From contig JACPLB010000006.1 in the NCBI GenBank assembly GCA_016186705.1, positions 16,325 through 80,324 on the forward strand: a DNA stretch of 64,000 nt, given 5' to 3'. Positions within the stretch are counted from its first letter, which is position 1; each line of letters opens with the position of its first letter. This document shows, one piece after another, positions 1 to 64,000 of this stretch. The DNA comes from Candidatus Kaiserbacteria bacterium (GTDB lineage: Bacteria; Patescibacteriota; Minisyncoccia; Phycocordibacterales; JABMNX01). The notes below the pieces were generated by a model. The model saw only the letters and a program-made list of their open reading frames with translations. It ran no database searches and had not been told where the DNA came from. The position numbers were made by a program, and so were the translations under genes.

Positions 1-312
1 GATTAAAGTCGAATATGTTGCTGAATATGAAAACATGGTTGGTTCATCAGGGTAAGAAATTTTTTTTGAGAAATTTTGCATAATACCCAAAGATTGAAGT
101 TTATTTATGATATGTATTGTTTCCCACGTTGTAGTTGCATTCCCCCCGAATAATTGAAGTGATTGCGACACTGGTACAAAAATTCTTTCTCCCAAGTATT
201 TCTCAAGTACTCTCATACATATCTCCATTACCTTACGCATAGGGGTGCGGAAAATTTCCGTCCTTAGAACTTCATTGACTGACACGCTTACTTTTATATC
301 AAATTTCCCCAT
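1..312 (-). CDS. hypothetical protein, partial (continues past window start)
   Basis: Open reverse-strand frame from an ATG (plus coordinates 312-310) running off position 1 (MGKFDIKVSVSVNEVLRTEIF...). It is absent from the ORF track because there is no stop in the window. No recognisable domain. Confidence 0.3.
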   Translation of the reverse strand, partial: MGKFDIKVSVSVNEVLRTEIFRTPMRKVMEICMRVLEKYLGERIFVPVSQSLQLFGGNATTTWETIHIINKLQSLGIMQNFSKKISYPDEPTMFSYSATYSTLI

Positions 313-519
313 GAATTATTACTGATACTATACTACATTACTTCGCATTCTTTTTAGGAAACGCTAGGTAACTTTGAGTCAGCCGGGTTTTTACATTTTA
401 CTTGCAAACCCCAGCTATCTGATGCTATATAAACAACTATTGATATATACACCTAACAGGTATTAACTAGAACACAAACCTCATGGTATTATTTATAAAC
501 AACATCACGCCTTAGTTAA

Positions 520-1395
520 ATGACCATTCTACAAAAACAAACCAAAAGATTGTTAAAAAATATTATTTTTCTGACCAGTCTCTCAGCTCTTTTCCTAGCG
601 AATATTTTTTCTGGATTTTGGGGCAATAACATTTATCACCTTTCACGAAAAGCGCACAATATTCTAAGTGGCGGCGCAAATATAGCTTACGCTGACACTC
701 CTCCCCCCCCGCCTCCACCCGGTGGAGATAGTGGAGGAGGCGGTGGAGGTGATGCTTCATCTAGTTCGGGTAGTAGTGGTAGTAGCGATGGTCCTGGTGG
801 ATGTGCTGGCGGTAGTAGTAGCAGTGCTGGAGGTAGTGATGGTTCTTGTTCCCTTATTGTTGAGTATTGGAATGGAGTATTTTTTTCTCTTCTTGATATT
901 TATTCTCCTCGTTATTACCAGCCGGTATTGAATGCGATTAAAATACCAAGGGAGGGAATTCAATCAACAGGAGAAGTGCGGCTACGCATTACCGCGACGA
1001 AGCGCCATAAAGTATATTTTGCCGGCCTTGTGGTTCCGAAGAAAAAGCTTTCTTTCCAAACCGAGACGTTCTCTGTTTCAAAAGCGTTTCATGAACGAGA
1101 AGAGAAAGATTATACAAATGTTCTTAATAAGCCACATTCTGGTGAGTATATACGTACTATTCCTGGAGATACAATCAACGTTACATTGAAAGTTTCTAAA
1201 TCAAATCTCACTAAATCAGAACAAGAGGCATATGTTTTACAGGCAGGCGGTATTTATACCGTAGCGAGTGAAGCAACACAGCGCGAAGCAGGAGATTGGA
1301 TAAATCGTCTTGATCCGGAAGCAAAGTCCTTCTTGAGAAAACTACACACTCTTAACACGTACCATGACCGTGAGAAAAAACCGGTGTTATTGTAG
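520..1395 (+). CDS. secreted or membrane-anchored hypothetical protein with a Pro/Gly/Ser low-complexity linker
   Basis: N-terminal hydrophobic segment, then PPPPPPPGGDSGGGGGG...SSSGSSGSS linker, then a globular part starting LIVEYWNG. First of three consecutive paralog-like genes. Confidence 0.5.
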   Translation: MTILQKQTKRLLKNIIFLTSLSALFLANIFSGFWGNNIYHLSRKAHNILSGGANIAYADTPPPPPPPGGDSGGGGGGDASSSSGSSGSSDGPGGCAGGSSSSAGGSDGSCSLIVEYWNGVFFSLLDIYSPRYYQPVLNAIKIPREGIQSTGEVRLRITATKRHKVYFAGLVVPKKKLSFQTETFSVSKAFHEREEKDYTNVLNKPHSGEYIRTIPGDTINVTLKVSKSNLTKSEQEAYVLQAGGIYTVASEATQREAGDWINRLDPEAKSFLRKLHTLNTYHDREKKPVLL

Positions 1396-1407
1396 ATAAT
1401 AAAGTAT

Positions 1408-2391
1408 ATGAAATCAGAATTTGTACAAAAAAACACTCTCCACGCTCTCTCGGTTCTTGTAATGAATAAGCGCTCTGTTATTCGCATGGGCTTTGTTTCT
1501 CTAGCTCTTTTTGTTACACATTATTTCAATATAGACACTAATATAGCTGGATTCTTGTTGCCGTTTTTTATTCTTGATGGCGCTGATGGGGGAGGCGGCG
1601 GTGGTGGCTCAACTCCTTTTCTAAAAACCTGGAATGGGAAAAAATTTGTCTACGAGAACGATTTCCTTTTTGGAAAGCCAAGAAGTTTTTTCCGAAATTT
1701 GCAGGAAGGAATTAAGGCATATGAATCTGGAGAAATTACTCCCGACCTGTACAAAATTCAAAATAATATCAAGTTACGAAACGGAAACTTTGTTGCTCAA
1801 ATAAAAGAAATTGAGCCTGAAGAAAGTTATATAGACCATCTTTCCTTGCTTCGTGTCACGTATCCTAAGAATGGGGAATTAATTGTTGACTCAAATTTCA
1901 AGGATTTTTGCGTGTTTGAAAAAAGTGCCGTAAAAAAGTTGGAAGGCGTTCAAAAACAAGGCGTTTCGTTAAACGGAGTAGACGTTTCTTCTGGTGGCGG
2001 CAATGCAAAAAATATATGGGAACGCATGAGCAACGCCGACGGATATATGCTTGAGCCTAAAAAAGACACCCTCGAGATAAGAGGATTTGTCGAGGATAAA
2101 AATAAGGATGCGTATGTGTTGCTCCGTGCCCATATTAGAGATTGGACAGTGGGAGAAATTTTTGATGTGTCGAAACAAGAACACTATACATCCGCATCAT
2201 TTTTAGAAGTTTTCTCCCAAATATCATCCCCAAAAGTGCTCTCCACCGTTCTGAAATTTATACGCAGTATATTAGATATCTCAAGCTCGCTCGTTAAGTA
2301 CTGGGATAATAAAACAGCGAATATATCAGTATTAAAAAACTCTCCCAACGCTCAACAGCACTCTGCCTATCTACCGCTTCCTCCATGGTAG
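1408..2391 (+). CDS. membrane-anchored hypothetical protein with poly-Gly linker; paralog-like to 520..1395
   Basis: N-terminal TM, GGGGGGGS linker, then FLKTWNGKKF motif resembling the xEYWN motif of neighbouring genes. Confidence 0.5.
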   Translation: MKSEFVQKNTLHALSVLVMNKRSVIRMGFVSLALFVTHYFNIDTNIAGFLLPFFILDGADGGGGGGGSTPFLKTWNGKKFVYENDFLFGKPRSFFRNLQEGIKAYESGEITPDLYKIQNNIKLRNGNFVAQIKEIEPEESYIDHLSLLRVTYPKNGELIVDSNFKDFCVFEKSAVKKLEGVQKQGVSLNGVDVSSGGGNAKNIWERMSNADGYMLEPKKDTLEIRGFVEDKNKDAYVLLRAHIRDWTVGEIFDVSKQEHYTSASFLEVFSQISSPKVLSTVLKFIRSILDISSSLVKYWDNKTANISVLKNSPNAQQHSAYLPLPPW

Positions 2392-2429
2392 AGAAAATTT
2401 CGAACCTTCTATTTTAACTAATACAGCAT

Positions 2430-4100
2430 ATGCAAGATCTCGACAACCATAATGTAGTTGAACATCTTATGGAAAATGCCGGAAACGTTAACCAAGAGAA
2501 TACATTTCCACCTCAAAAGAAAACATTATCTTCCATTAAAATTTGGGCGGGCATTTTTTTGCTGGCATTGCTGTTGATAGTCGGTGTGGGATGGTATACC
2601 TTTTTTATTGGAAATCGTATAGTAGAATTTGATAAGATAAATCAGGTAATTGGAGCTGATATATCAAAAGATACTCCCCTGGGAACATTTAATTATACAA
2701 TCCCCGGAGTTCCCTATTTTAGTCTTTATAATCACGTTGGCAATGTTAGCTATCTCATTCTTGATACAGATGCGGCACTCGCTTCCATATTGGAGTACTG
2801 GAACCCTAGTGAATATAATTTTACAGGACTCTTGAGGAAAATAAGTACAAATGCTAAAAACCCCTTTATCACTCTCCTTGATTTGGAAAATTATGTCCTT
2901 GAACTTGATAACTATGTCACCAAACAAGAATATCTGGGTATAAGTGACATAAAAAAATACGTTAATCAAGAGGTAAAAACCCCCCTCCTTTTATTTTCAG
3001 CTTATGATGTGAACCAGTTACCAGGAGCGCTCTACTATCCTCTTTCTGTTATCATTGGAATTAATGAGTCAGAACAGACACTTACGTTGCACAATTACTG
3101 GCTTGGAAATAATTACAAGATTAGCTTTGAAGATTTTGCTACGCTTCAAGAAAGAAAATTAGGAGAGAAGAATATCTATCTTATTATTCAACCAAAGACT
3201 TTTAAGAATACACTACTAAGGTTAAAGGAAAATGAAAGTATAATTTATCCAGAACGTGGAGTGATTATGAATGAATCTTTGGAGATGGTAAAAAATTATA
3301 CAACTGGCACGAGCCTGTTGCTTAATGGGTTGTATATGCTTGCAGAAAAACATTTGAAATTGGTGATAAATGACCAAAAATTCGAGAAGTTTATGCCTCC
3401 GTACTTAAAAGTCATGTCCTTGACATTCTTAGCAGAAGCTCAACTTGCTCTTGGGAAGGATAATGAGGCGAGAAATTACGTTATAAAAGCAATTGAATTA
3501 AATCACGATTTGGACAAGTCTTTTCAAGACTGGCCGGGGTATGAAGTTCGTTACAATATACCTGAAACTATAACAGATCGTGTAACTCGCCCATACATTA
3601 TTTTAGGTAATGTATATAAAAAATCCGGTCTATTGGATGAAGCAAAAGTGTCTTACGAAAAAGCTTTGGCTATAAATGCAAATGATGTTAACGCGCGGAC
3701 AAATCTTCGTCTCGTCAATAAGCATCTTGCGTTCCTGACTAAAGAAACCTCCTCAAGCGTTAACACCGTAACATTCAAAAATATGCTTGTACAAAATTCT
3801 CCATGGAGTGTCTCATGGGAGAGCAGTTTTGGAAACTCTGGAACACAAAAAATAAGCTTCTCTGCTGTTTTAGGCGGCACAAACTTGCGCGGTTCTGTCA
3901 TCAGTTCGGAGACACGCGTTGGAGATATGGAGAACCTTATAATTGAGGATAATTGCGTCAGCTTCACTTTCTCTGTTTCCGGTACTCGATACAAATATTG
4001 TCTTACCGAGTCCAATATACTTGAGGGGATATACAGTGGAGTTGATGCAAGAGGAAACTTCTTTTTGGGAAGTGCTACCGCAAAACCTTCTGGAAATTAA
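2430..4100 (+). CDS. TM-anchored protein with ILEYWN-motif domain, TPR-like helical repeats and a C-terminal beta-rich domain
   Basis: N-terminal TM helix. ILEYWNPSEYNF motif shared with 520..1395. TPR-like segments (LAEAQLALGKDNEARNYVIKAIELN; YEKALAINANDVNARTNL). The C-terminal ~100 aa is paralogous to the protein encoded at 4223..4651 (-). Confidence 0.55.
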   Translation: MQDLDNHNVVEHLMENAGNVNQENTFPPQKKTLSSIKIWAGIFLLALLLIVGVGWYTFFIGNRIVEFDKINQVIGADISKDTPLGTFNYTIPGVPYFSLYNHVGNVSYLILDTDAALASILEYWNPSEYNFTGLLRKISTNAKNPFITLLDLENYVLELDNYVTKQEYLGISDIKKYVNQEVKTPLLLFSAYDVNQLPGALYYPLSVIIGINESEQTLTLHNYWLGNNYKISFEDFATLQERKLGEKNIYLIIQPKTFKNTLLRLKENESIIYPERGVIMNESLEMVKNYTTGTSLLLNGLYMLAEKHLKLVINDQKFEKFMPPYLKVMSLTFLAEAQLALGKDNEARNYVIKAIELNHDLDKSFQDWPGYEVRYNIPETITDRVTRPYIILGNVYKKSGLLDEAKVSYEKALAINANDVNARTNLRLVNKHLAFLTKETSSSVNTVTFKNMLVQNSPWSVSWESSFGNSGTQKISFSAVLGGTNLRGSVISSETRVGDMENLIIEDNCVSFTFSVSGTRYKYCLTESNILEGIYSGVDARGNFFLGSATAKPSGN

Positions 4101-4167
4101 ATGGTAATGAGGGTCAGTAATTATATGGTAAATATATAAAAATAACTCACGTTGTTTTTAAAAGTTA

Positions 4168-4212
4168 AGAGCCGCTCCTATGAATGTCAGAGCGGCTCTG
4201 TCGTTTGTTTTT
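4168..4212. terminator. bidirectional rho-independent terminator between convergent genes
   Basis: Perfect 10-bp inverted repeat agagccgctc/gagcggctct (4168-4177 / 4190-4199) followed by a T-rich run (tcgtttgtttttg). Confidence 0.5.
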
Positions 4213-4222
4213 GCTGGCTCGA

Positions 4223-4651
4223 TTACTTGCCAGTCGGTTTCCCTGTCGCTTTGCCGGTATACCAGTTGCCGGAGCGGCTCTGCCCTTCATAATCTCCCGT
4301 GAGTATTCCGTCCTTCAAGCAGTAGTTGTAGGTTCTCGGGTTCTGGCCGGTGATGAACTTGACGCACGAACTCGTGACTGTCAAATTCTTGAGAGGTAGG
4401 TCGGCACTTCCTCGATCGGAACCGAAGAATTCCCCCGATAAAGCAGCACCGTCCTTTTTGAAGCGTAGCTTGTGGGTACCCTTCGCGCCGCTCTGGTTCT
4501 CCCACGAGACGTCCCACGGGGATTGCTTGACGAGAAGCTCCTTGAAGGCGTCCTCGTCTGGGGTACCGGCGAAAGTCGTCGTCGGGATGGCAACCATCGC
4601 GAAAATGGCGACGGCAAGTGCGGTAACGAACCGTAAAACGTTGCGCAGCAT
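4223..4651 (-). CDS. small secreted protein, paralog of the C-terminal domain of 2430..4100; GC-rich
   Basis: Signal-peptide-like N-terminus (AIFAMVAIPTTTFA). SPWDVSWENQSG...NYCLKDGILTGDYEGQSRSGNWYTGKATGKPTGK aligns with SPWSVSWESSFG...KYCLTESNILEGIYSGVDARGNFFLGSATAKPSGN. GC content is clearly higher than in flanking genes. Confidence 0.55.
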   Translation of the reverse strand: MLRNVLRFVTALAVAIFAMVAIPTTTFAGTPDEDAFKELLVKQSPWDVSWENQSGAKGTHKLRFKKDGAALSGEFFGSDRGSADLPLKNLTVTSSCVKFITGQNPRTYNYCLKDGILTGDYEGQSRSGNWYTGKATGKPTGK

Positions 4652-4780
4652 GGAAAATCTCCTTTCGTGCGCTGGTTGTTGCGTGTTGGTAGATCAGTCT
4701 ATTTCTCATTATACACTTTTTGTAATTTTTGTCAAGATTTCATTAAAGACCTTTGTTTAATGGTTATTTTGATATAGTGA

Positions 4781-5551
4781 TTGCAACCACGATATATGCA
4801 ACTGTTACAACTTAACAAAAACACACTCATCATTATTGTTGCAATTTTTGTTACGGCGGTATTTTTTACTTGGGGGGACATTACTATTCCTGTTTTAAAT
4901 CGTAACGTGGACGCACTAGTCCAGAAAGGAAATTATTATTTTAACGTTAACGGTGCGGGAATATATGATTTGGAAAGGGCGGAAAAGTACTTTGAAAAAG
5001 CGCTTGATGTTGACGCGAATGTGCCGGACGCGTGGCATCAACTCGCTCGGATTGATTTTTTAAGAGGGGATTTTGACGAAGCGCTTGAAAAGATAAACAC
5101 GCAAATTGCAATTCACGGGGACTCTTTGATGTCCTCGTTCTATATCCGGGGGCTCATTCTTGGATACATGGGGCGGTATGAAGAGTCAGAGAAAGATTTC
5201 TTGAAATTTCTTGAATGGGACCCGACCAATTGGGCGGCACATAATGATTTAGCGTGGGTATATTTTTCTGAAGGTCGGTTTGAAGATGCAGCGGACGCGG
5301 CACAGGAAGGATTGCAAAACAATCCTCAAAATCCGTGGCTTTTGAATATGTATGGAGTGTCGTTAATGAATCTTGGAGATGATATAGGCGCAAAAAATGC
5401 ACTTCAAAAAGCGTACGCAGCAGCCGAGCTTTTAACCGAATCCACATGGCACTGGGCGTATCCAGGGAATAATCCAATGAGCGCTACGAAGGGGCTTAAA
5501 GAGTTCCAAGAGGCAATACGAAAAAATCTTCAGTTGGTCGGGGGTAATTAA
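4781..5551 (+). CDS. TM-anchored TPR-repeat protein
   Basis: N-terminal TM. Multiple TPR-like 34-aa units (AEKYFEKALDVDANVPDAWHQLARIDFLRGDFDEALEKIN...; EDAADAAQEGLQNNPQNPWLLNMYGVSL). Confidence 0.6.
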   Translation: MQPRYMQLLQLNKNTLIIIVAIFVTAVFFTWGDITIPVLNRNVDALVQKGNYYFNVNGAGIYDLERAEKYFEKALDVDANVPDAWHQLARIDFLRGDFDEALEKINTQIAIHGDSLMSSFYIRGLILGYMGRYEESEKDFLKFLEWDPTNWAAHNDLAWVYFSEGRFEDAADAAQEGLQNNPQNPWLLNMYGVSLMNLGDDIGAKNALQKAYAAAELLTESTWHWAYPGNNPMSATKGLKEFQEAIRKNLQLVGGN

Positions 5552-5598
5552 GGAGCTTTTTATTTTTCTACGCTGTACTATAATAATAAAGAAAGACT

Positions 5599-6318
5599 AT
5601 GGAAGCGTATAAACAAAACATCTTTCAGATAGGCATTTTACTTGTTGTAGCCATTATTTTCAGCGTGCTTGCCGGCGGTATTGCTTCAATAGGAGGATTT
5701 TCAATGGAGAACTCCGTTGAGGTTGGTGTTGCAACCCTGTCTCCTCTGGGAGTAAGCGGCGGTTTCGCGATTCCGGCATCCTGCCCGTCATATGCGCATA
5801 ACCCCGGAGAGTGCACCCCGCCAACCTTTACGGCGACCGGTGGCTCGGGTTCGGGGTCAAATATATTCATCAACGAAGGAAGTTCGGCAACTCTTGAGTG
5901 GCAAGGTTTCAGCTCGTCAAGCTGTTCAGGCGTTAATTTCTCAACCGGAGGAGCAGTGTCGGGTTCCGCGGTAGTTACACCCGCCGATACAACACAGTAC
6001 ACGGTCATCTGCTCAAACGGAGGACAGTCGTCCGTCACGGTAAACGTGCTCCACCCCGACCTTTCAATTACCGCAACACCGTCGCTTCTTCAGTCGGGGG
6101 ACACAACGAGCATCGCATGGTTTGCGACGAGCGTGAACAGCTGTTCGGTCTCCGAAAATAATTCTGGCATTACCGACTCCTGGAGCGGCACGTCCGGAAC
6201 ACAGATTTCAAGTCCAATTACCGAGCAGACAATCTACACGCTCACCTGTCTCACTGACGGCGGCGCTTTGTCGGAGAGCGTGACGGTAAATCTCATTCCT
6301 GTTTTCCAGGAGTTTTAA
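5599..6318 (+). CDS. secreted protein with two tandem Ig-like/beta-sandwich repeats; GC-rich
   Basis: N-terminal TM or signal. Two ~90-aa repeats, each ending in a QYTVICSNGG / TIYTLTCLTDGG pattern. Confidence 0.5.
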   Translation: MEAYKQNIFQIGILLVVAIIFSVLAGGIASIGGFSMENSVEVGVATLSPLGVSGGFAIPASCPSYAHNPGECTPPTFTATGGSGSGSNIFINEGSSATLEWQGFSSSSCSGVNFSTGGAVSGSAVVTPADTTQYTVICSNGGQSSVTVNVLHPDLSITATPSLLQSGDTTSIAWFATSVNSCSVSENNSGITDSWSGTSGTQISSPITEQTIYTLTCLTDGGALSESVTVNLIPVFQEF

Positions 6319-6387
6319 ACATATACGCGCAGACACCGTCTGCTGCTTATAACGGCAGGCGGTGTCTTATTTCTTTAAATCATTTCG

Positions 6388-6846
6388 TTAAAAGCCGAAA
6401 AACTCGAGTATTTTATGCGAGACTGGCTCGCGAAGTTCTTCCTCTTTCAGTTTCGTGAGAAGCACGTTGCGTGCGTCCTCCATGTTCTCATCACTCAGTG
6501 GGATGACGATGTACGGCATCACGACGCGCTGTGATTTTAGGATGAGCACATGGTGTCCATGTTCGTCTTCCTCAATCCAGAAGGACTCGAGCGTCTTGAA
6601 AGGGTAGAGCGTCTCGTCAATCCCGATGCCTCGCTTGTTTATCTCAAAGTGCACCATGTGCGGGCGCCGTGCGGCAAAAAGCGCCATCACGAACGCGCCG
6701 ATGATAATAAGGAGCGCGAAGAGGATATTTTTGAAAATGACCGCGGTTACCGCGCTTGAAAGCGCGATAATGCCGAGTGCCCAGAACCAATCACTGCTTT
6801 TTTCGTGATGGTCGTACTCGTATCCTTGCCAGCTGATAGTGTCCAT
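6388..6846 (-). CDS. membrane protein, possible bacterial PH-like domain
   Basis: Two adjacent TM helices followed by a soluble C-terminal domain. No firm family assignment. Confidence 0.45.
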   Translation of the reverse strand: MDTISWQGYEYDHHEKSSDWFWALGIIALSSAVTAVIFKNILFALLIIIGAFVMALFAARRPHMVHFEINKRGIGIDETLYPFKTLESFWIEEDEHGHHVLILKSQRVVMPYIVIPLSDENMEDARNVLLTKLKEEELREPVSHKILEFFGF

Positions 6847-6934
6847 ACAAAGAATCGTGATTCTCCGAAGAGAATCAATGTGACTATATATTCAATAGTA
6901 CCACGGAGCGCAAAGAGAAAGCATTAGCGCGCTG

Positions 6935-7192
6935 TTAACTTACTTTTGTTTCAAGTTGTGTCTCCGGCGCCCCGCTCTTCTTTTTTGAGAAAACAAAAAG
7001 GTAGAGGATTTCAAGAATCCCCGCGGTGTTGATGATGAGAAGCGCGATGAACCACCACTTCGCCCCCAATCGCGCCGCTCTCCACAGCGCGAGCCCTTTC
7101 CACACCGTCGTCCAAATGACAAGAACGAGGATGACTATAAGCGCAGTCCCCGTCAGAAAAGTATTTGCAAACAACGCATTTAATTCATTCAT
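6935..7192 (-). CDS. small membrane protein, PLDc_N-like (PLD/cardiolipin-synthase N-terminal domain family)
   Basis: 85 aa with two TM segments and the W..LW....LG.KWW motif (VWKGLALWRAARLGAKWWFIALLIINTAGILEILY) typical of PF13396-like proteins. Confidence 0.45.
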   Translation of the reverse strand: MNELNALFANTFLTGTALIVILVLVIWTTVWKGLALWRAARLGAKWWFIALLIINTAGILEILYLFVFSKKKSGAPETQLETKVS

Positions 7193-7436
7193 ATATTTTA
7201 ATTATATCTTATACAATACATTTTTGAATTGCGGGGACGATGTCCGGAAGTTTGAATCGAAAACGTGGCTCAAATTCAAGGATATTGATGAAAGTATACA
7301 AGAATTAAGGCGTATTTTCAAAATTCACCCTGAGTGGTTTGAAATACCAAAGCCAAAGTCAGATAAAGGTAAAAATGTGGTTGATTATTCTGTCGAAAAC
7401 TAGATCGACTTATCAAACTTCTTACGCAGCAAATCG

Positions 7437-8366
7437 TTATTGTTGATTTACTTCAGGGTCGCTTAAAGAACTTAGCCAACTTTCGTGCGCAGAATCAATG
7501 GCTTTTACATTGGCGAAAATAGAGTCAATGCGATGGATTATAAGAGCCTCGGGCGCAGAACCAACGTACAAGAGAAATTCTCGGGTTGTTTCTAATATCA
7601 ACTGTGCAATAGGCAGTATTTGCTGAGGTCTGGGGCGCCCCCATTCAAAATTCGGGCTGAAGTCATCTTCGCTAAACTCGAGGTGATGATCCAAAATGTC
7701 CGTCCAAGTGCCGTGAATACTGCGAGAGCTACCGCCGTATAGCGCTATGTATGTGGACTCGAGACCAACGTCTTTGGTCTTCTCGTAGAAGTTTTTACCG
7801 CCCCAATCTTTTGGCTTATTCGGAGTAATGTCATCAATCTTTACTCCCGAGCGGGTTGCGTACCTTTCGATTGAACTGAGCATTCGATTCTCAATGTGCC
7901 ACTTTTCACCTTCTCTAGCGGTAATATTAGTGTGAATCACATCACGAAGTTTTCGCTCGTGCCGTAACGCATACCTCACATAGGAATCAAACAAATCTGG
8001 AGAAGCGTTCCTGATTAGGAACTTTATATTTACAAGATTCTCGAACAGCAGGCGCGAGAAAATAAAAGCGGTTTCTTGGCGCTTTTGACAGACTTGATCT
8101 AAATGAGCAGACAAGAGTTTCGCGAGTCGTACAAAGTTACCGCCAACGACTGCTTGGTCCCTATTCCACTTTTCAGATCCAGGTGGAAGCACACCGGCCG
8201 CAAGAGCCACAATTGAAGCTGTTTCTTTCATCAACTCTACTGACAAATGCATAAAACCGCCCTCGTCTGTTATCGAGGTAAGTTTTTCGGGTGTTGCCTC
8301 AGCGTGACTGATAGTTTTGAGTATCTCGTCAATATCTGTTAATCCAGTTTCTTTACTTCCATTCAT
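7437..8366 (-). CDS. hypothetical protein, distal gene of the low-GC cassette
   Basis: Track ORF 7437..8411 starts with TTG. The first ATG (8366) gives a 14-nt overlap with the upstream gene, suggesting translational coupling. No recognisable catalytic motif. AT-rich. Confidence 0.45.
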   Translation of the reverse strand: MNGSKETGLTDIDEILKTISHAEATPEKLTSITDEGGFMHLSVELMKETASIVALAAGVLPPGSEKWNRDQAVVGGNFVRLAKLLSAHLDQVCQKRQETAFIFSRLLFENLVNIKFLIRNASPDLFDSYVRYALRHERKLRDVIHTNITAREGEKWHIENRMLSSIERYATRSGVKIDDITPNKPKDWGGKNFYEKTKDVGLESTYIALYGGSSRSIHGTWTDILDHHLEFSEDDFSPNFEWGRPRPQQILPIAQLILETTREFLLYVGSAPEALIIHRIDSIFANVKAIDSAHESWLSSLSDPEVNQQ

Positions 8367-9042
8367 GAATATCGTGCTTGCCGTCGTTGTATAGTTTACG
8401 ACCGTATGCAACTGCTATTTCTGCAAGGCGAGCAGCTTCTCCTCGGTGCAAATTATCCAGTACATGCTGGAAATCTCTTTGCATTTCTTTCTTCCAACCA
8501 GCTTCCTCATCTTTCCACCAGTACGACACTCCGCCATCCATTAAATCTTTGCCCATTGAATTGAGGAGTCTTGCGACCTCGTTAATTAACTCATACATTT
8601 TGTCGCTGGATGGAATAGTAGGCAGTACGTAGTCCTTTTCTCGATGTGCGAAATATGTATCCCGTGCATCCTTTAGCATTTCCAGTGATTTCTTGTGTTT
8701 TTCTTTCAGCTCTTCGAATTCCTTTTCCCGATCAATCTTATACTTCTTGGCTTCGTCTAATAGATAAGAGAGCGTTCGTTTCTGTTTATTTTTCCCATCC
8801 TCAAACAATTGAGTTATAGATAATACAGTCGCATAACAGATGCCGCTTTCGAGTGACCGAAAAAAGTAATTATACTTTTTCATTATCTCGACGTTATGGT
8901 TTGCATCTTGGTTGCCGATATAAACTTTGCTTTTTGAAAGGGCACAACAAAATAACAGCTCACAGTATGTGCTGGTCTCGTATAAGTGGTTAAAGAAGCC
9001 ATCCCACAACTTTTTTAGTTCCTCTTTGTTGTTGGTACTCAT
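8353..9042 (-). CDS. hypothetical protein with HEPN-like Rx5H motif (AbiU2/Swt1-like guess)
   Basis: Predicted all-helical 229-aa protein. The motif KDARDTYFAHREKDY (R-x5-H with AH) fits the HEPN Rx4-6H signature. AT-rich. Middle gene of a three-gene minus-strand cassette. Confidence 0.45.
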   Translation of the reverse strand: MSTNNKEELKKLWDGFFNHLYETSTYCELLFCCALSKSKVYIGNQDANHNVEIMKKYNYFFRSLESGICYATVLSITQLFEDGKNKQKRTLSYLLDEAKKYKIDREKEFEELKEKHKKSLEMLKDARDTYFAHREKDYVLPTIPSSDKMYELINEVARLLNSMGKDLMDGGVSYWWKDEEAGWKKEMQRDFQHVLDNLHRGEAARLAEIAVAYGRKLYNDGKHDIHEWK

Positions 9043-9063
9043 TTTTCGTTTCCATAAAATTAT

Positions 9064-9627
9064 TTAATCTTCCTCGCGACGAATTGAATCCCAAGATGTG
9101 CGCCAATAGTTCTTTCTTTGCTCCACATCTTTTTCGTACTCTTTCTCAAATATTCTTTTATATAAATCCCAACTGTAAGCGATACTTAAATTATGATAAG
9201 GAATGACCCCATTCGAGTTATCGTAAAATTTTTCTTCTACTGCACTAATTTTTTCTCCGTTTATAATCGATATGTTTGATTCGATCATTTTGTCATACTC
9301 TTGTTTTGCAAAGTTGGTACAAAAACGTACCAAGGTATTTCTACCGATTGCATTTAAGAGATCATCGCTGGGTTTAAAATCTTCCTTTTTACCTTGAAAC
9401 TTTTTTATTTCCTCAACCTCTTTCTTTTGAAAAGCACTGAAACTATCTTCAAATTGTTTTTGCCAATTAGTAAATAACTTCTTACTATCAGAGATTTGTT
9501 TCTCAGAGAATAAAGGATTTAAGCTCGTTTTTTCGTCACTCAAAGATGGGGTCAATTCTTTCTTATTCTTAATCCAAAAGAAATATACAATGACTCCTAT
9601 AGCGATTATCCAAATTGGTGTGTACAT
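9064..9627 (-). CDS. membrane-anchored hypothetical protein, first gene of the cassette
   Basis: Track ORF 9064..9765 reads through the tRNA. Trimmed to ATG at 9627 (MYTPIWIIAIGVIVYFFWIKNKK = N-terminal TM). A TGnTATAAT-like -10 (ttggtataat) lies just upstream, between it and the tRNA. Confidence 0.45.
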   Translation of the reverse strand: MYTPIWIIAIGVIVYFFWIKNKKELTPSLSDEKTSLNPLFSEKQISDSKKLFTNWQKQFEDSFSAFQKKEVEEIKKFQGKKEDFKPSDDLLNAIGRNTLVRFCTNFAKQEYDKMIESNISIINGEKISAVEEKFYDNSNGVIPYHNLSIAYSWDLYKRIFEKEYEKDVEQRKNYWRTSWDSIRREED

Positions 9628-9685
9628 ATTTTTATTGATTAAATTATACCAAGAAACCCTTATTTTGCTTGGGTTCAAACTTGGT

Positions 9686-9779
<94 letters not shown>

Positions 9780-9879
9780 AATATACTTCGTATTGTCGCT
9801 TGCTAGCATAATGCTAGCAAACCGGCGGCTTCGTTGGTCGTCCTCTTTCAGAGTAAACAGAAAGCAGTCTCTGTTTACT

Positions 9880-9897
9880 CCACTCAGCCACCTCTCC
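9880..9897. repeat. direct repeat of the tRNA-Ser 5' end (partial tRNA duplication)
   Basis: ccactcagccacctctcc at 9880-9897 is identical to 9762-9779 (the 5' 18 nt of tRNA-Ser). The ~100 nt between them contains the perfect palindromes ttgctagcataatgctagcaa and gagtaaacag...ctgtttactc. Confidence 0.5.
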
Positions 9898-9979
9898 CTA
9901 TCCACGATAGAGCCATAGTAGCAGAGGCAACTCCAAATGCAAAAATACAGGAGTAATTAATGTATGGTACGCTTTTTGT

Positions 9980-10369
9980 ATGAGAATTCTTGGCATTGAT
10001 TATGGAACAAAAAGAATCGGCATTGCGCTCTCCGACGACACGCTCTCTTTCGCGTTTCCGAAAACGGTTTTTAAAAATAAGAAAGATATTATATCCGGTA
10101 TCAAGAAAATAGTAGAGGAGAACGACGTCAGTGAAATCGTTATCGGGCAATCGCTCAACCTCAAAGGGGGAAACAATCCGCTTATGGAGAACATACGAAC
10201 ATTTTCCGATGCTCTCGGGAAAGAGATTGGCATTCCGATACATTTTGAACCGGAATACTTTACGTCAGTTGAGGCGCGCAAAAGTAATCCAAAGGAAGGT
10301 ATGATTGATGCTTCCGCGGCGGCGCTTATTCTCCAGCGTTTTCTTGATAAGAGAAAAGAGAGAGGATAG
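9980..10369 (+). CDS. ruvX: Holliday junction resolvase-like protein RuvX/YqgF
   Basis: MRILGIDYGTKRIGIALSD... N-terminus and size (129 aa) match the YqgF/RuvX family. Confidence 0.9.
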   Translation: MRILGIDYGTKRIGIALSDDTLSFAFPKTVFKNKKDIISGIKKIVEENDVSEIVIGQSLNLKGGNNPLMENIRTFSDALGKEIGIPIHFEPEYFTSVEARKSNPKEGMIDASAAALILQRFLDKRKERG

Positions 10370-10381
10370 AGTATATACACC

Positions 10382-10999
10382 GTGTTCTATAACAATCTCT
10401 TGTATCAGCGGATACTCACGTGGCAATCCCGTAGCACGGAATGGTTTAAGGCGCGTGCTCACGGCGCGTACGCCAAAGCATGGCTCTTCTTTCTTTCATT
10501 TACCGAGTCGTCATTTCTCTTTATCCCGCCGGATATTCTCCTTGTTGCCATACTTCTAGTAAGTTCCCGACAGTGGTTTTACTATGCCGCACTGACGACC
10601 GTCGCCTCTCTTCTCGGCGCGGTATTCGGATACGCGGTAGCGGTCTTTTTTTATGACACCGTAGGCGTGCAAATCGTGAATTTCTACCACCTCTCCGCTC
10701 ACATGGAATCCGCACGTCTCCTTTTTAACAGAAACGCGTTTTGGGCCGTGTTTACTGCGGCCTTCACGCCGATTCCGTACAAGGTGGCCGTGCTCGCAGC
10801 CGGCTTCCTTAAAATCGATTTCTTCACATTTCTTCTCGCCTCGATTCTCGGCAGAGGTTTGAGGTATACGGTTGTCGCGTACGCGGTGCGCCTCTTCGGG
10901 AAGGAAGCGACAACGTTTCTCTCCCGTTACTCGGTCGGCGTTACTGTTGCGGTGCTTGTCGTCATCGCGGTATTTTTCGTGAGAAACATTCTTTTCTGA
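10382..10999 (+). CDS. DedA/YqaA family membrane protein
   Basis: Multi-TM 205-aa protein. Conserved F.PPDILLVA... and G..LRY segments match the SNARE-associated/DedA-YqaA fold. Confidence 0.75.
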   Translation: MFYNNLLYQRILTWQSRSTEWFKARAHGAYAKAWLFFLSFTESSFLFIPPDILLVAILLVSSRQWFYYAALTTVASLLGAVFGYAVAVFFYDTVGVQIVNFYHLSAHMESARLLFNRNAFWAVFTAAFTPIPYKVAVLAAGFLKIDFFTFLLASILGRGLRYTVVAYAVRLFGKEATTFLSRYSVGVTVAVLVVIAVFFVRNILF

Positions 11000-11068
11000 A
11001 AAAAAGTGCCGCCTGTTTTTTCTTGCGTGCGGAAGAAGGTATACTAAAAGGGTATTCATACACGCATT

Positions 11069-12157
11069 ATGAGCCAGCACGTTCAGTTACCAGCACAAGG
11101 TGGTTTTTTAAGGTTCTTTCCGACTCCATCCTTTCTGAATTTTTCCGCGACTGGCGTTGATATTTCAGAGACATCAGTCAAGGTACTCAAGCTCAAAGAA
11201 ACGCGGGACGGAACCATTCCGGAGTTTTTTGAGGAGAAACGAATCGCGTTTGACATCATTTCGCAGGGAGACATTAGGGATGTTCATGCTCTCGCGGCGG
11301 TACTTACCGAGCTTAAAAAGAAATATGACATGGCGTTTATCCGCGCCTCCCTGCCTGAAGAAAAAGTATACTTGTTTCAGATGAGCATTCCGTACGCCGA
11401 AAACAAAGAGCAACTGCTCCATAGCATTGAATTCCAGCTTGAAGAGCACGTACCGATCCCTCCGGAAGATTCGGTGTTTGACTACGATATCATTCGCAAA
11501 CGTGAGGCGGATATTGAGGTGAGCGTTACCGTTTTCCCCAAGAAAGTCGTAGAAAGTTACCAGGAAGCGTTCCGTCTCGCTGGACTCACCCCTATTTCGT
11601 TTGAGCTTGAGGGTCAGGCGATTGCAAATGCGGTCATTGCCAGAGGGGATGAGAAGTCATACATGATAGTGGACTTTGGCAGGTCGCGAACCGGCATCGT
11701 CATTGTCAAAAACGGCATTGCGAGCTTCACCTCGACGGTAGATATCGGCGGCAATGCGCTCACCGAAGTTATTATGGAACATTTTCATGTCGACGAGGCG
11801 GAAGCGCAGAGAATGAAAAATAAGAAGGGGGTTATTCACAGCGAGGACAATAAAGAACTTCACGATTCTCTCTTAAAGACCATTTCTGCGTTGAGGGACG
11901 AAGTGAATCGGCACTTCCTCTACTGGAATACCAGCGATGCAAATCGGAAAGAAGAGGATAAAATAAGCAAGATTATTCTCTGCGGAGGGAATGCATCGCT
12001 CGCGGGGCTTCCCGAGTTTCTCTCGCTCGGTATTAAGGTCCCGGTTGAAAGGGCGGATGTCTGGCAGAACGCGTTTTCGTACGAAAATTACATACCGCCG
12101 CTTAATTATGAGGAAGGCCTTTCGTACGCAACTACCATTGGTCTTGCGTTAATGTAG
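11069..12157 (+). CDS. pilM: type IV pilus assembly ATPase-like protein PilM
   Basis: Actin-like ATPase-fold protein (GVDISETSVKVLKL... N-terminus, 362 aa) followed by pilN/pilO-like genes. Confidence 0.85.
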   Translation: MSQHVQLPAQGGFLRFFPTPSFLNFSATGVDISETSVKVLKLKETRDGTIPEFFEEKRIAFDIISQGDIRDVHALAAVLTELKKKYDMAFIRASLPEEKVYLFQMSIPYAENKEQLLHSIEFQLEEHVPIPPEDSVFDYDIIRKREADIEVSVTVFPKKVVESYQEAFRLAGLTPISFELEGQAIANAVIARGDEKSYMIVDFGRSRTGIVIVKNGIASFTSTVDIGGNALTEVIMEHFHVDEAEAQRMKNKKGVIHSEDNKELHDSLLKTISALRDEVNRHFLYWNTSDANRKEEDKISKIILCGGNASLAGLPEFLSLGIKVPVERADVWQNAFSYENYIPPLNYEEGLSYATTIGLALM

Positions 12158-12161
12158 CTTT

Positions 12162-12701
12162 ATGTCAAACGTATTGCCCCCACATGACAAAAAGTATTTG
12201 AAACGGGAGTACACGCTCCGTCTTTTTACGGTCTTTTTTCTGTTTCTCCTTTCTACGGGACTCTTTGCGACCATACTTCTTCTGCCGTCGTATTTCATAT
12301 CACAATCAAAAGAAGCTTCTATTGAGCGACAGTCGCAACTGCTTCAAAGGGCAATCACATTTCGGGAAAGCGACCGTTCAACCGCGTCTCTTGTAACGAC
12401 AAAGCAAAAATTGAATGAGCTTGCCGCGCTCCGCATGCAAACGCCCCACACGGATGTCATCAGTGCGGTTGTCCGAAGCACCGATTCCACAATTACCGTT
12501 GACGCCTTTTATTACACGAAGAAATCCGTTGATAATGCAGAACTTAAAATTACCGGACGCGCGCTGTCGCGCACAGCACTCCTGTCTTTTTCAGACCGGC
12601 TGAAGAGAGAACGTGTGTTTGAACGTGTTGACCTGCCTGTTTCAAGTCTCGCGCGTGACGCGAACATTGTCTTTTCAATTACGCTTGAAGGAGATTTCTA
12701 A
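12162..12701 (+). CDS. pilN: type IV pilus assembly protein PilN-like
   Basis: Short cytoplasmic N-terminus, single TM (LFTVFFLFLLSTGLFATILLL), periplasmic coiled region. Position after pilM. Confidence 0.6.
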   Translation: MSNVLPPHDKKYLKREYTLRLFTVFFLFLLSTGLFATILLLPSYFISQSKEASIERQSQLLQRAITFRESDRSTASLVTTKQKLNELAALRMQTPHTDVISAVVRSTDSTITVDAFYYTKKSVDNAELKITGRALSRTALLSFSDRLKRERVFERVDLPVSSLARDANIVFSITLEGDF

Positions 12702-12710
12702 ACGTTTTCT

Positions 12711-13241
12711 ATGGAAGCATCAAAAACAAAAATACTCGCTATGTTTGCCGCCCTCGGCGCGCTTGTCGCGCTCGGCATCTACACCCTCTTATTCTTTGAG
12801 GTGAAGAAAACGAACGAAGCGGTTTCGACACTGCAAAATCAACTTGACATTGAGGTGCGGCAGGACCAGCGCCTACGCTCAATGAAGGAGCTTCTCGCCG
12901 ACCTTGACGAAGAATTAAAAAAGATTGACACGTACTTTATCGCGTCCGATGGAGTTGTTAATTTTCTTGAAGAGCTTGAATCGTTCGGACGTATTTCAAG
13001 CGCATCCGTTGAGGTAAATTCCGTCAGTGTTGAAGATGGAGAAGGCACCGCGTCACTTCCGTACAACCGGCTTCGTATCGAGTTTGTCTCGGAAGGAAGC
13101 TGGAGTGCCCTCATGCGTCTTATCTCGCTTCTCGAGACGTTTCCTGCAGGGATTACCATGCATCGTTCCCAACTTGAACGCCTTCCGAACTCCGTGTTGT
13201 GGCAAGGGCACATCAGCTTTACCGTATTAACACTTAAATAA
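12711..13241 (+). CDS. pilO: type IV pilus assembly protein PilO-like
   Basis: N-terminal TM plus coiled-coil, then C-terminal domain. Gene order pilM-pilN-pilO. Confidence 0.55.
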   Translation: MEASKTKILAMFAALGALVALGIYTLLFFEVKKTNEAVSTLQNQLDIEVRQDQRLRSMKELLADLDEELKKIDTYFIASDGVVNFLEELESFGRISSASVEVNSVSVEDGEGTASLPYNRLRIEFVSEGSWSALMRLISLLETFPAGITMHRSQLERLPNSVLWQGHISFTVLTLK

Positions 13242-13242
13242 T

Positions 13243-13575
13243 ATGGACCGCAACGCTATCAAAGAATTTGTCTCGCATTCACTCCCGTTCTTCAGTACCG
13301 GAAAAGGCTCTGGGCGCTTAAACGCGCACTTTCATTGGAAGCTTCTGTTCGGCGGCTTCCTTACGCTCAACATACTCATTCTTCTTTTGAGTCTCTACCT
13401 TTTCCTCCAAATTAACGAGGGGGACATTTTTCTCGTCGAGCAAAATCAGGAAATTCGAATCGAAACAATTGATAGAAACATGCTTAACGAAACCATTGCG
13501 TTTTTCGAAAGTAAAAATACGCGCTTTGAGTCGAACAAACTTTTACCTTTAGAAATTCCCGATCCGTCCCGATAA
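13243..13575 (+). CDS. small membrane protein downstream of pilO (PilP-like accessory?)
   Basis: 110 aa with a single TM (LLFGGFLTLNILILLLSLYLFL). Position only; no family motif. Confidence 0.3.
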   Translation: MDRNAIKEFVSHSLPFFSTGKGSGRLNAHFHWKLLFGGFLTLNILILLLSLYLFLQINEGDIFLVEQNQEIRIETIDRNMLNETIAFFESKNTRFESNKLLPLEIPDPSR

Positions 13576-13636
13576 TTGTTTTACGTCGCATTTTCTCGTA
13601 TATTTCTCGTATAGTGATGGAGTTTTAGGTTCGCAT

Positions 13637-13711
13637 GTCCCCATAGCTCAATGGATAGAGCAACGGTCTTCTAAGCCGTCGATCCGGGTTCGACTCCTGG
13701 TGGGGACACCA
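13637..13711 (+). tRNA. tRNA-Arg (anticodon TCT), CCA encoded
   Basis: GTCCCCA acceptor stem, D-arm GCTC/GAGC, anticodon stem ACGGT/GCCGT with loop CTTCTAA (TCT), T-arm CCGGGTTCGACTCCTGG, 3' TGGGGACACCA. Confidence 0.85.
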
Positions 13712-13770
13712 AAATATTCAGAACATTTTTATTGAAATTCCGCCAATCTTCTATATACTCCAGTCTATAT

Positions 13771-13843
13771 GGGCGCTTAGCTCAGTTGGTAGAGCAATTC
13801 GTTTACACCGAAAAGGTCGGGGGTTCAAGTCCCTCAGCGCCCA
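13771..13843 (+). tRNA. tRNA-Val (anticodon TAC)
   Basis: GGGCGCT acceptor stem, D-arm AGCTCAGTTGGTAGAGC, anticodon stem with loop TTTACAC (TAC), T-arm GGGGGTTCAAGTCCCTC, 3' AGCGCCCA. CCA not encoded. Confidence 0.85.
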
Positions 13844-13850
13844 CACCAGT

Positions 13851-13883
13851 AAATGAAAACATCCTCAATGGATGTTTTCATTT
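13851..13883 (+). terminator. rho-independent terminator after tRNA-Val
   Basis: Perfect hairpin aaatgaaaacatcc-tcaatg-ggatgttttcattt with a U-tract. Confidence 0.6.
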
Positions 13884-14028
13884 GCCTGGCTTTATTGAAT
13901 CCGTTGAGGGACTTGAAAGACGAACCCCTCATATGCATGGCATGTGAGGGGGAGTCCGGGCAGGAACTTCTTATGAGTTCGCCTCCGCCAGTTGGCGGAT
14001 TGCGGACGAATTAGAAAGTTGACGCCAT
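13884..14028. repeat. ~145-nt inserted element A bounded by tRNA-Val 3'-end direct repeats; shares a core with element B (16501-16595)
   Basis: Contains gagtccgggcagga...ag(t/c)tgacgcca, which recurs downstream of tRNA-Leu. Internal hairpins ccctcata-tgcatggca-tgtgaggg and ccgcca-gtt-ggcgg. Confidence 0.4.
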
Positions 14029-14045
14029 GTCCCTCAGCGCCCACA
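14029..14045. repeat. 17-nt direct repeat of the tRNA-Val 3' end (att-like)
   Basis: gtccctcagcgcccaca at 14029-14045 is identical to 13829-13845 inside tRNA-Val, exactly 200 nt upstream. Confidence 0.6.
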
Positions 14046-14058
14046 TCAAAATCGCGCA

Positions 14059-14340
14059 ATGTCTTTAAAACACGAAATTTACTGCAAGGTGTACGGCAAA
14101 GTGCAAATGGTCATGTTCCGTGACTTTATCCGCCGCCACGCACGTCCACTTGGGCTCAAGGGGACAGTCGAGAATCTCGACGACGGGTCGGTTGAAGTCA
14201 TTGCACAAGGCACGGAGGAGAAATTAAAGACACTTATTGAAAAACTTCATAAGGGACCGTTCCTTGCCCGCGTTATCCGTGTTGATGTTACATGGAGAGA
14301 ACCACAGGAAGACTTTCAAGGTTTTACTATTGTATACTGA
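14059..14340 (+). CDS. acyP: acylphosphatase
   Basis: 93 aa. YGKVQMVMFRDFIRRHARPLGLKGTVENLDDGSVEV matches the acylphosphatase signature V.G.VQGV.FR. Confidence 0.8.
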   Translation: MSLKHEIYCKVYGKVQMVMFRDFIRRHARPLGLKGTVENLDDGSVEVIAQGTEEKLKTLIEKLHKGPFLARVIRVDVTWREPQEDFQGFTIVY

Positions 14341-14346
14341 ACGCTT

Positions 14347-15036
14347 ATGCTTGATAAAACAAAAATACCGATGTGCATCGGCGTCATCATAGACGGCAAT
14401 CGCCGGTGGGCAAAAGAAAAAGGATTGCCGTCTTTTGAAGGACATCGGCGCGGATACGGGAAAGTTAAGGAATGCGCCGGCTGGGCAAAAGAGGTGGGAG
14501 TAAAAAACCTTATCATGTATACGCTTTCGACCGAAAATTGGAATCGTTCGAAAGAAGAAGTCTCCTACCTTCTGGATTTGTTCCGGACCGTTCTCAAGGA
14601 GGAACTCGACGAACTCGTGAAAGGCAACACCCGCGTTATTTTTGCGGGGGAACTCTCTCGCTTTCCGAAAGACCTGCAAAAGATGATGCGGGAGTCGGAG
14701 GAAAAGACGAAAAGCCGCACGGAACAGACACTTGTCATTGCCGCATCGTACGGCGGGCGTGCGGAAATCGTTCATGCGGCAAACGCACTCTTGAAAAAAG
14801 GGAAGTCGTCGGTAAGCGAAAAAGATTTTTCACAGTATCTCTGGACTGCCGGCGTGCCCGACCCGGACTTGATTATCCGCACGGGCGGGGAACAGCGTCT
14901 CTCTAATTTTCTGCCGTGGCAGAGCATTTACAGTGAGCTCTTTTTCTCGCCGACCTACTGGCCTGATTTTTCAAAAGAAGAATTCTTCAAAATTCTTGAA
15001 GATTATCAAAAACGCTCTCGGAGAATGGGCGTATAA
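14347..15036 (+). CDS. uppS: undecaprenyl-diphosphate synthase (isoprenyl transferase)
   Basis: HIGVIIDGNRRWAKEKG..., FSTENW.R...EV and RTGGEQRLSNFLPWQ motifs characteristic of cis-prenyltransferases. Confidence 0.9.
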   Translation: MLDKTKIPMCIGVIIDGNRRWAKEKGLPSFEGHRRGYGKVKECAGWAKEVGVKNLIMYTLSTENWNRSKEEVSYLLDLFRTVLKEELDELVKGNTRVIFAGELSRFPKDLQKMMRESEEKTKSRTEQTLVIAASYGGRAEIVHAANALLKKGKSSVSEKDFSQYLWTAGVPDPDLIIRTGGEQRLSNFLPWQSIYSELFFSPTYWPDFSKEEFFKILEDYQKRSRRMGV

Positions 15037-15040
15037 TGCA

Positions 15041-15772
15041 ATGAATATCCCAATTATCTACGAGGATGATTCGGTACTCGTGATTGATAAACCGGCGGGA
15101 CTTGTTGTCCACCCCGCCTTTGGCGGGGTGGGTCCCGACGGAAAGACGAAAGAAGAAACTCTCACGGATTGGATACGTACACGATATCCGGACATGCGCG
15201 CTGTGGGCGAGCCGCTCCAGCTCTCCTCGGGCGAGGCAATTGCGCGTCCCGGCATTGTGCATCGTATTGACCGTGAGACATCAGGAGTTTTGATTATCGC
15301 GAAAACTCAAGAGAGTTTTGCTTTTCTCAAGAAACAGTTTCAGAACCGCGAAGTTTTTAAAGAGTACAGGGCGTTCGTCTACGGGGTGATGAAAGACGAT
15401 TCAGGGATAGTAAACCGCCCAATCGGACGGAGCAGTAAAGATTTCCGTCTCCGCTCCGCCCAGCGCGGCGCACGCGGCACTCTGCGTGATGCGGTAACGG
15501 ACTACACAGTACTAAAAAGAGGTAAGTCGGCAACATACGTTGCCGTTATGCCGAAGACCGGCAGAACACACCAAATCCGCGCACACTTCAAAGCGGTGAA
15601 TCATCCGATTGTCTGCGACACGCTCTATGCGCCGAAACGAGTGTGCGAACTCGGTTTTACGCGTCTCGCGCTTCACGCCTCTCGACTTGAGCTTGAAATT
15701 CCGCACAAAGGAAAAACAACATTTGAAGCGCCGCTCCCTCCAGATTTCGAGCATGCACTGAAGCTCCTCTAA
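15041..15772 (+). CDS. RluA-family 23S rRNA pseudouridine synthase
   Basis: Track ORF trimmed to ATG at 15041 just after the uppS stop. [12 protein letters not shown]..., [15 protein letters not shown] catalytic-Asp motif, [10 protein letters not shown]. Confidence 0.85.
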
Positions 15773-15815
15773 GCGTTTGCGGGCAGACTTTCGCTGTGCT
15801 ACAGTACAAGGCGCT

Positions 15816-16361
15816 ATGAATCAGACAGCGGAAAAAACAAGCATAAAAATTTCTCCGGTTGATATGAAGAACCGCGCAAGCGTCGGCATTCACGCCGGCG
15901 ACACGGTTCGCGTATGGCAGAAAATTGAAGAAAAAGAGAAGATACGCCTCCAAGCGTTTGAAGGCTTGGTGCTTGCGCGAAAACACGGGGAGGAGCCGGG
16001 TGCGACGTTTACCGTTCGTCGAGTCTCTGACGGCGTCGGCGTCGAGAAGATTTTTCCGCTCTACTCACCGATGATTGACCGGATTGAAATCGTCCGCCGT
16101 TCAAAAGTGCGCCGCGCGAAACTCTATCATATTCGTGAAAAAGTCGCCCGCGAAATCAAGCATCAAATGCGAAAGATGAAAATAGTTGGTCTTACAACCG
16201 AAAGCGATATTTTCCAGAAAGCCGAAGCATCCGACAAAAAAGAAAAAGCGGAGACCGCATCTCAACAGATAAACACGGTTAACGGGGAAGAGAAGACGGC
16301 AGTCAACGCGCAGGAAGAAAAGCAAGCCCCTGTTGTCGAAGCGGAAGAAAAAAAGGAGTAA
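15816..16361 (+). CDS. rplS: 50S ribosomal protein L19 with Lys/Glu-rich C-terminal extension
   Basis: [31 protein letters not shown]...[21 protein letters not shown]...[10 protein letters not shown] is the L19 consensus. Start set at the internal ATG at 15816. Confidence 0.85.
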
Positions 16362-16379
16362 TATACGGGGGTACATAAC

Positions 16380-16465
16380 GCCCAGATGGTGGAACTGGTA
16401 TACACACACGCTTGAGGGGCGTGACTCGTTAGAGTGTGCGGGTTCGAGTCCCGCTCTGGGCACCA
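16380..16465 (+). tRNA. tRNA-Leu (anticodon GAG), CCA encoded
   Basis: GCCCAGA acceptor stem, anticodon stem CACGC/GCGTG with loop TTGAGGG (GAG), long variable arm ACTCGTTAGAGTGT, T-arm GCGGGTTCGAGTCCCGC, 3' TCTGGGCACCA. Confidence 0.85.
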
Positions 16466-16471
16466 CATCTT

Positions 16472-16500
16472 AAAAAATGAGACCTGCGTCTCATTTTTTA
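16472..16500 (+). terminator. rho-independent terminator after tRNA-Leu
   Basis: aaaaaatgagacc-tgcg-tctcatttttta hairpin with flanking A/T runs. Confidence 0.6.
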
Positions 16501-16595
16501 AGATGTGGTGAGACGGAGCGATGTCGCTTTGCGACCGCGAGTCCGGGCAGGAGCCACTTAGCGAATGCAATGAGCTTAGCGAGCTGACGCCAAAT
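16501..16595. repeat. ~95-nt element B related to element A, flanked by duplicated terminator hairpins
   Basis: Core gcgagtccgggcaggagcc...gagctgacgccaaat is similar to 13951-14028. Bounded by two copies of aaaaaatgagacc(N4)tctcatttt (16472-16500 and 16596-16624). Confidence 0.4.
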
Positions 16596-16624
16596 AAAAA
16601 AATGAGACCCCGGTCTCATTTTAA
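16596..16624 (+). terminator. second copy of the terminator hairpin
   Basis: aaaaaaatgagaccccggtctcatttt. Near-identical to 16472-16500 except for the loop. Confidence 0.55.
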
Positions 16625-16644
16625 GCAAATGATATAATTGAAGG

Positions 16645-17202
16645 ATGTTATTCACCGGAAAAGGCGATACAGGGACGACGAAAGTATTCGACACTGCGTC
16701 CGGAAAACGGATTTCAAAAAATTCTCTCCTGTCGGAGGCGCTCGGGTCGCTTGACGAAGTGAATTCGTTTCTCGGTCTGTGCAAAGTTGAAAGCGGAAAA
16801 AATGCTTTCAATGTCAGCGGAAAATCTTGTGCCGATATTGTGCACGGAACCCAAGAAAATCTCTTTATTATTCAAGCGGAGCTTGCGGGCGCGGAGAAAA
16901 CCATTCCTGAAGAGAAACTTCGCGAAGCTGAAAGACTCATCAATGCAATTGAAAAAGAACTTCCGCCGATTGCAACTTTTTTTATTTCCGGTGGGGCGGA
17001 ACTTGCGGCGCGATTTGATGTCGCGCGTACGCTCGCGCGGCGAGCAGAGCGCCGCGTTGTCGGGGTCGTTGAAGCCGGAGAGCGGAGGATGGGAGAGTGG
17101 TCTCTCGCATACCTCAACCGGCTCTCGTCGCTTCTCTACGCTTTGGCTCGACTTTCAAATCGAAAATCTGATATAGTCGAGCAATCTCCGCGCTACGAAT
17201 AA
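16645..17202 (+). CDS. PduO-type ATP:cob(I)alamin adenosyltransferase family protein
   Basis: N-terminal FTGKGDTGTT...S..GKRISK...EALGSLDEVNSFLG matches the PduO/MMAB-type ATR signature. Confidence 0.75.
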   Translation: MLFTGKGDTGTTKVFDTASGKRISKNSLLSEALGSLDEVNSFLGLCKVESGKNAFNVSGKSCADIVHGTQENLFIIQAELAGAEKTIPEEKLREAERLINAIEKELPPIATFFISGGAELAARFDVARTLARRAERRVVGVVEAGERRMGEWSLAYLNRLSSLLYALARLSNRKSDIVEQSPRYE

Positions 17203-17243
17203 ATAACCCAATTCTCTGGGGCATTTATTTCGGCTTACAATAT

Positions 17244-17317
17244 GGCGACTGTGGTGTAACGGTTAACACTGGAGCTTGTGGAGCTCTCAATTCGGGTTCG
17301 ATTCCCGACAGTCGCCC
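17244..17317 (+). tRNA. tRNA-His (anticodon GTG) with G-1
   Basis: Extra 5' G before the GCGACTG acceptor stem, paired to discriminator C. Anticodon stem GGAGC/GCTCT with loop TTGTGGA (GTG). T-arm TCGGGTTCGATTCCCGA. Confidence 0.8.
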
Positions 17318-17476
17318 AAGAAAAACAACCCTTTACCAGAATGCCCTGAAAGGCATTGACAGATAATTCGCAGTATGCTAGAGTGTTCGGAATCAAATAA
17401 CTACTGAAGAAGAACTAAGTCGAGTTTACTCTTTAGGTTGTGTATTTGAGGTTTTATTCGATTTAGTTTCTAGGAA

Positions 17477-17677
17477 ATGCAAAAAGGAAAAATTGCACGT
17501 CTTATGGACAAGGGCTACGGCTTTATCCAGGTAGACGGCAGTGAAAAAGACCTTTTCTTTCACTCGAACGAACTTAAGAACGCAAGCTTTGACGACCTCA
17601 AAGAAGGCGACACACTTGAGTTTGAAGTTACCGAGGGACAGAAGGGTCCGCAGGCGGTGAATGTAAGCCGCGTGTAA
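17477..17677 (+). CDS. cspA: cold-shock protein (CspA family)
   Basis: 66 aa. GKIARLMDKGYGFIQVDG..DLFFH contains RNP1/RNP2 motifs. Confidence 0.85.
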   Translation: MQKGKIARLMDKGYGFIQVDGSEKDLFFHSNELKNASFDDLKEGDTLEFEVTEGQKGPQAVNVSRV

Positions 17678-17683
17678 CACACA

Positions 17684-17713
17684 AAAATCCCCGCTTCAGG
17701 CGGGGATTTTTGT
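17684..17713 (+). terminator. rho-independent terminator after csp
   Basis: aaaaatccccgc-ttca-ggcggggatttttg hairpin. Confidence 0.6.
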
Positions 17714-17731
17714 TATACTAAACGTACCGTT

Positions 17732-18244
17732 ATGGCAGACAAAAATTATTTTCAGGGAAACAGCGACCATCCGCGACATATTTCAGTCGGTGCAATCGTA
17801 CTCAATGACAAAAACGAAGTTTGTTGCCACCACTTTCTTGCGAAAGACCTCAAAGGGTACTGGGTAGACGAAAAACTTGACGATTTTTATCTCTTGATGC
17901 GGGAAACGATGCATCCGAACGAAACGCTTGAGCAAGCGCTCACGCGGGGACTTATGGAAGAATTTGGAATTACCGCGACAATGATTGACTATGTCGGCTC
18001 AATCCAGAGCCACTTTACGCACAAAGGAATCACGGTGGAGAAAACGACGCTCTATTTTCTTACGAAACTCGTCTCGCAAGACCTTTCACATAGAGACACT
18101 TCCGATATTGAGGGAACGACAAAGGTTGAATGGCAGACAATAGACTTTCTCATTCCTCGTATGAAACAACAGGCGAAAAAATACGGACGCACGGACGTTG
18201 ACGAATCGAGTATTCTCGAAAAAGCACAAACTTTTATAACCTGA
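17732..18244 (+). CDS. NUDIX-family hydrolase-like protein
   Basis: Partial Nudix box RETMHPNETLEQALTRGLMEEFGI (E..x7..RE..EE.G). Size 170 aa. Confidence 0.5.
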   Translation: MADKNYFQGNSDHPRHISVGAIVLNDKNEVCCHHFLAKDLKGYWVDEKLDDFYLLMRETMHPNETLEQALTRGLMEEFGITATMIDYVGSIQSHFTHKGITVEKTTLYFLTKLVSQDLSHRDTSDIEGTTKVEWQTIDFLIPRMKQQAKKYGRTDVDESSILEKAQTFIT

Positions 18245-18248
18245 CGCC

Positions 18249-19004
18249 TCACTCAAGAAGAACAAGCGCGAACATAAGCCCGAAACCGATAATAATCGCG
18301 ATAAATTGAAGCAATGACTTTTTTATTCCGGATGTTTTGTGGAGTTCCGGCACAAGATCGGAGCCGGCAATGTAGAGAAACGAGCCGGCGGCGAGTGCAA
18401 TGAGCGCGGGGGTAATATTTTGACTTGCATCTCCAATGAGGAGAGCGACTCCCGCTCCGAGCACTGCAGCGAGAGCGGAAAGGAAGTTTACCAGAAGGGC
18501 TTTTGCTCGAGTATAACCGGCGTGAATCAAGACGCCAAAATCACCGATTTCCTGCGGAATCTCATGGAGAATAATAGCAATTGTTGTCGCAATGCCTACC
18601 TCGATACTTACCATGTACGCCGCCGCGATAATAACTCCATCGAGGAAGTTATGCACTCCGTCTGAAAAAAGCACAATCGGTCCAAGCGGTGTAATGCGGT
18701 GCCCATCGTCGTGTCCGTTTATGCCGTGCGAGTGACGCCAGTGAAGAAATTTTTCGAGTACGAAGAATATGAAAATGCCAATGATAATGAAGAGCGCGGC
18801 GAAGGTTGGACTTTCAAACTCCTCAAACGCTTCCGGAATGAGGTGGATAATCGCGTCGCCAAAGAGCGCTCCAACGGCGAGACTCACAAGAAAGAAGACC
18901 GAGCGATTCAGTACATCTCTGTTAAGCGAGATGGTAAACGTTCCGACAAGCGAAATGAGACTGACCACTAAAACGCTTATCAATGTATACGCGATGATTG
19001 ACAT
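18249..19004 (-). CDS. zupT: ZIP-family zinc transporter ZupT
   Basis: 8-TM protein with a His-rich loop (HWRHSHGINGHDDGH) and HNF.DG...LHEIPQEIGDFGVL signature. Confidence 0.85.
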   Translation of the reverse strand: MSIIAYTLISVLVVSLISLVGTFTISLNRDVLNRSVFFLVSLAVGALFGDAIIHLIPEAFEEFESPTFAALFIIIGIFIFFVLEKFLHWRHSHGINGHDDGHRITPLGPIVLFSDGVHNFLDGVIIAAAYMVSIEVGIATTIAIILHEIPQEIGDFGVLIHAGYTRAKALLVNFLSALAAVLGAGVALLIGDASQNITPALIALAAGSFLYIAGSDLVPELHKTSGIKKSLLQFIAIIIGFGLMFALVLLE

Positions 19005-19075
19005 AATTACGCTATACTAGCACACTCTTTTATTTTTCTGCTATACTATGCACGTATATTTAGAAGAAAAATACT

Positions 19076-19897
19076 ATGGAAAATCACATAAACGAAGGAA
19101 GGCATATGTTTGAACACTTGCACCACAAAAAGATGCGCGGAGCAGTCGTGGTTACGCTCGCGCTTCTCTCATTGTTTCTTGTTGCGAAGATAATTACTGA
19201 AGTACGCGAGTGGAGCTACATCGGCTCGGGCATCGCGCCGACAAATGTCGTTACCGTGCAGGGAACAGGAGAGGTGTTCGCGGTACCGGATACTGCAACA
19301 TTTTCATTTTCCGTGATTGAAGAAGGGGATACTGCCGAAGCGGTACAAGAGAAAGCTGCGGAAGTTGCGAATAATGCCATCGGGTATCTCAAAGAAAATG
19401 GGGTGGAAGAGAAAGACATAAAAACAATCGGATATAATGTGTATCCTCGATACGAGCAAGAGTACATCGTGTGCATCACATACCCGTGTCCGCAGGGAGA
19501 GAGGAAGCTTGTCGGTTTTGAAATAAATCAGAGCATTGAAATCAAGGTGCGCGACACGAAGAAAGCGGGAGAACTTCTTACCGGTGTCGGCGAATTCGGC
19601 GTCGAGCAAATCAGCGGGCTCTCGTTTACCATTGACGATGAGGATGAGCTGAAACGAGAAGCGCGGCAAAAGGCAGTCACTGACGCGCAAGAAAAAGCGA
19701 AATCACTCGCGAGCGACCTCGGGGTGCATTTGGTTCGGGTGGTGAACTTCAATGAATACGAGGTGCCATTCTACGCGCGATACGAAATCGGTACAGCAGG
19801 AGCGGGATACGGAGGCGACGGGAAGGTCGTTCCTGAAATACCAACAGGGGAGAATCGCATTATGTCGCAGGTAAATATTACTTACGAGATTCGTTAA
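19076..19897 (+). CDS. SIMPL-domain (BP26/DUF541) periplasmic protein
   Basis: N-terminal TM, then VVTVQGTGEVFAVPDTATFSFSV...AVQEKAAEVANNAIGYLKENGVEEKDIKT typical of SIMPL proteins. Start may be the internal ATG at 19106. Confidence 0.7.
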   Translation: MENHINEGRHMFEHLHHKKMRGAVVVTLALLSLFLVAKIITEVREWSYIGSGIAPTNVVTVQGTGEVFAVPDTATFSFSVIEEGDTAEAVQEKAAEVANNAIGYLKENGVEEKDIKTIGYNVYPRYEQEYIVCITYPCPQGERKLVGFEINQSIEIKVRDTKKAGELLTGVGEFGVEQISGLSFTIDDEDELKREARQKAVTDAQEKAKSLASDLGVHLVRVVNFNEYEVPFYARYEIGTAGAGYGGDGKVVPEIPTGENRIMSQVNITYEIR

Positions 19898-20066
19898 AAA
19901 GTACCCTCTCGCTTGAGCACACACGACCCGCAACGGGTCGTGTGTGCGTTGTGGGAGGAGTCTCTGAAGACTATTGACTTTTCTATATAAATATGATATA
20001 CTTTAAGAAGGTACAAGTAGCTTTGGTTTAACCGCGCGAGAGTCGCGCTTAGATAAGAGGTTTCCA

Positions 20067-20564
20067 ATGTCTGACAAGAATTTTTTCGGAGTACTCAAAA
20101 CTCTGAATCTTTCGTCCTTTTGGACAAATGCTCCAAAGAGGGCGACACTCAAAGAGTGCCGGACTTTTGCGCAACAACACGGCATCAGACTCCCCACAGG
20201 CGTTCCGCAGAGCAAGGAGGCGTTCGTGACGCTCTTCATGCTCTGCCATCTGACGCCGTGCGGTCTCGTGGATCTCAATAAAATCAAGCTTCCACAGAAG
20301 CATCTGGACGCTCTCGTTGCCATAAGCAATGAGAGAGACCAAAAACGTCACAGCAAGAAGAAGAGTCGCTTCGTCGGACGCAAGAAAAACACGCTGTCTT
20401 CGGCTCCGAAGCCGTGTTCGACAAAACGACCTGTTTCAAGGTCGCAGAGTTCGCCGAAACAGCAGGTTGTCATTCGAGTCCGACCCGGCTGGCCGTCAGG
20501 GTTCACTCCCGAAGGACAGCAGGTTCGTGCTCCGCAGTTCGGGTATAGATTTTACCGAGCTTGA
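20067..20564 (+). CDS. hypothetical basic protein, GC-rich ORFan
   Basis: 165-aa ORF with Lys/Arg/Ser-rich C-terminus. GC is clearly above neighbours. A competing minus-strand ORF overlaps; coding status uncertain. Confidence 0.3.
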   Translation: MSDKNFFGVLKTLNLSSFWTNAPKRATLKECRTFAQQHGIRLPTGVPQSKEAFVTLFMLCHLTPCGLVDLNKIKLPQKHLDALVAISNERDQKRHSKKKSRFVGRKKNTLSSAPKPCSTKRPVSRSQSSPKQQVVIRVRPGWPSGFTPEGQQVRAPQFGYRFYRA

Positions 20565-20571
20565 TTGCACC

Positions 20572-20605
20572 AACCCGTGGGGACGCATTTGTGTCCCCAC
20601 GGGTT
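20572..20605 (+). terminator. rho-independent terminator
   Basis: aacccgtggggac-gcatttgt-gtccccacgggtt hairpin followed by tcttttt. Confidence 0.55.
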
Positions 20606-20710
20606 AAGTCTTTTTGACTTTTTTTATAGTCATGCTAGGATGTAGCAAACGCCCCGGAAGGGGTTTTTTGATAGAAAATTAAGGAGCGTTGGCGACTATA
20701 ATTTTCATCA

Positions 20711-20797
20711 CCCCTCACTTGGGGGTTACATATAGTTTTCTTAGTTTTCTGAAGTTAGAAATACCAAGACGTCTTGAATAAATATCCAAGTGAGGGG
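20711..20797. promoter_or_regulatory. nested inverted repeats upstream of the secE-nusG-rplK operon
   Basis: cccctcacttgg (20711-20722) is the reverse complement of ccaagtgagggg (20786-20797). The 12-bp palindrome caagacgtcttg (20765-20776) lies between them. Confidence 0.3.
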
Positions 20798-20841
20798 TTA
20801 AGATTTGTTAATTCATTACCATTCACAATCAAATCTAAGAT

Positions 20842-21021
20842 ATGAAACGATTATTTCAGTATTTCAAAGACACGCGGGGCGAGTTTAAACATGTCTCATG
20901 GCCGACGACGAAGCAGTCAACGATTTTTACCATTCTTGTTATTGCCATTTCCCTCATCGTCGCCGCACTCCTCGGCTTCTTTGATTTTATATTTACCAAT
21001 CTACTTAATATTTTCATTTAA
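20842..21021 (+). CDS. secE: preprotein translocase subunit SecE
   Basis: 59-aa ORF (below the track cut-off): MKRLFQYFKDTRGEFKHVSWPTTKQSTIFTILVIAISLIVAALLGFFDFIF. Single TM, immediately upstream of nusG. Confidence 0.8.
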   Translation: MKRLFQYFKDTRGEFKHVSWPTTKQSTIFTILVIAISLIVAALLGFFDFIFTNLLNIFI

Positions 21022-21023
21022 GT

Positions 21024-21569
21024 ATGGGAAAGCAATTCGGAGACAAAGGACGCCATTGGTACGCAATACATACCTACGCCGGATACGAAAATGCGGTTGA
21101 GCGCAATCTAAAACAGCGCATTGATTCGCTCGGCATGGAAGAAAAAATTTTTGACGTCGTCGTGCCGACTGAAAAGAAAGTAAAAATCAAAGGCGGAAAA
21201 CGAGTTGAAGAGAACGAGAAAATCTATCCCGGGTATGTGCTTGTTGATATGATTGTAACGGATGATTCATGGTACGTGGTGCGCAACACCCCGCGCGTTA
21301 CCGGTTTTGTCGGTTCAGGCACCCAGCCGGTACCCCTCACGCAGAAAGAAATTGATGAGCTCTTCTCCCGCATGCATTCGGACACTGTCAAGCACAAGAT
21401 TGACTTCAGTCCCGGCGACGTTGTCTCTATCGTTGACGGACCATTCAAGGAGCTTGAAGGGAAAATTGGAGACATTGACGAGGAACGCGGCAAGGTAAAA
21501 GTCCTCGTGCCGATGTTCGGGCGCGAAACGCCCGTGGAGCTTGACTTCTTGCAGGTTAAAAAGATTTAG
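21024..21569 (+). CDS. nusG: transcription termination/antitermination factor NusG
   Basis: NGN domain (HWYAIHTYAGYENAVERNL) and C-terminal KOW (GDVVSIVDGPFKELEGKIGDIDEERGKVKVLV). Confidence 0.9.
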   Translation: MGKQFGDKGRHWYAIHTYAGYENAVERNLKQRIDSLGMEEKIFDVVVPTEKKVKIKGGKRVEENEKIYPGYVLVDMIVTDDSWYVVRNTPRVTGFVGSGTQPVPLTQKEIDELFSRMHSDTVKHKIDFSPGDVVSIVDGPFKELEGKIGDIDEERGKVKVLVPMFGRETPVELDFLQVKKI

Positions 21570-21596
21570 GTATATTAATGTCACGCAATCTCTAAT

Positions 21597-22022
21597 ATGA
21601 CAACAAAAAAGATAATGCGGAAACTAAAGCTCCAGATACAAGCGGGCAAAGCGACGCCCGCGCCTCCTGTCGGAACGACACTCGGTCCCGTGGGAATTAA
21701 CATCGGAGACTTTGTCAGCCGGTTTAATGAAAAAACGAGAGAGATGGGAAATGATGTCATCCCGGTAGAACTCACTGTCTACGAAGACCGAACGTTTGAC
21801 TTTATTCTCAAGACCCCGCCCGCGTCGCGGCTTCTTTTAAAGATGCTCGGACAGGAAAAAGGTTCAGGAAAAAATGTGTTGAGCAAAGTCGGCACGCTCA
21901 CGAAACAGCAGGTTGAGGAAGTCGCAAAACAAAAAATGCCGGACCTCAACACGAAAGACCTTGAAAAGGCGACAAAAATCATTGCCGGAACTGCGCGGTC
22001 AATGGGAATTGAAATAAAATAA
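21597..22022 (+). CDS. rplK: 50S ribosomal protein L11
   Basis: KLQIQAGKATPAPPVGTTLGPVGINIGDFVSRFNEKT... is the canonical L11 N-terminus. Confidence 0.9.
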   Translation: MTTKKIMRKLKLQIQAGKATPAPPVGTTLGPVGINIGDFVSRFNEKTREMGNDVIPVELTVYEDRTFDFILKTPPASRLLLKMLGQEKGSGKNVLSKVGTLTKQQVEEVAKQKMPDLNTKDLEKATKIIAGTARSMGIEIK

Positions 22023-22075
22023 ATTCTTTTGCACCAACATCTCTTCTGTAAGGGCTGTTTCATGCACGCACAGAC

Positions 22076-22912
22076 ATGATTATTAACGGTGTTTCTATTG
22101 CTCAAGACATTCTTAATACCTTAAACCGGGAAATTAAGGGGTTCAAAGCGCCCATACAGCTCGTTGTTTTTACTGTCGGCTCCGAACCTGCAACTGAACA
22201 GTTTATTGCCCTAAAAAAGAAACACGGTGAGCGTATCGGCATGCGAGTTTCTATAGAGCGTCTTCCTGAGAATGTTGATACGGAATTATTTATACAACAC
22301 CTTCAAACAAAAGCCGCAGACAAAAGCGTGCACGGAATCGTTGTACAGTTACCGCTTCCGCCGCATCTTGATGTCAAAAGGATTCTTGCGCACATCCCTC
22401 TCGCAAAAGACGTTGACGTCCTCTCTTTCAGAAGCAAACAATTATTTAAGGAAGGCACTCTTGATATTCTTCCGCCGGTTGTCGGGAGCATGAGCGAAAT
22501 CTTCCGTCGAGAAGGAGTGGATGTAAAAGGGAAGCGGGCGCTTATCATCGGAAAAGGACCTCTCGTTGGAGAACCTGCCGGTGTGTGGCTTAAGAGCAAG
22601 GGAGCAGAAGTTACTATTGTCGACAACAATGTAAAAAATCTTGCCGCATACACGACAACTGCGGACATCATCGTCTCCGGTGCGGGTGTCCCCAACCTTA
22701 TCACTTCGGAGATGATTCCGAACGGTGTCATTCTTTTTGACGTCGGTACAAGTGAATTAAGGGGGAAACTTTTAGGGGACGCGGATCCCGCCTGTGCTTC
22801 AAAATGCAGCATTTTTACACCGGTACCGAAGGGAATCGGCCCGATTACCGTCGCCATGCTTCTCAAGAACGTACTGTTGCGCGCTCCTCAAGAGTTGTCT
22901 TCTCCAAGGTAA
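22076..22912 (+). CDS. folD: bifunctional methylenetetrahydrofolate dehydrogenase/cyclohydrolase
   Basis: LVVFTVGSEPATEQF..., VHGIVVQLPLPPHLD, IIGKGPLVGEPAG, IVSGAGVPNLI, PVPKGIGPITVAMLL. Confidence 0.9.
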   Translation: MIINGVSIAQDILNTLNREIKGFKAPIQLVVFTVGSEPATEQFIALKKKHGERIGMRVSIERLPENVDTELFIQHLQTKAADKSVHGIVVQLPLPPHLDVKRILAHIPLAKDVDVLSFRSKQLFKEGTLDILPPVVGSMSEIFRREGVDVKGKRALIIGKGPLVGEPAGVWLKSKGAEVTIVDNNVKNLAAYTTTADIIVSGAGVPNLITSEMIPNGVILFDVGTSELRGKLLGDADPACASKCSIFTPVPKGIGPITVAMLLKNVLLRAPQELSSPR

Positions 22913-23393
22913 CCCACGAGTAATACAATCCTGTTTTTTTGTCAAAACGCCGCTCCTCGGCTGTTTTTTTTGTGAACACATCTTCAAACGGCGGGAAAAA
23001 CGTATCAGCACCTTCATCCTCTGCTTCTATAACGGTGAGATAAAGCCGTTCGATAAAGGGAAGCGCTTCCTCATACACCCGCCCGCCACCGAATATAAAA
23101 ATCTCATCTCGCTCGACTTCTCTTGCCCTCTCAAGTGCCTCTTTCAGTGACGTGCTCAAAATGATACCGTCTGCTTTAAAACCAGGATTGCCGCTGATGA
23201 CGATATTGGTGCGATGAGGAAGCGGTCTGCCGATAGATTCAAAATTCTTGCGCCCCATCACGATTGTATGTCCTGTCGTCAACTCCTTGACGCGTTTAAG
23301 GTCGTCTGAAATACGCCAAATAAGCCGATTATTCTTCCCAAGCTCCCGACGCCTTCCGATTGCCGCAACAGCGCTTATACGAGGAGAATACAT
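22863..23393 (-). CDS. folA: dihydrofolate reductase
   Basis: ISAVAAIGRRRELGKNNRLIWRISDDLKRVKELTTGHTIVMGRKNFESIGRPLPHRTNIVIS. Start trimmed to ATG at 23393. 3' end overlaps folD convergently. Confidence 0.8.
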   Translation of the reverse strand: MYSPRISAVAAIGRRRELGKNNRLIWRISDDLKRVKELTTGHTIVMGRKNFESIGRPLPHRTNIVISGNPGFKADGIILSTSLKEALERAREVERDEIFIFGGGRVYEEALPFIERLYLTVIEAEDEGADTFFPPFEDVFTKKTAEERRFDKKTGLYYSWVTLEKTTLEERATVRS

Positions 23394-23444
23394 GCGGAAA
23401 ATTATACCATCGAAATATTGCGAAGTCTTTATTGGAGGAGTCTG

Positions 23445-24143
23445 ATGTCCCGCGTTATACTGTGGGTCATGCATTCGTACGAAATTGAAATCAAATCACT
23501 CCTTGGGTCTTCAGAACACGCGGAAAAATTGCGTCAAAAAATGAAAGAAGTTGACTCACAAACCGCATTGCTCTCGCGCCACAAACAGCTCAACCACTAT
23601 TTTACCGCCGGTGATGTCAAAAAACTCGCTCCATTGGTAGCGCAAAAACTCTCAAAGAAAAATCGGAAAGAACTTCAGACGATGATAGAAAAAGGAAGTG
23701 AGTTCTCGGTACGCACTCGGGAGGCAGATGGCGACGTGCTTTTGGTGGTAAAAGCGTCGATTGACGAAGGGACAAGTTCAAATACCGTCTCACGCATTGA
23801 GTTTGAAGCTCCGGTTCCCATAACTCTCGATGCTCTTGACCGGCTTGTCCTTGACGCCGGTTTTTCGTATCAGGCAAAATGGTCGCGCGAACGCGAAGAG
23901 TACGTCTGCAAAGGCGCTCATGTGTGCATTGATAGAAACGCCGGCTACGGGTATGTAGCAGAATTTGAAAAAGTCATCGACAACGAAACAGATACAAAAC
24001 GAGCAAAAGAAGAGCTTCATAGACTTATGAAGCTTTTGAACGCGGAGGAATTGCCCCAAGACAGGCTTGAACGGATGTTTGCGCACTATAATGCACACTG
24101 GCAGGAATATTACGGGACTGATAAAGTATTTGTAATTAAGTAA
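23445..24143 (+). CDS. CYTH-domain (triphosphate tunnel metalloenzyme / class IV adenylate cyclase-like) protein
   Basis: YEIEIKSLL beginning and alternating charged beta-strand pattern typical of CYTH. Start uncertain (ATG 23445 or 23469). Confidence 0.5.
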   Translation: MSRVILWVMHSYEIEIKSLLGSSEHAEKLRQKMKEVDSQTALLSRHKQLNHYFTAGDVKKLAPLVAQKLSKKNRKELQTMIEKGSEFSVRTREADGDVLLVVKASIDEGTSSNTVSRIEFEAPVPITLDALDRLVLDAGFSYQAKWSREREEYVCKGAHVCIDRNAGYGYVAEFEKVIDNETDTKRAKEELHRLMKLLNAEELPQDRLERMFAHYNAHWQEYYGTDKVFVIK

Positions 24144-24145
24144 TC

Positions 24146-24724
24146 ATGATTCTTTCAGACAGAGATATTACAAGGTCGGTGAAGAACGGCGACATCACAA
24201 TACGACCGTTTGAGAAGAGGCGTGTCCAGCCGGCAAGTTATGACATTCTCCTCGGTAACAGGTTTGTCGTGAATAACACGAACATCACGCACATGATTGA
24301 CCCAACGAGGAAAAAGTACGCACAGACGCATGAAATTATCGTTAAAGATGGAAAAGAATTCGTACTCCATCCCGGAGTGTCAGTACTCGGCATATCAAAA
24401 GATTTCTTAGGCTCCGATAAATATCTTATTCAATTGGGAGGCAAAAGCTCGCTCGCGCGCATCGGGCTTTTGGTGCACAACACCGCCGGGCTTGTTAATC
24501 CCGGACATTACCTTAACGTTACGCTTGAACTCTGCAACCTCAACAACGTACCGATTATTTTGCGTCCCGGGATGGAGATTGCGCAGGTAACATTTTCAAT
24601 GATGAGCACACCTCCGCAACAAAGTTACAATGAAGTCGGGCGCTACTCCGAAGACAACTGGTCAAATCACTTTGTTTCCAAACGTAAAAAACATACCGGC
24701 GGGAAAAGCAGGAAAAAGAAATAA
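24146..24724 (+). CDS. dcd: dCTP deaminase
   Basis: MILSDRDI...QPASYDILLG...VLHPGVSVLGIS...GGKSSLARIGLLVH match Dcd/dUTPase-fold signatures. Confidence 0.85.
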   Translation: MILSDRDITRSVKNGDITIRPFEKRRVQPASYDILLGNRFVVNNTNITHMIDPTRKKYAQTHEIIVKDGKEFVLHPGVSVLGISKDFLGSDKYLIQLGGKSSLARIGLLVHNTAGLVNPGHYLNVTLELCNLNNVPIILRPGMEIAQVTFSMMSTPPQQSYNEVGRYSEDNWSNHFVSKRKKHTGGKSRKKK

Positions 24725-24728
24725 TCAT

Positions 24729-25706
24729 ATGAACGCAAGACATCCCGAGCATCAATATCTCGACCTCCTCAAGGAGATTGTTGAAAAAGGCGACCGGCAG
24801 GTGGACCAAGGCCACGGTAAGGCGACGCACGGAGTGTTCGGGCGGCAGATTCGCTTCAACCTCGCGGACAGCTTTCCGCTTTTGACGACTAAAAAGGTGT
24901 ATTGGAAAGGAGTGCTCCACGAGCTCTATTGGTTTTTAAGCGGGCAAACGAACATCAAATACTTAGTTGACAACAATGTGCACATTTGGGATGACTATCC
25001 TTTTTATATATACAAAGAGGAAGCGGAAAAAGGAACATACCCGGAAATGGCCAAAGAAGAATTTGTTGCAAAAATTGCGGAAGATGAAGCTTTTGCGCGC
25101 AAACATGGAAATCTCCCGCATTGCTACGGCGAGATGTGGCGCGCGTGGCCGGCAAAAGACGGGCGCTCAATTGACCAGCTTGCATGGGCGGTTGAGGAAC
25201 TGCGCGCTGACCCAGGGTGCCATAATGCCATTGTAACGGCATGGAATCCCGAATACCTCTACGCAATGGCAAAAAAAGGAGAAGCAAGTCGTTTTCCAAT
25301 CTGCCACAACATGTACCAGATGAATATAAAGAATGGAAAAGTGTCGCTCCAGCTCTATCAGCGGAGTGCCGACATATTCTTAGGCGTGCCGTTTAACATC
25401 GCAAGCTACGCGCTTCTGTGCCATATCGTTGCGCACATTCTTGGACGTGAAGTTGGCGAGTTTGTACACACGTTCGGCGACGTACACATTTATGAGGACC
25501 ACTTTGACGCAGTCAATCAACAACTCACCAGAGAGCCAAAGCCGTTTCCTACCGTTTCAATCTCAAAAGACGCGACATCGCTTGAAAATTTTAAACCGGC
25601 ACACGTCTCGCTTCTTGGATATGAGCCGCACGAGACCATTCGGGCAGACCTTACGGTCGCAGGCTTGCGGAGCGCTGATAATAAGCCAACGGGAGTAGGT
25701 CATTAA
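24729..25706 (+). CDS. thyA: thymidylate synthase
   Basis: YLDLLKEIVEKG, LLTTKKVYWKGVLHELYWFLSG, ICHNMYQM...LQLYQRSADIFLGVPFNIASYALL (catalytic Cys). Start at ATG 24729 right after dcd. Confidence 0.9.
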   Translation: MNARHPEHQYLDLLKEIVEKGDRQVDQGHGKATHGVFGRQIRFNLADSFPLLTTKKVYWKGVLHELYWFLSGQTNIKYLVDNNVHIWDDYPFYIYKEEAEKGTYPEMAKEEFVAKIAEDEAFARKHGNLPHCYGEMWRAWPAKDGRSIDQLAWAVEELRADPGCHNAIVTAWNPEYLYAMAKKGEASRFPICHNMYQMNIKNGKVSLQLYQRSADIFLGVPFNIASYALLCHIVAHILGREVGEFVHTFGDVHIYEDHFDAVNQQLTREPKPFPTVSISKDATSLENFKPAHVSLLGYEPHETIRADLTVAGLRSADNKPTGVGH

Positions 25707-25717
25707 GACTATTTTGT

Positions 25718-26923
25718 ATGAAAGATAAAGAAATAGAAAAACTCATCAAGAATGAAACTTCCCGGCAGAAAAAAGTGATTAACCTCATCGCTTCGGAAAA
25801 TTTTGTTTCCAGGGATGTGTTGGCCGCGCTTGGCTCAACTCCTACGAACAAGTACGCGGAAGGGTACCCGGGGAAACGATACTACGGCGGGAATACCATA
25901 AGCGACAAAATAGAATCACTCTGTCAGAGGAGGGCGCTCAAAGCGTTTCATCTGTCGCCGAGGAAATGGGAAGTAAACGTTCAGCCCCTGTCCGGCTCGC
26001 CTGCTAATATTGCAGTCTACCTCGCACTCGTTCCACAAGGGAAGAAAATCATGGGGATGTCACTTGCCCACGGCGGACACCTCACGCACGGACACAATGT
26101 GTCGGCGGCTGGGATTTTCTGGCGGGCGGTTAAATATGAAGTTGACCCCAAAACTGAAACGCTGAACTACCGGAAACTCAAAAAACAGGCACTGAAAGAA
26201 AAGCCGGTTGTAATCGTGGCGGGCTATACTGCATACCCACGTGTCATTCATTGGAAGAAGTTCAGAGAGATTGCCGACGCGTGTGGTGCGTATCTTATGG
26301 TGGACATGTCTCATGTCGCCGGTTTGATTGCGGGAGGCGCCTTTCCGTCCCCCTTTCCGTACGCGGACATTGTAACGACGACAGTGCACAAAACACTTCG
26401 CGGTCCGCGCTCCGCGTGCATCTTTTCAAAAATTGACGACCGCCAGCTTGGAAAAAAAATTAACAAAGCGGTATTCCCGGGCCTTCAAGGAGGTCCGCAC
26501 TTAAACCAAATCGCCGCAGCGGCGGTTGCCTTTAGAGAAGCATCTCAACCGGCATTTAAGCGGTACGCGCGGCAAGTAATAAAAAATACGAAAACACTCG
26601 GTACGGAACTTCAAAAACTCGGTTGGCGTCTCGTCTCGGGCGGGACCGACAGCCACCTGTTATTGCTTGATACGTGGCTTCTTGGGAAGGGTATAGGCGG
26701 GAAAGAGGCATCGGAGTGTCTTGAGAGAGCCGGTATTATTGCGAACATGAACGCAATCCCGTTTGATACGCGCAAACCCTTTGACCCGTCCGGTATTCGG
26801 CTTGGCACTGCGGCCGAAACGACGCGGGGGAAGAAAGAGAAAGATATGAAAAAAATTGCGCGGAGGATTGACGCTGTATTGCGAAAGAGAATGAGGAAGC
26901 ATTCACAACAAAACACTTTTTAA
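25718..26923 (+). CDS. glyA: serine hydroxymethyltransferase
   Basis: LIASENFVSRDVLAALGS..NKYAEGYPGKRYYGG; TTTVHKTLRGPR (PLP-Lys region). Confidence 0.9.
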   Translation: MKDKEIEKLIKNETSRQKKVINLIASENFVSRDVLAALGSTPTNKYAEGYPGKRYYGGNTISDKIESLCQRRALKAFHLSPRKWEVNVQPLSGSPANIAVYLALVPQGKKIMGMSLAHGGHLTHGHNVSAAGIFWRAVKYEVDPKTETLNYRKLKKQALKEKPVVIVAGYTAYPRVIHWKKFREIADACGAYLMVDMSHVAGLIAGGAFPSPFPYADIVTTTVHKTLRGPRSACIFSKIDDRQLGKKINKAVFPGLQGGPHLNQIAAAAVAFREASQPAFKRYARQVIKNTKTLGTELQKLGWRLVSGGTDSHLLLLDTWLLGKGIGGKEASECLERAGIIANMNAIPFDTRKPFDPSGIRLGTAAETTRGKKEKDMKKIARRIDAVLRKRMRKHSQQNTF

Positions 26924-26934
26924 AAGTGTGTGAA

Positions 26935-27981
26935 ATGATTTCTTTTCTCAAAAAGCATAAAGAGCATCTGCCGGCGCTCGCGCTTGTCGCTGGGCTCGTC
27001 TGGGACGCTCTCACGCTCGGCCGTCCCGACCAGCTCTACGCGAACATGGTGCTCCTGGCCTACCTTTTAATTGCTGGTTTTTGCATCGTGCTCTTGGCAC
27101 GGCGCGAAGCGCTGAACAAGGAACAAAAACTCTTTCTGCCCATTGTCACTCAATTTTCTTTCGGCAACCTCGCCGGGGGGCTTCTGGTCCTTTACATGGG
27201 AAGCGCTACGCTCTCGGGAAACTGGCCGTTTCTCCTCATTCTTTTCGGACTTCTCGTGGGAAATGAAGTCGCGAGAACCCGCCATGCGCAAGTACGCTTT
27301 AATGTCTCCGTATACTATTTTCTCGCACTCCTTTATTTCATTCTCCTTGTTCCGATAGTGACGCGTACGATTGAATCATGGACCTTTCTTCTCAGTCTCT
27401 TTGCTAGCATTCTCTTTATCTCGGGATTTCTTCTTGTGCTTCGTTTTACCGCGAAGGATATTCTTAACAAAGACAAGGGAGTGCTCGCGCAGAGCATTTT
27501 CAGCATCGCGGTTCTCTTTAGCGCTTTTTTTTATCTCCACATTATCCCTCCTGTCCCGCTTGCTGCCCGTGACATTGGCATTTTCCACAATGTTGAGAAA
27601 ATGAATGGAAATTATGTCGTTTCGTATGAAAAAAGGGAATGGTACTCGTTCTGGAAAAAATCCGACACGGAAGCTCACATAAGAACCCCCGGAACGCTTT
27701 TCTGCTATAGCGCGGTGTTTGCCCCGACAGACATCAACATTCCTGTCTATCACGTGTGGGAAAAATTTAATGAATCACAAAAGGCGTGGGAGGAATTGGG
27801 GCGGTTTAATTTTCCAATTCTCGGCGGGCGTGAGCTCGGCTATCGCGGCTATAGCGAAAAGACCGTTACCGAGGGAGTTTGGCGCTGTTCCGTTACAACG
27901 GAGAGCGGCGCGCTTCTCGGGAGGGCGGTCACAGAGGTTGCTCCAGGAGCTTTGCGCGAATTGATTACCGAGGTGCGATAA
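26935..27981 (+). CDS. polytopic membrane protein of unknown function
   Basis: ~8 predicted TM segments plus a C-terminal soluble region. No family motif recognised. Confidence 0.45.
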   Translation: MISFLKKHKEHLPALALVAGLVWDALTLGRPDQLYANMVLLAYLLIAGFCIVLLARREALNKEQKLFLPIVTQFSFGNLAGGLLVLYMGSATLSGNWPFLLILFGLLVGNEVARTRHAQVRFNVSVYYFLALLYFILLVPIVTRTIESWTFLLSLFASILFISGFLLVLRFTAKDILNKDKGVLAQSIFSIAVLFSAFFYLHIIPPVPLAARDIGIFHNVEKMNGNYVVSYEKREWYSFWKKSDTEAHIRTPGTLFCYSAVFAPTDINIPVYHVWEKFNESQKAWEELGRFNFPILGGRELGYRGYSEKTVTEGVWRCSVTTESGALLGRAVTEVAPGALRELITEVR

Positions 27982-28008
27982 AGCCCCGAATCGGCTATAT
28001 TTAGGAAC

Positions 28009-29652
28009 ATGATTCGGGAGAACATAATTAATGCACTGCGGGAATCACTCGGCTTGCTCGGCATTGAGGGAGAAGATATAGAGCTTGAGCACCCGGCGGA
28101 TTCAAGCCACGGCGATTTTTCGTCAAATATCGCCTTGATTCTCGGAAAGAAACTCAAGAAAAATCCGAAAGACATTGCAAAAGAAATAATCGGAAATATC
28201 AAAAAAATTCCCGATGTTGAAAGAATCAATGCGGCGAGGCAGGGTTTCATTAATTTTTACCTGTCGGAGAGTTTTTTTGCCGATACTATAAAGGATATTT
28301 TAAAACAGAAAGAAAAATTTGGGGAAAATACTCTCTTAAAAAACAAGAAAGTCATTATTGAATACACAGACCCGAATCCATTCAAGGAATTTCACATCGG
28401 TCATTTGATGAGTAATACAATGGGAGAGTCAATCTCGCGGCTTCTTGAATATTCAAAAGCGAAAGTAAAACGGGCAAATTGGCAAGGGGACACTGGACTT
28501 CATGTGGCAAAAGTGCTTTGGGGAAAAATGAAGAACCCCGCAATGAATTGGGGAGACGCATATGTATATGGGGCGCAACACTACGAGAAAAATAAAAAGG
28601 AAATTAATGAGATTAATAAAAAGATATATGAAAAAAATGATTCTGAAATCAACGAATTATATAAAAATGGTAAAAAAGAATCTCTTGCGGAGTTTGAAAA
28701 AATGTACGAGCGCCTCGGAACGAAATTTAATTTCTATTTTTTTGAAAGCGAAGGCGGTTCTGTCGGCTTAGAAACTATTAGAAAACATAAAGACGTTTTT
28801 GAAGAAAGCGAAGGAGCAATTGTATTCCACGCAGAAAAGTTTGACCAGTCGCTTCATACTCGTGTTTTTGTCACGAAAGACAGCTTGCCGACGTACGAAG
28901 CGAAAGAACTCGGCTTGGCAAAGATGAAATATGACAAGTATCCTTACGACATTTCATTCGTCGTGACAGGAAATGAAGTGAAAGATTATTTCCGCGTTGT
29001 GCATAAGGCAATGGAGCACGTTTTTCCAGAACTTGCAGAAAAAACAAAGCATATTCCGCACGGAATGCTTCGTCTTCCGCGCGGAAAAATGTCATCGCGG
29101 ACCGGAGACGTTATTTCTGCGGAATCTTTACTCAATGACGTCAAAAGTCGTGTTCTCAAAAAAATGACATCAGATATGCCACATAAAGAAGAAATTGCCG
29201 ATGAGATTGCGGTAGGGGCGGTTAAATATTCAATACTCAAACAAACAATTGGCAACGACATTATTTTTGATTTTGAAAAGTCGCTTTCATTTGAAGGAGA
29301 TTCTGGTCCGTATCTACAGTACACTTACGCGCGAATTCTCTCTCTTCTTGAAAAAGGTATAAAAGAAGGAGTGAGGGAAAAGGTCGCTTCGGTTGAAGAA
29401 ATTACGAACGTGGACAGACTGCTCTATCGGTTTCCTGAAGTGGTAGAGCGTGCGACGAAAGAGTACGAGCCGCACTATGTGACGAACTATCTCACGGAAC
29501 TCGCGGGGGCGTTTAACAGTTGGTACGGACAAGGGAAAATTCTTGACAGCACTAAACATGCCGAACACAAGCTCGCGCTCGCCCGTGCGGTCTCAATAAC
29601 ACTTCAGAACGGCCTCTGGCTTCTCGGCATTAAAGCGCCGGAGCGGATGTGA
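28009..29652 (+). CDS. argS: arginine--tRNA ligase
   Basis: N-terminal Arg-tRNA-binding domain (PADSSHGDFSSNIAL). HIGH-like PNPFKEFHIGHL. Anticodon-binding DALK domain at the C-terminus. Confidence 0.9.
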   Translation: MIRENIINALRESLGLLGIEGEDIELEHPADSSHGDFSSNIALILGKKLKKNPKDIAKEIIGNIKKIPDVERINAARQGFINFYLSESFFADTIKDILKQKEKFGENTLLKNKKVIIEYTDPNPFKEFHIGHLMSNTMGESISRLLEYSKAKVKRANWQGDTGLHVAKVLWGKMKNPAMNWGDAYVYGAQHYEKNKKEINEINKKIYEKNDSEINELYKNGKKESLAEFEKMYERLGTKFNFYFFESEGGSVGLETIRKHKDVFEESEGAIVFHAEKFDQSLHTRVFVTKDSLPTYEAKELGLAKMKYDKYPYDISFVVTGNEVKDYFRVVHKAMEHVFPELAEKTKHIPHGMLRLPRGKMSSRTGDVISAESLLNDVKSRVLKKMTSDMPHKEEIADEIAVGAVKYSILKQTIGNDIIFDFEKSLSFEGDSGPYLQYTYARILSLLEKGIKEGVREKVASVEEITNVDRLLYRFPEVVERATKEYEPHYVTNYLTELAGAFNSWYGQGKILDSTKHAEHKLALARAVSITLQNGLWLLGIKAPERM

Positions 29653-29720
29653 CCTTGTTAATCTCGAGCGGTTATGTATAATTTCAGGTCAGAACACATC
29701 GTTCTTGAAGAGGAGGACGC

Positions 29721-30068
29721 ATGTCCTTACGAGAATCATTACGTGAAAACGAAGATGCTCTGCGGACAATACATCTCAACAGGGTATACGCGAGCTCCCC
29801 ACTGAGTCATCTTCGTGAGGCGGAAGACGCTATCTGCGATAACATCGCTCACTCATTTCAGTGGGCTCAAAAAATCATGGAGTGGCGAAAGGGTGCGGGA
29901 CTCCGGTGTTTCCCTGTTCGACTCGACCCCATGTTCGCACCCATGTTCGCACGAGGAGAGGACCACGTGACTGTTAGGGAGAGACAATATTTCCCTGCTG
30001 CGTTTGAACTCGTACAGGGGCGCAGTTTGACTGGAGAAGTCCTGCTTGTCTTTAAGAGCGGTGGATAA
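29721..30068 (+). CDS. hypothetical protein, GC-rich ORFan
   Basis: 115-aa ORF between argS and ileS with elevated GC. Contains a perfect tandem 12-mer ccatgttcgcac x2 (29929-29952). A terminator-like hairpin cggccgcctacggcggcc follows. Confidence 0.3.
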   Translation: MSLRESLRENEDALRTIHLNRVYASSPLSHLREAEDAICDNIAHSFQWAQKIMEWRKGAGLRCFPVRLDPMFAPMFARGEDHVTVRERQYFPAAFELVQGRSLTGEVLLVFKSGG

Positions 30069-30178
30069 CCACCTCTCCTCCTCCGTACCTCGGCCGCCTA
30101 CGGCGGCCATTTCTTTTACGCAACTCTCCAATCTGCTACTATTGGTAGATATTTAGCTATGGCAAAGGGTTTTCCCCT

Positions 30179-33100
30179 ATGGATATGAATGACAAGAAAA
30201 GCGATATTGCGAAACGGGAAGAGAAAATTCTTACATTTTGGAATGATAATAAAATCTTTAAAAAATCCGAAGAGAAAGACGCGCCACGGGGAGAATACAT
30301 TTTCTACGATGGACCGCCGTTCGCCACGGGACTTCCGCATTACGGGCACATTCTCGCAGGTACAATAAAAGACGTTATTCCGCGTTACAAAACAATGTGC
30401 GGCTTCCGTGTGAAGCGGCGATGGGGCTGGGATTGCCATGGTCTTCCGCTTGAAAATGAAATAGAGGCGGAACTCGGACTTAAGACGAAGCGGGATATTG
30501 AGAAACTCGGCGTCGGTACTTTCAACGCGGCAGCGCATGGCGCGGTACTCCGTTTTGCCGATGATTGGAGAAAAATTATACCTCGCTTGGGAAGGTGGGT
30601 GAATATGGAGAGCGATTACCGGACAATGGACGCGACGTACACCGAGTCGGTATGGTGGGCGTTTGGCGAACTCTACAAAAAGAAGCTCATCTACAAGGGA
30701 TTCAAATCAATGCATCTCTGCCCGCGATGCGGCACGACGCTCTCAAATTTTGAAGTGAATCAAGGATACAAAGACACTACCGACATATCGGCATATGTAA
30801 AATTTCCTCTTAAAGATAGGCCGGACGCCTTCCTTCTCGTCTGGACAACGACGCCGTGGACGCTTCCCGGGAACATGGCGGTTGCGGTCAATAAAGATAT
30901 CACATACGCAAAAATTCAAATAGGGAGAGACATTTTGATACTTGCAAAGAATCGTCTCTCGATTCTTGGCGGGGGGTATAAAATAATAGAAGAATTCAAG
31001 GGAGAGAAACTTGTTGGCACGTCATATACGCCACCGTTTGATTACTATACAAGCGCAGACATTAAAGAAGAAGAAAATGCGTGGAAAATTTATCACGGAG
31101 ACTTTGTATCAACCGAAGAGGGAACAGGTATCGTACATATCGCTCCTGCGTTCGGAGAGGATGACCTCGCTCTGGCGCAGAAAAATGATGTTCCAATCGT
31201 ACACCATGTAACGACCGAGGGCGTTTTTGCCGACACGGTTACAGATTTTGCCGGACGTCCTGTGAAACCGAAAGAAAACCCTCAAGAAGCCGATATTGAA
31301 ATCATCAAGTATCTTGCACACAAAAATCTTTTATTCAAAAAAGAAAAAATCACGCACCCGTATCCGTTCTGCTGGAGGTGCGATACGCCGCTTCTCAACT
31401 ACGCATCATTATCGTGGTTTGTCAGAGTGATCAATTTCAAAGAAAAATTGGTTCGACAGAACAAGCGTATCGGATGGGTGCCAAAAGCGGTTGGTGAAAA
31501 CAGATTCGGCGACTGGCTTCTCCATGCACGCGACTGGGCGATTTCACGGACGCGCTTCTGGGGAGCTCCTTTACCCGTATGGGTAAATGGAAAGACCGGA
31601 AAGCATGTCATTATTGACTCCGTTGATGAACTGAAAAAATATATAAAGAGGTCCGGTAACCGTTACTCTGTCGCACGACATGGAGAAAGCGAAAAAAATG
31701 TATCACCCGTGATCGTTACGGATAATCCAGATGCGCCGTACCATATTACGGAAAAAGGGAAGCTTGAAATCCGAGATGCCCTAAAGCAGTTTAATGGTGA
31801 AAACTTTGACCTCATAATCACATCTCCTGTTCTACGAGCACGAGAGACCGCCGAATTTGTTGCCGAACATCTCGGATTTAATAAGAAAGATATCATTGTT
31901 GACGAACGTATTCGTGAACTTGAGCATGGCACTTGGGAAGGGAGACCACTTGCAGAATTTGAGAATACGTTTCCCACAGACCCGTCTCGTTTTGAGAGTG
32001 GTCCTGAAGGCGGTGAGACATGGACAGACGTACGAAACCGTATGGGGGAATTCTTGTATGAACTTGAACGCATACACAAAGGAAAGCGCATACTCATTGT
32101 CTCGCATGGCGACCCTCTCGCGCTCATGAATGCTTTAGCGAAGGGGCTCTCAAAAAAAGAAACAGTCAGGTTGTGGAATGAAGTTTACCCACGTAAGGGT
32201 GAGATTCATGAACTTGATTTTACTCCCCTCCCGCACAATGAGAACTACGAGCTTGACCTCCATCGACCGTACATTGATGACATTAAGCTTGTTGATACTC
32301 ACGGAGAGAAACTCTCGCGTGTTCCTGATGTCTTTGACTGCTGGTTTGAATCCGGCTCAATGCCCTACGCACAACATCATTATCCGTTTGAAAATACGAA
32401 CATCTTTAATCCGAAGAAAAGGTTCTTTAGAAGAAGGAAAGGATATCCGGCAGATTTCATCGCTGAAGGAATGGACCAAACACGCGGATGGTTTTACTCG
32501 CTCCTCGTACTCGGTGTGGGACTCTTCGGTCTCTCTCCGTACCGCCATGTGATTGTGAACGGCCTCGTGCTCTCGGAAGACGGAAAGAAAATGAGCAAGC
32601 GTCTGAAAAATTACCCCGACCCGATGGCTGTTGTTGATACATACGGAGCGGACGCACTGCGCTACTACCTCCTGTCTTCTCCAGTAGTGCGAGGAGAAGA
32701 TTTACGTTTCTCCGAGAAAGGGGTTGACGAGGTAATGAAAAAGATTCTTGTTCGACTCTCGAACGTCCATTCGTTTTACGCGCTCTACGCGGTAAAAGAA
32801 AAAATATCGTATGAAAAGAGCAACAATGTCCTTGATAAATGGATACTTGCCCGTACGCAATCGCTTATAAACGATGTCACAGACGCCATGGAGCGCTATG
32901 AGCTTGACCAGGCAACACGCCCGCTCTCGCTGTTTGTGGATGACTTTTCTACATGGTATATACGGCGTTCTCGGGAGCGTTTTAAAGCGGAAAGAAAGAA
33001 TGAAACACTCCACACCACTCGCTTTGTCCTCCTTACCTTGAGCAAAGTCATGGCGCCGTTCATACCGTTTTACGCAGAATCTCTATATCAGGCAGTCAAA

Positions 33101-33649
33101 GACGAGACTCTTCCGGAGAGCGTTCATTTATGCGATTGGCCTTCCGCGGGGAAAGTGGATGAACGCATACTATCAGATATGAAGTTAACACGAGAGGTCG
33201 TTTCATTCGCGCTTGAAGCGCGGGCGCAGGCGGGAATCAAAGTTCGGCAACCTCTATCTACGCTTACGGTCAAAAATAATAGATTAAAGGGGAACGGACA
33301 ACTGATTGCGCTGATAAAAGATGAAGTAAACGTAAAGAACGTTGAATTTTCAGATATACAAGAAGGAAAAGTAACGCTCGACACGCATATCACAGAGGAG
33401 CTCAAAAATGAGGGGCTGATGCGCGACATCGTGAGGCAGATTCAGCAATTCCGCAAAGACAGCGGAGTTATTCCGCATAAGCACATTAGGCTCTCGGTTA
33501 TCGCGGATGAAATGTCTCGGAAAATCATCATGTTATTTGAAGATGAGATAAAAAGGGCAACGCTTCTTTCGCAGATTTCTTTTGAAAAGACGACTGACGG
33601 AGGCGTGATTAATAATAGTCGGCAGTTAACATTCTCACTTAAAGAGTAA
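30179..33649 (+). CDS. ileS: isoleucine--tRNA ligase with inserted histidine-phosphatase (PGAM-like) domain
   Basis: HIGH-region PFATGLPHYGHIL, CP1 editing-domain signature (TTTPWTLPGN), KMSKR (KMSKS). Between WAISRTRFWGAPLP and DLHRPYIDDI sits a ~190-aa insert with RHGESEKN, SPVLRARETAE, ELEHGTWEG and LIVSHGDPL motifs (histidine phosphatase branch 1). Confidence 0.9.
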   Translation: MDMNDKKSDIAKREEKILTFWNDNKIFKKSEEKDAPRGEYIFYDGPPFATGLPHYGHILAGTIKDVIPRYKTMCGFRVKRRWGWDCHGLPLENEIEAELGLKTKRDIEKLGVGTFNAAAHGAVLRFADDWRKIIPRLGRWVNMESDYRTMDATYTESVWWAFGELYKKKLIYKGFKSMHLCPRCGTTLSNFEVNQGYKDTTDISAYVKFPLKDRPDAFLLVWTTTPWTLPGNMAVAVNKDITYAKIQIGRDILILAKNRLSILGGGYKIIEEFKGEKLVGTSYTPPFDYYTSADIKEEENAWKIYHGDFVSTEEGTGIVHIAPAFGEDDLALAQKNDVPIVHHVTTEGVFADTVTDFAGRPVKPKENPQEADIEIIKYLAHKNLLFKKEKITHPYPFCWRCDTPLLNYASLSWFVRVINFKEKLVRQNKRIGWVPKAVGENRFGDWLLHARDWAISRTRFWGAPLPVWVNGKTGKHVIIDSVDELKKYIKRSGNRYSVARHGESEKNVSPVIVTDNPDAPYHITEKGKLEIRDALKQFNGENFDLIITSPVLRARETAEFVAEHLGFNKKDIIVDERIRELEHGTWEGRPLAEFENTFPTDPSRFESGPEGGETWTDVRNRMGEFLYELERIHKGKRILIVSHGDPLALMNALAKGLSKKETVRLWNEVYPRKGEIHELDFTPLPHNENYELDLHRPYIDDIKLVDTHGEKLSRVPDVFDCWFESGSMPYAQHHYPFENTNIFNPKKRFFRRRKGYPADFIAEGMDQTRGWFYSLLVLGVGLFGLSPYRHVIVNGLVLSEDGKKMSKRLKNYPDPMAVVDTYGADALRYYLLSSPVVRGEDLRFSEKGVDEVMKKILVRLSNVHSFYALYAVKEKISYEKSNNVLDKWILARTQSLINDVTDAMERYELDQATRPLSLFVDDFSTWYIRRSRERFKAERKNETLHTTRFVLLTLSKVMAPFIPFYAESLYQAVKDETLPESVHLCDWPSAGKVDERILSDMKLTREVVSFALEARAQAGIKVRQPLSTLTVKNNRLKGNGQLIALIKDEVNVKNVEFSDIQEGKVTLDTHITEELKNEGLMRDIVRQIQQFRKDSGVIPHKHIRLSVIADEMSRKIIMLFEDEIKRATLLSQISFEKTTDGGVINNSRQLTFSLKE

Positions 33650-33652
33650 AAC

Positions 33653-34246
33653 ATGTCGCATCACCAATATCACACCGAAGCATTCGTACTCGGAAGCATG
33701 CCGGCGGGGGAGTCAAACAAATACATTGATATGTTCACCGCGGACCTCGGGCGAGTGCGCGCGTTCGCGAGGAGCGTGCGGGAAATGCGTTCGAAACTCC
33801 GCTTTTCCTTACAGCATTTCTCACTTTCGGAAGTTTCTTTGGTACGGGGGAAAGAGGTGTGGCGGGTTGTCGGCGCGCAATTAAAGCACAGCCTGCATTA
33901 CGATATCCCGAATCGACACGGAGAACGCGACATGATGCTCCGGCTCTTCTCTCTCTTAAGACGTTTACTGAACGGCGAGGAAGAAAACAAGTCGCTTTTC
34001 AGGACAATTTCCGATGCCCTCTCATTTCTCCGCGAGAACGTGTTGAGTGCGGATGAGGTACATAATTTTGAATGTCTCATAGCGCTTCGCATACTTTACA
34101 ATCTCGGCTATCTCGCGAAAGATACCGAAAACACTCGCTTTCTCGATACGTTCGATGTCAATAAAGAGTTAATTTCACTCCTTTCTCCCATGCGTTACGA
34201 TATAGTCAAACAAATCAACTTGTCGCTTCAGGAAAGCCAGCTGTAG
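33653..34246 (+). CDS. recO: DNA repair protein RecO
   Basis: N-terminal OB-fold pattern (EAFVLGSMPAGESNKYIDMFTADLGRV..F....R), size 197 aa. Directly downstream of ileS. Confidence 0.6.
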   Translation: MSHHQYHTEAFVLGSMPAGESNKYIDMFTADLGRVRAFARSVREMRSKLRFSLQHFSLSEVSLVRGKEVWRVVGAQLKHSLHYDIPNRHGERDMMLRLFSLLRRLLNGEEENKSLFRTISDALSFLRENVLSADEVHNFECLIALRILYNLGYLAKDTENTRFLDTFDVNKELISLLSPMRYDIVKQINLSLQESQL

Positions 34247-34396
34247 CGAAGATTGAAATACTTTTAATGATATACTTGAGAGATACTACCTCGTTCAGCA
34301 TGAGTATAATAAAAAATCGAAAGCGTAGCAGGGGTCGAATGCATTTATGAGAATACGCGCAAAAAAGAAGCCTGCACGCTTCTTGTTGTAAGCAAG

Positions 34397-36298
34397 ATGG
34401 ATGAATACGATAGAATTGAAAATCTCCGCAGGCGTCTCTATTCAAGAAAAAATGCCGTTCCAAAAGACCACCGTCACGGCTTGTCCGGCGAGGGTTCAAC
34501 TTCTATTGAGCGCGTATGGGCAGAACCCCATACAAAAAAGGTAATGCCGCAAAGAGAAAAAAAATCTTTCCTTAAAATATTCTTTATTTTTTCCATTCTG
34601 TTTTTTCTCGGCTCGGCGCTTTTTGGAGGATTTTATTTTTTTGGCGGGAAGAACATTGTTTCTTCCGAGAACGTGGACATTCAAATTCAAGGTCCGACGG
34701 CAATTGGCGGCGGAGATGAGCTTGAACTTCAAATTTCTATCGTAAATAAGAACACGACAACGCTTGAACTCACCGACTTGCTAGTCGAGTATCCGGAAGG
34801 CACACGCGCGCCCGGGAACTTGCAGAGCGAATTTCTCCGATATCGCGAGTCGCTCGGGAACATCGCGCCGGGGGAGCGAGTAAAGAAAAACGTTCGTTCC
34901 ATACTTTTTGGAGAAGAAAATACGCAAAAAGAAATCATCGTTACCGTCGAATACCGGGTTGCCGGTTCAAACGCCATTTTCTACAGCGAAAAACCATATC
35001 TCATCACGCTCTCGTCTGCACCGGTAAGCGTGTCCGTGCGCTCGCTCAATGAAGTAATTTCGGGGCAGGAAATCGACTTCTCCGTCGTCATCAGCTCCAA
35101 CTCAACTGGCAGGGTTGAAAATCTGGTACTCCAGGCGGAGTACCCGTTTGGATTTACCTTTAAGGAAGCCCAGCCGCAGGCACAGTACTCAAATTCCGTG
35201 TGGGAACTCGGTACGGTTGCTCCCGAAGAAAAGAGAACAATTCGTATCGTCGGCGTCATGACCGGACAAGATAACGAAGAGAGAATCTTTCGATTTGCCG
35301 TCGGCGTCCGTGATGAACGTGACGTGAAAAAGCTCGCCACGTCGTTTGTGACGACAACACGGTCCATCACTATCGAGCGTCCGTTCATAAGCACGGAACT
35401 CGCGCTTAATAACAGTATTGACACGTCATATGTGTTTGGAAACGAAGAGAGTATTCAAGGAGAGATTGCCTGGAAAAATAATCTCCCAAACGCCGTCTCA
35501 AACGTCCAAATAGAAGTAAAGCTTTCCGGAAACGCGATTGATAAATCGTCAATTACGGCTGAAAGAGGTTTCTACAATTCCGTGACAGACACTATCAGGT
35601 GGAGCAGGGATACGCTTGAAAATTTCGAGTCCGTTGAGCCGTCGCAGGCAGGTCTTCTCCGCTTTGACTTCAAAAGCAGAGATATCTCGGCATCCTCTAT
35701 CGCAAATCCGAACATTACGCTTGAAATCACCGTCAGGGGGAATCGCACGGGTGAAGGCAATGTCTCTGAAACAATCGAATCCGATGTAACCCGTGCAGTG
35801 AAGATTGCCTCTGACTTAAGACTCACACCGCGGATACTCCATAATTCCGGACCTCTTCAAAACACTGGAACAGTTCCTCCACAGGTAGAGAAAGAGACGA
35901 CGTACACGGTAGTATGGACTGCCACAAACAGCGCGAATCATATTTCGAGCGCGCGTGTCACCGCCGTACTTCCGTCATACGTTCGGTGGATGGGGAGCAT
36001 CAGTCCGCAGAACGGCTCCGTTAGCTTTAACGAAACCAGCAGGCAAGTAGCATGGAATATCGGAGAACTTTCGCAATCATCCGGCAGTAACGTTACGCTT
36101 AAGGAGGTTGCTTTCCAGCTTGGGTTTACTCCGAGTTTGAGCCAAGTTGGGGAAATTCCGACCCTCATGCATACTCAAGTCATCACGGGGTACGATCAGT
36201 TCGTCGAGAGGCAGATAACGCGGGATGTCGCGAATATCACGACGCTCATTCAGTCGGAGAGCGGACTTCCGAGTGGTCATGACCGAGTAGTACCATAA
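34397..36298 (+). CDS. membrane-anchored surface protein with repeated Ig-like/CARDB-like beta domains
   Basis: Cytoplasmic N-terminal ~60 aa, single TM (FLKIFFIFSILFFLGSALFGGFYFF), then a ~550-aa extracellular region with several ~100-aa beta-rich repeats. Confidence 0.5.
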   Translation: MDEYDRIENLRRRLYSRKNAVPKDHRHGLSGEGSTSIERVWAEPHTKKVMPQREKKSFLKIFFIFSILFFLGSALFGGFYFFGGKNIVSSENVDIQIQGPTAIGGGDELELQISIVNKNTTTLELTDLLVEYPEGTRAPGNLQSEFLRYRESLGNIAPGERVKKNVRSILFGEENTQKEIIVTVEYRVAGSNAIFYSEKPYLITLSSAPVSVSVRSLNEVISGQEIDFSVVISSNSTGRVENLVLQAEYPFGFTFKEAQPQAQYSNSVWELGTVAPEEKRTIRIVGVMTGQDNEERIFRFAVGVRDERDVKKLATSFVTTTRSITIERPFISTELALNNSIDTSYVFGNEESIQGEIAWKNNLPNAVSNVQIEVKLSGNAIDKSSITAERGFYNSVTDTIRWSRDTLENFESVEPSQAGLLRFDFKSRDISASSIANPNITLEITVRGNRTGEGNVSETIESDVTRAVKIASDLRLTPRILHNSGPLQNTGTVPPQVEKETTYTVVWTATNSANHISSARVTAVLPSYVRWMGSISPQNGSVSFNETSRQVAWNIGELSQSSGSNVTLKEVAFQLGFTPSLSQVGEIPTLMHTQVITGYDQFVERQITRDVANITTLIQSESGLPSGHDRVVP

Positions 36299-36304
36299 CC
36301 AATC

Positions 36305-37627
36305 ATGGCAACAGAAAAAGAACGGCTCATGGAAAATATCGTATCGCTCGCAAAGCGGCGCGGTTTTGTGTTTCAAGGGTCTGAAATCTACGGAGGCATT
36401 GCTGGCATGTGGGACTATGGGCCTTTGGGGGTGGAACTTGCGCATAACATCAAGGATATCTGGTGGCGCATGTTCGTCTATAACCGGGAGGACATGTATG
36501 GTATTGATGCGTCTATTTTAATGAATCCGAGAGTCTGGGAAACAAGCGGGCACACAAAAACTTTTTCAGACCCCGTAATCAAATGTGTGAAATGTAAAAA
36601 ACAATTTCGTGCTGACCAATTAGATAACAAAAACGCTTGTCCTGCGTGCGGAGGCAAACTTAGTAAGAGTCAGCCGTTTAATTTGATGTTCAAAACCTAT
36701 ATTGGCGCAACCGAAGATAGTGATTCAATCTCCTACCTTCGTCCGGAAACGGCGGGCGGCATTTTTGTGAATTTTAAAAATGTTGTCGACTCCATGCATC
36801 CGAAACTGCCGTTCGGTATCGCGCAAATCGGCAAGGCGTTCCGGAATGAGATTGCTCCGCGAGATTTTCTCTTCCGTCTTCGGGAATTAAAACAAATGGA
36901 AATTGAATACTTCGTCCGTGCGGAAGAGTGGGAACGCGCCTTTGAAGAATGGCGGCTCGCTATGCTCGCATTTGCCAAAGAAGTGGGCATTCCAAAAAAG
37001 GTGATTCATGAGCTCGAAGTGCCGGAGAGTGAACGCGCGCACTATTCAAAACGCACCATTGATTTTGAGTTTGATTATCCATTTGGGAAAAAGGAACTGT
37101 GGGGCTTGGCGTATCGCACCGACTATGACCTTTCACGTCATGCGGAGGCGTCCGGCGCCGATTTGACATACTTCGACGAAGAAGAAAACAAGCGATTCAT
37201 CCCGCATGTGATAGAACCATCGTTTGGAGTGGACCGAACGTTTCTTGCCGTTCTTCTCTCTGCGTATCGCGTGGACGAGATAAAAGGGGAGAAGCGCGTT
37301 TTTCTTGCGTTTAAGCCCGCCGTTGCTCCAATTAAAGTTGCGGTTTTTCCTCTTCTTAAAAACAAGCCAGAATTGGTTACAAAAGCGCGAAATATATACC
37401 AAATGCTTAAAAAACACATTCCGCAGATTGATTTCGATGATAATGGCAATATCGGCAAGCGATATCGCCGGCAAGACGAGATCGGCACGCCATACTGCGT
37501 GACAATTGACTTTGATACGCTTGAAGATAACACAGTCACTCTGCGCGACCGCGACACGACCGAGCAAGAGCGAGTCAACGAAAAAAATCTTCTTGAAATA
37601 CTTAAGAAAAAACTCGTAAGCTTTTAA
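36305..37627 (+). CDS. glyQS: glycine--tRNA ligase (class II, alpha2 archaeal/eukaryote-like type)
   Basis: FVFQGSEIYGGIAGMWDYGPLGVEL (motif 1), FRNEIAPRDFLFRLRE (motif 2), and a C-terminal anticodon-binding domain. Confidence 0.9.
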   Translation: MATEKERLMENIVSLAKRRGFVFQGSEIYGGIAGMWDYGPLGVELAHNIKDIWWRMFVYNREDMYGIDASILMNPRVWETSGHTKTFSDPVIKCVKCKKQFRADQLDNKNACPACGGKLSKSQPFNLMFKTYIGATEDSDSISYLRPETAGGIFVNFKNVVDSMHPKLPFGIAQIGKAFRNEIAPRDFLFRLRELKQMEIEYFVRAEEWERAFEEWRLAMLAFAKEVGIPKKVIHELEVPESERAHYSKRTIDFEFDYPFGKKELWGLAYRTDYDLSRHAEASGADLTYFDEEENKRFIPHVIEPSFGVDRTFLAVLLSAYRVDEIKGEKRVFLAFKPAVAPIKVAVFPLLKNKPELVTKARNIYQMLKKHIPQIDFDDNGNIGKRYRRQDEIGTPYCVTIDFDTLEDNTVTLRDRDTTEQERVNEKNLLEILKKKLVSF

Positions 37628-37642
37628 CTTTTCACTTTCTTT

Positions 37643-37663
37643 CCACTTTCCACTTTCCACTTT
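37643..37663. repeat. heptamer tandem repeat (ccacttt)x3
   Basis: ccactttccactttccacttt in the glyQS / AI-2E intergenic region, preceded by the degenerate units tcactttctttc. Confidence 0.5.
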
Positions 37664-37675
37664 ATACTTACGCAT

Positions 37676-38749
37676 ATGCTTAACGACTCCCGTCAGTTAG
37701 TTGTGAACATCACGACCGGCACGATTATCCGGTCGGTACTCCTTGTGCTTCTTGTTGCCGCTCTTTTTTACCTCAAAGAGCTCGTACTCGTTGTCTTGAC
37801 TGCTGTTGTCATTGCGTCGGCGATTGAGCCCGCCACAAAATGGTTCGTAAAATACAAATTCCCCCGCGTTATCGCGGTCCTCGTCGTCTATCTTGTGTTT
37901 TTCGGTCTTATCATAGGGCTCTTCTATTTCTTCCTTCCGCCGGTTCTTAATGAGGCGATAAACTTTCTAGCCGTTCTACCCGAGTATTTGGAGCGTTTCG
38001 ATTCGGCGAGTCCGATTCAGCAATCTGCCTTGCTCGGAGCGCAGAGCGTCGTTGATAATTTTTCCATCACGCAGATTGTCAGCGAACTGCGGACAATATT
38101 CTCCAATGTCTCCGGAAGTTTTCTCACGACCATCACAGCTATTTTCGGCGGCGTCTTGAGCTTTGTGCTTATCATCGTTTTCTCGTTTTATTTCGCGGTG
38201 CAGGAAACGGGCATTGACGATTTCCTGCGCGTTATTACGCCGGTAGAGTATCAGAAGAACGTCATCAGTCTCTGGAAACGCTCCCAGTTTAAAATCGGCT
38301 TGTGGATGCAGGGACAGCTTATTCTTGCGGTCATTGTGGGGATGCTCGTCTATCTCGGACTCACCATTCTCGGGGTTAAATACGCCCTCCTCCTTGCCGT
38401 GGTTGCCGCTTTGTTTGAAGTCATACCGGTGTTCGGGCCGATACTCTCGGCGATTCCCGCGACCATTATCGGGTTTGTTGACGGGGGAGTCACGATAGGA
38501 CTTTTGGTCATCGGCCTCTACGTCATTATCCAGCAGTTTGAAAATCATCTCATCTACCCCTTGGTCGTGACCAAAGTCGTCGGTGTGCCGCCGCTTCTCG
38601 TCATTCTCGCACTCATTGTCGGCGCTCAACTTGCCGGTTTTCTGGGGATTATTCTCTCGGTGCCGGTTGCCGCCGTCATTCAGGAGCTCGTGAGCGACTT
38701 GGAGAAGAAGAAAGCGCGTGCGCTTGAAAAAGAAGGTGCCGGAGCGTAG
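37676..38749 (+). CDS. AI-2E family transporter (PerM/YhhT-like, UPF0118)
   Basis: 8-TM protein with conserved LAVVAALFEVIPVFGPILSAIPA...YPLVV motif region. Confidence 0.75.
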   Translation: MLNDSRQLVVNITTGTIIRSVLLVLLVAALFYLKELVLVVLTAVVIASAIEPATKWFVKYKFPRVIAVLVVYLVFFGLIIGLFYFFLPPVLNEAINFLAVLPEYLERFDSASPIQQSALLGAQSVVDNFSITQIVSELRTIFSNVSGSFLTTITAIFGGVLSFVLIIVFSFYFAVQETGIDDFLRVITPVEYQKNVISLWKRSQFKIGLWMQGQLILAVIVGMLVYLGLTILGVKYALLLAVVAALFEVIPVFGPILSAIPATIIGFVDGGVTIGLLVIGLYVIIQQFENHLIYPLVVTKVVGVPPLLVILALIVGAQLAGFLGIILSVPVAAVIQELVSDLEKKKARALEKEGAGA

Positions 38750-38758
38750 CATTGTGAA

Positions 38759-40189
38759 ATGTCAAAGGCTTTCTACGTCACAACAACGCTCCCATACGTA
38801 AACGCAGACCCGCATGTGGGTCACGCTTTAGAATTAGTTCATGCAGATATTTTTGCTCGTTACTCACGACTTATGGGTCGGGAAGTGTTCTTTAATACTG
38901 GTACTGATGAGCATGGGCTAAAGGTGTATCGCAAAGCTCTCGAAGAGAATAAAGAGCCGCAAGAATATGCTGACGAGTATGCCTTACATTTCCAGAATCT
39001 GGTGGGTAAACTCGGACTCATTGAAGACATTAATTTTGTTCGCACGACAGATCCGGTTCATAAGAAAGCGGCACAAGAATTTTGGAAGCGATGTGATGAC
39101 AACGGGTACATTTACAAGAAGGATTACAAAATAAAATATTGTGTCGGATGTGAACTTGAGAAGACTGACTCCGAGCTTGAAAAGGGTTGCTGTCCTCTTC
39201 ATCCCAATCTTCCTATTGAGATAATTGAGGAGGAAAATTACTTCTTCAAGTTTAGCCAATTTCGCGAGAAACTACTCGCTCTCTATAATAATCGTCCTGA
39301 TTTTGTAGTACCGAGACAACGTTTTAATGAAATTCGTTCGTTTGTAGAGCGAGGTCTTGAAGACTTCAGTATTTCCCGTTTATCTTCAAAAATGCCGTGG
39401 GGTATCCCGGTACCTGGAGATAATTCGCAGGTCATGTACGTGTGGTTTGACGCATTGGTGAACTACATTTCGGTTATCGGATGGCCGGATAACATGAAGC
39501 GTTTTTCAAAATGGTGGCCGGCACTTCAATTCGCAGGCAAAGACCAGATACGCCAGCAATCAGCTATGTGGCAGGCAATGCTTATGGCTGTTGGAATCTC
39601 TGAGCCGTCACGACAGATTATTATTCACGGATTTATCACAAACGATGGCGAAAAGATGTCAAAATCACTCGGAAATGTCGTTAATCCAATCCCTCTCATA
39701 GATGAATACGGTGTTGATGCCGTGCGCTATTACTTGGCGCGACATACGCACCCATTTGAGGATAGTAATTTTACGATGGAGAAATTCAAAGAAGCGTATA
39801 ACGCAAATTTGGTAAACGGTCTCGGTAATTTAGTTGCTCGTATTATGAAACTTGCAGAGGATAATCTAGAACAACCTATCAAGAAACCGAAACCTGTAAG
39901 TTTTCCAAAAGAATACACAAACGCTATCGAGTCTTTTGAATTCAATCGGGCAATTGATTTTGTATGGCATAAAATACAAACGCTTGATGAGCGAATTGCA
40001 AAAGAGGAACCATTTAGACTAGTCAAGAATGAACCTGAAAAGGGAAAGCGAATTATTGTTGAACTTGCGACTGAACTCTATTGGGTTGGACGCATGCTGT
40101 ACCCATTTTTGCCTGACACAAATATAAAGATAAAAAAGACTATCCTCGCGAACAAAAAACCGGAAAACTTATTCCCACGTATCCTGTAA
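38759..40189 (+). CDS. metG: methionine--tRNA ligase (short form)
   Basis: LPYVNADPHVGHAL (HIGH), Zn-knuckle CVGCELEKTDSELEKGCCPLH, KMSKSLGNVV. Confidence 0.9.
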   Translation: MSKAFYVTTTLPYVNADPHVGHALELVHADIFARYSRLMGREVFFNTGTDEHGLKVYRKALEENKEPQEYADEYALHFQNLVGKLGLIEDINFVRTTDPVHKKAAQEFWKRCDDNGYIYKKDYKIKYCVGCELEKTDSELEKGCCPLHPNLPIEIIEEENYFFKFSQFREKLLALYNNRPDFVVPRQRFNEIRSFVERGLEDFSISRLSSKMPWGIPVPGDNSQVMYVWFDALVNYISVIGWPDNMKRFSKWWPALQFAGKDQIRQQSAMWQAMLMAVGISEPSRQIIIHGFITNDGEKMSKSLGNVVNPIPLIDEYGVDAVRYYLARHTHPFEDSNFTMEKFKEAYNANLVNGLGNLVARIMKLAEDNLEQPIKKPKPVSFPKEYTNAIESFEFNRAIDFVWHKIQTLDERIAKEEPFRLVKNEPEKGKRIIVELATELYWVGRMLYPFLPDTNIKIKKTILANKKPENLFPRIL

Positions 40190-40209
40190 GAATGCTATAG
40201 TTAAGTCAT

Positions 40210-40635
40210 ATGAGCGTAGGAATACTCTTCGCAATTTCTGCCGCAATTGTTTTTGGATTATGGACAGTTTTTCATAACCAAGCGGCGGAACATATATCAC
40301 CCGTACTTGGTGCGATACTAGTTTCTTTAACGGCTGTAATAATCGGACTCCCTTTTTTTATACGTGAGTGGGTGGGAGTTGGAATCCAAATTGGTCAAAG
40401 AGGTTTCTTTTTTATAGTCCTGACCGGCATCTCAGCATTTACACTAGATTATTTAGTACTCCGGACTTATTCTGCTGGAATTCCAATCTCAATTGGCGGC
40501 CCAATTATTATCGGAGGCAGTATCGCTGTAGCTGTGATTATTGGTTTTTTCCTTGGCGAACAGATAACTATTATAAAAACACTAGGAATCACTCTGGTCC
40601 TGATTGGTGCCGCAATTCTTGCATCTTTTGTATAA
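40210..40635 (+). CDS. small DMT/EamA-like membrane protein
   Basis: 141 aa, 4 TM, Gly-rich C-terminal helix pattern typical of EamA half-transporters. Confidence 0.45.
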   Translation: MSVGILFAISAAIVFGLWTVFHNQAAEHISPVLGAILVSLTAVIIGLPFFIREWVGVGIQIGQRGFFFIVLTGISAFTLDYLVLRTYSAGIPISIGGPIIIGGSIAVAVIIGFFLGEQITIIKTLGITLVLIGAAILASFV

Positions 40636-40644
40636 CAGGACTTT

Positions 40645-41427
40645 ATGACCGCCCCCGATTACATTGATTTCCATTGCCATATTCATTTCTCGCGGTATGA
40701 CAACGACCGCGATGAAGTCCTCAAACACATGCGCGAGAGCAATATCTGGGCGATTGTTGTAGGAACCGATAAAAAACAGTCGCAGGAAGCTCTTGAATTT
40801 GCGAAAAAACACGAGGGCATATACGCGACAGCCGGGCTTCACCCGGCTGACAACACCAAAGAATCATTTGAAGAATCTTTTTACGAAACGCTGATTTCCG
40901 ATGATAAGACAGTCATGGTCGGGGAGTGCGGACTTGATTATTACCACATTAAGGAAAAAGATGAACAAGCTCGCCAGCGGAGAGAATTTGAAAAACAAAT
41001 TGATTTTGCCGTGCTCCACGGCAAACCGCTCATGCTCCATGTGCGAGAAGCTCATAAAGACGCACTCGACATGCTCCAGTCAAAGAAAAAAGAGTTCGGA
41101 CAAAGACTGCGTGGCAACGTCCATTTTTTTACCGAAAGTCCCGATATTGCGAAACGGTACTACGACCTTAATTTCACGACGTCGTTCCCGGGAGTTATTA
41201 CGTTTACGCAAGAGTATGACGATACGGTGCGCTACGCTCCTTCCGACATGCTCCTTTCGGAGACCGATTCTCCGTACGCGGCACCGGTGCCGTATCGGGG
41301 GAAGCGGAATGAGCCAAGCTATGTCATTGAAGTCGTAAAACGCATGGCGGATATCCGGAATGAAAATATTGAAACGCTAAAAGAACAGCTTGTGGAAAAT
41401 GCCATGAGAGTCCTTTCTCGCGCGTAA
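40645..41427 (+). CDS. tatD: TatD-family metal-dependent deoxyribonuclease
   Basis: IDFHCHIHF (metal-binding His), ECGLDYYH, LMLHVREAH, LSETDSPYAAPVPYRGKRNEP. Confidence 0.85.
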   Translation: MTAPDYIDFHCHIHFSRYDNDRDEVLKHMRESNIWAIVVGTDKKQSQEALEFAKKHEGIYATAGLHPADNTKESFEESFYETLISDDKTVMVGECGLDYYHIKEKDEQARQRREFEKQIDFAVLHGKPLMLHVREAHKDALDMLQSKKKEFGQRLRGNVHFFTESPDIAKRYYDLNFTTSFPGVITFTQEYDDTVRYAPSDMLLSETDSPYAAPVPYRGKRNEPSYVIEVVKRMADIRNENIETLKEQLVENAMRVLSRA

Positions 41428-41476
41428 GAGAATTCTTGCGAGTCGTACTGTGGCATGGTAAGCTAGAGCGCATTAT

Positions 41477-42001
41477 ATGGAACATACCGACATTGCCGAA
41501 AAACCAATGCAAGAGATAAACGAAGAGATTGATGCGGAATCTCGCGTATATGAATTGGGATATCTCATCACGCCGACTCTTGCTGAAGGGGAGATTCCCC
41601 GAGTGACTGCGGCATTAAAGGCGCTCGTTGAGGAAAACGGCGGCGCTCTTGTTTCCGAACAGACACCTCAACACATGACGCTTGCATACGCGATGTACCG
41701 GGCACTCGATGGAAAGAAAGAAAAGTTTGAAACGGCGTATTTCGGAGGAATTAAATTTAACATTGAACCGAGTGCAATAGTGTCACTTAAAAAATCTCTC
41801 GACACAGACGTACGCATTCTTCGCTACATTATCTTCAAGACGGTCCGGGAGAATACCCGTGCGGAAATCAAACTGCCGCAAATAAAAACGGAACGGAAAA
41901 TGGGAATTACTCACAGACCATTGCTTCGCAAGAAAGAAGAAAGCGCTCCAATCTCCGAAGAGGCGCTTGATAGAAGCATCAAGGAGCTCATGGTAGAATA
42001 A
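41477..42001 (+). CDS. rpsF: 30S ribosomal protein S6 with N- and C-terminal extensions
   Basis: YELGYLITPTL..E.....V.ALKALVEENGGALVSEQ....RTLAYAM consensus. Gene order rpsF-ssb-rpsR. Confidence 0.8.
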   Translation: MEHTDIAEKPMQEINEEIDAESRVYELGYLITPTLAEGEIPRVTAALKALVEENGGALVSEQTPQHMTLAYAMYRALDGKKEKFETAYFGGIKFNIEPSAIVSLKKSLDTDVRILRYIIFKTVRENTRAEIKLPQIKTERKMGITHRPLLRKKEESAPISEEALDRSIKELMVE

Positions 42002-42005
42002 ACGT

Positions 42006-42437
42006 ATGTATCTCAACAAAGTCTTTGTATACGGTAATTTAACGCGCGACCCCGAACTTCGCTCTTTGCCGTCGGGCGTGCAGGTCGCGAGTTTTAGTAT
42101 TGCGACGAACCGCGTGTGGAAAGGAAAAGACGGCTCAAAACAAGAAAGCGCTGAATTTCATAACATTGTCGTATTCGGACGTCAGGCAGAGACAAGCGCG
42201 CAATATCTCAAAAAGGGAGGTTCGGTCTTGGTAGAGGGAAGAATGCAGACGAGAAGCTGGGAGAGCGACGGACAGAAAAAGTACCGAACTGAAATTGTCG
42301 CTGACCGTGTGCAATTCGGTCCTCGAAGTTCCGGCGGCAGTGCGCCGAAGCAGAGCGAGAAGACTTCACCGGAGACCGAAGGAAACGCGATAGACTACCC
42401 TGAAGAGAATATCAATCCTGACGATATTCCTTTTTAA
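42006..42437 (+). CDS. ssb: single-stranded DNA-binding protein
   Basis: MYLNKVFVYGNLTRDPELRSLPSGVQVASFSIATNR...HNIVVFGRQAE OB-fold. Acidic C-terminal tail ending DDIPF. Confidence 0.85.
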   Translation: MYLNKVFVYGNLTRDPELRSLPSGVQVASFSIATNRVWKGKDGSKQESAEFHNIVVFGRQAETSAQYLKKGGSVLVEGRMQTRSWESDGQKKYRTEIVADRVQFGPRSSGGSAPKQSEKTSPETEGNAIDYPEENINPDDIPF

Positions 42438-42453
42438 ATAAAATTAAGCGCGT

Positions 42454-42666
42454 ATGCAGAGCAAAAAGAAACCCGATTTTTTTTCGACCCATAATGTCAA
42501 GCACATTGATTACCGGGACACAGAGATTTTGAAGCAATTTCTCAATCCGCACGGCAGGATGCTCTCAAGAAAGAAATCCGGACTGAACGCCAAGCATCAG
42601 CGGCTAATGGAGGTGGCGGTCAAACGAGCCCGCTTCATGGGGCTTTTGCCGTTTGTCTCAAAATAG
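42454..42666 (+). CDS. rpsR: 30S ribosomal protein S18
   Basis: IDYRDTEILKQFLNPHGRMLSRKKSGLNAKHQRLMEVAVKRARFMGLLPF. Confidence 0.85.
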   Translation: MQSKKKPDFFSTHNVKHIDYRDTEILKQFLNPHGRMLSRKKSGLNAKHQRLMEVAVKRARFMGLLPFVSK

Positions 42667-42718
42667 GAATCAAAAAAGCGCTTATTTTAAGGCACAGGAA
42701 ATGCCCCACACATGTGGG

Positions 42719-43288
42719 TCATTTCTTTTCTGTCCGTTCAACGTACTCTCCCGTCTCCGTGTTGACGCGGATGACATCTCCCTCGTTGATGAAAAGAGGG
42801 GTGGTAACTGTTGCTCCGGTCTCAAGCATCACCTGCTTGACTCCGCCTTGTGCGGTGTTTCCTTTCATTGACGGAGGGGCTTCCGTCACTTTTAAGTCAA
42901 TTTTAACCGGAAGCGAAATCCCGATAATCTCGTTATTGAATACAAGACTCTCAATTTCAGAATTTTCTTTCATGAATTTTTGCGTCGCTCCTATCATTTC
43001 GGACGGCAGTTTAAACCTATCCTTCGGATTATAAGGGTCACAAAACCAAAATTCTCCTTTATTGCGGTAGAGATACTTGACCGGTCTTGTTGAAATATCG
43101 GCTTCGCGCACTTTGTCGTTTTGGTGAAACGTATGCTCGAGCGTGCTGCCTGTTTTCAAACTGCGGAGTTTGGTCTGGTTGACCGGCTTGCGCTGTTGTT
43201 TCCGAAAAACCCACGACGAAAGCACCTCGTACGGTTCATTGTCAAGAATGATATATTTTCGCTGAGTTATTTCATTGTACGACAACAT
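42719..43288 (-). CDS. efp: elongation factor P
   Basis: 189 aa with three OB/KOW-like domains (GSTLEHTFHQNDKV; ...VTEAPPSMKGNTAQGGVKQVMLETGATVTTPLFINEGDVIRVNTETGEYVER). Confidence 0.9.
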   Translation of the reverse strand: MLSYNEITQRKYIILDNEPYEVLSSWVFRKQQRKPVNQTKLRSLKTGSTLEHTFHQNDKVREADISTRPVKYLYRNKGEFWFCDPYNPKDRFKLPSEMIGATQKFMKENSEIESLVFNNEIIGISLPVKIDLKVTEAPPSMKGNTAQGGVKQVMLETGATVTTPLFINEGDVIRVNTETGEYVERTEKK

Positions 43289-43450
43289 AATGTTCGCTAT
43301 TCTAGCCGAAGAGTGATGTTTAGTCCACAGGTAACCTTACTCTCAGTATCCTCGTTGCAATTAATACGGAGGTCGATATAGTTAAGGTAATAAAGGCGTG
43401 AGAGAGGGTTCCGCCCCCTCTCACTTGGCCTGTGTGGAAATGCCCTCATT

Positions 43451-44041
43451 ATGGGACTCTTAGACGAACACACGACACATACCGACCTCGTAGGAAAGAG
43501 CGATGAAGAAATCCTCGCCCTTTCCGTCGCATATCCCGACCTTTTCTCGATTATTCTCAAGCGATATCAGGATGCGTTTCTGCGGAAAGCGCAGTCAATC
43601 TTGCGGAGCAGGGAGGACGCCGAAGAAGTCGTGCAGGAAGTCTTTGGGAAAATATACCTCTACGCGGATAAATTCGTCGTACAAGAAGGCGCATCGTTTA
43701 GTTCATGGGGATATCGTATTCTGATGAACACCGCCTTTACCCGCTACCAGAAGCTCAAGAAGGAACGAAAGGTGCTTCAGCCGCTTGACCCTGAAGTGTA
43801 TGAAACGCTCTCCGACACGAAGATGGAGCAGTTTGAAAGACTTGAATTGAGCGACTATGTTGTCTCTGTACTCTCCAAGATGCCGGAGCATCTCGCCCGC
43901 ATTCTTACCAAGCATTTCATAGAAGGAAAACCGCACAAAGAGATTGCAGAGGAGGAAGGAATTTCCGTCGGCGCGGTAAAAACGCGCGTGCATCGGGCAA
44001 AGGAGTCATTCAGGAGAAGTACACATTCATTATTGGCGTAG
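43451..44041 (+). CDS. RNA polymerase sigma-70 family (ECF-like) sigma factor
   Basis: Region 2 (AEEVVQEVFGKIYLYADKF....SFSSWGYRILMNTAF) and region 4 HTH (KEIAEEEGISVGAVKTRVHRAKESFRR). Confidence 0.75.
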   Translation: MGLLDEHTTHTDLVGKSDEEILALSVAYPDLFSIILKRYQDAFLRKAQSILRSREDAEEVVQEVFGKIYLYADKFVVQEGASFSSWGYRILMNTAFTRYQKLKKERKVLQPLDPEVYETLSDTKMEQFERLELSDYVVSVLSKMPEHLARILTKHFIEGKPHKEIAEEEGISVGAVKTRVHRAKESFRRSTHSLLA

Positions 44042-44059
44042 GCAGTAATAATACATTGT

Positions 44060-44410
44060 ATGGAGAATAGTATTCTTGAACAAAAAATAATGGCACGGGT
44101 GGGACGCATTCACTCCCTTAAAAGAGTACTCAATCCGCTCATGCTCAAAGTGTACGCGTTCGTCGCCGTAAGCGCCGGCATGCTGTCGTTAGTATCGATA
44201 AAAAACGTGTTTCTCAACATGCCACCTCTTTTTGAGCTCCAAGGTGTGTACTATTTTGTCATAGCCGCACTTCGAAACACTGAGCTCTCCGTACAGATAA
44301 TTTCTCTCGCTCTCTTTATACTCGTCCTTCTTCTCGTGCGGGATACCGTAAGAAACCTCACTTTCCACGCGCCGTACGTACCGCGTGCCATGCGCCGCGT
44401 ATCGCACTAG
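44060..44410 (+). CDS. membrane protein downstream of sigma factor (possible anti-sigma)
   Basis: 116 aa, 2-3 TM. Position immediately 3' of the ECF-like sigma gene. No motif. Confidence 0.35.
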
Positions 44411-45444
44411 ACAAGCTTCTTTCTGATATCTTTGAGAATCACACCAGCGATTTTCTTGTTTTCTTTCAAGTATTGTCTCGCCGCGTCGTACCCACGTCCA
44501 AGTTTTTCTTCTTGAGACTCTTTTTCACCCGGCAGGTAACTGTACGACGCTCCTGATTTTTTAATGATACCGAGTTTTTCTCCGAGTGCGAGGAGTTCCC
44601 CTTCTTTTGAGATGCCTTCATTGTACATGAGGTCGAATTCCGTTGTTTTAAAAGGTGCCGCCACTTTATTCTTGACGACTTTTACGCGATGCCGCCCGCC
44701 CATAACTTCGTCGTTCTTCTTGATTTGCGCGATGCGTCTGATATCAATGCGTATTGACGTGTAAAACTTAAGCGCTTTTCCTCCCGGCGTTGTTTCGGGA
44801 TTGCCGAACATAACTCCGATTTGCATGCGGATTTGGTTGATGAAAATAACAATCGTTTTTGATTTGGCGGTAATTGCAGTGAGCTTGCGCAGGGCCTGTG
44901 ACATCAAACGCGCCTGCTTGCCAACGTGGTGCGCGCCCATATCCCCCTCAATCTCGTCTTTCGGGGTAAGCGCCGCCACCGAGTCTATAACAATGATGTC
45001 TATTTTCCCCGAACGCACAAGTGACTCAACAATCTCAAGCGCCTGTTCTCCGGTATCGGGTTGTGAGACAAGCAATTCTTCAATCTTTACTCCGATTCTT
45101 TTCGCGTACTCGGGGTCAAGCGCGTGTTCAGCGTCAATAAAGGCGCAGACGCCGCCCGCCCTCTGCGCCTCCGCAATGGCGTGGAGCGAAAGGGTTGTTT
45201 TTCCCGATGACTCAGGTCCGAAAATTTCAATGATTCTTCCGCGCGGAAGCCCGCCGGTGCCAAGTGCCCAATCGACGCCGACAGACCCGGTCGGAATGGC
45301 GTCAACGTTTACTCTCGGCTTGTCGCCGAGCTTCATGATTGCTTCCTCACCGAACTTGGTTTTTATTTCGTTAATCGCGTCGTCAATTGCGCCGGAACCC
45401 GTCGCCGTTTTTGATTTTTTTTGAGGCATGTTAATTATAGACAA
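44407..45444 (-). CDS. recA: recombinase RecA
   Basis: [13 protein letters not shown] (Walker A), IVIDSVAAL (Walker B), L1/L2 loop region [34 protein letters not shown]. Confidence 0.95.
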
Positions 45445-45778
45445 GTTCGAGGGTACGATTTGTTGTTCTTCCGAATTTATCTTTGGCGTGTAGCGTAATT
45501 ATATTATAGCCGGGAGAGAGGAGCAATTTTTCCTTAAATACCCCGGTTTCGTCAATGAATATCCGCCGGTCGTTTATGGTAATCTCGGAAATGTTTTTTG
45601 TCGTACCGACGACTTCCGTAAGCGACGCAAAAAGCGTCGCACCGTTCTGCGGCGTCTTTATGGTAATGACCGGACCTATAACCAGGTTGTGCATCTGAAA
45701 ATACGTGTATCCCAGAATTCCCAGAAGAAGGATGATAAACCCGATAATTTTAATGTTGAGATGCCTTGCGTAGGACAT
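45431..45778 (-). CDS. membrane-anchored hypothetical protein
   Basis: Track ORF 45431..46039 trimmed to ATG at 45778 ([27 protein letters not shown], a TM). Upstream residues are an out-of-frame read-through of the ftsK 3' end. Confidence 0.4.
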
Positions 45779-45785
45779 ACATACG

Positions 45786-47984
45786 TTACTCTTTCTCTTC
45801 CTCAAAAACCGCTTCGTCTTCACCCGCACTCTCGTCCACCTCGCGTCGATTGAGAACTTCTCTCGGCTTGGCGCCGTCCGCGGGTCCGATGACACCGCGC
45901 TCTTCGAGCATGTCCATGAGCCGCGCCGCACGCGCGTACCCGACCCGCAATTTCCGTTGGAGATACGACGTAGACGCTTTACCTGCTTCCGTGACAATAC
46001 GATGCGCTTCATCGTAGAGGTCGTCGTCTCCTTCGTCATCCAACGTCGCGGAAAAAATCGAGGAGTCTCCTTTTGTCTCCGTAAAATCTATCTCGCTCGG
46101 CACCTCATCCTCATAATGTTTGGTAAGGTACGAAGAAACTTTCTTGACTTCTTGCTCCGAGATAAACGGAGATTGAATGCGCCGCGGCTTCGACATTTCG
46201 TTTGAAAGATAGAGCATATCTCCGGCACCCAAAAGCTTCTCTGCTCCGCCGGTGTCAAGAATGGTGCGCGAGTCTATCTGGGAGGAGACTTGGAGCGCGA
46301 TGCGCGTCGGTATGTTTGCCTTGATAAGTCCGGTAATGACCTGCACCGATGGGCGCTGGGTTGAGAGTATCAAATGGATCCCGACCGCGCGGCTCATTTG
46401 GGCGAGCCGCACGATTGCCGCCTCAAGTTCTCGCGGGTAGGTCTGCATGATATCGGCAAGTTCGTCCATAATAAGAATGATGTACGGCATGGGCTCTGGC
46501 ATGTCTTCTTCGGGAACTTTGTTCTTGAGAGCCGGCGCGAGTATATTTTTATGGTAGGACGCGACGTCGCGGACCGATTCCGCTTCAAGTATGTCATACC
46601 GCCGGTCCATTTCGGTTGCCAACCACTTGAGCGCGAGAATCGCGCGCTTTGCGTCAGTGATAACGGGAGTGAGAAGATGCGGAATATTTTTATAGAGTGT
46701 CAGTTCCACTCGTTTCGGGTCAACCATGATAAGGCGCATGTCCTGGGGGGATTTGCGGTAGAGAAGCGACATAATAATGTTATGAATCATGACGGACTTT
46801 CCCGAACCCGTCGTCCCCGCAATGAGGAGATGGGGCATTTTTGAGAGGTCGGCGAAGTGGGATGCTCCGGCGATGTCGCGCCCGAGCGCGATGACAAGGG
46901 GGCGTTCGGAACGCGCAAATTCCTCTGAAGAAAGGAGAGGTGCAAGGCCAACCATTGATTTTGACGCATTCGGCACTTCAATGCCGACGAGCGATTTTCC
47001 CGGAATCGGCGCTTCAATGCGCACCGGGTGCGCCGCGAGCGCGAGCTCAAGATTGTTCTGGAGCGCGAGTATTTTTGAAAGTCGCACTCCTTCCGCGGGT
47101 TTTAAGGCGTAACGCGTTACGGTCGGTCCAACGGTAATTTCATCCATCTCAACGTGGATGCCGAAGTTCTGGAGTGTTCTCTTGATGATGTTTGCGTTCG
47201 CCTTTATGTCGCCGACATCGGGTTTCCCTTTATCTTTTTCAAGCAAAGAGAGCGGGGGAGGAGTATACGCTCCGAATGCCGGATACATACCGGCACGCTC
47301 CTCTTTTTTGCCGAAGCCGAATATTCCGGAGCTCTCTTTTAATTCCTCCTCTGTCTCCTCTTCCTCATTCTCTTCCTCCTCCGCTTCTTCCTCTGTCTCG
47401 GCTGCATCTTCATCTATGTAAGTTTCAACATCATACTCTTCTTGAGTGTCTCTTCTTTGTGAGAATATACCAGTTAGGAAAGAAAGTGAGGGAAGCTTCG
47501 GGAGAACGTCAAACATAATAAGAAGGGAGAGTACGAAAAGCGCCGAGAGCACCAAGACTGACGCGTAGGTGTCAAAGAGAGCAAGAAGAGGAGTCGCTAT
47601 GAGACCCCCGAGGAATCCTCCACGGAGAGGTACTGCGATGTCGATAAGACTAAGTGTGGAGAGTACCAATACTCCTGCGCCAATTATTTTCAACGGTCTA
47701 TAGGCGTGTTCATGCGCGCGAAAGAACGAGACGGCAATAAAAAGGCATACTACGGGGAGAAGAAAGTAACCCACCCCGAAAAGAAACGAGAGTCCTCCGT
47801 ACGCGCTTTTCCCCGCGACGCCGGCACTATCAAATGCGGCGAGTATGAAAAAAAGTGTAATGAATAAAAAAATGACGCCCCAGATGCCATGGACAGTCTC
47901 TTCTTTGAGGTCAGCAAATATGTTTGTAAAGCGCTGACTTTTTTTATTTTTCCGTGCCATTGTTGATTTTATCAATGATACCAC
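45786..47984 (-). CDS. ftsK: DNA translocase FtsK/SpoIIIE
   Basis: N-terminal 4-5 TM, acidic linker (EEEAEEEENEEEETEEE), motor domain with LIAGTTGSGKSV Walker A, and C-terminal winged-helix gamma domain. Confidence 0.9.
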   Translation of the reverse strand: MVSLIKSTMARKNKKSQRFTNIFADLKEETVHGIWGVIFLFITLFFILAAFDSAGVAGKSAYGGLSFLFGVGYFLLPVVCLFIAVSFFRAHEHAYRPLKIIGAGVLVLSTLSLIDIAVPLRGGFLGGLIATPLLALFDTYASVLVLSALFVLSLLIMFDVLPKLPSLSFLTGIFSQRRDTQEEYDVETYIDEDAAETEEEAEEEENEEEETEEELKESSGIFGFGKKEERAGMYPAFGAYTPPPLSLLEKDKGKPDVGDIKANANIIKRTLQNFGIHVEMDEITVGPTVTRYALKPAEGVRLSKILALQNNLELALAAHPVRIEAPIPGKSLVGIEVPNASKSMVGLAPLLSSEEFARSERPLVIALGRDIAGASHFADLSKMPHLLIAGTTGSGKSVMIHNIIMSLLYRKSPQDMRLIMVDPKRVELTLYKNIPHLLTPVITDAKRAILALKWLATEMDRRYDILEAESVRDVASYHKNILAPALKNKVPEEDMPEPMPYIILIMDELADIMQTYPRELEAAIVRLAQMSRAVGIHLILSTQRPSVQVITGLIKANIPTRIALQVSSQIDSRTILDTGGAEKLLGAGDMLYLSNEMSKPRRIQSPFISEQEVKKVSSYLTKHYEDEVPSEIDFTETKGDSSIFSATLDDEGDDDLYDEAHRIVTEAGKASTSYLQRKLRVGYARAARLMDMLEERGVIGPADGAKPREVLNRREVDESAGEDEAVFEEEKE

Positions 47985-48210
47985 GGGGGAGAAGCCTCTC
48001 TCAAAGGATATGTCTCAAGAGCGCGGTATATTTCTTTACGCATGCGTTATTGTGTTCAAGGAAGAAACGGTGAACAATGACAGTAAGAGATATACAAAGA
48101 AAACTTCCCGCCCTGCCTCAAAGAATCATCTCAAAAGGAGCGCTGCGTACATTAGGTTCCGTGCCCCAACATCATAACAATATGCAATTATGCAAAAATG
48201 TTTTGTAATG

Positions 48211-48324
48211 CTGTCAAGGACTTGTCCTTATGGACATTGTGGATATAATGGACACAACTTTTGTCCTTTTCTGCTAAAGGACAGAAAGGACAAATTATAA
48301 AAGACATTTTGTGTCATATGGACA
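48211..48324. promoter_or_regulatory. operator array of GGACA/TGTCC palindromes with -10 box upstream of the wHTH regulator gene
   Basis: aaggac-tt-gtcctt (48217-48230). TGTCCTTT-N6-AAAGGACA (48262-48283). Further ggaca motifs at 48232 and 48250. tgtc-atatg-gaca spans the ATG at 48318. tataat at 48244-48249. Confidence 0.4.
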
Positions 48325-49097
48325 AAAAAACTAGCGGAGAACTTATGGGGCGTGCCCCGCACAATGCGGGGCGTGATTCAAAAAGCGCAAGTGCTGATAT
48401 TCTTATGGTAGCTCCATTTGGTGAAAATCATGCATGTGCTCATGCGTATAAAAAGACAGAAAAATTGCTTATCGCTGTCCATTTGATTACTAACTTTGTC
48501 CCTGAAAGTGAACCTATAAGACATGCAATAAGAGACATATCGATACACATTCTATCAGACATTCTTAAACTTCGTTTCGGTTTACGTTCCGCAGGTCCGG
48601 AAAAGGTGAACGACACCATTGCTTCCGTGTGCAATATCATCTCCCTTCTCAACGTGCTTCATGCGTCCGGCTTCATATCAGATATGAATCTCGAGGTTCT
48701 ACAGCGGGAGTTTACGAATTACGCCGGATTTTTGCGTGCCATAGAGGATACCGATGAAGCACAAAGCATGAAGCTCTCGGAAAGCTACTTTGCGGTCCCC
48801 TCTGACAAAAGACACCTTAGAGGGAAAGGTTCAATGTCCTTTAGTACGCAATCCTCTACTAAAAGACACACAGGACATTCTTTAAAAAGGACACCATCAT
48901 CCCAAACGCATCTTCAGAGGAGGGATAAGATACTTGCTATTATAAAGGACAAAAAGCGCGTAACAGTAAAAGACATTTCTAGCGTAGTGTCCGATTGTAG
49001 TGAAAAGACAATACAGCGCGAACTTATTGTCATGATGCACGAAGGTGTCCTTAAAAAAGAAGGGGAGCGAAGGTGGAGTGCTTATTCTCTTGTATAA
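48318..49097 (+). CDS. putative DNA-binding regulator with C-terminal winged-helix domain
   Basis: Track ORF begins at a TTG inside the operator; the first ATG is 48318. The C-terminal ~60 aa (RRDKILAIIKDKKRVTVKDISSVVSDCSEKTIQRELIVMMHEGVLKKEGERRWSAYSL) look like a wHTH. N-terminal ~190 aa unassigned. Confidence 0.45.
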   Translation: MDKKTSGELMGRAPHNAGRDSKSASADILMVAPFGENHACAHAYKKTEKLLIAVHLITNFVPESEPIRHAIRDISIHILSDILKLRFGLRSAGPEKVNDTIASVCNIISLLNVLHASGFISDMNLEVLQREFTNYAGFLRAIEDTDEAQSMKLSESYFAVPSDKRHLRGKGSMSFSTQSSTKRHTGHSLKRTPSSQTHLQRRDKILAIIKDKKRVTVKDISSVVSDCSEKTIQRELIVMMHEGVLKKEGERRWSAYSLV

Positions 49098-49347
49098 TAA
49101 TATCCTTTTCCGCACCTCTCGTTTTGCCTCAATGTGACTTTATACCGAAGAAGCCTGTATTTTAGCCATGTTATTGGTTTTTTGTTTTCTACAATCCCTT
49201 AATGCGGTCTGGTTACATGTGCAAAACGGAGCTTTCGAAAGACTTGCGTATGTTCAATCTTAATTACAGAGGGGTTGACTTTTAAGGTCCACAAGGATAC
49301 TCTGTACCCCAATGGATGTGAGTGAACGCCTGCACTATACAGGAGCA

Positions 49348-49369
49348 TAAAAGCCGCAAGGCTTTTTTC
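49348..49369 (+). terminator. rho-independent terminator inside the long non-coding region
   Basis: aaagcc-gcaa-ggcttt followed by ttt. Lies ~250 nt downstream of the regulator stop. Confidence 0.5.
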
Positions 49370-49909
49370 GTGTCGCTATGGCTTAAAATAAGCCCAAGCA
49401 CTCCGATTTTACAGGTACTTCCTTTATCCACACGTACCGTTTTGCGAGTTCATTGTGAAGCGACTATAATTACCCCTAAGCAATCCCGCTTATGCGGGGT
49501 GTGATTTGGGCGATAGGCAGTCGCGTCTGCATGACAGGTACGGCCGTTCGTTGACAATTGAATAATCAAGTTAAAATCTTATAGAACGGCTCTCTGTCGT
49601 TCCATAAGTTCTCAACGTTTTACTGACACTCTTTATACCTCAACGGAAGCAATCATTCAGGATGGCGGTCTTAACACTCTTGCCTGCTAAATCCAGACTC
49701 TCCCGATAATTGAGAGGGTGGAATTAGTGAAGGAAATTATCGCATGTGAGTAATCGTGCGCCTGGTCGTAAACAAGGCACGCGATTATACACAAAACAAA
49801 GGACGGATGTATTTTTGGTCGAAACAAAATACGCTCGTACCTATCAGGCGTTTGTGTGTCTGTCGACACACAGGCACGCAAAAGCATTTATAGGAAATTA
49901 AAGGTCAAT

Positions 49910-52900
49910 ATGATTAACACATTAGAAACAAAAAAAGTTGCAATAGCGATTCTCGTTGTTGCAATGATCTTCGGTGCAGTCTTCGCGCTCTCGAGCGTTA
50001 AGGCGTACGCATTAACCGAAGCTCAAGTTCAATCAATCCTCTCTCTGCTCTCATCGTTCGGAGCTGACCAGGCGACCATCAACAATGTTGATTCATCGCT
50101 TCGAGGATTGCCAACATCAGGCACCGGTTCAACCGGTACTACAGCATGTTCGTTCACTCGATCTCTCACGGTCGGTGCAACAGGCGATGATGTCACATGT
50201 CTCCAGACGTATCTTCAGGGTACGGGACACTTCACCTTCACAGGTGCAAAGGGTTACTTCGGCTCAATTACCCAGAGCGCGGTAGCGGCATGGCAGGCGG
50301 CAAATGGAGTCTCACCGGCAGTCGGATATTTTGGTCCTCTTTCACAGGCGAAGTACACGGCAGTCGCTGGTTCAACCGGCACGACTGGCGGAACGACAAC
50401 TGGCGGAACAACCACAACGCCTGCTCCAACAGGAACAGGATTAACGGTAGGGAGCGCGGGTCAACCTGCGGCTTCACTTGCTCCGGACAGCGCAGCGCGA
50501 GTTCCGTTCACGCGAATCAACGTGACAGCTGGAACCGACGGCGATGTTGTTCTCAACAGCGTCTCTGTAAAGCGAGTAGGACTTGCGGCAAACGCAGTCT
50601 TCTCCGGTGTCATCTTGGTTGATGAAAACGGTGTACAGCTTGGCACCTCAAAGACGCTTGGTTCAAACGACCAAGCAATTGTCGGCGAAGCGGTCACGAT
50701 TAAAGCAGGCCAGACTCGAACCTTCACGGTTGCGGGTAACATGGCGGCGGACAACAGCACACGAGACGGACAGGTTGTCGGTCTCAATGTTGTTGGCGTG
50801 AATACTTCAGCGACGGTATCGGGCTCGCTCCCTATTTCGGGAACACAGCACACGGTAAACGCATCGCTTGCAATCGGTTCGGCAACATTCAACATCTCTT
50901 CATTCGACCCGAACTCAGCACAAACGAAAGAAATTGGAACAACAGGAACACGATTTGCCGGTATCCGCGTTACCGCGGGTTCAGCTGAAGACATCCGAAT
51001 TCGAAACATTCGATGGAATCAGACCGGTTCAGCAGGAAGCACTGACTTTATCAACGTAAAGACAATCGTTGACGGTACAGAATACCCAACAACTGTTTCT
51101 GCAGACGGTAAATTCTACACATCAAACTTTGGCGCGGGTCTCGTGGTTTCTGAAGGAAACAACGTAGACATCTACGTCAAAGGTGACATTGTCGGCGGTT
51201 CAAATCGCACCATTGTCATGGATATCGACAAAGATACCGATGTCTACATTACGGGTGAAACATTCGGATACGGCATTACCGGTACAGCTGGTTCTACGGC
51301 TTCCGCTGCAACGGATAGTTCACAGTTCACGACTGGAACCCCGTTCTTCGATGCTTCCCACATGACGATTTCTGCAGGTTCAGCATCAACAATTCAGAAG
51401 TCAGCATCAGTCCCAGCTCAAAATATTGCAGTGAACGTTCCAAACCAGCCTTTAGGCGCGTTTGAAACGGACATCAAGGGTGAGGCAATCAACGTCTCAG
51501 GAATGACGCTCACGGTTGCATCAACGACGGGCTCAGGAACTGGGCTTCTCACAAACGTAACGATCGTGGACCAGAACGGCGCAGTCGTCGCGGGACCAGT
51601 TGACGCTACCTACACGAGCGCACTGGTTCAGACGCTTACCTTCACTGACTCAATCACCATTCCAGTTGGAAAGATGGTTTACAGTATCAAAGGTAAAGTC
51701 GCTTCAGGTATCGGCAATGGCGGCACCTACATCGTCACAGTCACACCTTCAGGTTGGACGAGTCCAACAGGTGACGTAACGGGTAACGCAATTACCATCT
51801 CGCAAGGCGCATTCACGCTCAACACCATGACGGTGCGAGCCGCTGACCTCGCTATTACTGTCTCAGCAACGCCAGTTGCACAGAATATTACTGCTGGCGC
51901 AACCAACTTCACGTTCGCAAACTACCAGTTTGACGCAACGCAATCAGGTGAGGATGTACGATTCTCATCAATGATAGGTCTCTTAGGCGGTGGCGCCTCT
52001 GGCACCGAAGGTGCATACAACAATCTCTCAGCATGTCAGCTGTGGGATGGCACAACTGCGTTGAACACCGGTTCAAACGTAGTTGACCCTTCAGCGGGGA
52101 CTGCTTCATCGACAAGCGCGAATACGTTTACCTTTGACTCAGCATTAACGATTCCAAAGGGAACGATTAAAACGCTTGCTTTGAAGTGTAACCTCTCAAG
52201 TTCGGCGCACTCAGCGTCAACGTATCAGTGGGGTATCGCAAACACAGCAGCCAACATCACGGTTACGGGTGTAACCTCATCGAACTCCGTGACAGAGACC
52301 GTTACTGCGTCGAACGGCCAGCTTATGACCGTCGCAGCAGTGTCAGTTGTTGTATCGAAGGATTCTTCAAGCCCTTCATACACGATTGCATCGGCTGGCT
52401 CAACAGGCATTACTGCCGGAGTCATCAACTTCCGTGCGGCAAACGAATCCATCACGCTTCAGCGTGTCGGTTTGGTCTTGACCAACACTTCATCATCGTC
52501 GCCAGGGAACCTCACGCAGGTAACCCTCTACGACGGTAATACACCGGTTGGAACCGCAATCTTTACGGGAGCAAGTACTCGCGCAACCTCAACACTTTCA
52601 GTCCCTGTCACTCTTCCAAAAGATACTGACAAGGATTTGACGGTTAAGATTGACCTTGCAAACATCGGCACATCACAGTCGGGAACGCAAGGAGCGTTAA
52701 TTGCGGTTGACGTTGACACGAATAGCACAAATACCCAAGGAGTCGGACAGGAATCGGGAACGACAGTAAATGCGTCCGGTTCTACGGCATTCGACGGTAT
52801 CCGTGTGTTCAAGTCATACCCAACGTTCGCAAAACTTGCGATTCCTTCAACCGTGCTCGTAACCTCAACGATGGATCTCTACCGATTCAGCGTGACGGCG

Positions 52901-53452
52901 AACAGCAAGGGCTCAATCGGTATCTACAAGTTCACGGTAAACATCGCAACATCGTCAACACCAGAAAATACATCATCAACAACGGTGACAAATCTCAAGA
53001 TTCTTGGGTACACTGACTCTGGCTTCTCAAGCGCAGTGTCAGGGTTCACCATTGCAGGTCAATTGAACGACACGACTGCCGGCTTGGTTTCAAGTGGCAA
53101 CACCGATGTCTTGATGACCGGTTCAACGCAGGGTCAGGATTATCTCCAGATCCCAGCGACCGCGACCTACTACTTCCGAGTAGTAGCGGATGTAACCTTA
53201 ACTGGTAGCCCAACGGGTGGTACGGTAACCACGAATCTTCAAGGTGATGCAGAATATCCAGCAAACGGATTGACATTCCTTATGGCCAATGCAGCAAGTA
53301 CAACCGCGTTTACAAACGCAGTTGGCAACGACTTCATCTGGTCACCGAATGCAACCACGACGTCAAACATCACTCATGAAGACTGGACGAACGGTTACTT
53401 CGTACCTGGATTACCAGCAGATAACATGGATAGCCAGGTTATCGTTAAGTAA
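49910..53452 (+). CDS. giant (1181 aa) secreted/TM-anchored surface protein with N-terminal peptidoglycan-binding domain and Thr/Ser/Gly-rich beta repeats
   Basis: Track ORF trimmed to ATG at 49910 preceded by aaagg RBS. N-terminal TM/signal (VAIAILVVAMIFGAVFALSSVKAYA). PG_binding_1-like segment (GATGDDVTCLQTYLQG..., GYFGSITQSAVAAWQAANGVSPAVGYFGPLSQAKY). Then >1000 aa of repeated ~100-aa T/S/G/A/V-rich domains. GC higher than flanks. Confidence 0.6.
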   Translation: MINTLETKKVAIAILVVAMIFGAVFALSSVKAYALTEAQVQSILSLLSSFGADQATINNVDSSLRGLPTSGTGSTGTTACSFTRSLTVGATGDDVTCLQTYLQGTGHFTFTGAKGYFGSITQSAVAAWQAANGVSPAVGYFGPLSQAKYTAVAGSTGTTGGTTTGGTTTTPAPTGTGLTVGSAGQPAASLAPDSAARVPFTRINVTAGTDGDVVLNSVSVKRVGLAANAVFSGVILVDENGVQLGTSKTLGSNDQAIVGEAVTIKAGQTRTFTVAGNMAADNSTRDGQVVGLNVVGVNTSATVSGSLPISGTQHTVNASLAIGSATFNISSFDPNSAQTKEIGTTGTRFAGIRVTAGSAEDIRIRNIRWNQTGSAGSTDFINVKTIVDGTEYPTTVSADGKFYTSNFGAGLVVSEGNNVDIYVKGDIVGGSNRTIVMDIDKDTDVYITGETFGYGITGTAGSTASAATDSSQFTTGTPFFDASHMTISAGSASTIQKSASVPAQNIAVNVPNQPLGAFETDIKGEAINVSGMTLTVASTTGSGTGLLTNVTIVDQNGAVVAGPVDATYTSALVQTLTFTDSITIPVGKMVYSIKGKVASGIGNGGTYIVTVTPSGWTSPTGDVTGNAITISQGAFTLNTMTVRAADLAITVSATPVAQNITAGATNFTFANYQFDATQSGEDVRFSSMIGLLGGGASGTEGAYNNLSACQLWDGTTALNTGSNVVDPSAGTASSTSANTFTFDSALTIPKGTIKTLALKCNLSSSAHSASTYQWGIANTAANITVTGVTSSNSVTETVTASNGQLMTVAAVSVVVSKDSSSPSYTIASAGSTGITAGVINFRAANESITLQRVGLVLTNTSSSSPGNLTQVTLYDGNTPVGTAIFTGASTRATSTLSVPVTLPKDTDKDLTVKIDLANIGTSQSGTQGALIAVDVDTNSTNTQGVGQESGTTVNASGSTAFDGIRVFKSYPTFAKLAIPSTVLVTSTMDLYRFSVTANSKGSIGIYKFTVNIATSSTPENTSSTTVTNLKILGYTDSGFSSAVSGFTIAGQLNDTTAGLVSSGNTDVLMTGSTQGQDYLQIPATATYYFRVVADVTLTGSPTGGTVTTNLQGDAEYPANGLTFLMANAASTTAFTNAVGNDFIWSPNATTTSNITHEDWTNGYFVPGLPADNMDSQVIVK

Positions 53453-53504
53453 TCTACGGTCTCAAGTCTAGGCGCAGGTTTGCTCACATAACCTTCCTAG
53501 CAGC

Positions 53505-53534
53505 AAAAGCCCCTCGCGGAAGCGAGGGGCTTTT
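53505..53534 (+). terminator. rho-independent terminator of the giant gene
   Basis: aaaagcccctcgc-ggaa-gcgaggggctttt. Confidence 0.6.
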
Positions 53535-53600
53535 GCATTGATGTTTCGTCTCTCACGTTTGTCTTTTGTGTTTGTAAGAGTAGAGGGTTAAAGGGAAGCT

Positions 53601-53640
53601 AAAGGATATTTTCTCAGCTATCGCTGAGAAAATATCCTTT
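53601..53640. repeat. intergenic palindromic repeat R copy 1
   Basis: aaaggatattttctcagc-tatc-gctgagaaaatatccttt. Perfect 18-bp arms. Preceded by a GA-rich tract (53560-53600). Confidence 0.6.
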
Positions 53641-53725
53641 GTGAATTATGAACAAAAGTGTTGCATTCTGCCTGTCAGATAGCGAGTTGCACAAGAGTGT
53701 TTTTTTACATACAATACAGTGCGTT

Positions 53726-54541
53726 ATGTTTGAAAATCTCTTGCGGGATAAAAATGTGCAAAAAGCACTCGGCGTGCTTGTTGTCGTTGTCGCGCTCGCG
53801 CTCATTGGTTGGTATATTGTCAACGACTTGAGAGGGAAAACCGATGGAGAAAATCTTGTGCAAGAAGGCGGTATTGGTGCGGATATTCGTGAGGGGGAAG
53901 GGGTTATACAACAAATTCCGGTTGACATAGTGATTACTCCTCGCTCAAATATTCTGACCCCAAAACTTGACCGAGCACTTGTATTTCACACAAATCTTGA
54001 TAGTGCCGCACAAGATATTATTCGAAATAATATTGCGCAGTTGACGGGAAGCTTAAAGGAGCAACCTGATTCTTTTGGGACATGGCTTGACTTGGCAATA
54101 CAATACAAGATTATCGGAGACTACGAAGGAGCGGCGGAAATCTGGGAGTACCTCAATAGAGCGGCTGAAGGAAACACAATCTCACGGGTGAATCTCGGCA
54201 ACCTCTATCACTACGAACTTAAAGAGTACGAAAAATCTGAAGCAAATTTCAAGGACGCGCTCCGTATCAATGCGCAACTACCCGAGGCGTACATGGGACT
54301 CTTTGAACTCTATCGCTACTCGTTTAAGACAAATACAACTGAAGCAGAGGATATCCTCAGAGAAGGAATTACGGCTCTTCCGCAAAATATTGACTTGGTC
54401 ATGACACTCGCCGGCTACTACAAGGAAAAGGAACGAGTAAACGATGCAAAAGAAACCTATCAAAAAGCCCGTACGCTTGCCGAGACTACCGGCAATACCG
54501 CACTCGTCGGAATGATTGACGACGAGCTCTCCGCACTTTAA
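53726..54541 (+). CDS. TM-anchored TPR-repeat protein
   Basis: Track ORF 53648.. overlaps repeat R1; a likelier start is ATG 53726 (MFENLLRDKNVQKALGVLVVVVALALIGWYI, a TM). C-terminal TPR-like units (WLDLAIQYKIIGDYEGAAEIWEYLNRAAE...; PEAYMGLFELYRY...). Confidence 0.5.
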   Translation: MFENLLRDKNVQKALGVLVVVVALALIGWYIVNDLRGKTDGENLVQEGGIGADIREGEGVIQQIPVDIVITPRSNILTPKLDRALVFHTNLDSAAQDIIRNNIAQLTGSLKEQPDSFGTWLDLAIQYKIIGDYEGAAEIWEYLNRAAEGNTISRVNLGNLYHYELKEYEKSEANFKDALRINAQLPEAYMGLFELYRYSFKTNTTEAEDILREGITALPQNIDLVMTLAGYYKEKERVNDAKETYQKARTLAETTGNTALVGMIDDELSAL

Positions 54542-54550
54542 ATTAAAAGC

Positions 54551-54700
54551 ATGAACCGCACCTTCCTTCATTTTCTCTTCGGCTTTCTTGCCATCCTACT
54601 CTTAAGCTTTGTCGTGACTGGCATTGTCGCACAGTACTCCGACGATGAAATTGTTGACAAAGACACGCAAATTGCCTGCCAGCAAACCAACTCCTGCTAA
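54551..54700 (+). CDS. possible small membrane/secreted peptide (49 aa)
   Basis: Unlisted short ORF MNRTFLHFLFGFLAILLLSFVVTGIVAQYSDDEIVDKDTQIACQQTNSC. Hydrophobic N-terminus, two Cys at the C-terminus. Confidence 0.25.
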   Translation: MNRTFLHFLFGFLAILLLSFVVTGIVAQYSDDEIVDKDTQIACQQTNSC

Positions 54701-54766
54701 AAAAGCTTAATAATAAAATCCGGTACAAAAAAGTGCAAAGGCTAAATAAAACCTAGTACAAAAAAG

Positions 54767-54818
54767 TACAACAGAATATTAACTCAGCTATCGCGCAAAA
54801 TTCTTCTGTTGTATAATG
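54767..54818. promoter_or_regulatory. R-family variant (copy 2) carrying a -10 box immediately upstream of the PaaX-like gene
   Basis: acaacagaatattaactcagctatcgcgcaaaattcttctgttgtataatg shares ctcagctatcgcgcaaaattct with R4. Flanking arms acaacagaa/ttctgttgt. tataat at 54811-54816. Direct repeat gtacaaaaaagt(g/a)caa at 54723 and 54756. Confidence 0.4.
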
Positions 54819-54825
54819 TAAAATA

Positions 54826-55398
54826 ATGAAGAATGATAGGTATACACCAAAGGAGATACTCCTCTATCTCCTTGTGGGGGGAAGTATAGTCGTTGGTGTG
54901 GCATATCCTGTCTTTCTCACGCCGGCAATATTTCTTGCGCATTATCTAAAAAAGAAAGATATTAATAAACAAAATAAAGACCGTCTCAAAAGCTCTTTTT
55001 ATTATTTAAAAAATAAGGGATATATTTCAATAAAGAAACGTAATGGGAAAGTAATCATAGGTCTTTCCGATAGGGGTATAGAACGAGCGAAAATATACAA
55101 GATACAAACGAAGTTGAATGAAAGACGTAGAAAAAAAGTGGTATGGGATGGACGTTGGCGCGTGGTTATATTTGACATCCGGGACAGCCACAAGCTTAAA
55201 AGAGACGCGTTACGACGGGTGTTGCAACGTTCTGGGTTTAAACTTTTACAAAAAAGTGTGTGGATATACCCCTTCGACTGTACTGAAGAAATATCTTATG
55301 TTAAGGATTTTTTTAATATAGACGACAAAGAGTGTCGAATTCTTACCGTAAGTGATATTGGAGACGATAAAGACGTACGGAAAGAGTTTGGCGTATAA
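54826..55398 (+). CDS. PaaX-like transcriptional regulator with N-terminal hydrophobic segments
   Basis: C-terminal VVWDGRWRVVIFDIRDSHKLKRDALRRVLQRSGFKLLQKSVWIYP matches the PaaX_C pattern (WDG.W....D.......R..LR..L...GFG.L...VW..P). A wHTH-like region precedes it (LKSSFYYLKNKGYISIKKRNGKVIIGLSDRG). Two N-terminal hydrophobic stretches. Confidence 0.55.
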   Translation: MKNDRYTPKEILLYLLVGGSIVVGVAYPVFLTPAIFLAHYLKKKDINKQNKDRLKSSFYYLKNKGYISIKKRNGKVIIGLSDRGIERAKIYKIQTKLNERRRKKVVWDGRWRVVIFDIRDSHKLKRDALRRVLQRSGFKLLQKSVWIYPFDCTEEISYVKDFFNIDDKECRILTVSDIGDDKDVRKEFGV

Positions 55399-55455
55399 GG
55401 GAGGGGAAGTGTAGGGAAGCAAAGAGAAAGCAAGATATAGAAGAGTAGAAAAAGC

Positions 55456-55495
55456 AAAGGATATTTTCTCAGCTATAGCTGAGAAAATATCCTTT
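55456..55495. repeat. intergenic palindromic repeat R copy 3
   Basis: aaaggatattttctcagc-tata-gctgagaaaatatccttt. Preceded by a GA-rich tract (55381-55455). Confidence 0.6.
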
Positions 55496-55584
55496 GCGAG
55501 TCTTTTATGAGTTATAAACAGAAATAACGTGATTATACTTTTAAATATTGCTAGCATAAAAAGTAACAATTCTAGATTCTAACG

Positions 55585-56208
55585 ATGAAAGCTCTTTTTT
55601 TGAAGATATGGATAATCGGACGATGGATACTTCTCATCCTCGCCGTATTATTTGTCGGTCTAGTCATTTATCGCATTCCTTTTATAGCAGAACAAGAGCG
55701 CACTGAAGAAGCTATTACGCGCATTGAAGCGCAGGTACTCACTAAAGAAGATGTAACGGGAGAGCGCCTGCCGCCACAACCTGACCAGGCACTTGTGAAT
55801 GCAACAGTTGAGGGAATTGACGCGAACAAAAATGGCATCCGTGATGATGTTGAATTAGCAATTTTTGAACGGTACTCGGGAGATATAAATATCAAGATTC
55901 GCGCGGCAATGTTGCAATATGCAATAGCACAACAGGTGTATCTAACAGATGTATCTAACTCAGAAATTTGGATTGCCGCTGTGAAACACCGAGGGAGAGG
56001 AATCGGTTGTTTGGTTGAAGTAGCGTTTGAAGAATACACTGATATTAAAGATCAAATAGGAAAAACTGATGAATGGATAATGTTTGTAAGTGATCTCATT
56101 TTTAACTCGGATAGACGTCTGGAGAAGAAGAATGAGATTGATCAATTCGATACTGCCTATGCTGACGGAGGCACAGAAACATGTGATGTAGATTTGGAGA
56201 TTTTATAA
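55585..56208 (+). CDS. membrane-anchored hypothetical protein
   Basis: N-terminal TM (IWIIGRWILLILAVLFVGLVIY), then a soluble domain. No family recognised. Confidence 0.4.
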   Translation: MKALFLKIWIIGRWILLILAVLFVGLVIYRIPFIAEQERTEEAITRIEAQVLTKEDVTGERLPPQPDQALVNATVEGIDANKNGIRDDVELAIFERYSGDINIKIRAAMLQYAIAQQVYLTDVSNSEIWIAAVKHRGRGIGCLVEVAFEEYTDIKDQIGKTDEWIMFVSDLIFNSDRRLEKKNEIDQFDTAYADGGTETCDVDLEIL

Positions 56209-56217
56209 TTCGCCGCT

Positions 56218-58965
56218 ATGAGGGTTCTGCTTCTCATCATAGCAATTCTCTTAACTCCAAATTTTGCACAAGCTACGGTATGTCAGAGCACTGGATATAC
56301 AGTATTGTTTATTAACGGTATTTTTACTGAACGAGCTAAAGCTGAGTCCGACATAAGAATATTTGAAAGAGCGTTCTTACAAACGTCTGATTTGAAGAAC
56401 GTTATTTTTCGGTTAGGCTATAATTCTTCACATTTCGCGGGTTTTGGAGATATAGCACAAGTTGTATCGCAGGCGCTCGGAAGTTCGATAAGTGATTTTG
56501 ATCTCAGGACTATTTTGATGCAGGTTTATCCGGAAGTTACTACGCGAAAAATTCTACTCGTCGGGCACTCGCAGGGGACATTTTATACAAACGAGCTGTA
56601 CGATTATCTCACACTACATGGAGTACCAGAGGAATCTATTGCCGTGTATAACCTGGCGACTCCTGCGAGTTTGGTTGCCGGCGGCGGAAAGTATCTGACG
56701 TCTGGGAACGACAACCTCATTAATACGGTACGAGAGTGGACAGCCGCCGCCGGTACAGAACAGCCGCTACCGGCAAACATTCTTATCCCGCTCTCTTCAT
56801 TGGAGACACAAGAACTTTGGCGCGGACATTCATTCAGCGGCGAGTATCTTGCACAAGGCACCGGTATAATTGTTTCTGATATTACCAACGTTCTTACTTC
56901 ATTAACCGCCAAAGATACTATAGACGCGGATATATCCGGCTGCTTCGAACCGCCAGCGGACACACTCTCGTATCGTATACAGGAATTCGGATTTGCCGTT
57001 GTTGATCCATTTGCTCAAGCTACCCGAAACACGGCACAAGCAACAGGAAGAGCTGTTGCAATAACCACATCACGAGTCACTTCGGGTGTTAAGGCAGCAG
57101 TTAGTGCAATCAGTGAAACACTCTCGACAGTAAATACGCCCGCGTCACCTTCAGGCCTTGACACCGTGGCACAGGACCTTGCTTCAGTAAGTGGTGCAAC
57201 AGAATCGATTGCTGTTACTGGAGAAGGAAGTATTTCCATTACCCCAGAGGCGCCTGTGATATTGCCAAATAACACAACGGAACTATTACCTGAAGACACC
57301 GATACGTTTGCAATACCCGAAGAAGAAAAATTGACCGAAACTGCGGATGATTTTGATACAGAGGATCAAGACTCGGAGAATACGTTTGGAGTTCCGGACC
57401 TGATTCCCGTCATTACTCCGTTCGTTGGAGGGAGCGGCAGTGGCCCTTTGAAAATTAAGGAAGCGCAAGAAAAAGCCGAGGCTGAAGCGGAAACTGTAGA
57501 AGAGGTCGTTACTCCTCCTCTCTCAATCATATCGCCGGGAAACTCGTCTATTTTTGCGACAACCACGGTTACATTTACCGGGACAACGACGCCTCTTGCG
57601 ACCGTATCGCAAACTTTTTCAAGCGCGACAACAAGTGCCGATGTAGACGGTAATTGGGAGCTCACACTTTCCGGATTTTCGGAAGGAGCGACGACGGTGC
57701 GGTTTACTGCAACAAACCAAGAAAATATCGCATCGGACCCGACAGAGTTATTGATTAATATCGATACCGTCTCGCCTTCGTTTGAATTGTTCAGTGTACT
57801 GCAATGCATCTATTCACTTACTTCCGGTCTTTGTTTATCCGGAAGCACGAATGTCAATGTAATGTGGACATCAACTTCAACCGACATTGCATATTACGGA
57901 ATTGTCTTAAATGGCACAGAATCTGCGACTACAACAGCCACTACGACGACAGCAACGCTTTCCAATAACGCCAACAGCACTATCGAAATTGTCGCATATG
58001 ATACGGCAGGAAATGTAGCTACATCTTCCTCTCAAGTTGTTGAAGTACTTGACATGCCGATAGTGATAAATGAAATTGCGTGGGCGGGTACGCAGACGGA
58101 CGAATTTGATGAGTGGATTGAACTCTACAACAGAAGCAATTACACAATCAATCTTTCAAACATAATACTCCTTGCTGAAGATGGGGTTCCATACGTTTCT
58201 TTATCAAGCACGCTTGCCTCTGACGGGTACTATCTCATTGAACGTACTGATGATAATACTACAAGCATTACGGCAGATTTAACCGTGGCTTTCAGCGGAA
58301 TAGGCAATGGTTCCGGGCTTTCGAACAGCGGAGAAGTACTAAACTTAATTCACGCACTCGGCGGACAAGCGTCAACAACACTTGATGCAACTCCAGCTTT
58401 ATCTTCGTGCAGTAACGCGTGGTGCGCTGGAGGAGAGGGGAGCCAGCCGACCACGATGGAACGGGCAAGCGCTTCTACAGATGGGACACTTTCTTCAAAC
58501 TGGAAATCAAACAATACATTTACGAAGAATGGCACTGATGCGGGCGGGAACATTATTAACGGTACGCCTCGCGCACAGAATAGTGTCAGCTTGCTTGATA
58601 TCGGCTACTTCTGCTCTCCGGAAACGGAAAGTTTTGAAGAAGATGGCTTTTATACCCCGCCTACATCCGCATCATGTACATATCTTTCTTCCGAACTTTC
58701 CGGTCAGCGGTATGGAGATTTGTATAGGGGGACTGTCGCAAGCTCAACCATAGTAACCGGGCATTCATTAGGGGTAAGTACCAGTAAAACCGAAACTGAC
58801 TCATATTCTGGGGCAGTACAAGGAGACAGCTATTTCGTTGCGATTTTTGAAATTCACAGCAATCCCAACTTGACTGCCTTCCGAAATTATTTTCAAACCG
58901 GCGCGAATGCCCCGCCGCACTTAAACTACGGCATCATTAACTGGACATACGGTACTGCGCCATAA
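56218..58965 (+). CDS. secreted alpha/beta-hydrolase (lipase/esterase-like, GHSQG) fused to Thr-rich beta repeats and a lamin-tail domain
   Basis: Signal peptide (LLLIIAILLTPNFAQA). Nucleophile elbow ILLVGHSQGTFYTNELYDYL. Central T/S-rich region. LTD-like VINEIAWAGTQTDEFDEWIELYNRSNYTINLSNIILLAEDG. Confidence 0.55.
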   Translation: MRVLLLIIAILLTPNFAQATVCQSTGYTVLFINGIFTERAKAESDIRIFERAFLQTSDLKNVIFRLGYNSSHFAGFGDIAQVVSQALGSSISDFDLRTILMQVYPEVTTRKILLVGHSQGTFYTNELYDYLTLHGVPEESIAVYNLATPASLVAGGGKYLTSGNDNLINTVREWTAAAGTEQPLPANILIPLSSLETQELWRGHSFSGEYLAQGTGIIVSDITNVLTSLTAKDTIDADISGCFEPPADTLSYRIQEFGFAVVDPFAQATRNTAQATGRAVAITTSRVTSGVKAAVSAISETLSTVNTPASPSGLDTVAQDLASVSGATESIAVTGEGSISITPEAPVILPNNTTELLPEDTDTFAIPEEEKLTETADDFDTEDQDSENTFGVPDLIPVITPFVGGSGSGPLKIKEAQEKAEAEAETVEEVVTPPLSIISPGNSSIFATTTVTFTGTTTPLATVSQTFSSATTSADVDGNWELTLSGFSEGATTVRFTATNQENIASDPTELLINIDTVSPSFELFSVLQCIYSLTSGLCLSGSTNVNVMWTSTSTDIAYYGIVLNGTESATTTATTTTATLSNNANSTIEIVAYDTAGNVATSSSQVVEVLDMPIVINEIAWAGTQTDEFDEWIELYNRSNYTINLSNIILLAEDGVPYVSLSSTLASDGYYLIERTDDNTTSITADLTVAFSGIGNGSGLSNSGEVLNLIHALGGQASTTLDATPALSSCSNAWCAGGEGSQPTTMERASASTDGTLSSNWKSNNTFTKNGTDAGGNIINGTPRAQNSVSLLDIGYFCSPETESFEEDGFYTPPTSASCTYLSSELSGQRYGDLYRGTVASSTIVTGHSLGVSTSKTETDSYSGAVQGDSYFVAIFEIHSNPNLTAFRNYFQTGANAPPHLNYGIINWTYGTAP

Positions 58966-59052
58966 ACATTACCACTTCTCGCCATTTTGTAAGATGGGGT
59001 AAGTAAGACAGATTACATAAGAGGGGGAGAAGTAAAAAGAGGCAAAGGAAGT

Positions 59053-59095
59053 AAAGGATATTTTCTCAGCTATCGCGCAAAATTCTCCTGTGTAG
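59053..59095. repeat. intergenic repeat R copy 4 (hybrid of the R1/R3 left arm and the R2 right arm)
   Basis: aaaggatattttctcagctatcgcgcaaaattctcctgtgtagg. Preceded by a GA-rich tract (58980-59052). Confidence 0.55.
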
Positions 59096-59398
59096 GAGGG
59101 AATAAAGGGGGTGGGGATAAAGGTTGCGGAAGTATTATTTCGTGGTATTGTAAAAGATGGAGCAGTACCATGACGTTTTTTGGTGAACGCTCTGACTTTG
59201 TTTCAAACCGACCGTGGAAGGACACACCATGACCAAGCGTCTCTCCGCCATTCGGCCGCCGGGGACAACGAGTCTCCTGCGTCCGAAACACCAGATCGGC
59301 ATCTCCGCGGAAGTCCGCACCGACTTCAAGACGAACGTCGGCGACCTCGACACCGCCTAGCCACTCAACGGCGAGGCACGTGTTTCACCTCTAGTTAA

Positions 59399-59440
59399 TT
59401 GCCGGCGTCCAACCTTCGGGATGGACCGTCACGCCGGCAA
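59399..59440. other. strong stem-loop in GC-rich non-coding locus
   Basis: ttgccggcgt-ccaaccttcgggatggaccgtc-acgccggcaa: perfect 10-bp outer stem with an internally paired loop (gtcca...tggac). Downstream, ccccggcgcagg...cctgccgccgggg plus a T-run (59495-59540) looks like a terminator. Confidence 0.35.
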
Positions 59441-59640
59441 TAAGGGGATTGTGGCGATCTCCTCTCTACGGGATAGCGCAAGCCACTTTCCCCCGCCCCG
59501 GCGCAGGTTCTCCTCCTGCCGCCGGGGCTCTACTTTTTTATACTAAAGGGAACGGTAACTTGACAGAGATATAATTTTATGTTTATAATGTAGCTTGAGG
59601 TTCTTTTGCAGTTGTATATCACTCATTCACGGAGGTTCCG

Positions 59641-60387
59641 ATGGGTAACATTTCCATTCTTCTCATCGGCCGTGGGCAGATGGGAAAAGACGAAGAGGCA
59701 CATTTACGCACTTGCTTCCCTGAGATTGATGGCATTTCCTACGTCAATGGGGAGAATCTCTCCACCTTCAAACTCTCGCGGATTGCGTATGACTCAGACG
59801 TGATGGTCTTGGTGGACCCGCGTCAGTTGCCGCGCACGGTTGATATCGTCCGCGGAGCACTCGGACAGCAATCAAAAACGATGCTGTTCTGTGGCGACAC
59901 ACAACATCTCGAACTCCGCTCGGTTTCTTTGGAGCTCGTTGATTTTGTTCTGCAGGAAGCTGAAATTCGTTTCCTAGAGAGCATACCGCATTCTCAGTAT
60001 AACGTTGCCTTCTCAATGATTGAGAAAACCGAAGACCGCGAAGAGTACATCTGGCGGATGGTTCGGAATGCCCGCATCAGCACCCTGTCCCCGCACTTTA
60101 CCTCGTGGAGACCCAGCAGTCCCGAACAGTGGGAAGAGCTTGTCACGCATCATCGCCCAAACTTGGTTGTCATGAGTATGGGGGACAGGAACGTGCGGTT
60201 CGCGTATCACGCGCTCCTTGCACGGCGTCCGAGGGAAGAACGGATTAAGAATGTCCAGAGGCAAGGACATATCCCAAATCACTTTCCTCATGCGATTTTC
60301 TACATGAAGAAAGACAAAAACGGCAAAGAATCACTAGCACTCTGTGAAGTTCGACTGAAGTTTAAGACGGTCGAGCAGAGCACTTGA
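59641..60387 (+). CDS. hypothetical protein
   Basis: 248-aa ORF preceded by ttgaca/tataat-like elements (59557-59590) and a gaggt RBS. No family recognised. Confidence 0.4.
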   Translation: MGNISILLIGRGQMGKDEEAHLRTCFPEIDGISYVNGENLSTFKLSRIAYDSDVMVLVDPRQLPRTVDIVRGALGQQSKTMLFCGDTQHLELRSVSLELVDFVLQEAEIRFLESIPHSQYNVAFSMIEKTEDREEYIWRMVRNARISTLSPHFTSWRPSSPEQWEELVTHHRPNLVVMSMGDRNVRFAYHALLARRPREERIKNVQRQGHIPNHFPHAIFYMKKDKNGKESLALCEVRLKFKTVEQST

Positions 60388-60484
60388 CCCCTAGGCAACA
60401 TGCCCGGGGGTTTCCTTTTTAATAAGAAAAAACGTATCGTGTGTATAGTATACTCGTCTCTTCTTTGTATTTCGGGTATACTTT

Positions 60485-60976
60485 TTGCATATGAAAGACG
60501 ACCAGGGAGTGTGGAATTTTATCTTTTCACTGTTCTTTCTCGCGGTGTTTGCGGGTGCGCTCTGGGCGCTTTTCGCTCTCGGACGGCTCCCGATAGCGAT
60601 TACCGTCTTTGATTTTATACTTGTTATTCTCGCGACGCTCCGCGTAACGCGGCTTTTTGTCTACGACAAAGTCACGCAATTTATTCGCGACTGGTTTATG
60701 CGAAAGGAGATTATGGAAGGAGACGGGGGAGAAATTGTCATTGTCCGCCAAAAACTTGCTAGAGGACCGCGCCGTACGATACATGAACTCCTCTCATGTC
60801 CGTGGTGTTTCGGCATCTGGTCGGGGCTCTCCGTGTCATTTTTTTATTACCTCACGCCGCTTGCGTGGTTTCCAATTCTTGTCCTCGCTGTCTCCGGCGC
60901 AGGCACCATGCTCCAGCTTCTCTCAAATATGATAGGGTGGCGCGCCGAGTATCTGAAGAAGAAAACAGAAGAATAA
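60485..60976 (+). CDS. DUF1360-family membrane protein
   Basis: 4 TM. Conserved RLFVYDKVTQFIRDWF and LLSCPWCFGIWSG (CPWC) motifs characteristic of DUF1360. Confidence 0.55.
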   Translation: MHMKDDQGVWNFIFSLFFLAVFAGALWALFALGRLPIAITVFDFILVILATLRVTRLFVYDKVTQFIRDWFMRKEIMEGDGGEIVIVRQKLARGPRRTIHELLSCPWCFGIWSGLSVSFFYYLTPLAWFPILVLAVSGAGTMLQLLSNMIGWRAEYLKKKTEE

Positions 60977-61384
60977 TCAATGCGCAAAACGAACAGGGGG
61001 GCTCTAAAGCCCCCCTCCCTTGGTGTTTTTAAACTCCTCCTTAATTTGGCGTCGTGCATTTTCCTCGCATTTGGGCGAGTCGCAAATGTATCGCATAACG
61101 ACGCGGCCGTTTCCGGCGCGAATGGCAGGGAAGAGAAAGTCTCTTTCTTTGCCATTCTCTGCTCCGCACAAGGTCGCAGTTGCGGGGTCAGGACAACAAC
61201 AGCAGCGTATTGAGGAGGGATGTTTCCCGCCCTCTCGTCTCAATGATTCCAACTGGAATTCCATACATACCCCCTCAAAATTGGAAGATTTCCTGCACAC
61301 CATCGTACACCTTACGATTGATATTGGAAATCTTGACTGCAAGCTCGCTTTGGGGTAAGGTGTGCAGTATTGGACTGAAGACAG

Positions 61385-61423
61385 CCCCGACGCACAGTCG
61401 GGGTCCCGACTGAAACGTCGGGA
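61385..61423 (+). promoter_or_regulatory. twin hairpins with near-identical stems in the structured rplJ leader (attenuator-like)
   Basis: ccccgac-gcaca-gtcgggg immediately followed by gtcccgac-tgaaac-gtcgggac. The central gtcggggtcccgac is itself quasi-palindromic, so alternative pairings are possible. Located ~150 nt upstream of the rplJ ATG. Confidence 0.35.
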
Positions 61424-61568
61424 CAGGAAGCCGTAAGGCGTTAATAATCCGTAAGGACCCTGCCGAGGTTGAGCCGGACGAATACCGGCGAAATCCCGCT
61501 CCGCGGGATTCTCGAACACCCACTTCAGACCGTTTCGGTCGATTTTTATTTTTACCGTTTATATCGGT

Positions 61569-62057
61569 ATGGCAAAAACAAAACAGCAAAAAGTTGAGAT
61601 ACTTGAGAAGATTAAAGACGCTATCGCGAACGCCGCGTCAGTCGTCTTTGTAAATTTCCACGGACTCGGCGTCTCTGAGGCGAACAATATGCGCAACGCG
61701 CTCAAAGAGGAAGGTATCAGGTATTTCGTCTCGAAAAAAACACTCATTCGGCGGGCTCTTGAAGATGCGAAACTTCCCGGAGATATACCCGTGCTTGATG
61801 GAGAACTTGCGATTGCGTGGGGAGACGACTCAATTGCTCCGGCGAGAGGAATCAATACATTCGCGACAAAATACGAAGGGAAGCTCTCCATTCTCGGCGG
61901 CATCTTTGAGCGACGACTCATAGGAAAAGAAGAAATGCTGGCTATCGCGTCAATTCCGCCGCTCAAAACTCTCTACGGGCAATTTGTAAACATCATCAAT
62001 AGCCCGATACAGGGTTTTGTGATGGCACTCGGTCAAATAGCCGAGCAAAAGTCCTAA
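61569..62057 (+). CDS. rplJ: 50S ribosomal protein L10
   Basis: MAKTKQQKVEILEKIKDAIANAASVVFVNFHGLGVSEANNMRNALKEEGIRYFVSKKTL. Followed by rplL. Confidence 0.9.
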   Translation: MAKTKQQKVEILEKIKDAIANAASVVFVNFHGLGVSEANNMRNALKEEGIRYFVSKKTLIRRALEDAKLPGDIPVLDGELAIAWGDDSIAPARGINTFATKYEGKLSILGGIFERRLIGKEEMLAIASIPPLKTLYGQFVNIINSPIQGFVMALGQIAEQKS

Positions 62058-62104
62058 TCATTAACAACTAAAAACTAAACACTCATAGCTCGAAGCTAAA
62101 AACC

Positions 62105-62587
62105 ATGACAGAAGAAACAAAGAAGACGGAAAAAAAACAGGAAGCACCCGCCGAAGCACAGAAACTTGAGGCAACAGAAACTCCGACAGCTACGCCTACA
62201 GAAAGCGTAGAAGTTCCCGCAAAATTCAAAAAACTCATCAACGACATTGAGGCAATGACGGTACTTGAGCTTCATGAACTCGTAAAAGTGCTTGAGAAAA
62301 AATTCGGCGTCTCGGCAGTCGCTGTCGCGGCGGCACCTGGAGGCGCGGGAGGCGAAGGCAATGCGACTGAAGAGAAAAGTATCTTTTCAATCGAACTCTC
62401 AAGCGCCGGAGCCCAAAAGATTGCCGTTATTAAAGTAGTCAAAGACGTGCTCGCGCTCGGACTCAAGGAAGCAAAAGACCTTGTTGAGAGCGCACCGGCT
62501 CTCTTGAAGGAGGGTGTGAAGAAAGAAGAGGCGGAAGAGATAAAAAAGAAAATTGAGACGGCAGGAGGCAAAGTTACGTTAAAGTAA
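62105..62587 (+). CDS. rplL: 50S ribosomal protein L7/L12
   Basis: Ala/Gly-rich hinge ([14 protein letters not shown]) and C-terminal domain ([55 protein letters not shown]). Confidence 0.9.
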
Positions 62588-62644
62588 CATTACTCTGGAA
62601 TGCGAAAGTGCGAGTCGCCAGCTCGTATTTCTCGTAAACCAACG

Positions 62645-62674
62645 ACACAGCCGCCTGAAAAAGGCGGCTGTGTC
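62645..62674 (+). terminator. rho-independent terminator of the rplJL operon
   Basis: acacagccgcc-tgaaaaa-ggcggctgtgt. Confidence 0.55.
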
Positions 62675-62716
62675 ATCCGGTTGCGTTCCGTAGGAAGGGG
62701 GGTACAATACCGGCAT

Positions 62717-63358
62717 ATGGAGACTCTCGACATACTACTTGGAGGCGCCCATCGGGTGAAAATCCTCCGCCTCTTCGTGTTTAACGAAGGGGATACGTTT
62801 GAACTAAAGGATATTGCTCGCCGAACAAGGACAACTATCTCGTCCACCCGAAAGGAGACAGCGATGATGGAGAAAGTAGGTCTCCTCAAGCGCCGCGTGT
62901 TTTTCACTTCCATGACACGGCGCGGAAAGAAAGGAAAGACAGCAAAGAAAAAAGCGCGTGGTTTTACGCTTAATCCGAAATTCAAGTACCTCACGGCGCT
63001 TCGCACCTTTCTTTTGACGGCGGCTCCTATTCAGCACAACGAAATAGTGAAAAGACTCAACACCACTGGGCGATGCAAGCTCATCGTCATTGCCGGTACG
63101 TTCATCCAAGACGTGAACGGTAACGTCGACCTCTTGATTGTCGGCGATAATATCAGCGAACCGCGGCTTGAACGTGCGGTGCGGGACATTGAAGCAAAAC
63201 TTGGCAGGGAACTTCGATACGCAAACTTTTCGACTCATGATTTCGCGTATCGCATGAACATTTACGATAAACTTTTGCGCGATATTTTCGACTACCCTCA
63301 CCAGACGCTCTTAAACCGTCTCGGGAGAGAATACAACGGCGGAGACATCCCTCAATAA
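62717..63358 (+). CDS. hypothetical protein with N-terminal wHTH-like region
   Basis: Track ORF 62600.. trimmed to ATG 62717 (METLDILLGGAHRVKILRLFVFNEGDTFELKDIARRT...). Basic K-rich linker. C-terminal domain (KLIVIAGTFIQDVNGNVDLLIVGD...). Confidence 0.4.
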   Translation: METLDILLGGAHRVKILRLFVFNEGDTFELKDIARRTRTTISSTRKETAMMEKVGLLKRRVFFTSMTRRGKKGKTAKKKARGFTLNPKFKYLTALRTFLLTAAPIQHNEIVKRLNTTGRCKLIVIAGTFIQDVNGNVDLLIVGDNISEPRLERAVRDIEAKLGRELRYANFSTHDFAYRMNIYDKLLRDIFDYPHQTLLNRLGREYNGGDIPQ

Positions 63359-63577
63359 GGCATTCTACGGCTCTACCTCTTGCTGTGATTGTCCACAGGA
63401 ATGGGCACACCACCTCTGTGTCAATGGTATGATGTAGCTATACGCACAGATTGCGTATCTATCAAGGTCGATGGCATTACAGCCACTTAAATCATAGTAC
63501 ATTCGGGCATCCCGCCCGATTTATCCTAGGCGTCTGCTCCTCTCCATACGGGAATCGGGGCAGTCGACATATACAAT

Positions 63578-64000
63578 ATGTTATTACAAACATGGACTGA
63601 GGTGCTCCAGCAGTCATTCCAAGACCTCTGGCTCGGCATCGTCGCATTCGTACCAAGTCTGCTCGTAGCGTTGATTATCTTCGTTATCGGCTGGATTATC
63701 GGTGCGGTGCTCGGACGCGTTGTCGCGCAGATTGTTGGATCTCTCAAAATAGATAATGCACTTCGCAGCGCCGGATTTGAAGACACCTTCAATCGTGCCG
63801 GCTTCAATCTCAATTCGGGAGCGTTTCTCGGGGGATTGGTGAAGTGGTTCATTATCATCGTCTTCTTGGTCGCCGCGCTTGAAGTGCTCGGCTTAAGCCA
63901 AGTAAACGTATTCTTGCAGGAAGTCGTGCTTCTCTACCTCCCACAAGTCATTGTGGCGGTTCTCATTCTCTTGGTAGCGGCAGTCATCGCTGAAGTTGCG
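63578..64000 (+). CDS. mechanosensitive channel (MscS-like) N-terminal part, continues past window end
   Basis: Open frame from ATG 63578 with three TM helices (WLGIVAFVPSLLVALIIFVIGWIIG; FLGGLVKWFIIIVFLVAALEVLG; VIVAVLILLVAAVIA). No stop before 64000. Confidence 0.45.
   Translation, partial: MLLQTWTEVLQQSFQDLWLGIVAFVPSLLVALIIFVIGWIIGAVLGRVVAQIVGSLKIDNALRSAGFEDTFNRAGFNLNSGAFLGGLVKWFIIIVFLVAALEVLGLSQVNVFLQEVVLLYLPQVIVAVLILLVAAVIAEVA

Follow-up and report, generated by a model that had tools for sequence, protein, structure and literature searches.

The directly repeated tRNA-Val 3′ end delimits, on both sides, a single member of a large family of elements in Patescibacteria. The conserved core of the family folds as a single strand, namely the tRNA-sense strand, with every helix covarying, and the family is apparently uncatalogued in view of Rfam 15 and a limited literature search, in which no description of the element was found. 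With a little less than even confidence, we read it as a non-autonomous selfish insertion element, the functional form of which is the folded sense strand, most likely as RNA, carrying a guide to the tRNA tail.

In the window, namely the whole 64-kb stretch of DNA analyzed, the 17-mer GTCCCTCAGCGCCCACA occurs at exactly two sites, both on the + strand (13829-13845 and 14029-14045), with no third site even at up to two mismatches. The repeat is thus exact, as originally predicted, and none is expected by chance (0 in 100 shuffles); its description as an attL/attR-like duplication of a tRNA 3′ end is also accurate. It forms part of a longer repeat of 23 nt with an identity of 91% (13826-13848 and 14026-14048). 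Copy 1 of the 17-mer spans T-loop position 59 to the discriminator plus 2 nt of tRNA-Val(TAC), which is intact (13771..13843, end at 13843/4, + strand; ARAGORN, and Rfam tRNA with 70 bits) and preceded by tRNA-Arg(TCT) (13637-13708) 60 nt ahead. The two exact copies are separated by 183 nt (13846-14028) rather than the ~145 nt first reported, a length that corresponds to the part following the hairpin (13884-14028). The ORFs overlapping the repeat region are mechanical only (53-71 aa), so that the earlier statement of an insert with no ORF holds in substance. The start codon of acyP is at 14059, 13 nt past the exact repeat. Four Logan contigs at this locus are 99.9-100% identical and contain no strain-level variation to read.

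The T-loop-to-3′-end segment of tRNA-Val is the template for three repeat copies. The first direct copy (a, or DR1; 13826..13848, + strand) is followed by a trailer hairpin (13846..13889, + strand) with a 19-bp stem (AAAUGAAAACAUCC.../...GGAUGUUUUCAUUU) extended by CCAG/CUGG. The hairpin, predicted as the tRNA terminator, is real, with a fold z of −9.2, and is the tip of a long imperfect palindrome running from the T-loop to a′. The latter (13902..13917, + strand), overlooked in the original prediction, is an inverted copy of tRNA-Val positions 54-69 (CGTTGAGGGACTTGAA), whose complementarity to 13824-13839 is 94% and which pairs with 14026-14039. It provides the 5′ strand of the closing helix P1, and its final three bases, GAA, are complementary to the T-loop TTC. 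The conserved three-way-junction core (13915..14026, + strand; covariance model match 13902-14040, 87.9 bits, E 2.7e-27) starts with GAAA (13915-18), S1 GAC (13919-21) and the P2 hairpin (13925-51), continues with GA, S2 GUC (13954-56), CG, S3 GGC (13959-61) and AGGA, and ends with the P3 hairpin with a bulged A (13966-14019), U, GAC and S5 GCC (14024-26). The second direct copy (a, or DR2; 14026..14048, + strand) comprises the P1 3′ strand, the acceptor 3′ strand and the discriminator.

Another member of the family is located behind tRNA-Leu(GAG), which has an encoded CCA (16380..16465, + strand). Consistent with the original prediction of a shared core, GAGTCCGGGCAGGA is found at 13952-13965 and 16539-16552, and AGYTGACGCCA at 14017-14027 and 16582-16592. 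The core of this copy B (16510..16591, + strand; covariance model match 16495-16605, 65.5 bits) defines subtype B, in which GAGACGGAG replaces GAAAGACGGA and the T-loop-derived P1 is missing; no a′ is recognisable in either copy B or the subtype B copies at ftsZ. A perfect 23-bp hairpin beginning within the tRNA-Leu 3′ end (CACCA...; 16461..16510, + strand) precedes the core and represents the upstream member of a duplicated terminator-like hairpin (16472-16497). The downstream member (16597..16622, + strand; terminator-like in the − strand scan) is 88% identical to 16472-16497, and the pair forms a direct repeat bracketing copy B.

The search for further copies, proposed along with the original prediction, yielded 93 copies in 627 kb of Patescibacteria DNA using the covariance model R1, two of which are the tRNA-Val and tRNA-Leu copies in the window. 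An exact-motif scan of 185,579 genomes gave 108 loci, including 58 true copies, all of them in Patescibacteria-type MAGs and several per genome; several Saccharibacteria MAGs are among the carriers of the family. The structured element is ~140 nt in size (100-155 nt across the family, or 100-190 nt when set against integrative islands), with a core of ~90 nt that follows the consensus order GAAAGACGGA-hairpin-GAGUCCGGGCAGGA-hairpin-CUGACGCC. In the typical layout, the tRNA runs up to TTC56 and continues into a (positions 57-73 plus trailer), followed by a hairpin, a′, the three-way-junction core and a again. Here a′ is the reverse complement of tRNA positions 54 to ~66/73, covering the T-loop and the 3′ strand of the T-stem, and in the best-preserved copies (L024, L060 and L105) it is exactly complementary to positions 54-72/73. 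The second a corresponds to the tRNA from T-loop C56 to the 3′ end, often extending into the trailer. A same-strand tRNA is present within 400 nt upstream in 74 of the 93 copies, representing at least 19 amino-acid identities, and further hosts are probable tmRNA genes and, in two genomes, the 3′ end of ftsZ. Of 137 tRNA genes at loci chosen for holding an element, 57 (42%) have their own tail repeated behind them, and the folded element is present at most of these 57.

The direct repeat begins at tRNA position 55/56 in 49 copies and, in 26, extends at least 5 nt into the trailer. Starting in an internal loop and reaching the 3′ end, it leaves the tRNA intact, as is characteristic of tRNA-targeting integrase-borne elements. 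Like MITEs, the element is short, multi-copy and non-coding, with filled and empty sites among relatives. However, it differs from MITEs and other non-autonomous DNA transposons in that the target duplication has no fixed length (median 20 nt, range 7 to >80 nt). The inverted pair a′/a consists of local tRNA sequence that is different at every locus, with no element-specific constant terminal inverted repeats.

The fold of the core is supported by several lines of evidence. Without fitting the alignment to the structure, 86% of the cells are paired, compared to 70% in shuffles and 29-41% with slid partners. In the 93-copy alignment, 92% pair, with both-side changes in all five helices, including S1/S2 and S3/S5, and RNAalifold independently recovers the same helices. 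Of 59 copies, 55 fold better as the sense than as the antisense strand. As G-U pairs outnumber A-C pairs in the core helices by only 52 to 37, the strand call rests mainly on the folding energies and the purine-rich loops. The position of the terminator had made an antisense-strand gene attractive, in which a tRNA-like gene converges on a bidirectional terminator; this reading was rejected on account of the better sense fold in those 55 copies and the purine-rich loops on the sense strand. A degenerate minus-strand tRNA was also rejected, as neither ARAGORN nor Rfam gave a match.

The Rfam check suggested for the insert returned no curated family: Rfam 15 gave only tRNA matches and sub-threshold noise, both in window positions 12000-19000 (E ≤ 10) and at eight loci covering core types 1, 2 and 3 (E ≤ 1), with no Intron_gpI match in the same window region or loci. 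Hammerhead, twister, pistol, hatchet, HDV, SRP, k-turn and tetraloop-receptor motifs were compared by eye, and none fits. For the 147 neighboring ORFs within 2.5 kb of 90 copies, no recurrent transposase, integrase or reverse transcriptase was found among the 25 most-matched of 140 Pfam families; nor do the 64 ORFs of the window include any of these enzymes among the 25 most-matched of 77 families. The neighboring and window ORFs are housekeeping genes only, among the Pfam matches listed. A scan of viral contigs gave no copy, only one chance match in coding DNA of 72% GC. Mobility is therefore inferred from the distribution of copies, which weakens the selfish reading.

In the favored reading as a selfish insertion, the element would occupy T-loop position 56|57 and bring or duplicate the 3′ part of the tRNA, and we propose that the tRNA gene remains intact for this reason. 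The segment a′ together with GAA would serve as an internal guide, able to pair with the T-loop TTC and with either tail copy. Pairing to DR1 would generate the long hairpin, and pairing to DR2 would generate P1 and close the junction; in the P1 state, the end of the tRNA body and DR2 would lie side by side on one splint. Such pairing would tie the element to “its” tRNA, recombination or conversion between the direct copies would keep them identical, and the moving enzyme would be one that is not encoded beside the element. A tRNA-specific guide makes jumps to new tRNAs hard to explain, which speaks against a selfish element, as does the lack of a recognisable a′ in copy B and the ftsZ copies. 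In addition, a′ diverges from the tRNA at 144 of 559 sites, compared to 60 of 559 for DR2; this decay suggests that many associations are old and vertically inherited, for which a functional RNA co-evolving with its tRNA would be no worse an explanation, if not a better one.

A serious rival, which we hold possible but on the whole doubtful, is a non-coding RNA module of the cell, linked in cis to the tRNA and co-transcribed with it or read through from it. Both the miniature non-autonomous mobile element and the conserved small RNA considered in the original prediction survive, and both may be true. The closing helix and 3′ tail of such a module would form a continuous acceptor/T-arm mimic with an authentic 3′ strand, so that maturation by RNase P, RNase Z and CCA addition is conceivable from the sequence; alternatively, a switch between a:a′ and a′:a might control the maturation or turnover of that tRNA. 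The core would then be a protein- or ligand-binding three-way junction. The strong covariation and the invariant purine-rich junction bases are typical of functional RNAs, and the copies lie on the tRNA strand, within about 30-75 nt of the tRNA end. Moreover, DR2 is truer to the tRNA than a′ even in the unpaired acceptor strand and the discriminator, and it mirrors lineage-specific acceptor changes (CAGCGCCC in the window and CACCGCCC in L110). The association with tRNA-Val is kept across relatives whose UppS proteins are 58-66% identical. The absence of a nearby mobility gene among the Pfam families listed also fits an RNA module, as does the absence of a canonical terminator between tRNA and element in about 70% of copies. 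Against the favored selfish reading with its RNA form, a terminator-like hairpin with a U tract lies ahead of the element in 25 of 90 copies, the transcription of which would need read-through.

The variation among relatives is what an RNA module explains poorly. Where the original prediction allowed for a lone copy arranged identically in relatives, the relatives differ in presence, orientation and core type. At the tRNA-Val site, within the same gene order, the element is inverted in L109 and L110, replaced by another core in L114, present as two different cores in tandem in L117, truncated in L118 and absent from L113 and L115; the tRNA-Leu(GAG) site is likewise variable. At least two further core types share the a/a′/a layout. 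That the element can be present or absent, or exchanged for an unrelated core, at one tRNA among related genomes argues against a cellular function. So do the tandem arrays (L084 and L118), the 5′-truncated copies and the copies with no cognate tRNA in the examined DNA (L070, L101, L017 and L103). The ftsZ copies in two genomes duplicate about 35 nt of coding sequence, and the identity of the direct repeats reaches synonymous sites and the unconstrained trailer, for which tRNA mimicry has no need. In L035, L057 and L014, DR2 is decayed beside an intact core. Apart from the decayed DR2, these features are consistent with the selfish insertion element that we prefer.

The locus L016 (genome VMHB01, Parcubacteria bacterium Greene0714_7) speaks for the guide of the favored reading and brings in the possibility of splicing. 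Here the element sits inside tRNA-Arg(TCT), at the T-loop, with no intact upstream tail, and a complete tRNA requires that the 103 nt separating C56 from G57 be removed; when ...GGTTC is connected directly to what follows GACGCC, a perfect tRNA results. When all loci (about 190) were spliced virtually, L016 was the only one recovered, apart from two false positives in high-GC DNA. L016 is also the only insertion 3′ of a short motif without target duplication, whereas the other copies are flanked by long repeats. It is an unlikely proposal that the family represents a new class of guide-bearing mobile RNA, with a ribozyme or RNP core of ~90 nt folded as a three-way junction, which inserts at 56|57 and is excisable by splicing. 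Its guide of 12-20 nt (a′ plus GAA) may be directed at one particular tRNA or tmRNA through its T-loop and 3′ half, L016 may represent the primary, intron-like state, and the scheme may account for unrelated Patescibacteria cores sharing the a/a′/a layout.

That the element is a T-loop intron proper, spliced from a read-through precursor either autocatalytically or through a host endonuclease together with a ligase (RtcB, for example), appears decidedly unlikely. The a′+GAA guide would align UUC56, where the 5′ exon ends, with DR2 as the 3′ exon, and DR1 would be a P1 extension displaced by DR2, analogous to the P1/P10 exchange in group I introns. In ordinary copies the 3′ exon would be a spare one, making them harmless even unspliced. 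Besides the tRNA-Arg(TCT) gene of L016, which is complete only without its 103 nt, this scheme accommodates the complementarity of a′+GAA to positions 54-73 in one continuous stretch and the C|RA context at both junctions, and CPR bacteria are noted for intron-rich rRNA genes. Against it, at least 74 of the 93 copies follow an intact tRNA, which makes splicing unneeded, and there is one interrupted gene in about 190 loci. That sole gene could be a pseudogene, an objection that also weighs on the favored selfish reading. Furthermore, the core of about 90 nt has no Rfam intron or ribozyme match and lacks the group I hallmarks of a U·G at the 5′ splice site and a terminal G, as the element ends in GCC, and terminator-like hairpins often precede it.

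It is very improbable that the locus is the scar of an integrase-borne island or prophage, with attL and attR left after an internal deletion and the conserved segment as an att-proximal arm. A repeat from the T-loop through the 3′ end, together with the use of probable tmRNA genes, is the classic target pattern of tyrosine integrases. In L083, two copies flank 1.9 kb with three ORFs, and the copy at L101 is truncated and distant from any tRNA. However, about 50 of the 58 exact-motif copies lie within about 130 nt of their tRNA; such compactness is the family norm, leaving the originally proposed remnant of a deleted element unsupported. Nor do the Pfam families listed include a recurrent integrase nearby or the viral contigs a copy; the covariation in the conserved segment is that of a folded single strand, and GACGCC to the left of DR2 is not the mirror of the T-stem that would be expected in an integrase core site. 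A chance repeat or acyP promoter element, for which the TTGACG within GTTGACGCCA resembling a −35 hexamer and the nearby acyP start might speak, merits next to no credence, given a chance expectation of zero, no promoter-like site inside the window element, conserved bases that are those of covarying helices, and the same motif behind dozens of tRNAs with unrelated downstream genes, which makes the downstream gene irrelevant to the tRNA linkage.

Patescibacteria (CPR) account for a large part of bacterial diversity, and their tiny genomes leave little space for junk. If selfish, the element would represent a compact way of colonising essential genes without killing them by means of a built-in guide, with a bearing on the origins of tRNA introns and guide-RNA-directed mobility. 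If a cellular RNA, it would add a hitherto unrecognised level to the tRNA biology of organisms with an already unusual translation apparatus. Should the guide-bearing mobile RNA prove true, it would represent the first T-loop intron in bacteria and, by logic rather than sequence, a minimal relative of group I/II introns or of elements guided by bridge or omega RNAs. Under either the selfish or the cellular reading, annotation pipelines should account for the element, as duplicated tRNA tails resemble prophage att sites and mislead island finders, and an insert as in L016 can cause a tRNA gene to be missed.

Compared to known systems, the element shares several features with integrase islands and prophages, which target the T-loop sublocation of tRNA and tmRNA genes using tyrosine integrases. 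In both, the repeat runs from the T-loop through the tRNA 3′ end and often past it, the tRNA is left intact, and tmRNA genes and 3′ ends of protein genes are used. However, the element measures 100-190 nt instead of kilobases, no integrase lies in cis or, among the Pfam families listed, in the neighborhood, and inverted core-type arms are lacking at the right junction, whereas a covarying folded core and an extra inverted target copy are present.

The element also resembles tRNA-gene introns, both the bacterial group I introns and the archaeal non-canonical introns, which include T-loop positions and have spread between tRNA genes. The tRNA gene of L016 is interrupted at 56|57, both exon ends are complementary to a segment inside the element, and related inserts occur in many tRNAs. 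By contrast, the ordinary copies lie behind a complete tRNA, and the core, which is too small, shows neither group I features nor a match to a model; to our knowledge, no bulge-helix-bulge (BHB) endonuclease exists in bacteria. As in tRNA acceptor/T-arm mimics such as the tRNA-like domain of tmRNA and processed mascRNA-type RNAs, P1 and the 3′ tail correspond in sequence to the T-stem 3′ strand, the acceptor 3′ strand and the discriminator of a real tRNA. Nevertheless, the 5′ strand of the element pairs with only 7-11 nt in most copies, no equivalent of the D-arm or elbow is visible, and the mimic is different for every tRNA.

Similar to the miniature IS200/IS605 elements (PATEs) and the omega/reRNA of TnpB, the element is short, hairpin-rich and gene-free. 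In L016, and only there, the insertion lies directly 3′ of a short motif, the T-loop TTC, as with IS200/IS605-type elements, and the 3-nt end GCC pairs with GGC at the hairpin 5′ foot; as in a TnpB guide RNA, the structured RNA is followed directly by flanking target sequence. It differs from these systems in having no Rfam match, two dissimilar hairpins and target-derived direct and inverted repeats, with no recurrent Y1 transposase or TnpB family near the copies among the 25 most-matched Pfam families of the 147 neighboring ORFs. An IS608-type pairing of guide and cleavage site (GAA:TTC on the left and GGC:GCC on the right) fits the canonical copies and was not adopted because the ftsZ and subtype B junctions misfit.

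Finally, the element can be compared to the attC sites of integrons. Its repeats are of 17-35+ nt and tRNA-specific, unlike the 7-nt GTTRRRY / RYYYAAC of attC; its center is the most conserved part, whereas that of attC is the least conserved, and no IntI gene or attI was seen near it among the Pfam families listed. Despite these differences, the order a...a′-core-a corresponds to that of core site...inverse core site-structured variable region-core site. Both have a stem formed by inverted copies of the recombination site, with a strand asymmetry and a bulged base in the stem, and the genes bracketed by two copies in L083 are arranged like integron cassettes.

The 17-mer GTCCCTCAGCGCCCACA occurs exactly twice in the window, on the forward strand at 13829–13845 and 14029–14045, with none expected by chance and no third copy at up to two mismatches. 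The first copy is the 3' end of tRNA-Val(TAC) (13771–13843, forward strand), the two copies are separated by 183 nt, and the direct repeat reaches 23 nt with 91% identity. Between the copies are a strong hairpin (13846–13889, forward strand) and an inverted third copy (a', 13902–13917), the reverse complement of tRNA-Val positions 54–69, which had been overlooked in the original prediction and is able to pair with either the upstream (DR1) or the downstream (DR2) direct copy of the tail. The rest of the interval, together with the second repeat copy, adopts a very stable branched fold (-100.4 kcal/mol, z = -9.2). The core proposed to be common to the regions downstream of tRNA-Val and tRNA-Leu is also real, and the copy at tRNA-Leu is flanked by a duplicated terminator-like hairpin in place of a tRNA tail. 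Altogether, the duplicated tRNA-Val 3' end and the shared core stand as first observed, whereas their interpretation, as a miniature mobile element, a deletion remnant or a small RNA or promoter module, is supported only in part.

The acyP ORF (14059–14340) begins 13 nt past the second repeat copy, and neither a terminator nor a promoter-like site lies in this gap. Gene callers on identical contigs place the start later (77 aa). acyP may be transcribed through the element. In addition, perfect 23–25-bp palindromes begin within tRNA 3' ends, at CACCA of tRNA-Leu in the window (16461–16510) and at GGGCAC of tRNA-Arg in a relative (L110:2248–2300). Such palindromes are present even without a core downstream, and long hairpins that take in the end of a tRNA may be general among these genomes.

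A scan for the motif GAGTCCGGGCAGGA-N25-55-TGACGCC against 185,579 genomes, one per species, returned 108 loci. The upstream half of the motif is present in 58 of the 108, at most four per genome and all from Patescibacteria-type MAGs, most of which are labelled Paceibacteria/Parcubacteria, Kaiser-, Campbell- or Yonathbacteria, Saccharibacteria or Peregrinibacteria, and a few of which carry other or unassigned labels, such as 'uncultured Bdellovibrionales'; the other loci were rejected as fortuitous matches in genomes of high GC content. A covariance model derived from 48 copies aligned with MAFFT matched only the two copies in the window, and 93 copies in 627 kb of Patescibacteria DNA. The motif was not found in viral contigs save one chance match, no Rfam family matched the element even at permissive thresholds, and a literature search found no description of it. 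A single repeat of this kind is not strange in itself; its significance lies in exposing an apparently undescribed feature of tRNA loci that is widespread across Patescibacteria.

The family is linked, both physically and by sequence, to tRNA genes and probable tmRNA genes, specifically to their 3' part. Same-strand tRNA ends lie within 400 nt upstream of 74 of the 93 copies, typically at a distance of 30–75 nt, and the host tRNAs span at least 19 amino-acid identities. In 49 copies, the start of the direct repeat (median length 20 nt) falls on tRNA position 55 or 56. In 26 copies the repeat runs at least 5 nt beyond the discriminator into the trailer, and it extends up to 80 nt where whole units are in tandem. 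In the closing helix, the 5' strand reads as the reverse complement of the tRNA from position 54 on, exact over a median of 11 nt and through position 72 or 73 in three loci (L024, L060 and L105). In general, a locus thus reads tRNA(...a) - trailer/hairpin - a' - core - a, in which the a':a helix reproduces the T-stem/acceptor arm without a break and with the authentic 3' strand. Of 137 tRNAs in element-holding loci, 57 have 14 nt or more of their own tail directly repeated within 450 nt, a proportion biased by ascertainment. Among the copies without such an upstream tRNA, three lie behind 3' ends resembling tmRNA genes, at L023, L087 and L003 (...CUCCACCA; ...GGGTTCAATTCCCGCCATCTCCAC...), which are putative tmRNAs by sequence. 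Copies of subtype B, a core variant without the T-loop-derived closing helix, follow ftsZ in two different genomes (L009:5560–5830 and L036:5690–5940), flanked by the duplicated last ~35 nt of ftsZ including the stop codon; these duplications are identical within each genome and differ between the genomes at synonymous sites.

Site-by-site comparison of tRNA, DR2 and a' over positions 57–69 in 43 copies showed 60 differences from the tRNA among 559 sites for DR2 and 144 among 559 for a', nearly all of the latter distal to the first 7–9 bp; the proximal part of the closing helix P1 is conserved. In a', a decayed copy of its own tRNA can be recognised, and many of the associations are therefore old. 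The identity of DR2 to the tRNA, including its unpaired part and sometimes the trailer, is maintained by conversion or selection.

The family is real, multi-copy, structured and strand-specific. The main core (type 1) is a three-way junction, in which a' is followed by GAAA-GAC-GGA and hairpin P2, then by GA-GUC-CG-GGC-AGGA and hairpin P3, which has a bulged A and a UU/UAG internal loop, and finally by U-GAC-GCC and a. In a MAFFT alignment of 48 copies fitted to no structure, 86% of cells pair in the proposed helices, compared to 70% after shuffling and 29–41% with partners slid, and RNAalifold, unaided, yields the same helices. In the 93-copy alignment, 92% of cells pair, with double changes in all five helices, including the two 3-bp helices that are invariant in the seed; the GAC/GUC helix varies to ACC/GGU, AGC/GCU and GCC/GGC, and the GGC/GCC helix to GAC/GUC and GGU/ACC. 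In 55 of 59 copies, the tRNA-sense strand is the more stably folded of the two strands, and its unpaired bases are rich in purines; the excess of G-U over A-C in the core helices is small (52 vs 37). The functional form is therefore taken to be the sense strand, most probably as RNA. A subset of copies (L093, L068, L023, L048, L114, L117, L110, L024, L053, L039 and L006) has an extra hairpin, P0, immediately 5' of a'; its loop is conserved and similar to AACUGCUU, and it has a closing ...CGCGU.

At least two more core families share the a/a'/a layout. The type 2 core, unrelated to type 1 and without an Rfam match, consists of ...ACCUGUACUGA and a hairpin (e.g. GAAUCU-GUA-AGAUUC) overlapping the T-loop, placed between an inverted and a direct tRNA tail; it is found at L006:98–270, L066:2973–3110, L080:3796–3940 and L084:5542–5870, in addition to L059, L105 and L117, where it is the first of two tandem elements. 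The type 3 core (GAACC-GUAGG/GAGGG...), with the same tRNA-tail architecture, is found at L114:5168–5400, L046:531–730 and L100:499–680.

Related genomes have gained, lost and turned over the element. The gene order tRNA-Arg / tRNA-Val / acyP / uppS ... tRNA-Leu / tRNA-His is kept in relatives whose UppS is 58–66% identical. At tRNA-Val, L109/L110 (2358–2620; UppS 66%) has a divergent type 1 copy whose DR2 matches its own genome's acceptor sequence, and the whole tRNA-Val and element unit has the opposite orientation, with respect to tRNA-Arg and acyP on either side, to that of 13771–14048 in the window. The same inversion is seen in L113, L115 and L118, the first two of which lack the element at tRNA-Val and the last of which has a truncated copy; L114 carries another variant and L117 a type 2 followed by a type 1 element. 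At tRNA-Leu(GAG), the window has subtype B, L118 a tandem pair with T-loop P1, L114 the third core type, and L110, L111 and L116 nothing. Downstream of tRNA-Leu(GAG), L110:5205–5250 holds an orphan reverse-complement tRNA 3' end (TGGACCAGGGCAGGACTCGAACCTGCC), where no tRNA is called. Tandem arrays occur in L084 and L118, one copy is 5'-truncated, and several are without a cognate tRNA in the DNA examined. At L083:5477–7607, a near-identical element pair encloses 1.9 kb with three ORFs (224, 149 and 130 aa), an arrangement that looks cassette-like.

We favour, at a little under an even chance, a non-autonomous selfish element that would sit at T-loop position 56|57, leaving the tRNA intact, with the target-complementary segment serving as its guide. 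The main rival, somewhat less probable, is that each tRNA has a cellular RNA module linked to it in cis, which would mimic the acceptor arm or act as a maturation switch. This rival is favoured by the fact that DR2 is better conserved and that many associations are old. Against it stand the turnover among relatives, the arrays, the ftsZ copies, the copies lacking a cognate tRNA nearby, and repeats that stay identical within unconstrained sequence.

At L016:2597–2775 (VMHB01000002.1, Parcubacteria bacterium Greene0714_7), where ARAGORN called no tRNA beside the element, a 103-nt copy splits tRNA-Arg(TCT) in the T-loop at 56|57. Joining ...CGAGGTTC to the sequence after GACGCC (GATTCCTCGCGGGGCTA) restores a perfect tRNA-Arg(TCT), and the upstream tail copy is only an unusable remnant. 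As virtual splicing of ~190 loci revealed no other genuine interrupted tRNA, L016 is either a pseudogene or evidence that the insert is removable from the transcript. Judged from complementarity, the geometry would allow such removal: a'+GAA is complementary in one continuous stretch to UUC(54–56) and 57–73, and could bring DR2 alongside the end of the tRNA body, with DR1 and DR2 competing for this one guide. It is doubtful that the element is categorically new, a small guide-bearing mobile RNA, and slightly more so that it is a true T-loop intron, a reading that overlaps with the former. Integrase, transposase and reverse transcriptase families do not recur among the listed Pfam matches, either within 2.5 kb of the copies or for the window ORFs. 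The scar of an integrase-borne island is very improbable and effectively excluded; a chance repeat or promoter is excluded more firmly still.

The repeat pattern works like the att sites of T-loop-targeting integrases, and the order a...a'-structure-a like that of integron attC cassettes. The small, hairpin-rich, gene-less body, whose structured right end is followed by flank sequence, recalls the miniature elements of IS200/IS605 and their guide RNAs, and L016 recalls tRNA introns. Each of these four families has at least one defining feature that the element, when tested, was found to lack, and the element is therefore assigned to none of them. The competition proposed between DR1 and DR2 resembles that of P1 extension and P10 in group I introns, but the hallmarks of these introns are all missing from the core. 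We rate the element as belonging to the general kind of elements that insert at the 3' parts of tRNA genes.

What the first reader, a model, noticed from the sequence alone, without database searches (positions are those of the whole stretch)
31640..32230. Isoleucyl-tRNA synthetase carrying an in-frame histidine-phosphatase (phosphoglycerate-mutase-like) domain insertion
Within the 1156-aa IleS, the segment between the conserved WAISRTRFWGAPLP and DLHRPYIDDI/VFDCWFESGS blocks is ~250 aa instead of the usual ~70. The extra ~190 aa carry every hallmark of histidine phosphatase branch 1: RHGES (catalytic His), SPVLRARETAEF, ELEHGTWEG and LIVSHGDPLAL. I do not know of an IleS with an embedded PGAM-like phosphatase. 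It might hydrolyse a nucleotide or aminoacyl-adenylate, or act as a regulatory or moonlighting module. The frame is continuous, so it is not two genes.
Basis: partly seen in the sequence, partly recalled or inferred. Interest (0 to 1): 0.75.

Follow-up and report, generated by a model that had tools for sequence, protein, structure and literature searches.

The report
Isoleucyl-tRNA synthetase with embedded phosphatase
An essential translation enzyme (isoleucyl-tRNA synthetase) of a Candidatus Kaiserbacteria bacterium really does carry a complete, apparently active histidine-phosphatase domain in a surface loop; the same architecture is in hundreds of candidate-phyla-radiation bacteria and I found no paper describing it.

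Summary
Window 30179..33649(+) is one 1156-aa ORF, a complete type-2 IleRS (TIGR00392 902 bits). A full His_Phos_1 domain (Pfam E=8.6e-34) occupies aa ~489-682 (31643..32224). It replaces a ~8-residue loop of the CP3 subdomain.

It is not an assembly artefact. An independent assembly encodes the identical protein. At least 44 species-level Patescibacteria genomes and the 120 closest database relatives have the same in-frame architecture.

The phosphatase catalytic hexad (R500 H501 N507 R553 E580 H643) is essentially invariant, although the insert diverges faster than the IleRS core. IleRS synthetic and editing motifs are intact.

Some relatives carry 2-4 tandem copies, all with intact hexads. 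In Moranbacteria, insert-bearing and insert-less ileS alleles are interleaved, down to 95-99% core identity at syntenic loci, with a recombination breakpoint at the insert. No distant IleRS position co-varies with the insert.

Best reading: an autonomous small-molecule phosphomonoesterase riding as a dispensable passenger in IleRS and exchanged by homologous recombination. The substrate is unknown. It is not a phosphoglycerate mutase by family cutoffs.

No paper describing it was found, and databases label it only "class I tRNA ligase family protein". I class it as a new variant of a known kind, of moderate-to-high interest.

The parts
30179..33649 (+). ileS gene. One ORF of 1156 aa plus a TAA stop, encoding a type-2 isoleucyl-tRNA synthetase with a nested phosphatase domain. 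NCBI MBI2618324.1 starts 2 codons later.
30179..31642 (+). N-terminal IleRS part: first half of the Rossmann fold, CP core, CP1 editing domain, CP2, the CP2-3 linker and the first beta-hairpin and helix of CP3 (ends '...DSVDELKKY').
   Evidence: Pfam/TIGR and PDB alignments. Domain names taken from PMC7955072 and PMC7191050. AF2 secondary structure.
30338..30349 (+). HIGH signature motif (H54-Y-G-H57).
30845..30862 (+). Editing-domain motif TTTPWT (aa 223-228), invariant across orthologs.
31526..31564 (+). CP2-CP3 linker ARDWAISRTRFWG (aa 450-462). In yeast IleRS the equivalent segment lines the tRNA 3'-CCA / reveromycin pocket.
   Evidence: PMC7955072
31643..32224 (+). Inserted histidine-phosphatase (His_Phos_1, branch 1) domain, aa 489-682 (194 aa). 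It replaces a ~8-residue CP3 surface loop.
   Evidence: Pfam E=8.6e-34. Boundaries come from insert-less relatives. Insert-only AF2 model has pLDDT 93.7. Fold matches to PhoE, PspA, HFP, GpgP and CobC.
31676..31699 (+). RHGESEKN: catalytic R500, nucleophile H501 and N507.
   Evidence: R500 and H501 invariant and N507 >=90% conserved in 120 orthologs. Hexad intact in 44 species representatives. Coordinates.
31835..31837 (+). R553, the second phosphate-binding arginine (SPVLRARETA).
   Evidence: Invariant; coordinates.
31916..31918 (+). E580, the general acid/base glutamate (RELEHGTWEG).
   Evidence: >=90% conserved; E, or D in one case, in all 44 species.
32105..32107 (+). H643, the second catalytic histidine (VSHGD).
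   Evidence: Invariant; coordinates.
32225..33646 (+). C-terminal IleRS part: the rest of CP3 (PLPHNENYELDLHRPYID...), the second half of the Rossmann fold (VFDCWFESGS, KMSKR), the anticodon-binding domain and the C-terminal tRNA-binding domain (DUF5915).
32588..32602 (+). KMSKR signature loop (aa 804-808).
28009..29652 (+). argS (arginyl-tRNA synthetase), a conserved upstream neighbour (context, not part of the fusion).
33653..34246 (+). recO-like gene (RecO_N), a conserved downstream neighbour (context).

Best explanation
This is a genuine single-polypeptide bifunctional enzyme.

Shown:
- A complete type-2 isoleucyl-tRNA synthetase (HIGH, KMSKR, CP1 editing site, anticodon-binding and C-terminal tRNA-binding domains all intact) has a complete branch-1 histidine-phosphatase domain grafted in frame into a short surface loop of the CP3 subdomain.
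- The phosphatase keeps the full catalytic hexad (Arg-His nucleophile, Asn, Arg, Glu, His) across hundreds of orthologs.

Inferred:
- The domain is an active phosphomonoesterase working through a phospho-histidine intermediate on a small phosphorylated metabolite or nucleotide. Its closest relatives (PhoE, PspA, the Aquifex riboflavin-pathway HFP, GpgP, CobC) all do this.
- It acts autonomously and is not a step in amino-acid activation, tRNA charging or editing. IleRS simply hosts it at a permissive site, which gives constitutive co-expression.
- The cassette arose from a ~190-aa standalone CPR phosphatase family. It is restricted to ileS because it spreads and is lost by homologous recombination between ileS alleles.

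The physiological substrate is unknown.
For: Architecture is real and recurrent:
- The identical protein occurs in an independent Logan assembly.
- 44 GTDB species representatives have uninterrupted ~1110-1230-aa ORFs.
- All 120 closest homologs carry PF00133+PF00300.

Catalysis is under selection:
- R500, H501, R553 and H643 are invariant, and N507 and E580 are >=90% conserved, in 120 orthologs that are ~55% identical.
- The hexad is intact in 44 divergent species, although the insert is only 34% identical on average against 50% for the core.
- All copies in proteins with 2-4 tandem copies keep the hexad, apart from two copies cut off by the end of the protein fragment.

Small-metabolite phosphatase type:
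- Best fold and sequence matches are PspA 4IJ5, HFP 9MMH, GpgP 4PZ9, PhoE 1H2E/1EBB (TM 0.8) and CobC 6E4B. These fit better than true dPGMs (rmsd 2.4-3.2 against 6-7 A).

Autonomy and dispensability:
- In Moranbacteria, 19 insert-bearing and 102 insert-less IleRS are interleaved on the core tree.
- P0318 (with insert) and P0333 (without) have 95-99% identical cores at syntenic loci.
- Only a junction-adjacent residue co-varies with insert presence among 944 core positions.
- Tandem arrays cannot all sit in one fixed geometry.
- The insert's net charge is variable and on average mildly acidic (median pI 6.0), so it does not add a consistent RNA-binding surface.

Recombination:
- Nucleotide identity is 96.9% up to ~40 nt before the insert and 87.4% after it. 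There are no flanking repeats.
- Insert and core similarities barely correlate (rho ~0.2).

Donor family:
- Standalone 189-210-aa proteins with the same hexad and the same C-terminal extension exist.

Precedent:
- In the RNase HI-CobC fusion MSMEG_4305 the two domains were shown to be functionally dissociated in vivo and to evolve at different rates (PMC7466739).
Against: - No activity was measured and no substrate can be assigned. Every specific NCBIfam/TIGRFAM model is far below its cutoff.
- The fusion is seen only with IleRS, in two IleRS2 sub-lineages that are just 46% identical. In one lineage a standalone paralog lies directly upstream of ileS. Both facts could instead point to a real functional link with IleRS.
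- The insertion point is only ~25 residues downstream of the CP2-3 linker that lines the tRNA CCA pocket.
- The full-length model has pTM 0.85, which is compatible with a fixed, possibly meaningful orientation. I could not inspect that orientation because no coordinates are available.
- The covariation test had only 19 positive sequences, so its power is limited.
- In the window's own clade the insert appears fixed: 120 of 120 closest relatives carry it.
Confidence: 0.55

Rival explanations
1. The phosphatase is mechanistically coupled to IleRS. It would act on something produced, used or bound at the synthetase. Candidates are healing of 3'-phosphate or 2',3'-cyclic-phosphate ends of tRNA(Ile) before charging, removal of AMP or PPi to pull the reaction forward, or hydrolysis of a phosphorylated IleRS-directed antimetabolite or antibiotic (an embedded self-protection module).
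For: - The association is exclusive to IleRS among the long proteins found by exhaustive HMMER search.
- The insert sits at the identical site in two divergent IleRS2 sub-lineages.
- A standalone paralog lies immediately upstream of ileS, on the same strand, in L064/L066.
- The insertion point is ~25 residues after the CP2-3 linker that forms part of the tRNA CCA/reveromycin pocket.
- A presence/absence polymorphism maintained by recombination is typical of accessory resistance or defence traits.
- One relative adds a GNAT domain next to the phosphatase.
Against: - Near-identical IleRS cores function with or without the domain.
- No distant core position co-adapts to the insert.
- 2-4 tandem copies are tolerated.
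- The insert is not consistently basic.
- The nearest folds are small-metabolite phosphatases, not RNA-end or protein phosphatases.
- The upstream-paralog adjacency occurs in one lineage only and is absent from 44 other loci and from the 64-kb window.
- Restriction to ileS can also be explained by spread through homologous flanks.
Confidence: 0.25
2. The domain is a regulatory or sensor module. It would bind a phospho-metabolite (or be transiently phosphorylated on H501) and allosterically tune IleRS activity to metabolic state. Turnover would be incidental.
For: - CP3 connects CP2 to the second half of the Rossmann fold, so a ligand-induced change could in principle propagate.
- The full-length model is rigid enough to give pTM 0.85.
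- PGAM-fold proteins with regulatory roles exist (general knowledge, not tested here).
Against: - Conservation of the whole catalytic hexad, including the general acid E580, argues for turnover and not mere binding.
- Tandem duplication, dispensability in Moranbacteria and the lack of core co-variation do not fit an integrated allosteric device.
Confidence: 0.08
3. The insert is a neutral or decaying passenger with no selected function, retained only because precise deletion is rare.
For: - The insert evolves faster than the core (34% against 50% identity; 44% against 75%).
- A drift explanation was proposed for the analogous RNase H-CobC fusion (PMC7466739).
Against: - The catalytic residues are invariant across hundreds of lineages despite that fast divergence.
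- No frameshifts, stops or degraded copies were seen in 44 species. The one apparent 'remnant' (L046) was a masked run of N.
- Insert-less alleles are readily available by recombination in at least one clade, yet the domain persists.
Confidence: 0.04
4. The feature is an assembly chimera, a frameshifted join or two adjacent genes misread as one.
For: Some database hits are short fragments on long contigs.
Against: - Those fragments come from noisy long-read contigs in which every gene, including argS, is shredded.
- The identical 1156-aa ORF occurs in an independent assembly.
- More than 160 independent full-length orthologs share the same junctions.
- Base composition is uniform across the junctions.
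Confidence: 0.01

Closest known systems
Type-2 (eukaryote-like, mupirocin-insensitive type) isoleucyl-tRNA synthetases, e.g. Priestia megaterium IleRS2 (8C8U/8C9D), Thermus thermophilus IleRS (1ILE) and yeast/Candida cytoplasmic IleRS
   Same: The whole host enzyme matches. Scores are 724 bits to IleRS2 against 291 to IleRS1. TM is 0.84 to 8C9D. The domain order is the same: Rossmann fold, CP core, CP1, CP2, CP3, anticodon-binding domain and the DUF5915 C-terminal domain.
   Different: Known IleRS2 enzymes have a 60-70-residue CP3 with at most a zinc knuckle. Here CP3 hosts a 194-aa catalytic domain. The window protein does not reach the MupA/MupB resistance-family cutoffs (725 and 719 bits against 1900).
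Small branch-1 histidine phosphatases: PhoE/YhfR (1H2E, 1EBB), PspA phosphoserine phosphatase (4IJ5), Aquifex HFP ARAPDP phosphatase (9MMH; PMC12051542), GpgP Rv2419c (4PZ9), CobC alpha-ribazole phosphatase (6E4B)
   Same: The fold matches (TM 0.67-0.80, rmsd 2.4-3.2 A), the size is similar (~200 aa) and the catalytic hexad is complete.
   Different: Identity is only 23-31%. No specific family cutoff is reached: CobC 72.9 against 162.9, PspA 66 against 350, archaeal dPGM 86 against 225. Those enzymes are free-standing proteins, whereas this domain is nested inside another enzyme.
Mycobacterial RNase HI-acid phosphatase (CobC-type) fusion: Rv2228c, MSMEG_4305, RnhC
   Same: A branch-1 histidine phosphatase is fused to a housekeeping nucleic-acid enzyme and is lineage-restricted. 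The domains evolve at different rates and are functionally dissociated in vivo (PMC7466739). The NCBIfam model NF005567 gives the insert 77.6 bits.
   Different: That fusion is end-to-end (C-terminal), not nested. The partner is RNase H, not a synthetase. The score is far below that family's cutoff of 326.
NCBIfam NF040702 'isoleucine--tRNA ligase, N-acetyltransferase domain-containing'
   Same: It is a catalogued case of an IleRS that carries an extra enzymatic domain.
   Different: The extra domain is a GNAT, not a phosphatase. The window protein scores 302.8 bits against a cutoff of 1999, and P0262 scores 218. I found no paper on that family in the searched library.
Lineage-specific insertions in the connective-polypeptide region of class Ia synthetases (e.g. 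the LeuRS leucine-specific domain, zinc knuckles in the Thermus IleRS CP core and CP3)
   Same: The CP region is a known permissive place for insertions. Thermus IleRS CP3 has a zinc-binding motif that Candida and S. aureus lack (PMC7191050).
   Different: Those insertions are small structural or tRNA-contacting modules that belong to the synthetase mechanism. (The LeuRS example is from my own knowledge and was not tested here.) None is an independent enzyme with its own active site.

Membership tests
Isoleucyl-tRNA synthetase (TIGR00392 ileS equivalog) | Whole-protein score above the curated cutoff | tested here: met
   901.8 bits against a cutoff of 621.4, matched in two stretches around the insert.
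Isoleucyl-tRNA synthetase (TIGR00392 ileS equivalog) | Class I signature motifs HIGH and KMSKS | tested here: met
   HYGH at aa 54-57 and KMSKR at aa 804-808, conserved in orthologs.
Isoleucyl-tRNA synthetase (TIGR00392 ileS equivalog) | CP1 editing domain with its conserved threonine-rich and GTGxVH motifs | tested here: met
   TTTPWT at 223-228 is invariant, G315-T-G-x-V-H320 is conserved, and D329 is >=90% conserved. The region matches isolated IleRS editing-domain structures 1WK8 and 1UE0.
Isoleucyl-tRNA synthetase (TIGR00392 ileS equivalog) | Isoleucine-specific aminoacylation of tRNA(Ile) | not testable with these tools
   Requires an enzyme assay.
Type-2 IleRS (IleRS2) | Closer to IleRS2/eukaryotic enzymes than to bacterial IleRS1, and a C-terminal domain of the IleRS2 type | tested here: met
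   724-739 bits to IleRS2 and human IleRS against 283-291 bits to IleRS1. TM is 0.84 to 8C9D against 0.76 to 8C9E. PF19302 DUF5915 is present.
MupA / MupB acquired mupirocin-resistance IleRS (NF000257, NF000258) | Score above the curated exception cutoff | tested here: not met
   725 and 719 bits against cutoffs of 1900.
Histidine phosphatase superfamily, branch 1 (PF00300) | Pfam score above the gathering threshold | tested here: met
   117.3 bits against 21.7, E=8.6e-34, profile positions 4-166 of 194.
Histidine phosphatase superfamily, branch 1 (PF00300) | Catalytic core: RHG histidine nucleophile, two arginines, a second histidine and an acidic proton donor | tested here: met
   R500, H501, R553, H643 and E580, plus N507, are present and conserved.
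Histidine phosphatase superfamily, branch 1 (PF00300) | PGAM-type alpha/beta fold | tested here: met
   The insert-only AF2 model (pLDDT 93.7) matches PhoE with TM 0.79-0.80 and rmsd 2.4-2.5 A, and PspA at E=5.5e-14.
Histidine phosphatase superfamily, branch 1 (PF00300) | Phosphomonoesterase activity via a phospho-histidine intermediate | not testable with these tools
   Requires an enzyme assay. Inferred from residue conservation only.
Cofactor-dependent phosphoglycerate mutase (dPGM; TIGR01258, NF038349 and the PRK141xx models) | Score above the curated cutoffs; dPGM-size domain | tested here: not met
   TIGR01258 gives 26.4 bits against 81.7, and NF038349 gives 86.1 against 225. True dPGM structures fit worse (rmsd 6-7 A, TMt 0.55-0.65) than the small phosphatases. 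'PGAM-like' therefore describes the fold only.
Alpha-ribazole phosphatase CobC (TIGR03162), phosphoserine phosphatase PspA (NF045917), SixA (TIGR00249) | Score above the curated cutoffs | tested here: not met
   72.9 against 162.9, 66.2 against 350, and 29.6 against 74.5.
IleRS with GNAT domain (NF040702) | Score above the cutoff and presence of a GNAT domain | tested here: not met
   302.8 bits against 1999. Pfam finds no acetyltransferase domain in the window protein.
Bifunctional RNase H / acid phosphatase (NF005567) | Score above the cutoff and presence of an RNase H domain | tested here: not met
   77.6 bits against 326. Only the phosphatase half matches. It is an analogue, not the same family.

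The most novel reading that the evidence does not exclude
The phosphatase would be a new kind of synthetase-embedded accessory module whose substrate is tied to IleRS. Examples would be a tRNA(Ile) 3'-end phosphate-healing activity, or a detoxifying activity against a phosphorylated IleRS-directed antimetabolite. It would be kept as a recombination-shuffled presence/absence polymorphism, with copy-number variation of 1-4 copies, in CPR populations, much like a resistance or defence cassette housed inside an essential gene.
Probability: 0.15. Interest if true: 0.85.

Novelty: new variant of a known kind. Interest (0 to 1): 0.6.

Why it matters
Aminoacyl-tRNA synthetases are among the most conserved enzymes in biology. 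Extra catalytic domains nested inside their catalytic cores are rare. I found no described case of a phosphatase inside a synthetase, either in the searched literature or in my own knowledge.

- **Tolerance of CP3.** The case shows that the CP3 loop of IleRS tolerates a ~190-aa enzyme, and even 2-4 tandem copies, without loss of the synthetase motifs. That is relevant to synthetase engineering and to ideas about how new synthetase domains arise.
- **A natural experiment.** Moranbacteria provide near-isogenic ileS alleles with and without the domain. This makes the question "what does the domain do for the cell or for IleRS?" directly testable.
- **Annotation consequences.** Automated metabolic reconstructions of CPR genomes could score this domain as a "phosphoglycerate mutase family" gene. 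Conversely, the annotation "class I tRNA ligase family protein" hides a second enzymatic activity in organisms with minimal metabolism.
- **If the phosphatase is linked to tRNA or to IleRS inhibitors**, it would be a new quality-control or self-protection mechanism in translation.

Tried and rejected
1. **Assembly chimera or two genes.** Rejected. An independent assembly has the identical ORF. More than 160 full-length orthologs exist. Composition is uniform across the junctions.
2. **Split IleRS genes**, suggested by short fragments on long contigs. Rejected. Those are error-rich long-read contigs in which all genes are shredded.
3. **L046 as a decayed remnant or loss.** Rejected. The 'short' segment is a masked run of N.
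4. **L041 and ~950-aa hits as an N-terminally split architecture or a UGA-recoding artefact.** Checked for L041 only. It is one in-frame TAG at a conserved Ser codon, and table 25 does not rescue it.
5. **Leader RNA or T-box in the GC-rich gap upstream of ileS.** Rfam found nothing at gathering threshold, only five tRNAs elsewhere in the window.
6. **A second IleRS or a standalone His_Phos gene in the window.** None was found. The weak hit at 38.8-40.1 kb is another class Ia synthetase.
7. **Recurrent adjacency of a standalone His_Phos gene to ileS.** Seen in one lineage only.
8. **Recent local duplication as the origin of that neighbour.** Rejected. It is only 28-32% identical to the adjacent insert.
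9. **Transposon-like or intein-like mobility.** No flanking direct or inverted repeats beyond chance AT-rich matches were found. The domain is an ordinary phosphatase fold.
10. **An added tRNA-binding surface.** Insert charge is variable and on average mildly acidic.
11. **A co-adapted docking interface.** Only a junction-adjacent residue co-varies with insert presence.
12. **True phosphoglycerate mutase, CobC, PspA or SixA identity.** All are below family cutoffs.
13. **3D geometry of the two active sites.** This could not be done. The tools return no coordinates and the afdb50 library was unavailable.
14. **Literature.** The five searches aimed at this architecture (IleRS or aaRS combined with histidine phosphatase, PGAM, CPR or Patescibacteria) and one on GNAT-fused IleRS returned nothing that describes it.
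Full report
**1. The observation**

Window 30179..33649 (+) is one uninterrupted 1156-aa ORF. Pfam splits tRNA-synt_1 into two stretches around a His_Phos_1 match at aa 499-662 (E=8.6e-34). Anticodon_1 and DUF5915 follow. The protein passes the curated IleS equivalog cutoff, 901.8 bits against 621.4.

Against solved structures it aligns best to human, Priestia megaterium type-2, yeast and Thermus IleRS. The alignment stops at residue 487 and resumes at 693, which correspond to human residues 490 and 498. Insert-less IleRS2 enzymes have 34 residues between W468 and D693; the window has 224.

Comparison with insert-less relatives gives two results:
- 'PLPHNENYELDLHRPYID' is native CP3. Actinomycetes IleRS2 has 'LPRNEAGEVDLHRPYID'.
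- The foreign segment is aa ~489-682, i.e. 31643..32224.

GC content is the same inside and outside the insert, 0.454 against 0.464. ORFs overlapping the insert on either strand match no family.

**2. Not an artefact, and widespread**

- The exact protein is encoded on an independent Logan assembly of run SRR12113424, with the same neighbours.
- It is in NCBI as MBI2618324.1, 'class I tRNA ligase family protein [Candidatus Kaiserbacteria bacterium]'.
It still returned 44 Patescibacteria loci that match the insert; 43 match it end to end, and the 44th (L046) is interrupted by a masked stretch.
- The records are labelled Nomura-, Zambryski-, Wolfe-, Yanofsky- and Falkowbacteria, Spechtbacterales, Paceibacterota and Peregrinibacteria.
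- Nearly all of those loci have uninterrupted ORFs of ~1110-1230 aa.
- All 120 best full-length database relatives (54-63% identity) carry PF00133 plus PF00300.
- An exhaustive HMMER search with the insert alone gave 1,111 representative proteins at E<=1e-10. The top of that list is dominated by IleRS-sized proteins with the domain at residue ~485-555.
- Short 'split' hits on long contigs come from error-rich long-read assemblies in which argS is shredded too.

The gene order argS - ileS - recO is conserved.

**3. Anatomy**

Structural papers on yeast and Candida IleRS define the relevant regions:
- 'ARDWxxSRxRYWG' is the CP2-CP3 linker. It lines the tRNA CCA/reveromycin pocket (PMC7955072).
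- CP3 is the small subdomain between that linker and the second half of the Rossmann fold (PMC7191050).

The insert therefore lies inside CP3, after its first hairpin and helix.

- The full-length AlphaFold model is confident (mean pLDDT 91.1, pTM 0.85). It superposes on P. megaterium IleRS2 with TM 0.84.
- The insert modelled alone has pLDDT 93.7.
- Its best fold matches are ~200-aa metabolite phosphatases: PspA 4IJ5, the Aquifex riboflavin-pathway HFP 9MMH, GpgP Rv2419c, PhoE/YhfR (TM 0.8, rmsd 2.4-2.5 A) and CobC. True phosphoglycerate mutases fit clearly worse.
- No specific family cutoff (dPGM, CobC, PspA, SixA) is reached. 'PGAM-like' therefore describes the fold and not the function.

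**4. Selection**

In 120 orthologs that are about 55% identical:
- R500, H501, R553 and H643 are invariant.
- N507 and E580 are >=90% conserved.
- The IleRS motifs HYGH, KMSK and the editing-site TTTPWT are also conserved.

The hexad R-H-N-R-E-H is intact in 39 of the 44 divergent species representatives. Three others vary only at the Asn, one has E->D, and L046 is masked at that point. Yet the insert is only 34% identical on average, against 50% for the core. Catalysis is the constrained property.

**5. Variants**

- The same site holds two, three or at least four tandem His_Phos copies in some IleRS relatives. Every copy keeps the hexad, apart from two copies cut off by the end of the protein fragment.
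- One protein fragment (P0262) adds a GNAT domain after the phosphatase and a REP-associated tyrosine transposase domain in the CP1 region.
- Standalone 189-210-aa proteins of the same subfamily exist. They have the same C-terminal extension and are the likely donor family.
- Two IleRS2 sub-lineages carry the insert with the same 'KKSGNxY' linker. Type A has 'PPFATGLPHYGH' (the window's type). Type B is Thermus-like, with a CP3 zinc knuckle and a non-canonical 'GIHH/ALHH' in place of HxGH.
- Their cores are 46% identical. That is about as far apart as type A is from insert-less Actinomycetes IleRS2.

**6. Dispensability and recombination**

My last homolog search used a divergent type-B enzyme (L042, Moranbacteria).

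- Of L042 and its 120 best-scoring relatives (121 sequences in all), 19 carry the insert (1150-1256 aa) and 102 lack it (~980-1100 aa). The insert-less ones have a clean 41-42-residue segment, '...ELEKLSGKKLDDLHKPYID...'.
- On a core NJ tree the 19 are scattered, almost all as singletons, among insert-less sequences.
- P0318 (with the insert) and P0333 (without) are 95-99% identical in the core.
- Their loci are syntenic: argS - GT4 - small gene - ileS - CAP-domain gene.
- Nucleotide identity between them is 96.9% up to ~40 nt before the insert and 87.4% after it.
- There are no flanking repeats.
- Moranbacteria inserts are 44% identical while their cores are 75% identical, and the two measures barely correlate (rho ~0.2).
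- Among 944 core positions, only one co-varies with insert presence after Bonferroni correction, and it is adjacent to the junction.

Together these results indicate an old presence/absence polymorphism exchanged by homologous recombination. They also indicate an IleRS core that is indifferent to the insert.

**7. Other context**

- The window has no second IleRS and no standalone His_Phos gene.
- In one lineage (L064/L066) a standalone paralog lies just upstream of a fused ileS. It is only 28-32% identical to its neighbour's insert. No such neighbour exists in the other 44 loci.
- Insert charge varies widely (pI 4.7-9.8, median 6.0). The window's insert carries -7 on an IleRS body of +12.7.

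**8. Interpretation**

Shown:
- It is a single polypeptide.
- It is a complete IleRS2.
- It contains a complete phosphatase domain of the small-metabolite type with conserved catalytic residues.
- The domain is nested in a CP3 loop.
- Copy number and presence vary between relatives.

Inferred: the domain is an active, autonomous phosphomonoesterase that rides in IleRS as a passenger. Its restriction to ileS follows from spread through homologous flanks.

The closest precedent is the mycobacterial RNase HI-CobC fusion, whose domains were shown to be functionally dissociated in vivo (PMC7466739).

The main rival is a substrate linked to IleRS: tRNA 3'-phosphate ends, AMP or PPi, or a phosphorylated inhibitor. 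It is kept alive by four facts:
- the association is exclusive to IleRS;
- the insertion point is close in sequence to the CCA-pocket linker;
- the full-length model looks rigid;
- the insert shows an accessory-gene-like polymorphism.

I could not examine 3D geometry, because no coordinates are returned and afdb50 was unavailable.

**9. Novelty**

The five full-text searches aimed at this architecture, and one on GNAT-fused IleRS, found no description of it. NCBIfam has an exception model for a GNAT-containing IleRS but none for this architecture. Databases name these proteins generically.

I classify it as a new variant of a known kind: a synthetase with an accessory domain. Three features are unusual:
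- the accessory domain is a nested catalytic domain;
- it occurs in tandem arrays in some relatives;
- it is polymorphic between close relatives.

Interest: 0.6.

Noticed in passing
P0184, P0205, P0216, P0227, P0228, P0239, P0251, P0260, P0276 (database proteins; same CP3 site as window 31643..32224): Some CPR IleRS relatives carry 2, 3 or at least 4 tandem His_Phos_1 domains at the insertion site, giving proteins of up to 1468 aa. Every copy keeps the catalytic hexad, apart from two copies cut off by the end of the protein fragment.
   Followed up: partly
P0262 (1066-aa database protein fragment): This IleRS N-terminal part also contains a REP-associated tyrosine transposase (IS200/Y1-like) domain at aa ~326-472, inside the CP1 region. 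A His_Phos_1 domain (680-854) and a GNAT acetyltransferase domain (935-1063) follow. It is not a member of NCBIfam ileS_w_GNAT.
   Followed up: partly
L006, L011-L015, L018, L019, L024-L026, L028, L029, L031-L033, L035, L036, L038, L040, L042, L044 (N-terminal ~60 residues of ileS): CPR IleRS sub-lineage B has a non-canonical HIGH motif. 'PPTANGxPGIHH' / 'ALHH' replaces the H-x-G-H of Thermus-like 'PPTANGLPHVGH', so the first histidine is lost and the glycine becomes histidine. The catalytic consequence is unknown.
   Followed up: no
L069 vs L070 (Moranbacteria); proteins P0316-P0435: The phosphatase insert shows a presence/absence polymorphism among very close relatives (core identity up to 95-99%). 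A mosaic recombination breakpoint lies ~40 nt upstream of the insert.
   Followed up: yes
L064 5001-5576 and L066 5001-5576 (upstream of ileS at 6603-10115 and 5907-9425): A standalone 191-aa His_Phos gene lies directly upstream, on the same strand, of an ileS that itself carries the insert. It is only 28-32% identical to that insert. The arrangement was seen in one lineage only.
   Followed up: yes
L069 4566-4979 and L070 4263-4745: The small-gene slot just upstream of ileS differs between the two near-identical Moranbacteria loci. The insert-less genome has a NUDIX hydrolase there. The insert-bearing genome has a weak, sub-threshold nucleoside 2-deoxyribosyltransferase-like ORF. This is a possible nucleotide-salvage context.
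   Followed up: partly
L041 ~nt 4062 (Peregrinibacteria ileS): A single in-frame TAG replaces a conserved Ser codon ('CPRCETPL*NFEV') and splits an otherwise continuous insert-bearing ileS. It could be a sequencing error, a pseudogene or a recoding event; this was not resolved.
   Followed up: partly
window 29653..30178 (ORF 29721..30068 +): The argS-ileS intergenic region is GC-rich (0.50-0.55 against ~0.46 for the window). It holds a 115-aa ORF with no Pfam match, and Rfam finds no RNA family there.
   Followed up: partly
window 38792..40114 (+): A weak tblastn match to the IleRS halves indicates another class Ia aminoacyl-tRNA synthetase gene nearby. It has no His_Phos insert.
   Followed up: no
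window 28009..34246; L001, L002, L003, L065, L066, L069, L070: The gene order argS - (small ORF) - ileS - recO is conserved across distant CPR lineages.
   Followed up: partly
L046 (ileS, aa ~432-464 of the translation): A masked run of N inside the insert mimics a shortened or decayed domain in alignments. It is not a real deletion.
   Followed up: yes

Follow-up and report, generated by a model that had tools for sequence, protein, structure and literature searches.

The DNA analysed here (a 64-kb stretch, hereafter the window) contained a single PaaX_M-family gene, located on the forward strand between 54826 and 55398 and surrounded by four related dyads of approximately 40–45 bp each, at 53601, 54767, 55454 and 59053. 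The gene encoded a putative protein of 190 amino acids with a Pfam PaaX_M match (E 7.9e-19) between residues 106 and 174. Foldseek analysis of its AF2 model (pLDDT 79.5) revealed top matches, over approximately 188 aligned columns, to E. coli PaaX (8a39; E 3e-4), Rv0674 (3kfw) and Jannaschia PaaX (3l09), and further matches of the wHTH fold to 1xma and AspA (5k5q). The predicted architecture consisted of a winged helix and a Cas2-like domain, directly after which the protein stopped at residue 190; PaaX_C, the C-terminal ligand domain, gave no match in this protein even at E <= 10. No paa genes were found beside the gene, the neighbours of which encoded TPR, LTD and membrane proteins, and none of the nine proteins scanned around the sites carried an integrase, recombinase or transposase domain.

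Copy 1 (53601–53640; like the other dyads, assigned to neither strand) was a perfect 18-4-18 dyad, AAAGGATATTTTCTCAGC TATC GCTGAGAAAATATCCTTT. It was situated 3′ of a separate canonical terminator (53503–53536) belonging to the upstream giant gene and approximately 85–105 nt upstream of the likely start of the TPR gene (ATG at 53727), and a gap of approximately 70 nt separated it from the promoter-like TTGCAC-17-TACAAT of the next gene, these signals being putative. Copy 2, the UP site of the PaaX-like gene (54767–54813; core CTCAGCTATCGCGCAAAATT), was bounded by an outer inverted repeat of TACAACAGAA (54767–54776), N27 and TTCTGTTGTA (54804–54813). The first-pass annotation had taken copy 2 to be a right arm alone, but a diverged left arm, ACAGAATATTAACTCAGC (14/18 identical), was present and made the site an N27 dyad in itself. 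The right end of copy 2 was 12 nt from the ATG of the PaaX-like gene and overlapped a TATAAT box on the forward strand (54812–54817), which was 8 nt from the ATG at 54826 and, judged by its sequence, may be the promoter from which a near-leaderless mRNA is made. Copy 3, the DOWN site (55454–55497), was a perfect 44-bp palindrome composed of GCAAAGGATATTTTCTCAGCTA and TAGCTGAGAAAATATCCTTTGC, which matched 22/22 straight through the centre and lay 56 nt beyond the stop codon of the PaaX-like gene. Copy 4 (59053–59091), found 88 nt 3′ of the LTD gene and upstream of a GC-rich candidate RNA, was a hybrid dyad in which the left arm of copies 1 and 3 was joined to the right half of copy 2; its outer hexamers were AAAGGA and TCCTGT, separated by N27.

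A search of the 64-kb window for the arms, with up to 3 mismatches permitted, revealed no copy of the dyad beyond these four (approximately 0.06 matches expected by chance, from shuffles). AAAGGATATTTTCTCAGC was matched five times with 0 mismatches, by both arms of copy 1 (53601–53640), both arms of copy 3 (55456–55495) and the left arm only of copy 4 (59053), and the four-copy family of related palindromic repeats proposed in the first-pass annotation is real. CTCAGCTATCGCGCAAAATTCT occurred exactly at 54783 and 59065 (expected 0.00). The outer hexamers followed the pattern A[AC]AG[GA]A / T[CT]CT[GT]T, the spacing being N27 for copies 2 and 4 but N28 for copies 1 and 3. Copies 2 and 4 were asymmetric, and their asymmetric right half, GCGCARAATT, was itself conserved. 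Homology among the copies was confined to approximately 45–50 nt.

Purine-rich tracts of 40–80 nt had been described before copies 1, 3 and 4. At a threshold of at least 85% purine over 40 nt, runs were detected at copy 3 (55390–55463) and copy 4 (59010–59062), corresponding to forward-strand tracts at 55399–55453, between the PaaX-like stop codon and copy 3 (at least 85% A+G), and at 59010–59052, preceding copy 4; the stretch preceding copy 1 (53574–53600, forward strand) was only approximately 27 nt long and fell below the threshold. A weak likeness to the left of the copies, AAGAGTAGA and GGGAAGC, was seen by eye in the tracts before copies 1 and 3. On the right side of these two copies there was a GAGTTATRAACA box, present on the forward strand as GAATTATGAACA (53643–53654) immediately 3′ of copy 1 and as GAGTTATAAACA (55509–55520) 11 nt 3′ of copy 3. 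The box from 3′ of copy 1 was also found at the orthologous place in two other loci (L018 and L022), and in L104 it formed the dyad arm. Additionally, a 33-nt tandem duplication (54712–54777, forward strand) overlapped the left arm of copy 2; the first of its units terminated in GCAAAGGCTA, which was similar to the copy 3 arm.

RNA folding predicted stable hairpins for copy 1 (-31.7 kcal/mol, z -5.05) and copy 3 (-37.3 kcal/mol, z -7.5) and weak ones for copies 2 and 4 (z -2.9 and -2.1, respectively). A terminator scan passed copy 3, which scored as terminator-like on both strands, and failed copies 1, 2 and 4.

The comparison with relatives proposed in the first-pass annotation showed that L018 and L108 retain copies 2 and 3 at the orthologous places. 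L018 was syntenic with the window and encoded a PaaX-like protein of 54% identity, with CCTCAGCTACCACGCAGAATT upstream of its TATAAT box and, after the gene, a perfect palindrome, GTACAACATCTCAGC TATC GCTGAGATGTTGTAC (1251–1284), orthologous to copy 3. L108, the protein of which was 53% identical, had CTCAGCTATCGCGCAGAATT on both sides of the gene, upstream and downstream, and a separate terminator following its DOWN site. The positions of copies 2 and 3 and their CTCAGCTA core were retained in syntenic relatives with proteins of 53–55% identity, and synteny with the sites in place held between genomes at 53–57% protein identity; across 8 sites in 3 genomes CTCAGCTA was invariant while the flanks were unalignable. 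As the order TPR, small protein, PaaX-like protein, 207-aa protein and LTD protein was shared with the relative at 54% identity, the description of this region as accessory is doubtful. No counterpart of copy 4 was present at the corresponding place in L018; copy 4 sits where the window has approximately 2.5 kb absent from L018. The arm geometry also differed between orthologs, the ACAACA hexamers being spaced by 33 nt in copy 2 and by 18 nt in the L018 DOWN palindrome. The geometry of UP site and promoter in copy 2 was similar in L108 and L110, where the promoters are predicted only, and other loci had -10-like boxes upstream of the dyad. Copies 1 and 4 are best read as lineage-specific extra sites.

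Analysis of 81 further loci revealed 63 dyads with arms of at least 13 nt in 38 kb near the gene, compared to 19 in 232 kb elsewhere. The sequence GCCATGGC was present 52–54 times within 250 nt of the gene (1.4 per kb) and 8 times further away (0.034 per kb), making it approximately 40 times denser near the gene. Of the 81 loci, 31 contained it, in most cases once at the UP and once at the DOWN position, with arms that differed from locus to locus. The family consensus was roughly CGTAAAAT-N4-GCCATGGC-N4-ATTTTACG, of which the window carried the lineage variant GATATTTT-CTCA-GCTATAGC-TGAG-AAAATATC. UP sites ended 1–35 nt before the ATG and DOWN sites began a short way past the stop codon. By a crude ORF call, the next gene beyond the DOWN site was co-directional in 17 cases and convergent in 14; as it appeared to be convergent in about half of the loci, the DOWN site does not in general serve as the operator of a promoter beyond it. 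There was no conserved neighbour gene across 82 loci, no additional dyad within 3 kb in the other loci apart from those at the gene flanks, and no direct repeat evident by eye flanking the sites. The same pairing of gene and palindromes recurs in many uncultured Patescibacteria.

The 28-bp site core was 93–100% identical between loci in which the proteins were 59–72% and the coding DNA 54–74% identical. The sites are thus conserved beyond the coding DNA, which points to selection at the sequence level. The central 8-mer was fully palindromic in 44 of the 63 near sites; at position 2 from the centre C:G, T:A, G:C and A:T all occurred, and this position was complementary in 88% of the 48 centre-type sites. 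Such symmetry through the very centre fits a symmetric protein on duplex DNA and would not be needed by a hairpin loop. At positions 9–16 from the centre, arm complementarity was 0.73–0.92 in near GCCATGGC copies and absent from far copies; it extended to approximately position 16 and was weak at positions 5–8. The outermost arm positions (15–18) differed between close relatives with complementarity kept, and the arms of UP and DOWN sites within one locus were 79–100% identical (half-arms 100% in L054, L055 and L093). These patterns indicate selection for arm symmetry as such, to a degree that exceeds what a simple operator model predicts. Among 94 mismatches, 56 were incompatible with G:U pairing on either strand, 24 were compatible on the plus strand and 14 on the minus strand, with no significant G:U bias.

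The best explanation, which we regard as probable, is that the four repeats serve as cognate operators of the adjacent minimal 190-aa PaaX-like protein, with autorepression at copy 2. Binding by this protein and its effects are what we infer from the sites, their linkage to the gene, their conservation, their central symmetry and the fold. A shared operator or terminator had been suggested earlier; gene linkage, orthologous conservation and the family-wide dyads favour the operator, and the terminator does not hold in general, only copy 3 having a T-run. The protein would occupy its sites in duplex DNA as a symmetric dimer, or as a dimer of dimers, each site being a long tripartite dyad formed by a conserved centre (GC-TAT[C/A]-GC in the window and GCCATGGC in most of the family) and lineage-specific symmetric arms. 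Copy 2, overlapping the gene's own putative promoter, would mediate autorepression as for E. coli PaaX at Px. Copy 3 would be the downstream bracket site typical of the family and may loop with copy 2 or keep transcription from crossing the boundary of the gene. As extra duplicates, each approximately 85–105 nt upstream of the next transcription unit, copies 1 and 4 would bring the TPR operon and the GC-rich candidate RNA, respectively, under the PaaX-like protein. The purine-rich tracts are left unaccounted for by the operator model. A full-text literature search found no earlier report of the gene-site association and no binding site for the PaaX-like family.

A different, possible though unlikely, explanation is that the palindromes act as DNA cruciforms or hairpins, or as RNA hairpins at either end of the PaaX-like mRNA, which would be recognised via the Cas2-like (RNA/DNA-nuclease-type) fold and control mRNA stability, translation or transcript boundaries and not promoter access. 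The very stable hairpins predicted for copies 1 and 3, the covarying outer arm positions and a defined pairing length that is weak at positions 5–8, as if an internal loop lay beneath a conserved apical stem-loop, would all suit such structures, as would the closeness of UP and DOWN sites to the ATG and stop codon and a bracket arrangement that is independent of the orientation of neighbouring genes. At least the L108 DOWN site, being ahead of a separate terminator, would fall within the gene's own transcript. However, the symmetry is unbroken at the centre, where a hairpin needs a loop, the centre-adjacent position covaries, the mismatches show no significant G:U bias, and copies 2 and 4 form only weak hairpins. 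Copy 1 is also located between an upstream terminator and a downstream promoter-like signal and, if these are real, is probably not transcribed with either gene. The closest solved relatives of the protein are duplex-DNA-binding repressors.

More speculatively, and with rather low probability, the wHTH/Cas2-like gene and its bracketing palindromes could constitute an autonomous Patescibacteria module of an undescribed kind, whose protein would, in any genomic setting, recognise the structure-prone perfect palindromes on either side of its own gene and might also nick, bridge or homogenise them. DNA-level copying or symmetrising, as opposed to ordinary operator evolution, would then underlie the strict symmetry of the arms, the close match between UP and DOWN sites and hybrids such as copy 4. 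Such an element, palindrome-associated and equipped with a Cas2-like effector, would be a loose parallel of REP/RAYT.

It is improbable that the gene and two palindromes form a selfish or mobile cassette, or that the palindromes are site-specific recombination sites of which copies 1 and 4 are footprints. Near-identical palindromes do bracket the gene in many loci (as in L054, L055 and L093), no neighbour gene is conserved, and copy 4, within the region of approximately 2.5 kb missing from L018, is the exact junction (left of copy 3, right of copy 2) expected from a crossover in the shared core; a recombination origin of its mosaic arms is plausible from this junction. Against a cassette, synteny with the sites in place persists at only 53–57% protein identity, no second or decayed gene copy was found near copy 4, and both extra copies beyond the gene flanks and direct-repeat flanks were lacking in the searches described above. 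An att/dif/attC-like reading likewise finds little support, as the nine neighbouring proteins scanned included no recombinase and five independent short-read contigs, a small sample, were collinear with the window, simply ending inside the palindromes with no rearranged junctions at the sites. Short-read assemblies break at PaaX-like loci because of these palindromes.

That the repeats, which are several, palindromic and intergenic, form a REP/BOX-like (MITE-like) dispersed family, one of the readings offered in the first-pass annotation, or a mere set of intrinsic terminators is very improbable. The only four copies in the 64-kb window are clustered in 5.5 kb, and when 185,579 species-representative genomes were scanned for the pattern, 15 single matches turned up in unrelated taxa (about chance by our estimate). 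The positions of copies 2 and 3 are not scattered but kept in both L018 and L108, and, copy 3's terminator-like score notwithstanding, the stems are AT-rich, copies 1, 2 and 4 are without a T-run and canonical GC-rich terminators stand separately beside the sites (53503–53536, and in L108).

Patescibacteria (Candidate Phyla Radiation) have tiny genomes, and binding sites have, to our knowledge, been assigned to very few of their transcription factors. The PaaX-like family comprises approximately 1,000 clusters at 50% identity in this group (E <= 1e-30), for which the present analysis offers a testable protein-site pairing with a clear site consensus. It also suggests that free-standing regulators made up of just the Cas2-like/wHTH core of PaaX exist, with a bracketing arrangement of sites of their own, and cautions that such palindromes should not be labelled as REP or CRISPR-like repeats in annotation.

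Among known systems, pneumococcal BOX elements are likewise modular, mosaic intergenic repeats, but the window sites lack boxA-B-C modules and genome-wide spread and are conserved at orthologous positions. REP/BIME sequences with RAYT are also palindromic and intergenic and flank a gene that presumably acts on them; in contrast, the window sites are neither dispersed nor high-copy, their positions are conserved between species, and the linked protein is wHTH/Cas2-like whereas RAYT is a Y1 transposase. Intrinsic terminators share the hairpin-capable sequence after a stop codon and, with copy 3, a short T-run, and differ from the AT-rich 18–22 bp stems, self-complementary loop and absence of a T-run at copies 1, 2 and 4. 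PadR/AspA-type wHTH proteins match in fold and also have a palindrome adjoining their own gene (centromere-like or autoregulatory), whereas the window system has sites both 5′ and 3′ of its gene, includes a Cas2-like domain and is without partition genes. PaaX of E. coli recognises TGATTC-N27-GAATCA and represses the promoter of its own gene by occluding it (PMC9493321). PaaX of E. coli and Pseudomonas shares with the window protein the two-domain core (wHTH and Cas2-like middle domain); its operators are likewise dyads of approximately 40 bp, the outer hexamers being 27–28 bp apart in the window copies but differently spaced (18 nt) in L018, and one lies over the regulator's own promoter, as copy 2 does over a predicted promoter. 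Unlike PaaX, the window protein is without the C-terminal phenylacetyl-CoA ligand domain and paa linkage, the dyad centre is conserved (GCCATGGC / GCTATCGC) with arms often paired over their full length, and the gene is bracketed by a second site just 3′ of its stop codon.

Scanning the window with the 18-mer AAAGGATATTTTCTCAGC returned five occurrences with no mismatches: both arms at 53601–53640, both arms at 55456–55495 and a left arm at 59053. There was no additional match in the window at up to three mismatches (shuffle mean 0.06), and the 22-mer CTCAGCTATCGCGCAAAATTCT was found exactly twice in the window, at 54783 and 59065 (expected 0.00). These counts confirm the repeat family proposed in the first-pass annotation, well in excess of chance, although details of its description needed small corrections. 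The repeat finder grouped the sequences into four copies, which we have designated c1 to c4. c1 (53601–53640) was a perfect 18-4-18 dyad and c3 (55454–55497) was perfect through the centre (22/22). c2 (about 54767–54813), previously described as a right arm alone, proved from the repeat finder and the sequence to be itself a dyad, TACAACAGAA-N27-TTCTGTTGTA, and c4 (59053–59091) was a hybrid of the left of c3 and the right of c2. Pairwise local alignments confined the homology between copies to approximately 45–50 nt around each dyad. The purine-rich tracts said to precede the copies were present before c3 and c4 (at least 85% purine over 40 nt), whereas the tract before c1 was shorter. A 33-nt duplication (54712–54777) adjoined a dyad site in the window, and short tandem repeats likewise adjoined dyads in relatives: the 11-nt TTTCAGAGTTA units of contig L018 (445–510) and the approximately 17-nt unit gtttaagcaaatatttt repeated beside a dyad site on L052 (about 2663–2730). 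Elsewhere in the window, a perfect 23-4-23 palindrome, CACCACATCTTAAAAAATGAGAC ctgc GTCTCATTTTTTAAGATGTGGTG (16461–16510), adjoined a tRNA (16380–16462); a related 11-2-11 palindrome roughly 100 nt further on (16599–16622) had AAAATGAGAC in common with it. A pyrimidine-rich (CACTTTC)n-like tandem tract lay at 37621–37669.

All ORFs around the copies were on the forward strand. An ORF for a 1198-aa protein ended at 53452 and was followed by a canonical terminator (53503–53536) before c1; ORFs encoding a TPR protein and a 49-aa protein lay between c1 and c2, a 190-aa PaaX-like ORF (54826–55398) between c2 and c3, and ORFs for a 207-aa protein and a 915-aa LTD-domain protein between c3 and c4. 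The 190-aa protein, the sole member of its family in the window, matched Pfam PaaX_M ("PaaX central Cas2-like domain", E 7.9e-19), and no PaaX_C domain was found in it even at E ≤ 10. Foldseek analysis of its AlphaFold2 model (pLDDT 79.5) revealed E. coli W PaaX (8a39, E 3e-4, 188 aligned columns), Rv0674 and Jannaschia PaaX to be the best solved relatives, with PadR-type winged helices and Cas2 proteins ranked lower. Residues 1–35 (54826–54930; EILLYLLVGGSIVVGVAYPVFLTPAIFLAHYL) were unusually hydrophobic, a trait kept across the PaaX-like family, and model confidence was low there. As the alignment to PaaX covered 188 of the 190 residues, this segment appears to be aligned with the wHTH helices; it probably forms helices H1–H2 of the winged helix, and its use as a membrane anchor, which the hydrophobicity might bring to mind, is unlikely.

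Sites at corresponding places were found in relatives. L018 encoded a PaaX-like homolog 54% identical to that of the window, and the arrangement around it was retained: TPR, small protein, PaaX-like, 206 aa and LTD protein, with rplJ and rplL next. Its upstream site, CCTCAGCTACCACGCAGAATT, lay approximately 13 nt before a TATAAT box and its downstream site was a perfect palindrome, GTACAACATCTCAGC TATC GCTGAGATGTTGTAC, 61 nt past the stop codon of the PaaX-like gene; no site comparable to c4 followed its LTD gene. On L108 (53% identical protein), CTCAGCTATCGCGCAGAATT inside GTTTAAT...ATTAAAC was present on either side of the gene, and a separate terminator (stem plus T-run) came after the downstream copy. 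It follows that c2 and c3 are ancient sites whose positions are conserved, and not the purely local duplications that the first-pass annotation had allowed for. When eight sites from three genomes were aligned, CTCAGCTA proved invariant between unalignable flanks, and diverged but related dyads were found at corresponding places on L022, L109 and L110. Additionally, a box, GAGTTATNAAC(A), lay just 3′ of c1 (53643–53654) and c3 (55509–55520). GAGTTATNAAC recurred at the orthologous place on L018 (1353–1363) and L022 (1806–1816) and formed the dyad arms of a distant paralog (L104); it may represent a second type of half-site.

The association of gene and sites was then assessed in 80 further metagenomic loci encoding relatives with 32–42% identity. 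Near-perfect dyads (arm of at least 13, up to two mismatches) numbered 63 in the 38 kb lying no more than about 250 nt from the gene, compared with 19 in the other 232 kb. The central 8-mer was fully palindromic in 44 of the 63 near dyads, GCCATGGC being by far the commonest (23) and the others including GCTATAGC, GCTATCGC (the type in the window), GCGATCGC, GCAATTGC, ACCATGGT and CCTATAGG; no far near-perfect dyad had such a centre. A search for GCCATGGC only, which does not select on the arms, gave 52–54 copies near the gene (1.4 per kb) versus 8 elsewhere (0.034 per kb), present in 31/81 loci and usually with one upstream and one downstream. Near copies showed complementarity of 0.73–0.92 at positions 9–16 from the centre, weak at positions 5–8 and falling off beyond 17–19, whereas far copies showed no arm complementarity. 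By inspection, the consensus was about CGTAAAAT-N4-GCCATGGC-N4-ATTTTACG, plus lineage-specific variants. Upstream sites ended 1–35 nt ahead of the start codon and downstream sites began 1–80 nt past the stop codon. The half-arms of the upstream and downstream sites of one locus were 79–100% identical, compared to about 39% for arms of different loci, and the 28-bp site core was 93–100% identical between loci whose proteins were 59–72% and coding DNA 54–74% identical. The family itself comprised 974 clusters (50% identity) at E ≤ 1e-30 and 3,809 at E ≤ 1e-10.

E. coli PaaX binds TGATTC-N27-GAATCA and occludes, hence represses, its own promoter (review PMC9493321). The spacing between the outer hexamers in the window, A[AC]AG[GA]A / T[CT]CT[GT]T, was 27 nt for c2 and c4 and 28 nt for c1 and c3. 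c2 overlapped a TATAAT box located 8 nt before the ATG of the PaaX-like gene, which suggests that the mRNA from this predicted promoter is near-leaderless. The dyad symmetry ran through the very centre of the sites, where the adjacent position was C:G, T:A, G:C or A:T and complementary in 88% of sites, and the mismatches showed no significant G:U bias; together these point to duplex DNA contacted by a symmetric protein, and away from a hairpin of RNA or DNA. On balance we favour c1–c4 as cognate operators of the minimal PaaX-like regulator, a reading in which binding and its effects are inferred. c2 would be the autoregulatory site and c3 the bracket site that members of the family typically have downstream; c1 and c4 would be lineage-specific extra copies, their centres about 85–105 nt ahead of the putative promoters that come next (TTGCAC-17-TACAAT, 53687–53715, and TTGCGG-16-TATTGT, about 59128–59155, respectively).

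The region directly downstream of c4 (59100–59640), which carries the latter promoter-like sequence and a terminator-like site (59514–59527), had no convincing ORF and a GC content of 0.54–0.61 versus 0.46 for the window. We regard it as a candidate for a structured RNA so far without annotation: the predicted fold of 59150–59540 (forward strand) reached −158 kcal/mol (z −5.06), and neither Rfam nor ARAGORN matched 59100–59640. Comparison of positions 59641–61560 of the window with L018 (4440–4654) showed that about 2.5 kb between the LTD gene and rplJ is absent from L018; this extra segment holds the candidate RNA and ORFs of 248 aa and 163 aa, with c4 at its left edge.

Some observations fit the operator reading poorly. 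A crude ORF call placed a convergent gene beyond the downstream site in 14/31 loci, so control of a downstream promoter cannot be the general function of this site; the site might instead loop with the upstream one, act as a boundary or roadblock, or do something else. The reading does not account for the purine tracts. The outermost arm positions varied between close relatives yet stayed complementary, and upstream and downstream copies were often identical, which hints at symmetry kept for its own sake under a structural or copying constraint; a role dependent on the structure of the palindromes nevertheless has a low probability. The same applies to the gene and its two palindromes as a mobile module. 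When neighbouring ORFs were compared all against all by BLASTP, no partner cluster was common to more than 5/82 loci, so gene and palindromes behave as a self-contained unit, and c4, placed where the window carries the 2.5 kb missing from L018, is exactly the hybrid expected of a crossover within the shared core; against this, tBLASTN found no decayed copy of the PaaX-like gene near c4. Both readings stay alive because of the convergent neighbours, the arm symmetry, the lack of a partner gene, the c4 hybrid and the purine tracts, and there is a minor chance that the module is of a more unusual nature.

Returning to the operator reading, the remaining alternatives were rejected. The first-pass annotation had offered a shared operator/terminator; the gene-linked, conserved dyads uphold the operator half, and the terminator half fails, since a T-run follows c3 only and canonical terminators stand beside sites (53503–53536; L108). 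Recombination sites were discounted as no recombinase was found among the nine proteins scanned nearby and five independent contigs were collinear with the window. The Logan contigs L016, L017 and L105–L107, from the same population, have ends that fall within the perfect palindromes c1 and c3; the palindromic sites fragment assemblies of these genomes, as k-mer assemblers break there. Rfam returned no credible RNA family (whole window at gathering threshold; 53400–59700 at E ≤ 1), the sub-threshold matches being miRNA-like only, on the hairpin. Viral contigs contained no match to the copy-2-type core, and two TCTCAGCTATMGCTGAGA matches are probably chance as they lay in coding-like sequence on contigs with no PaaX_M gene. 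Integron attC sites were dismissed, with no R′/R″ (GTTRRRY) boxes seen in the sites by eye and no integrase among nine proteins scanned. The REP/BOX-like family also proposed was abandoned, as the window holds only four copies, all within 5.5 kb and at positions kept between species, and GRATATTNNCTCAGCTATMGC gave 15 single matches in unrelated taxa, about the chance estimate, in species-representative genomes (a set without the source genome).

PaaX-type wHTH regulators that have long dyad operators and repress their own genes are a kind of system already known. The published work on TTHA0973 deals with a TetR-family protein, and full-text literature searches on PaaX with Cas2 or with palindromes, and on transcription-factor sites in Patescibacteria, found no description of this pairing of gene and palindromes. 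Compared with the known systems, what appear to be new are the occurrence in Patescibacteria of the two-domain form on its own, the predicted tripartite site with its conserved GCCATGGC-type centre, the bracketing of the gene by sites, and, in this Candidatus Kaiserbacteria MAG, a local increase to four sites.
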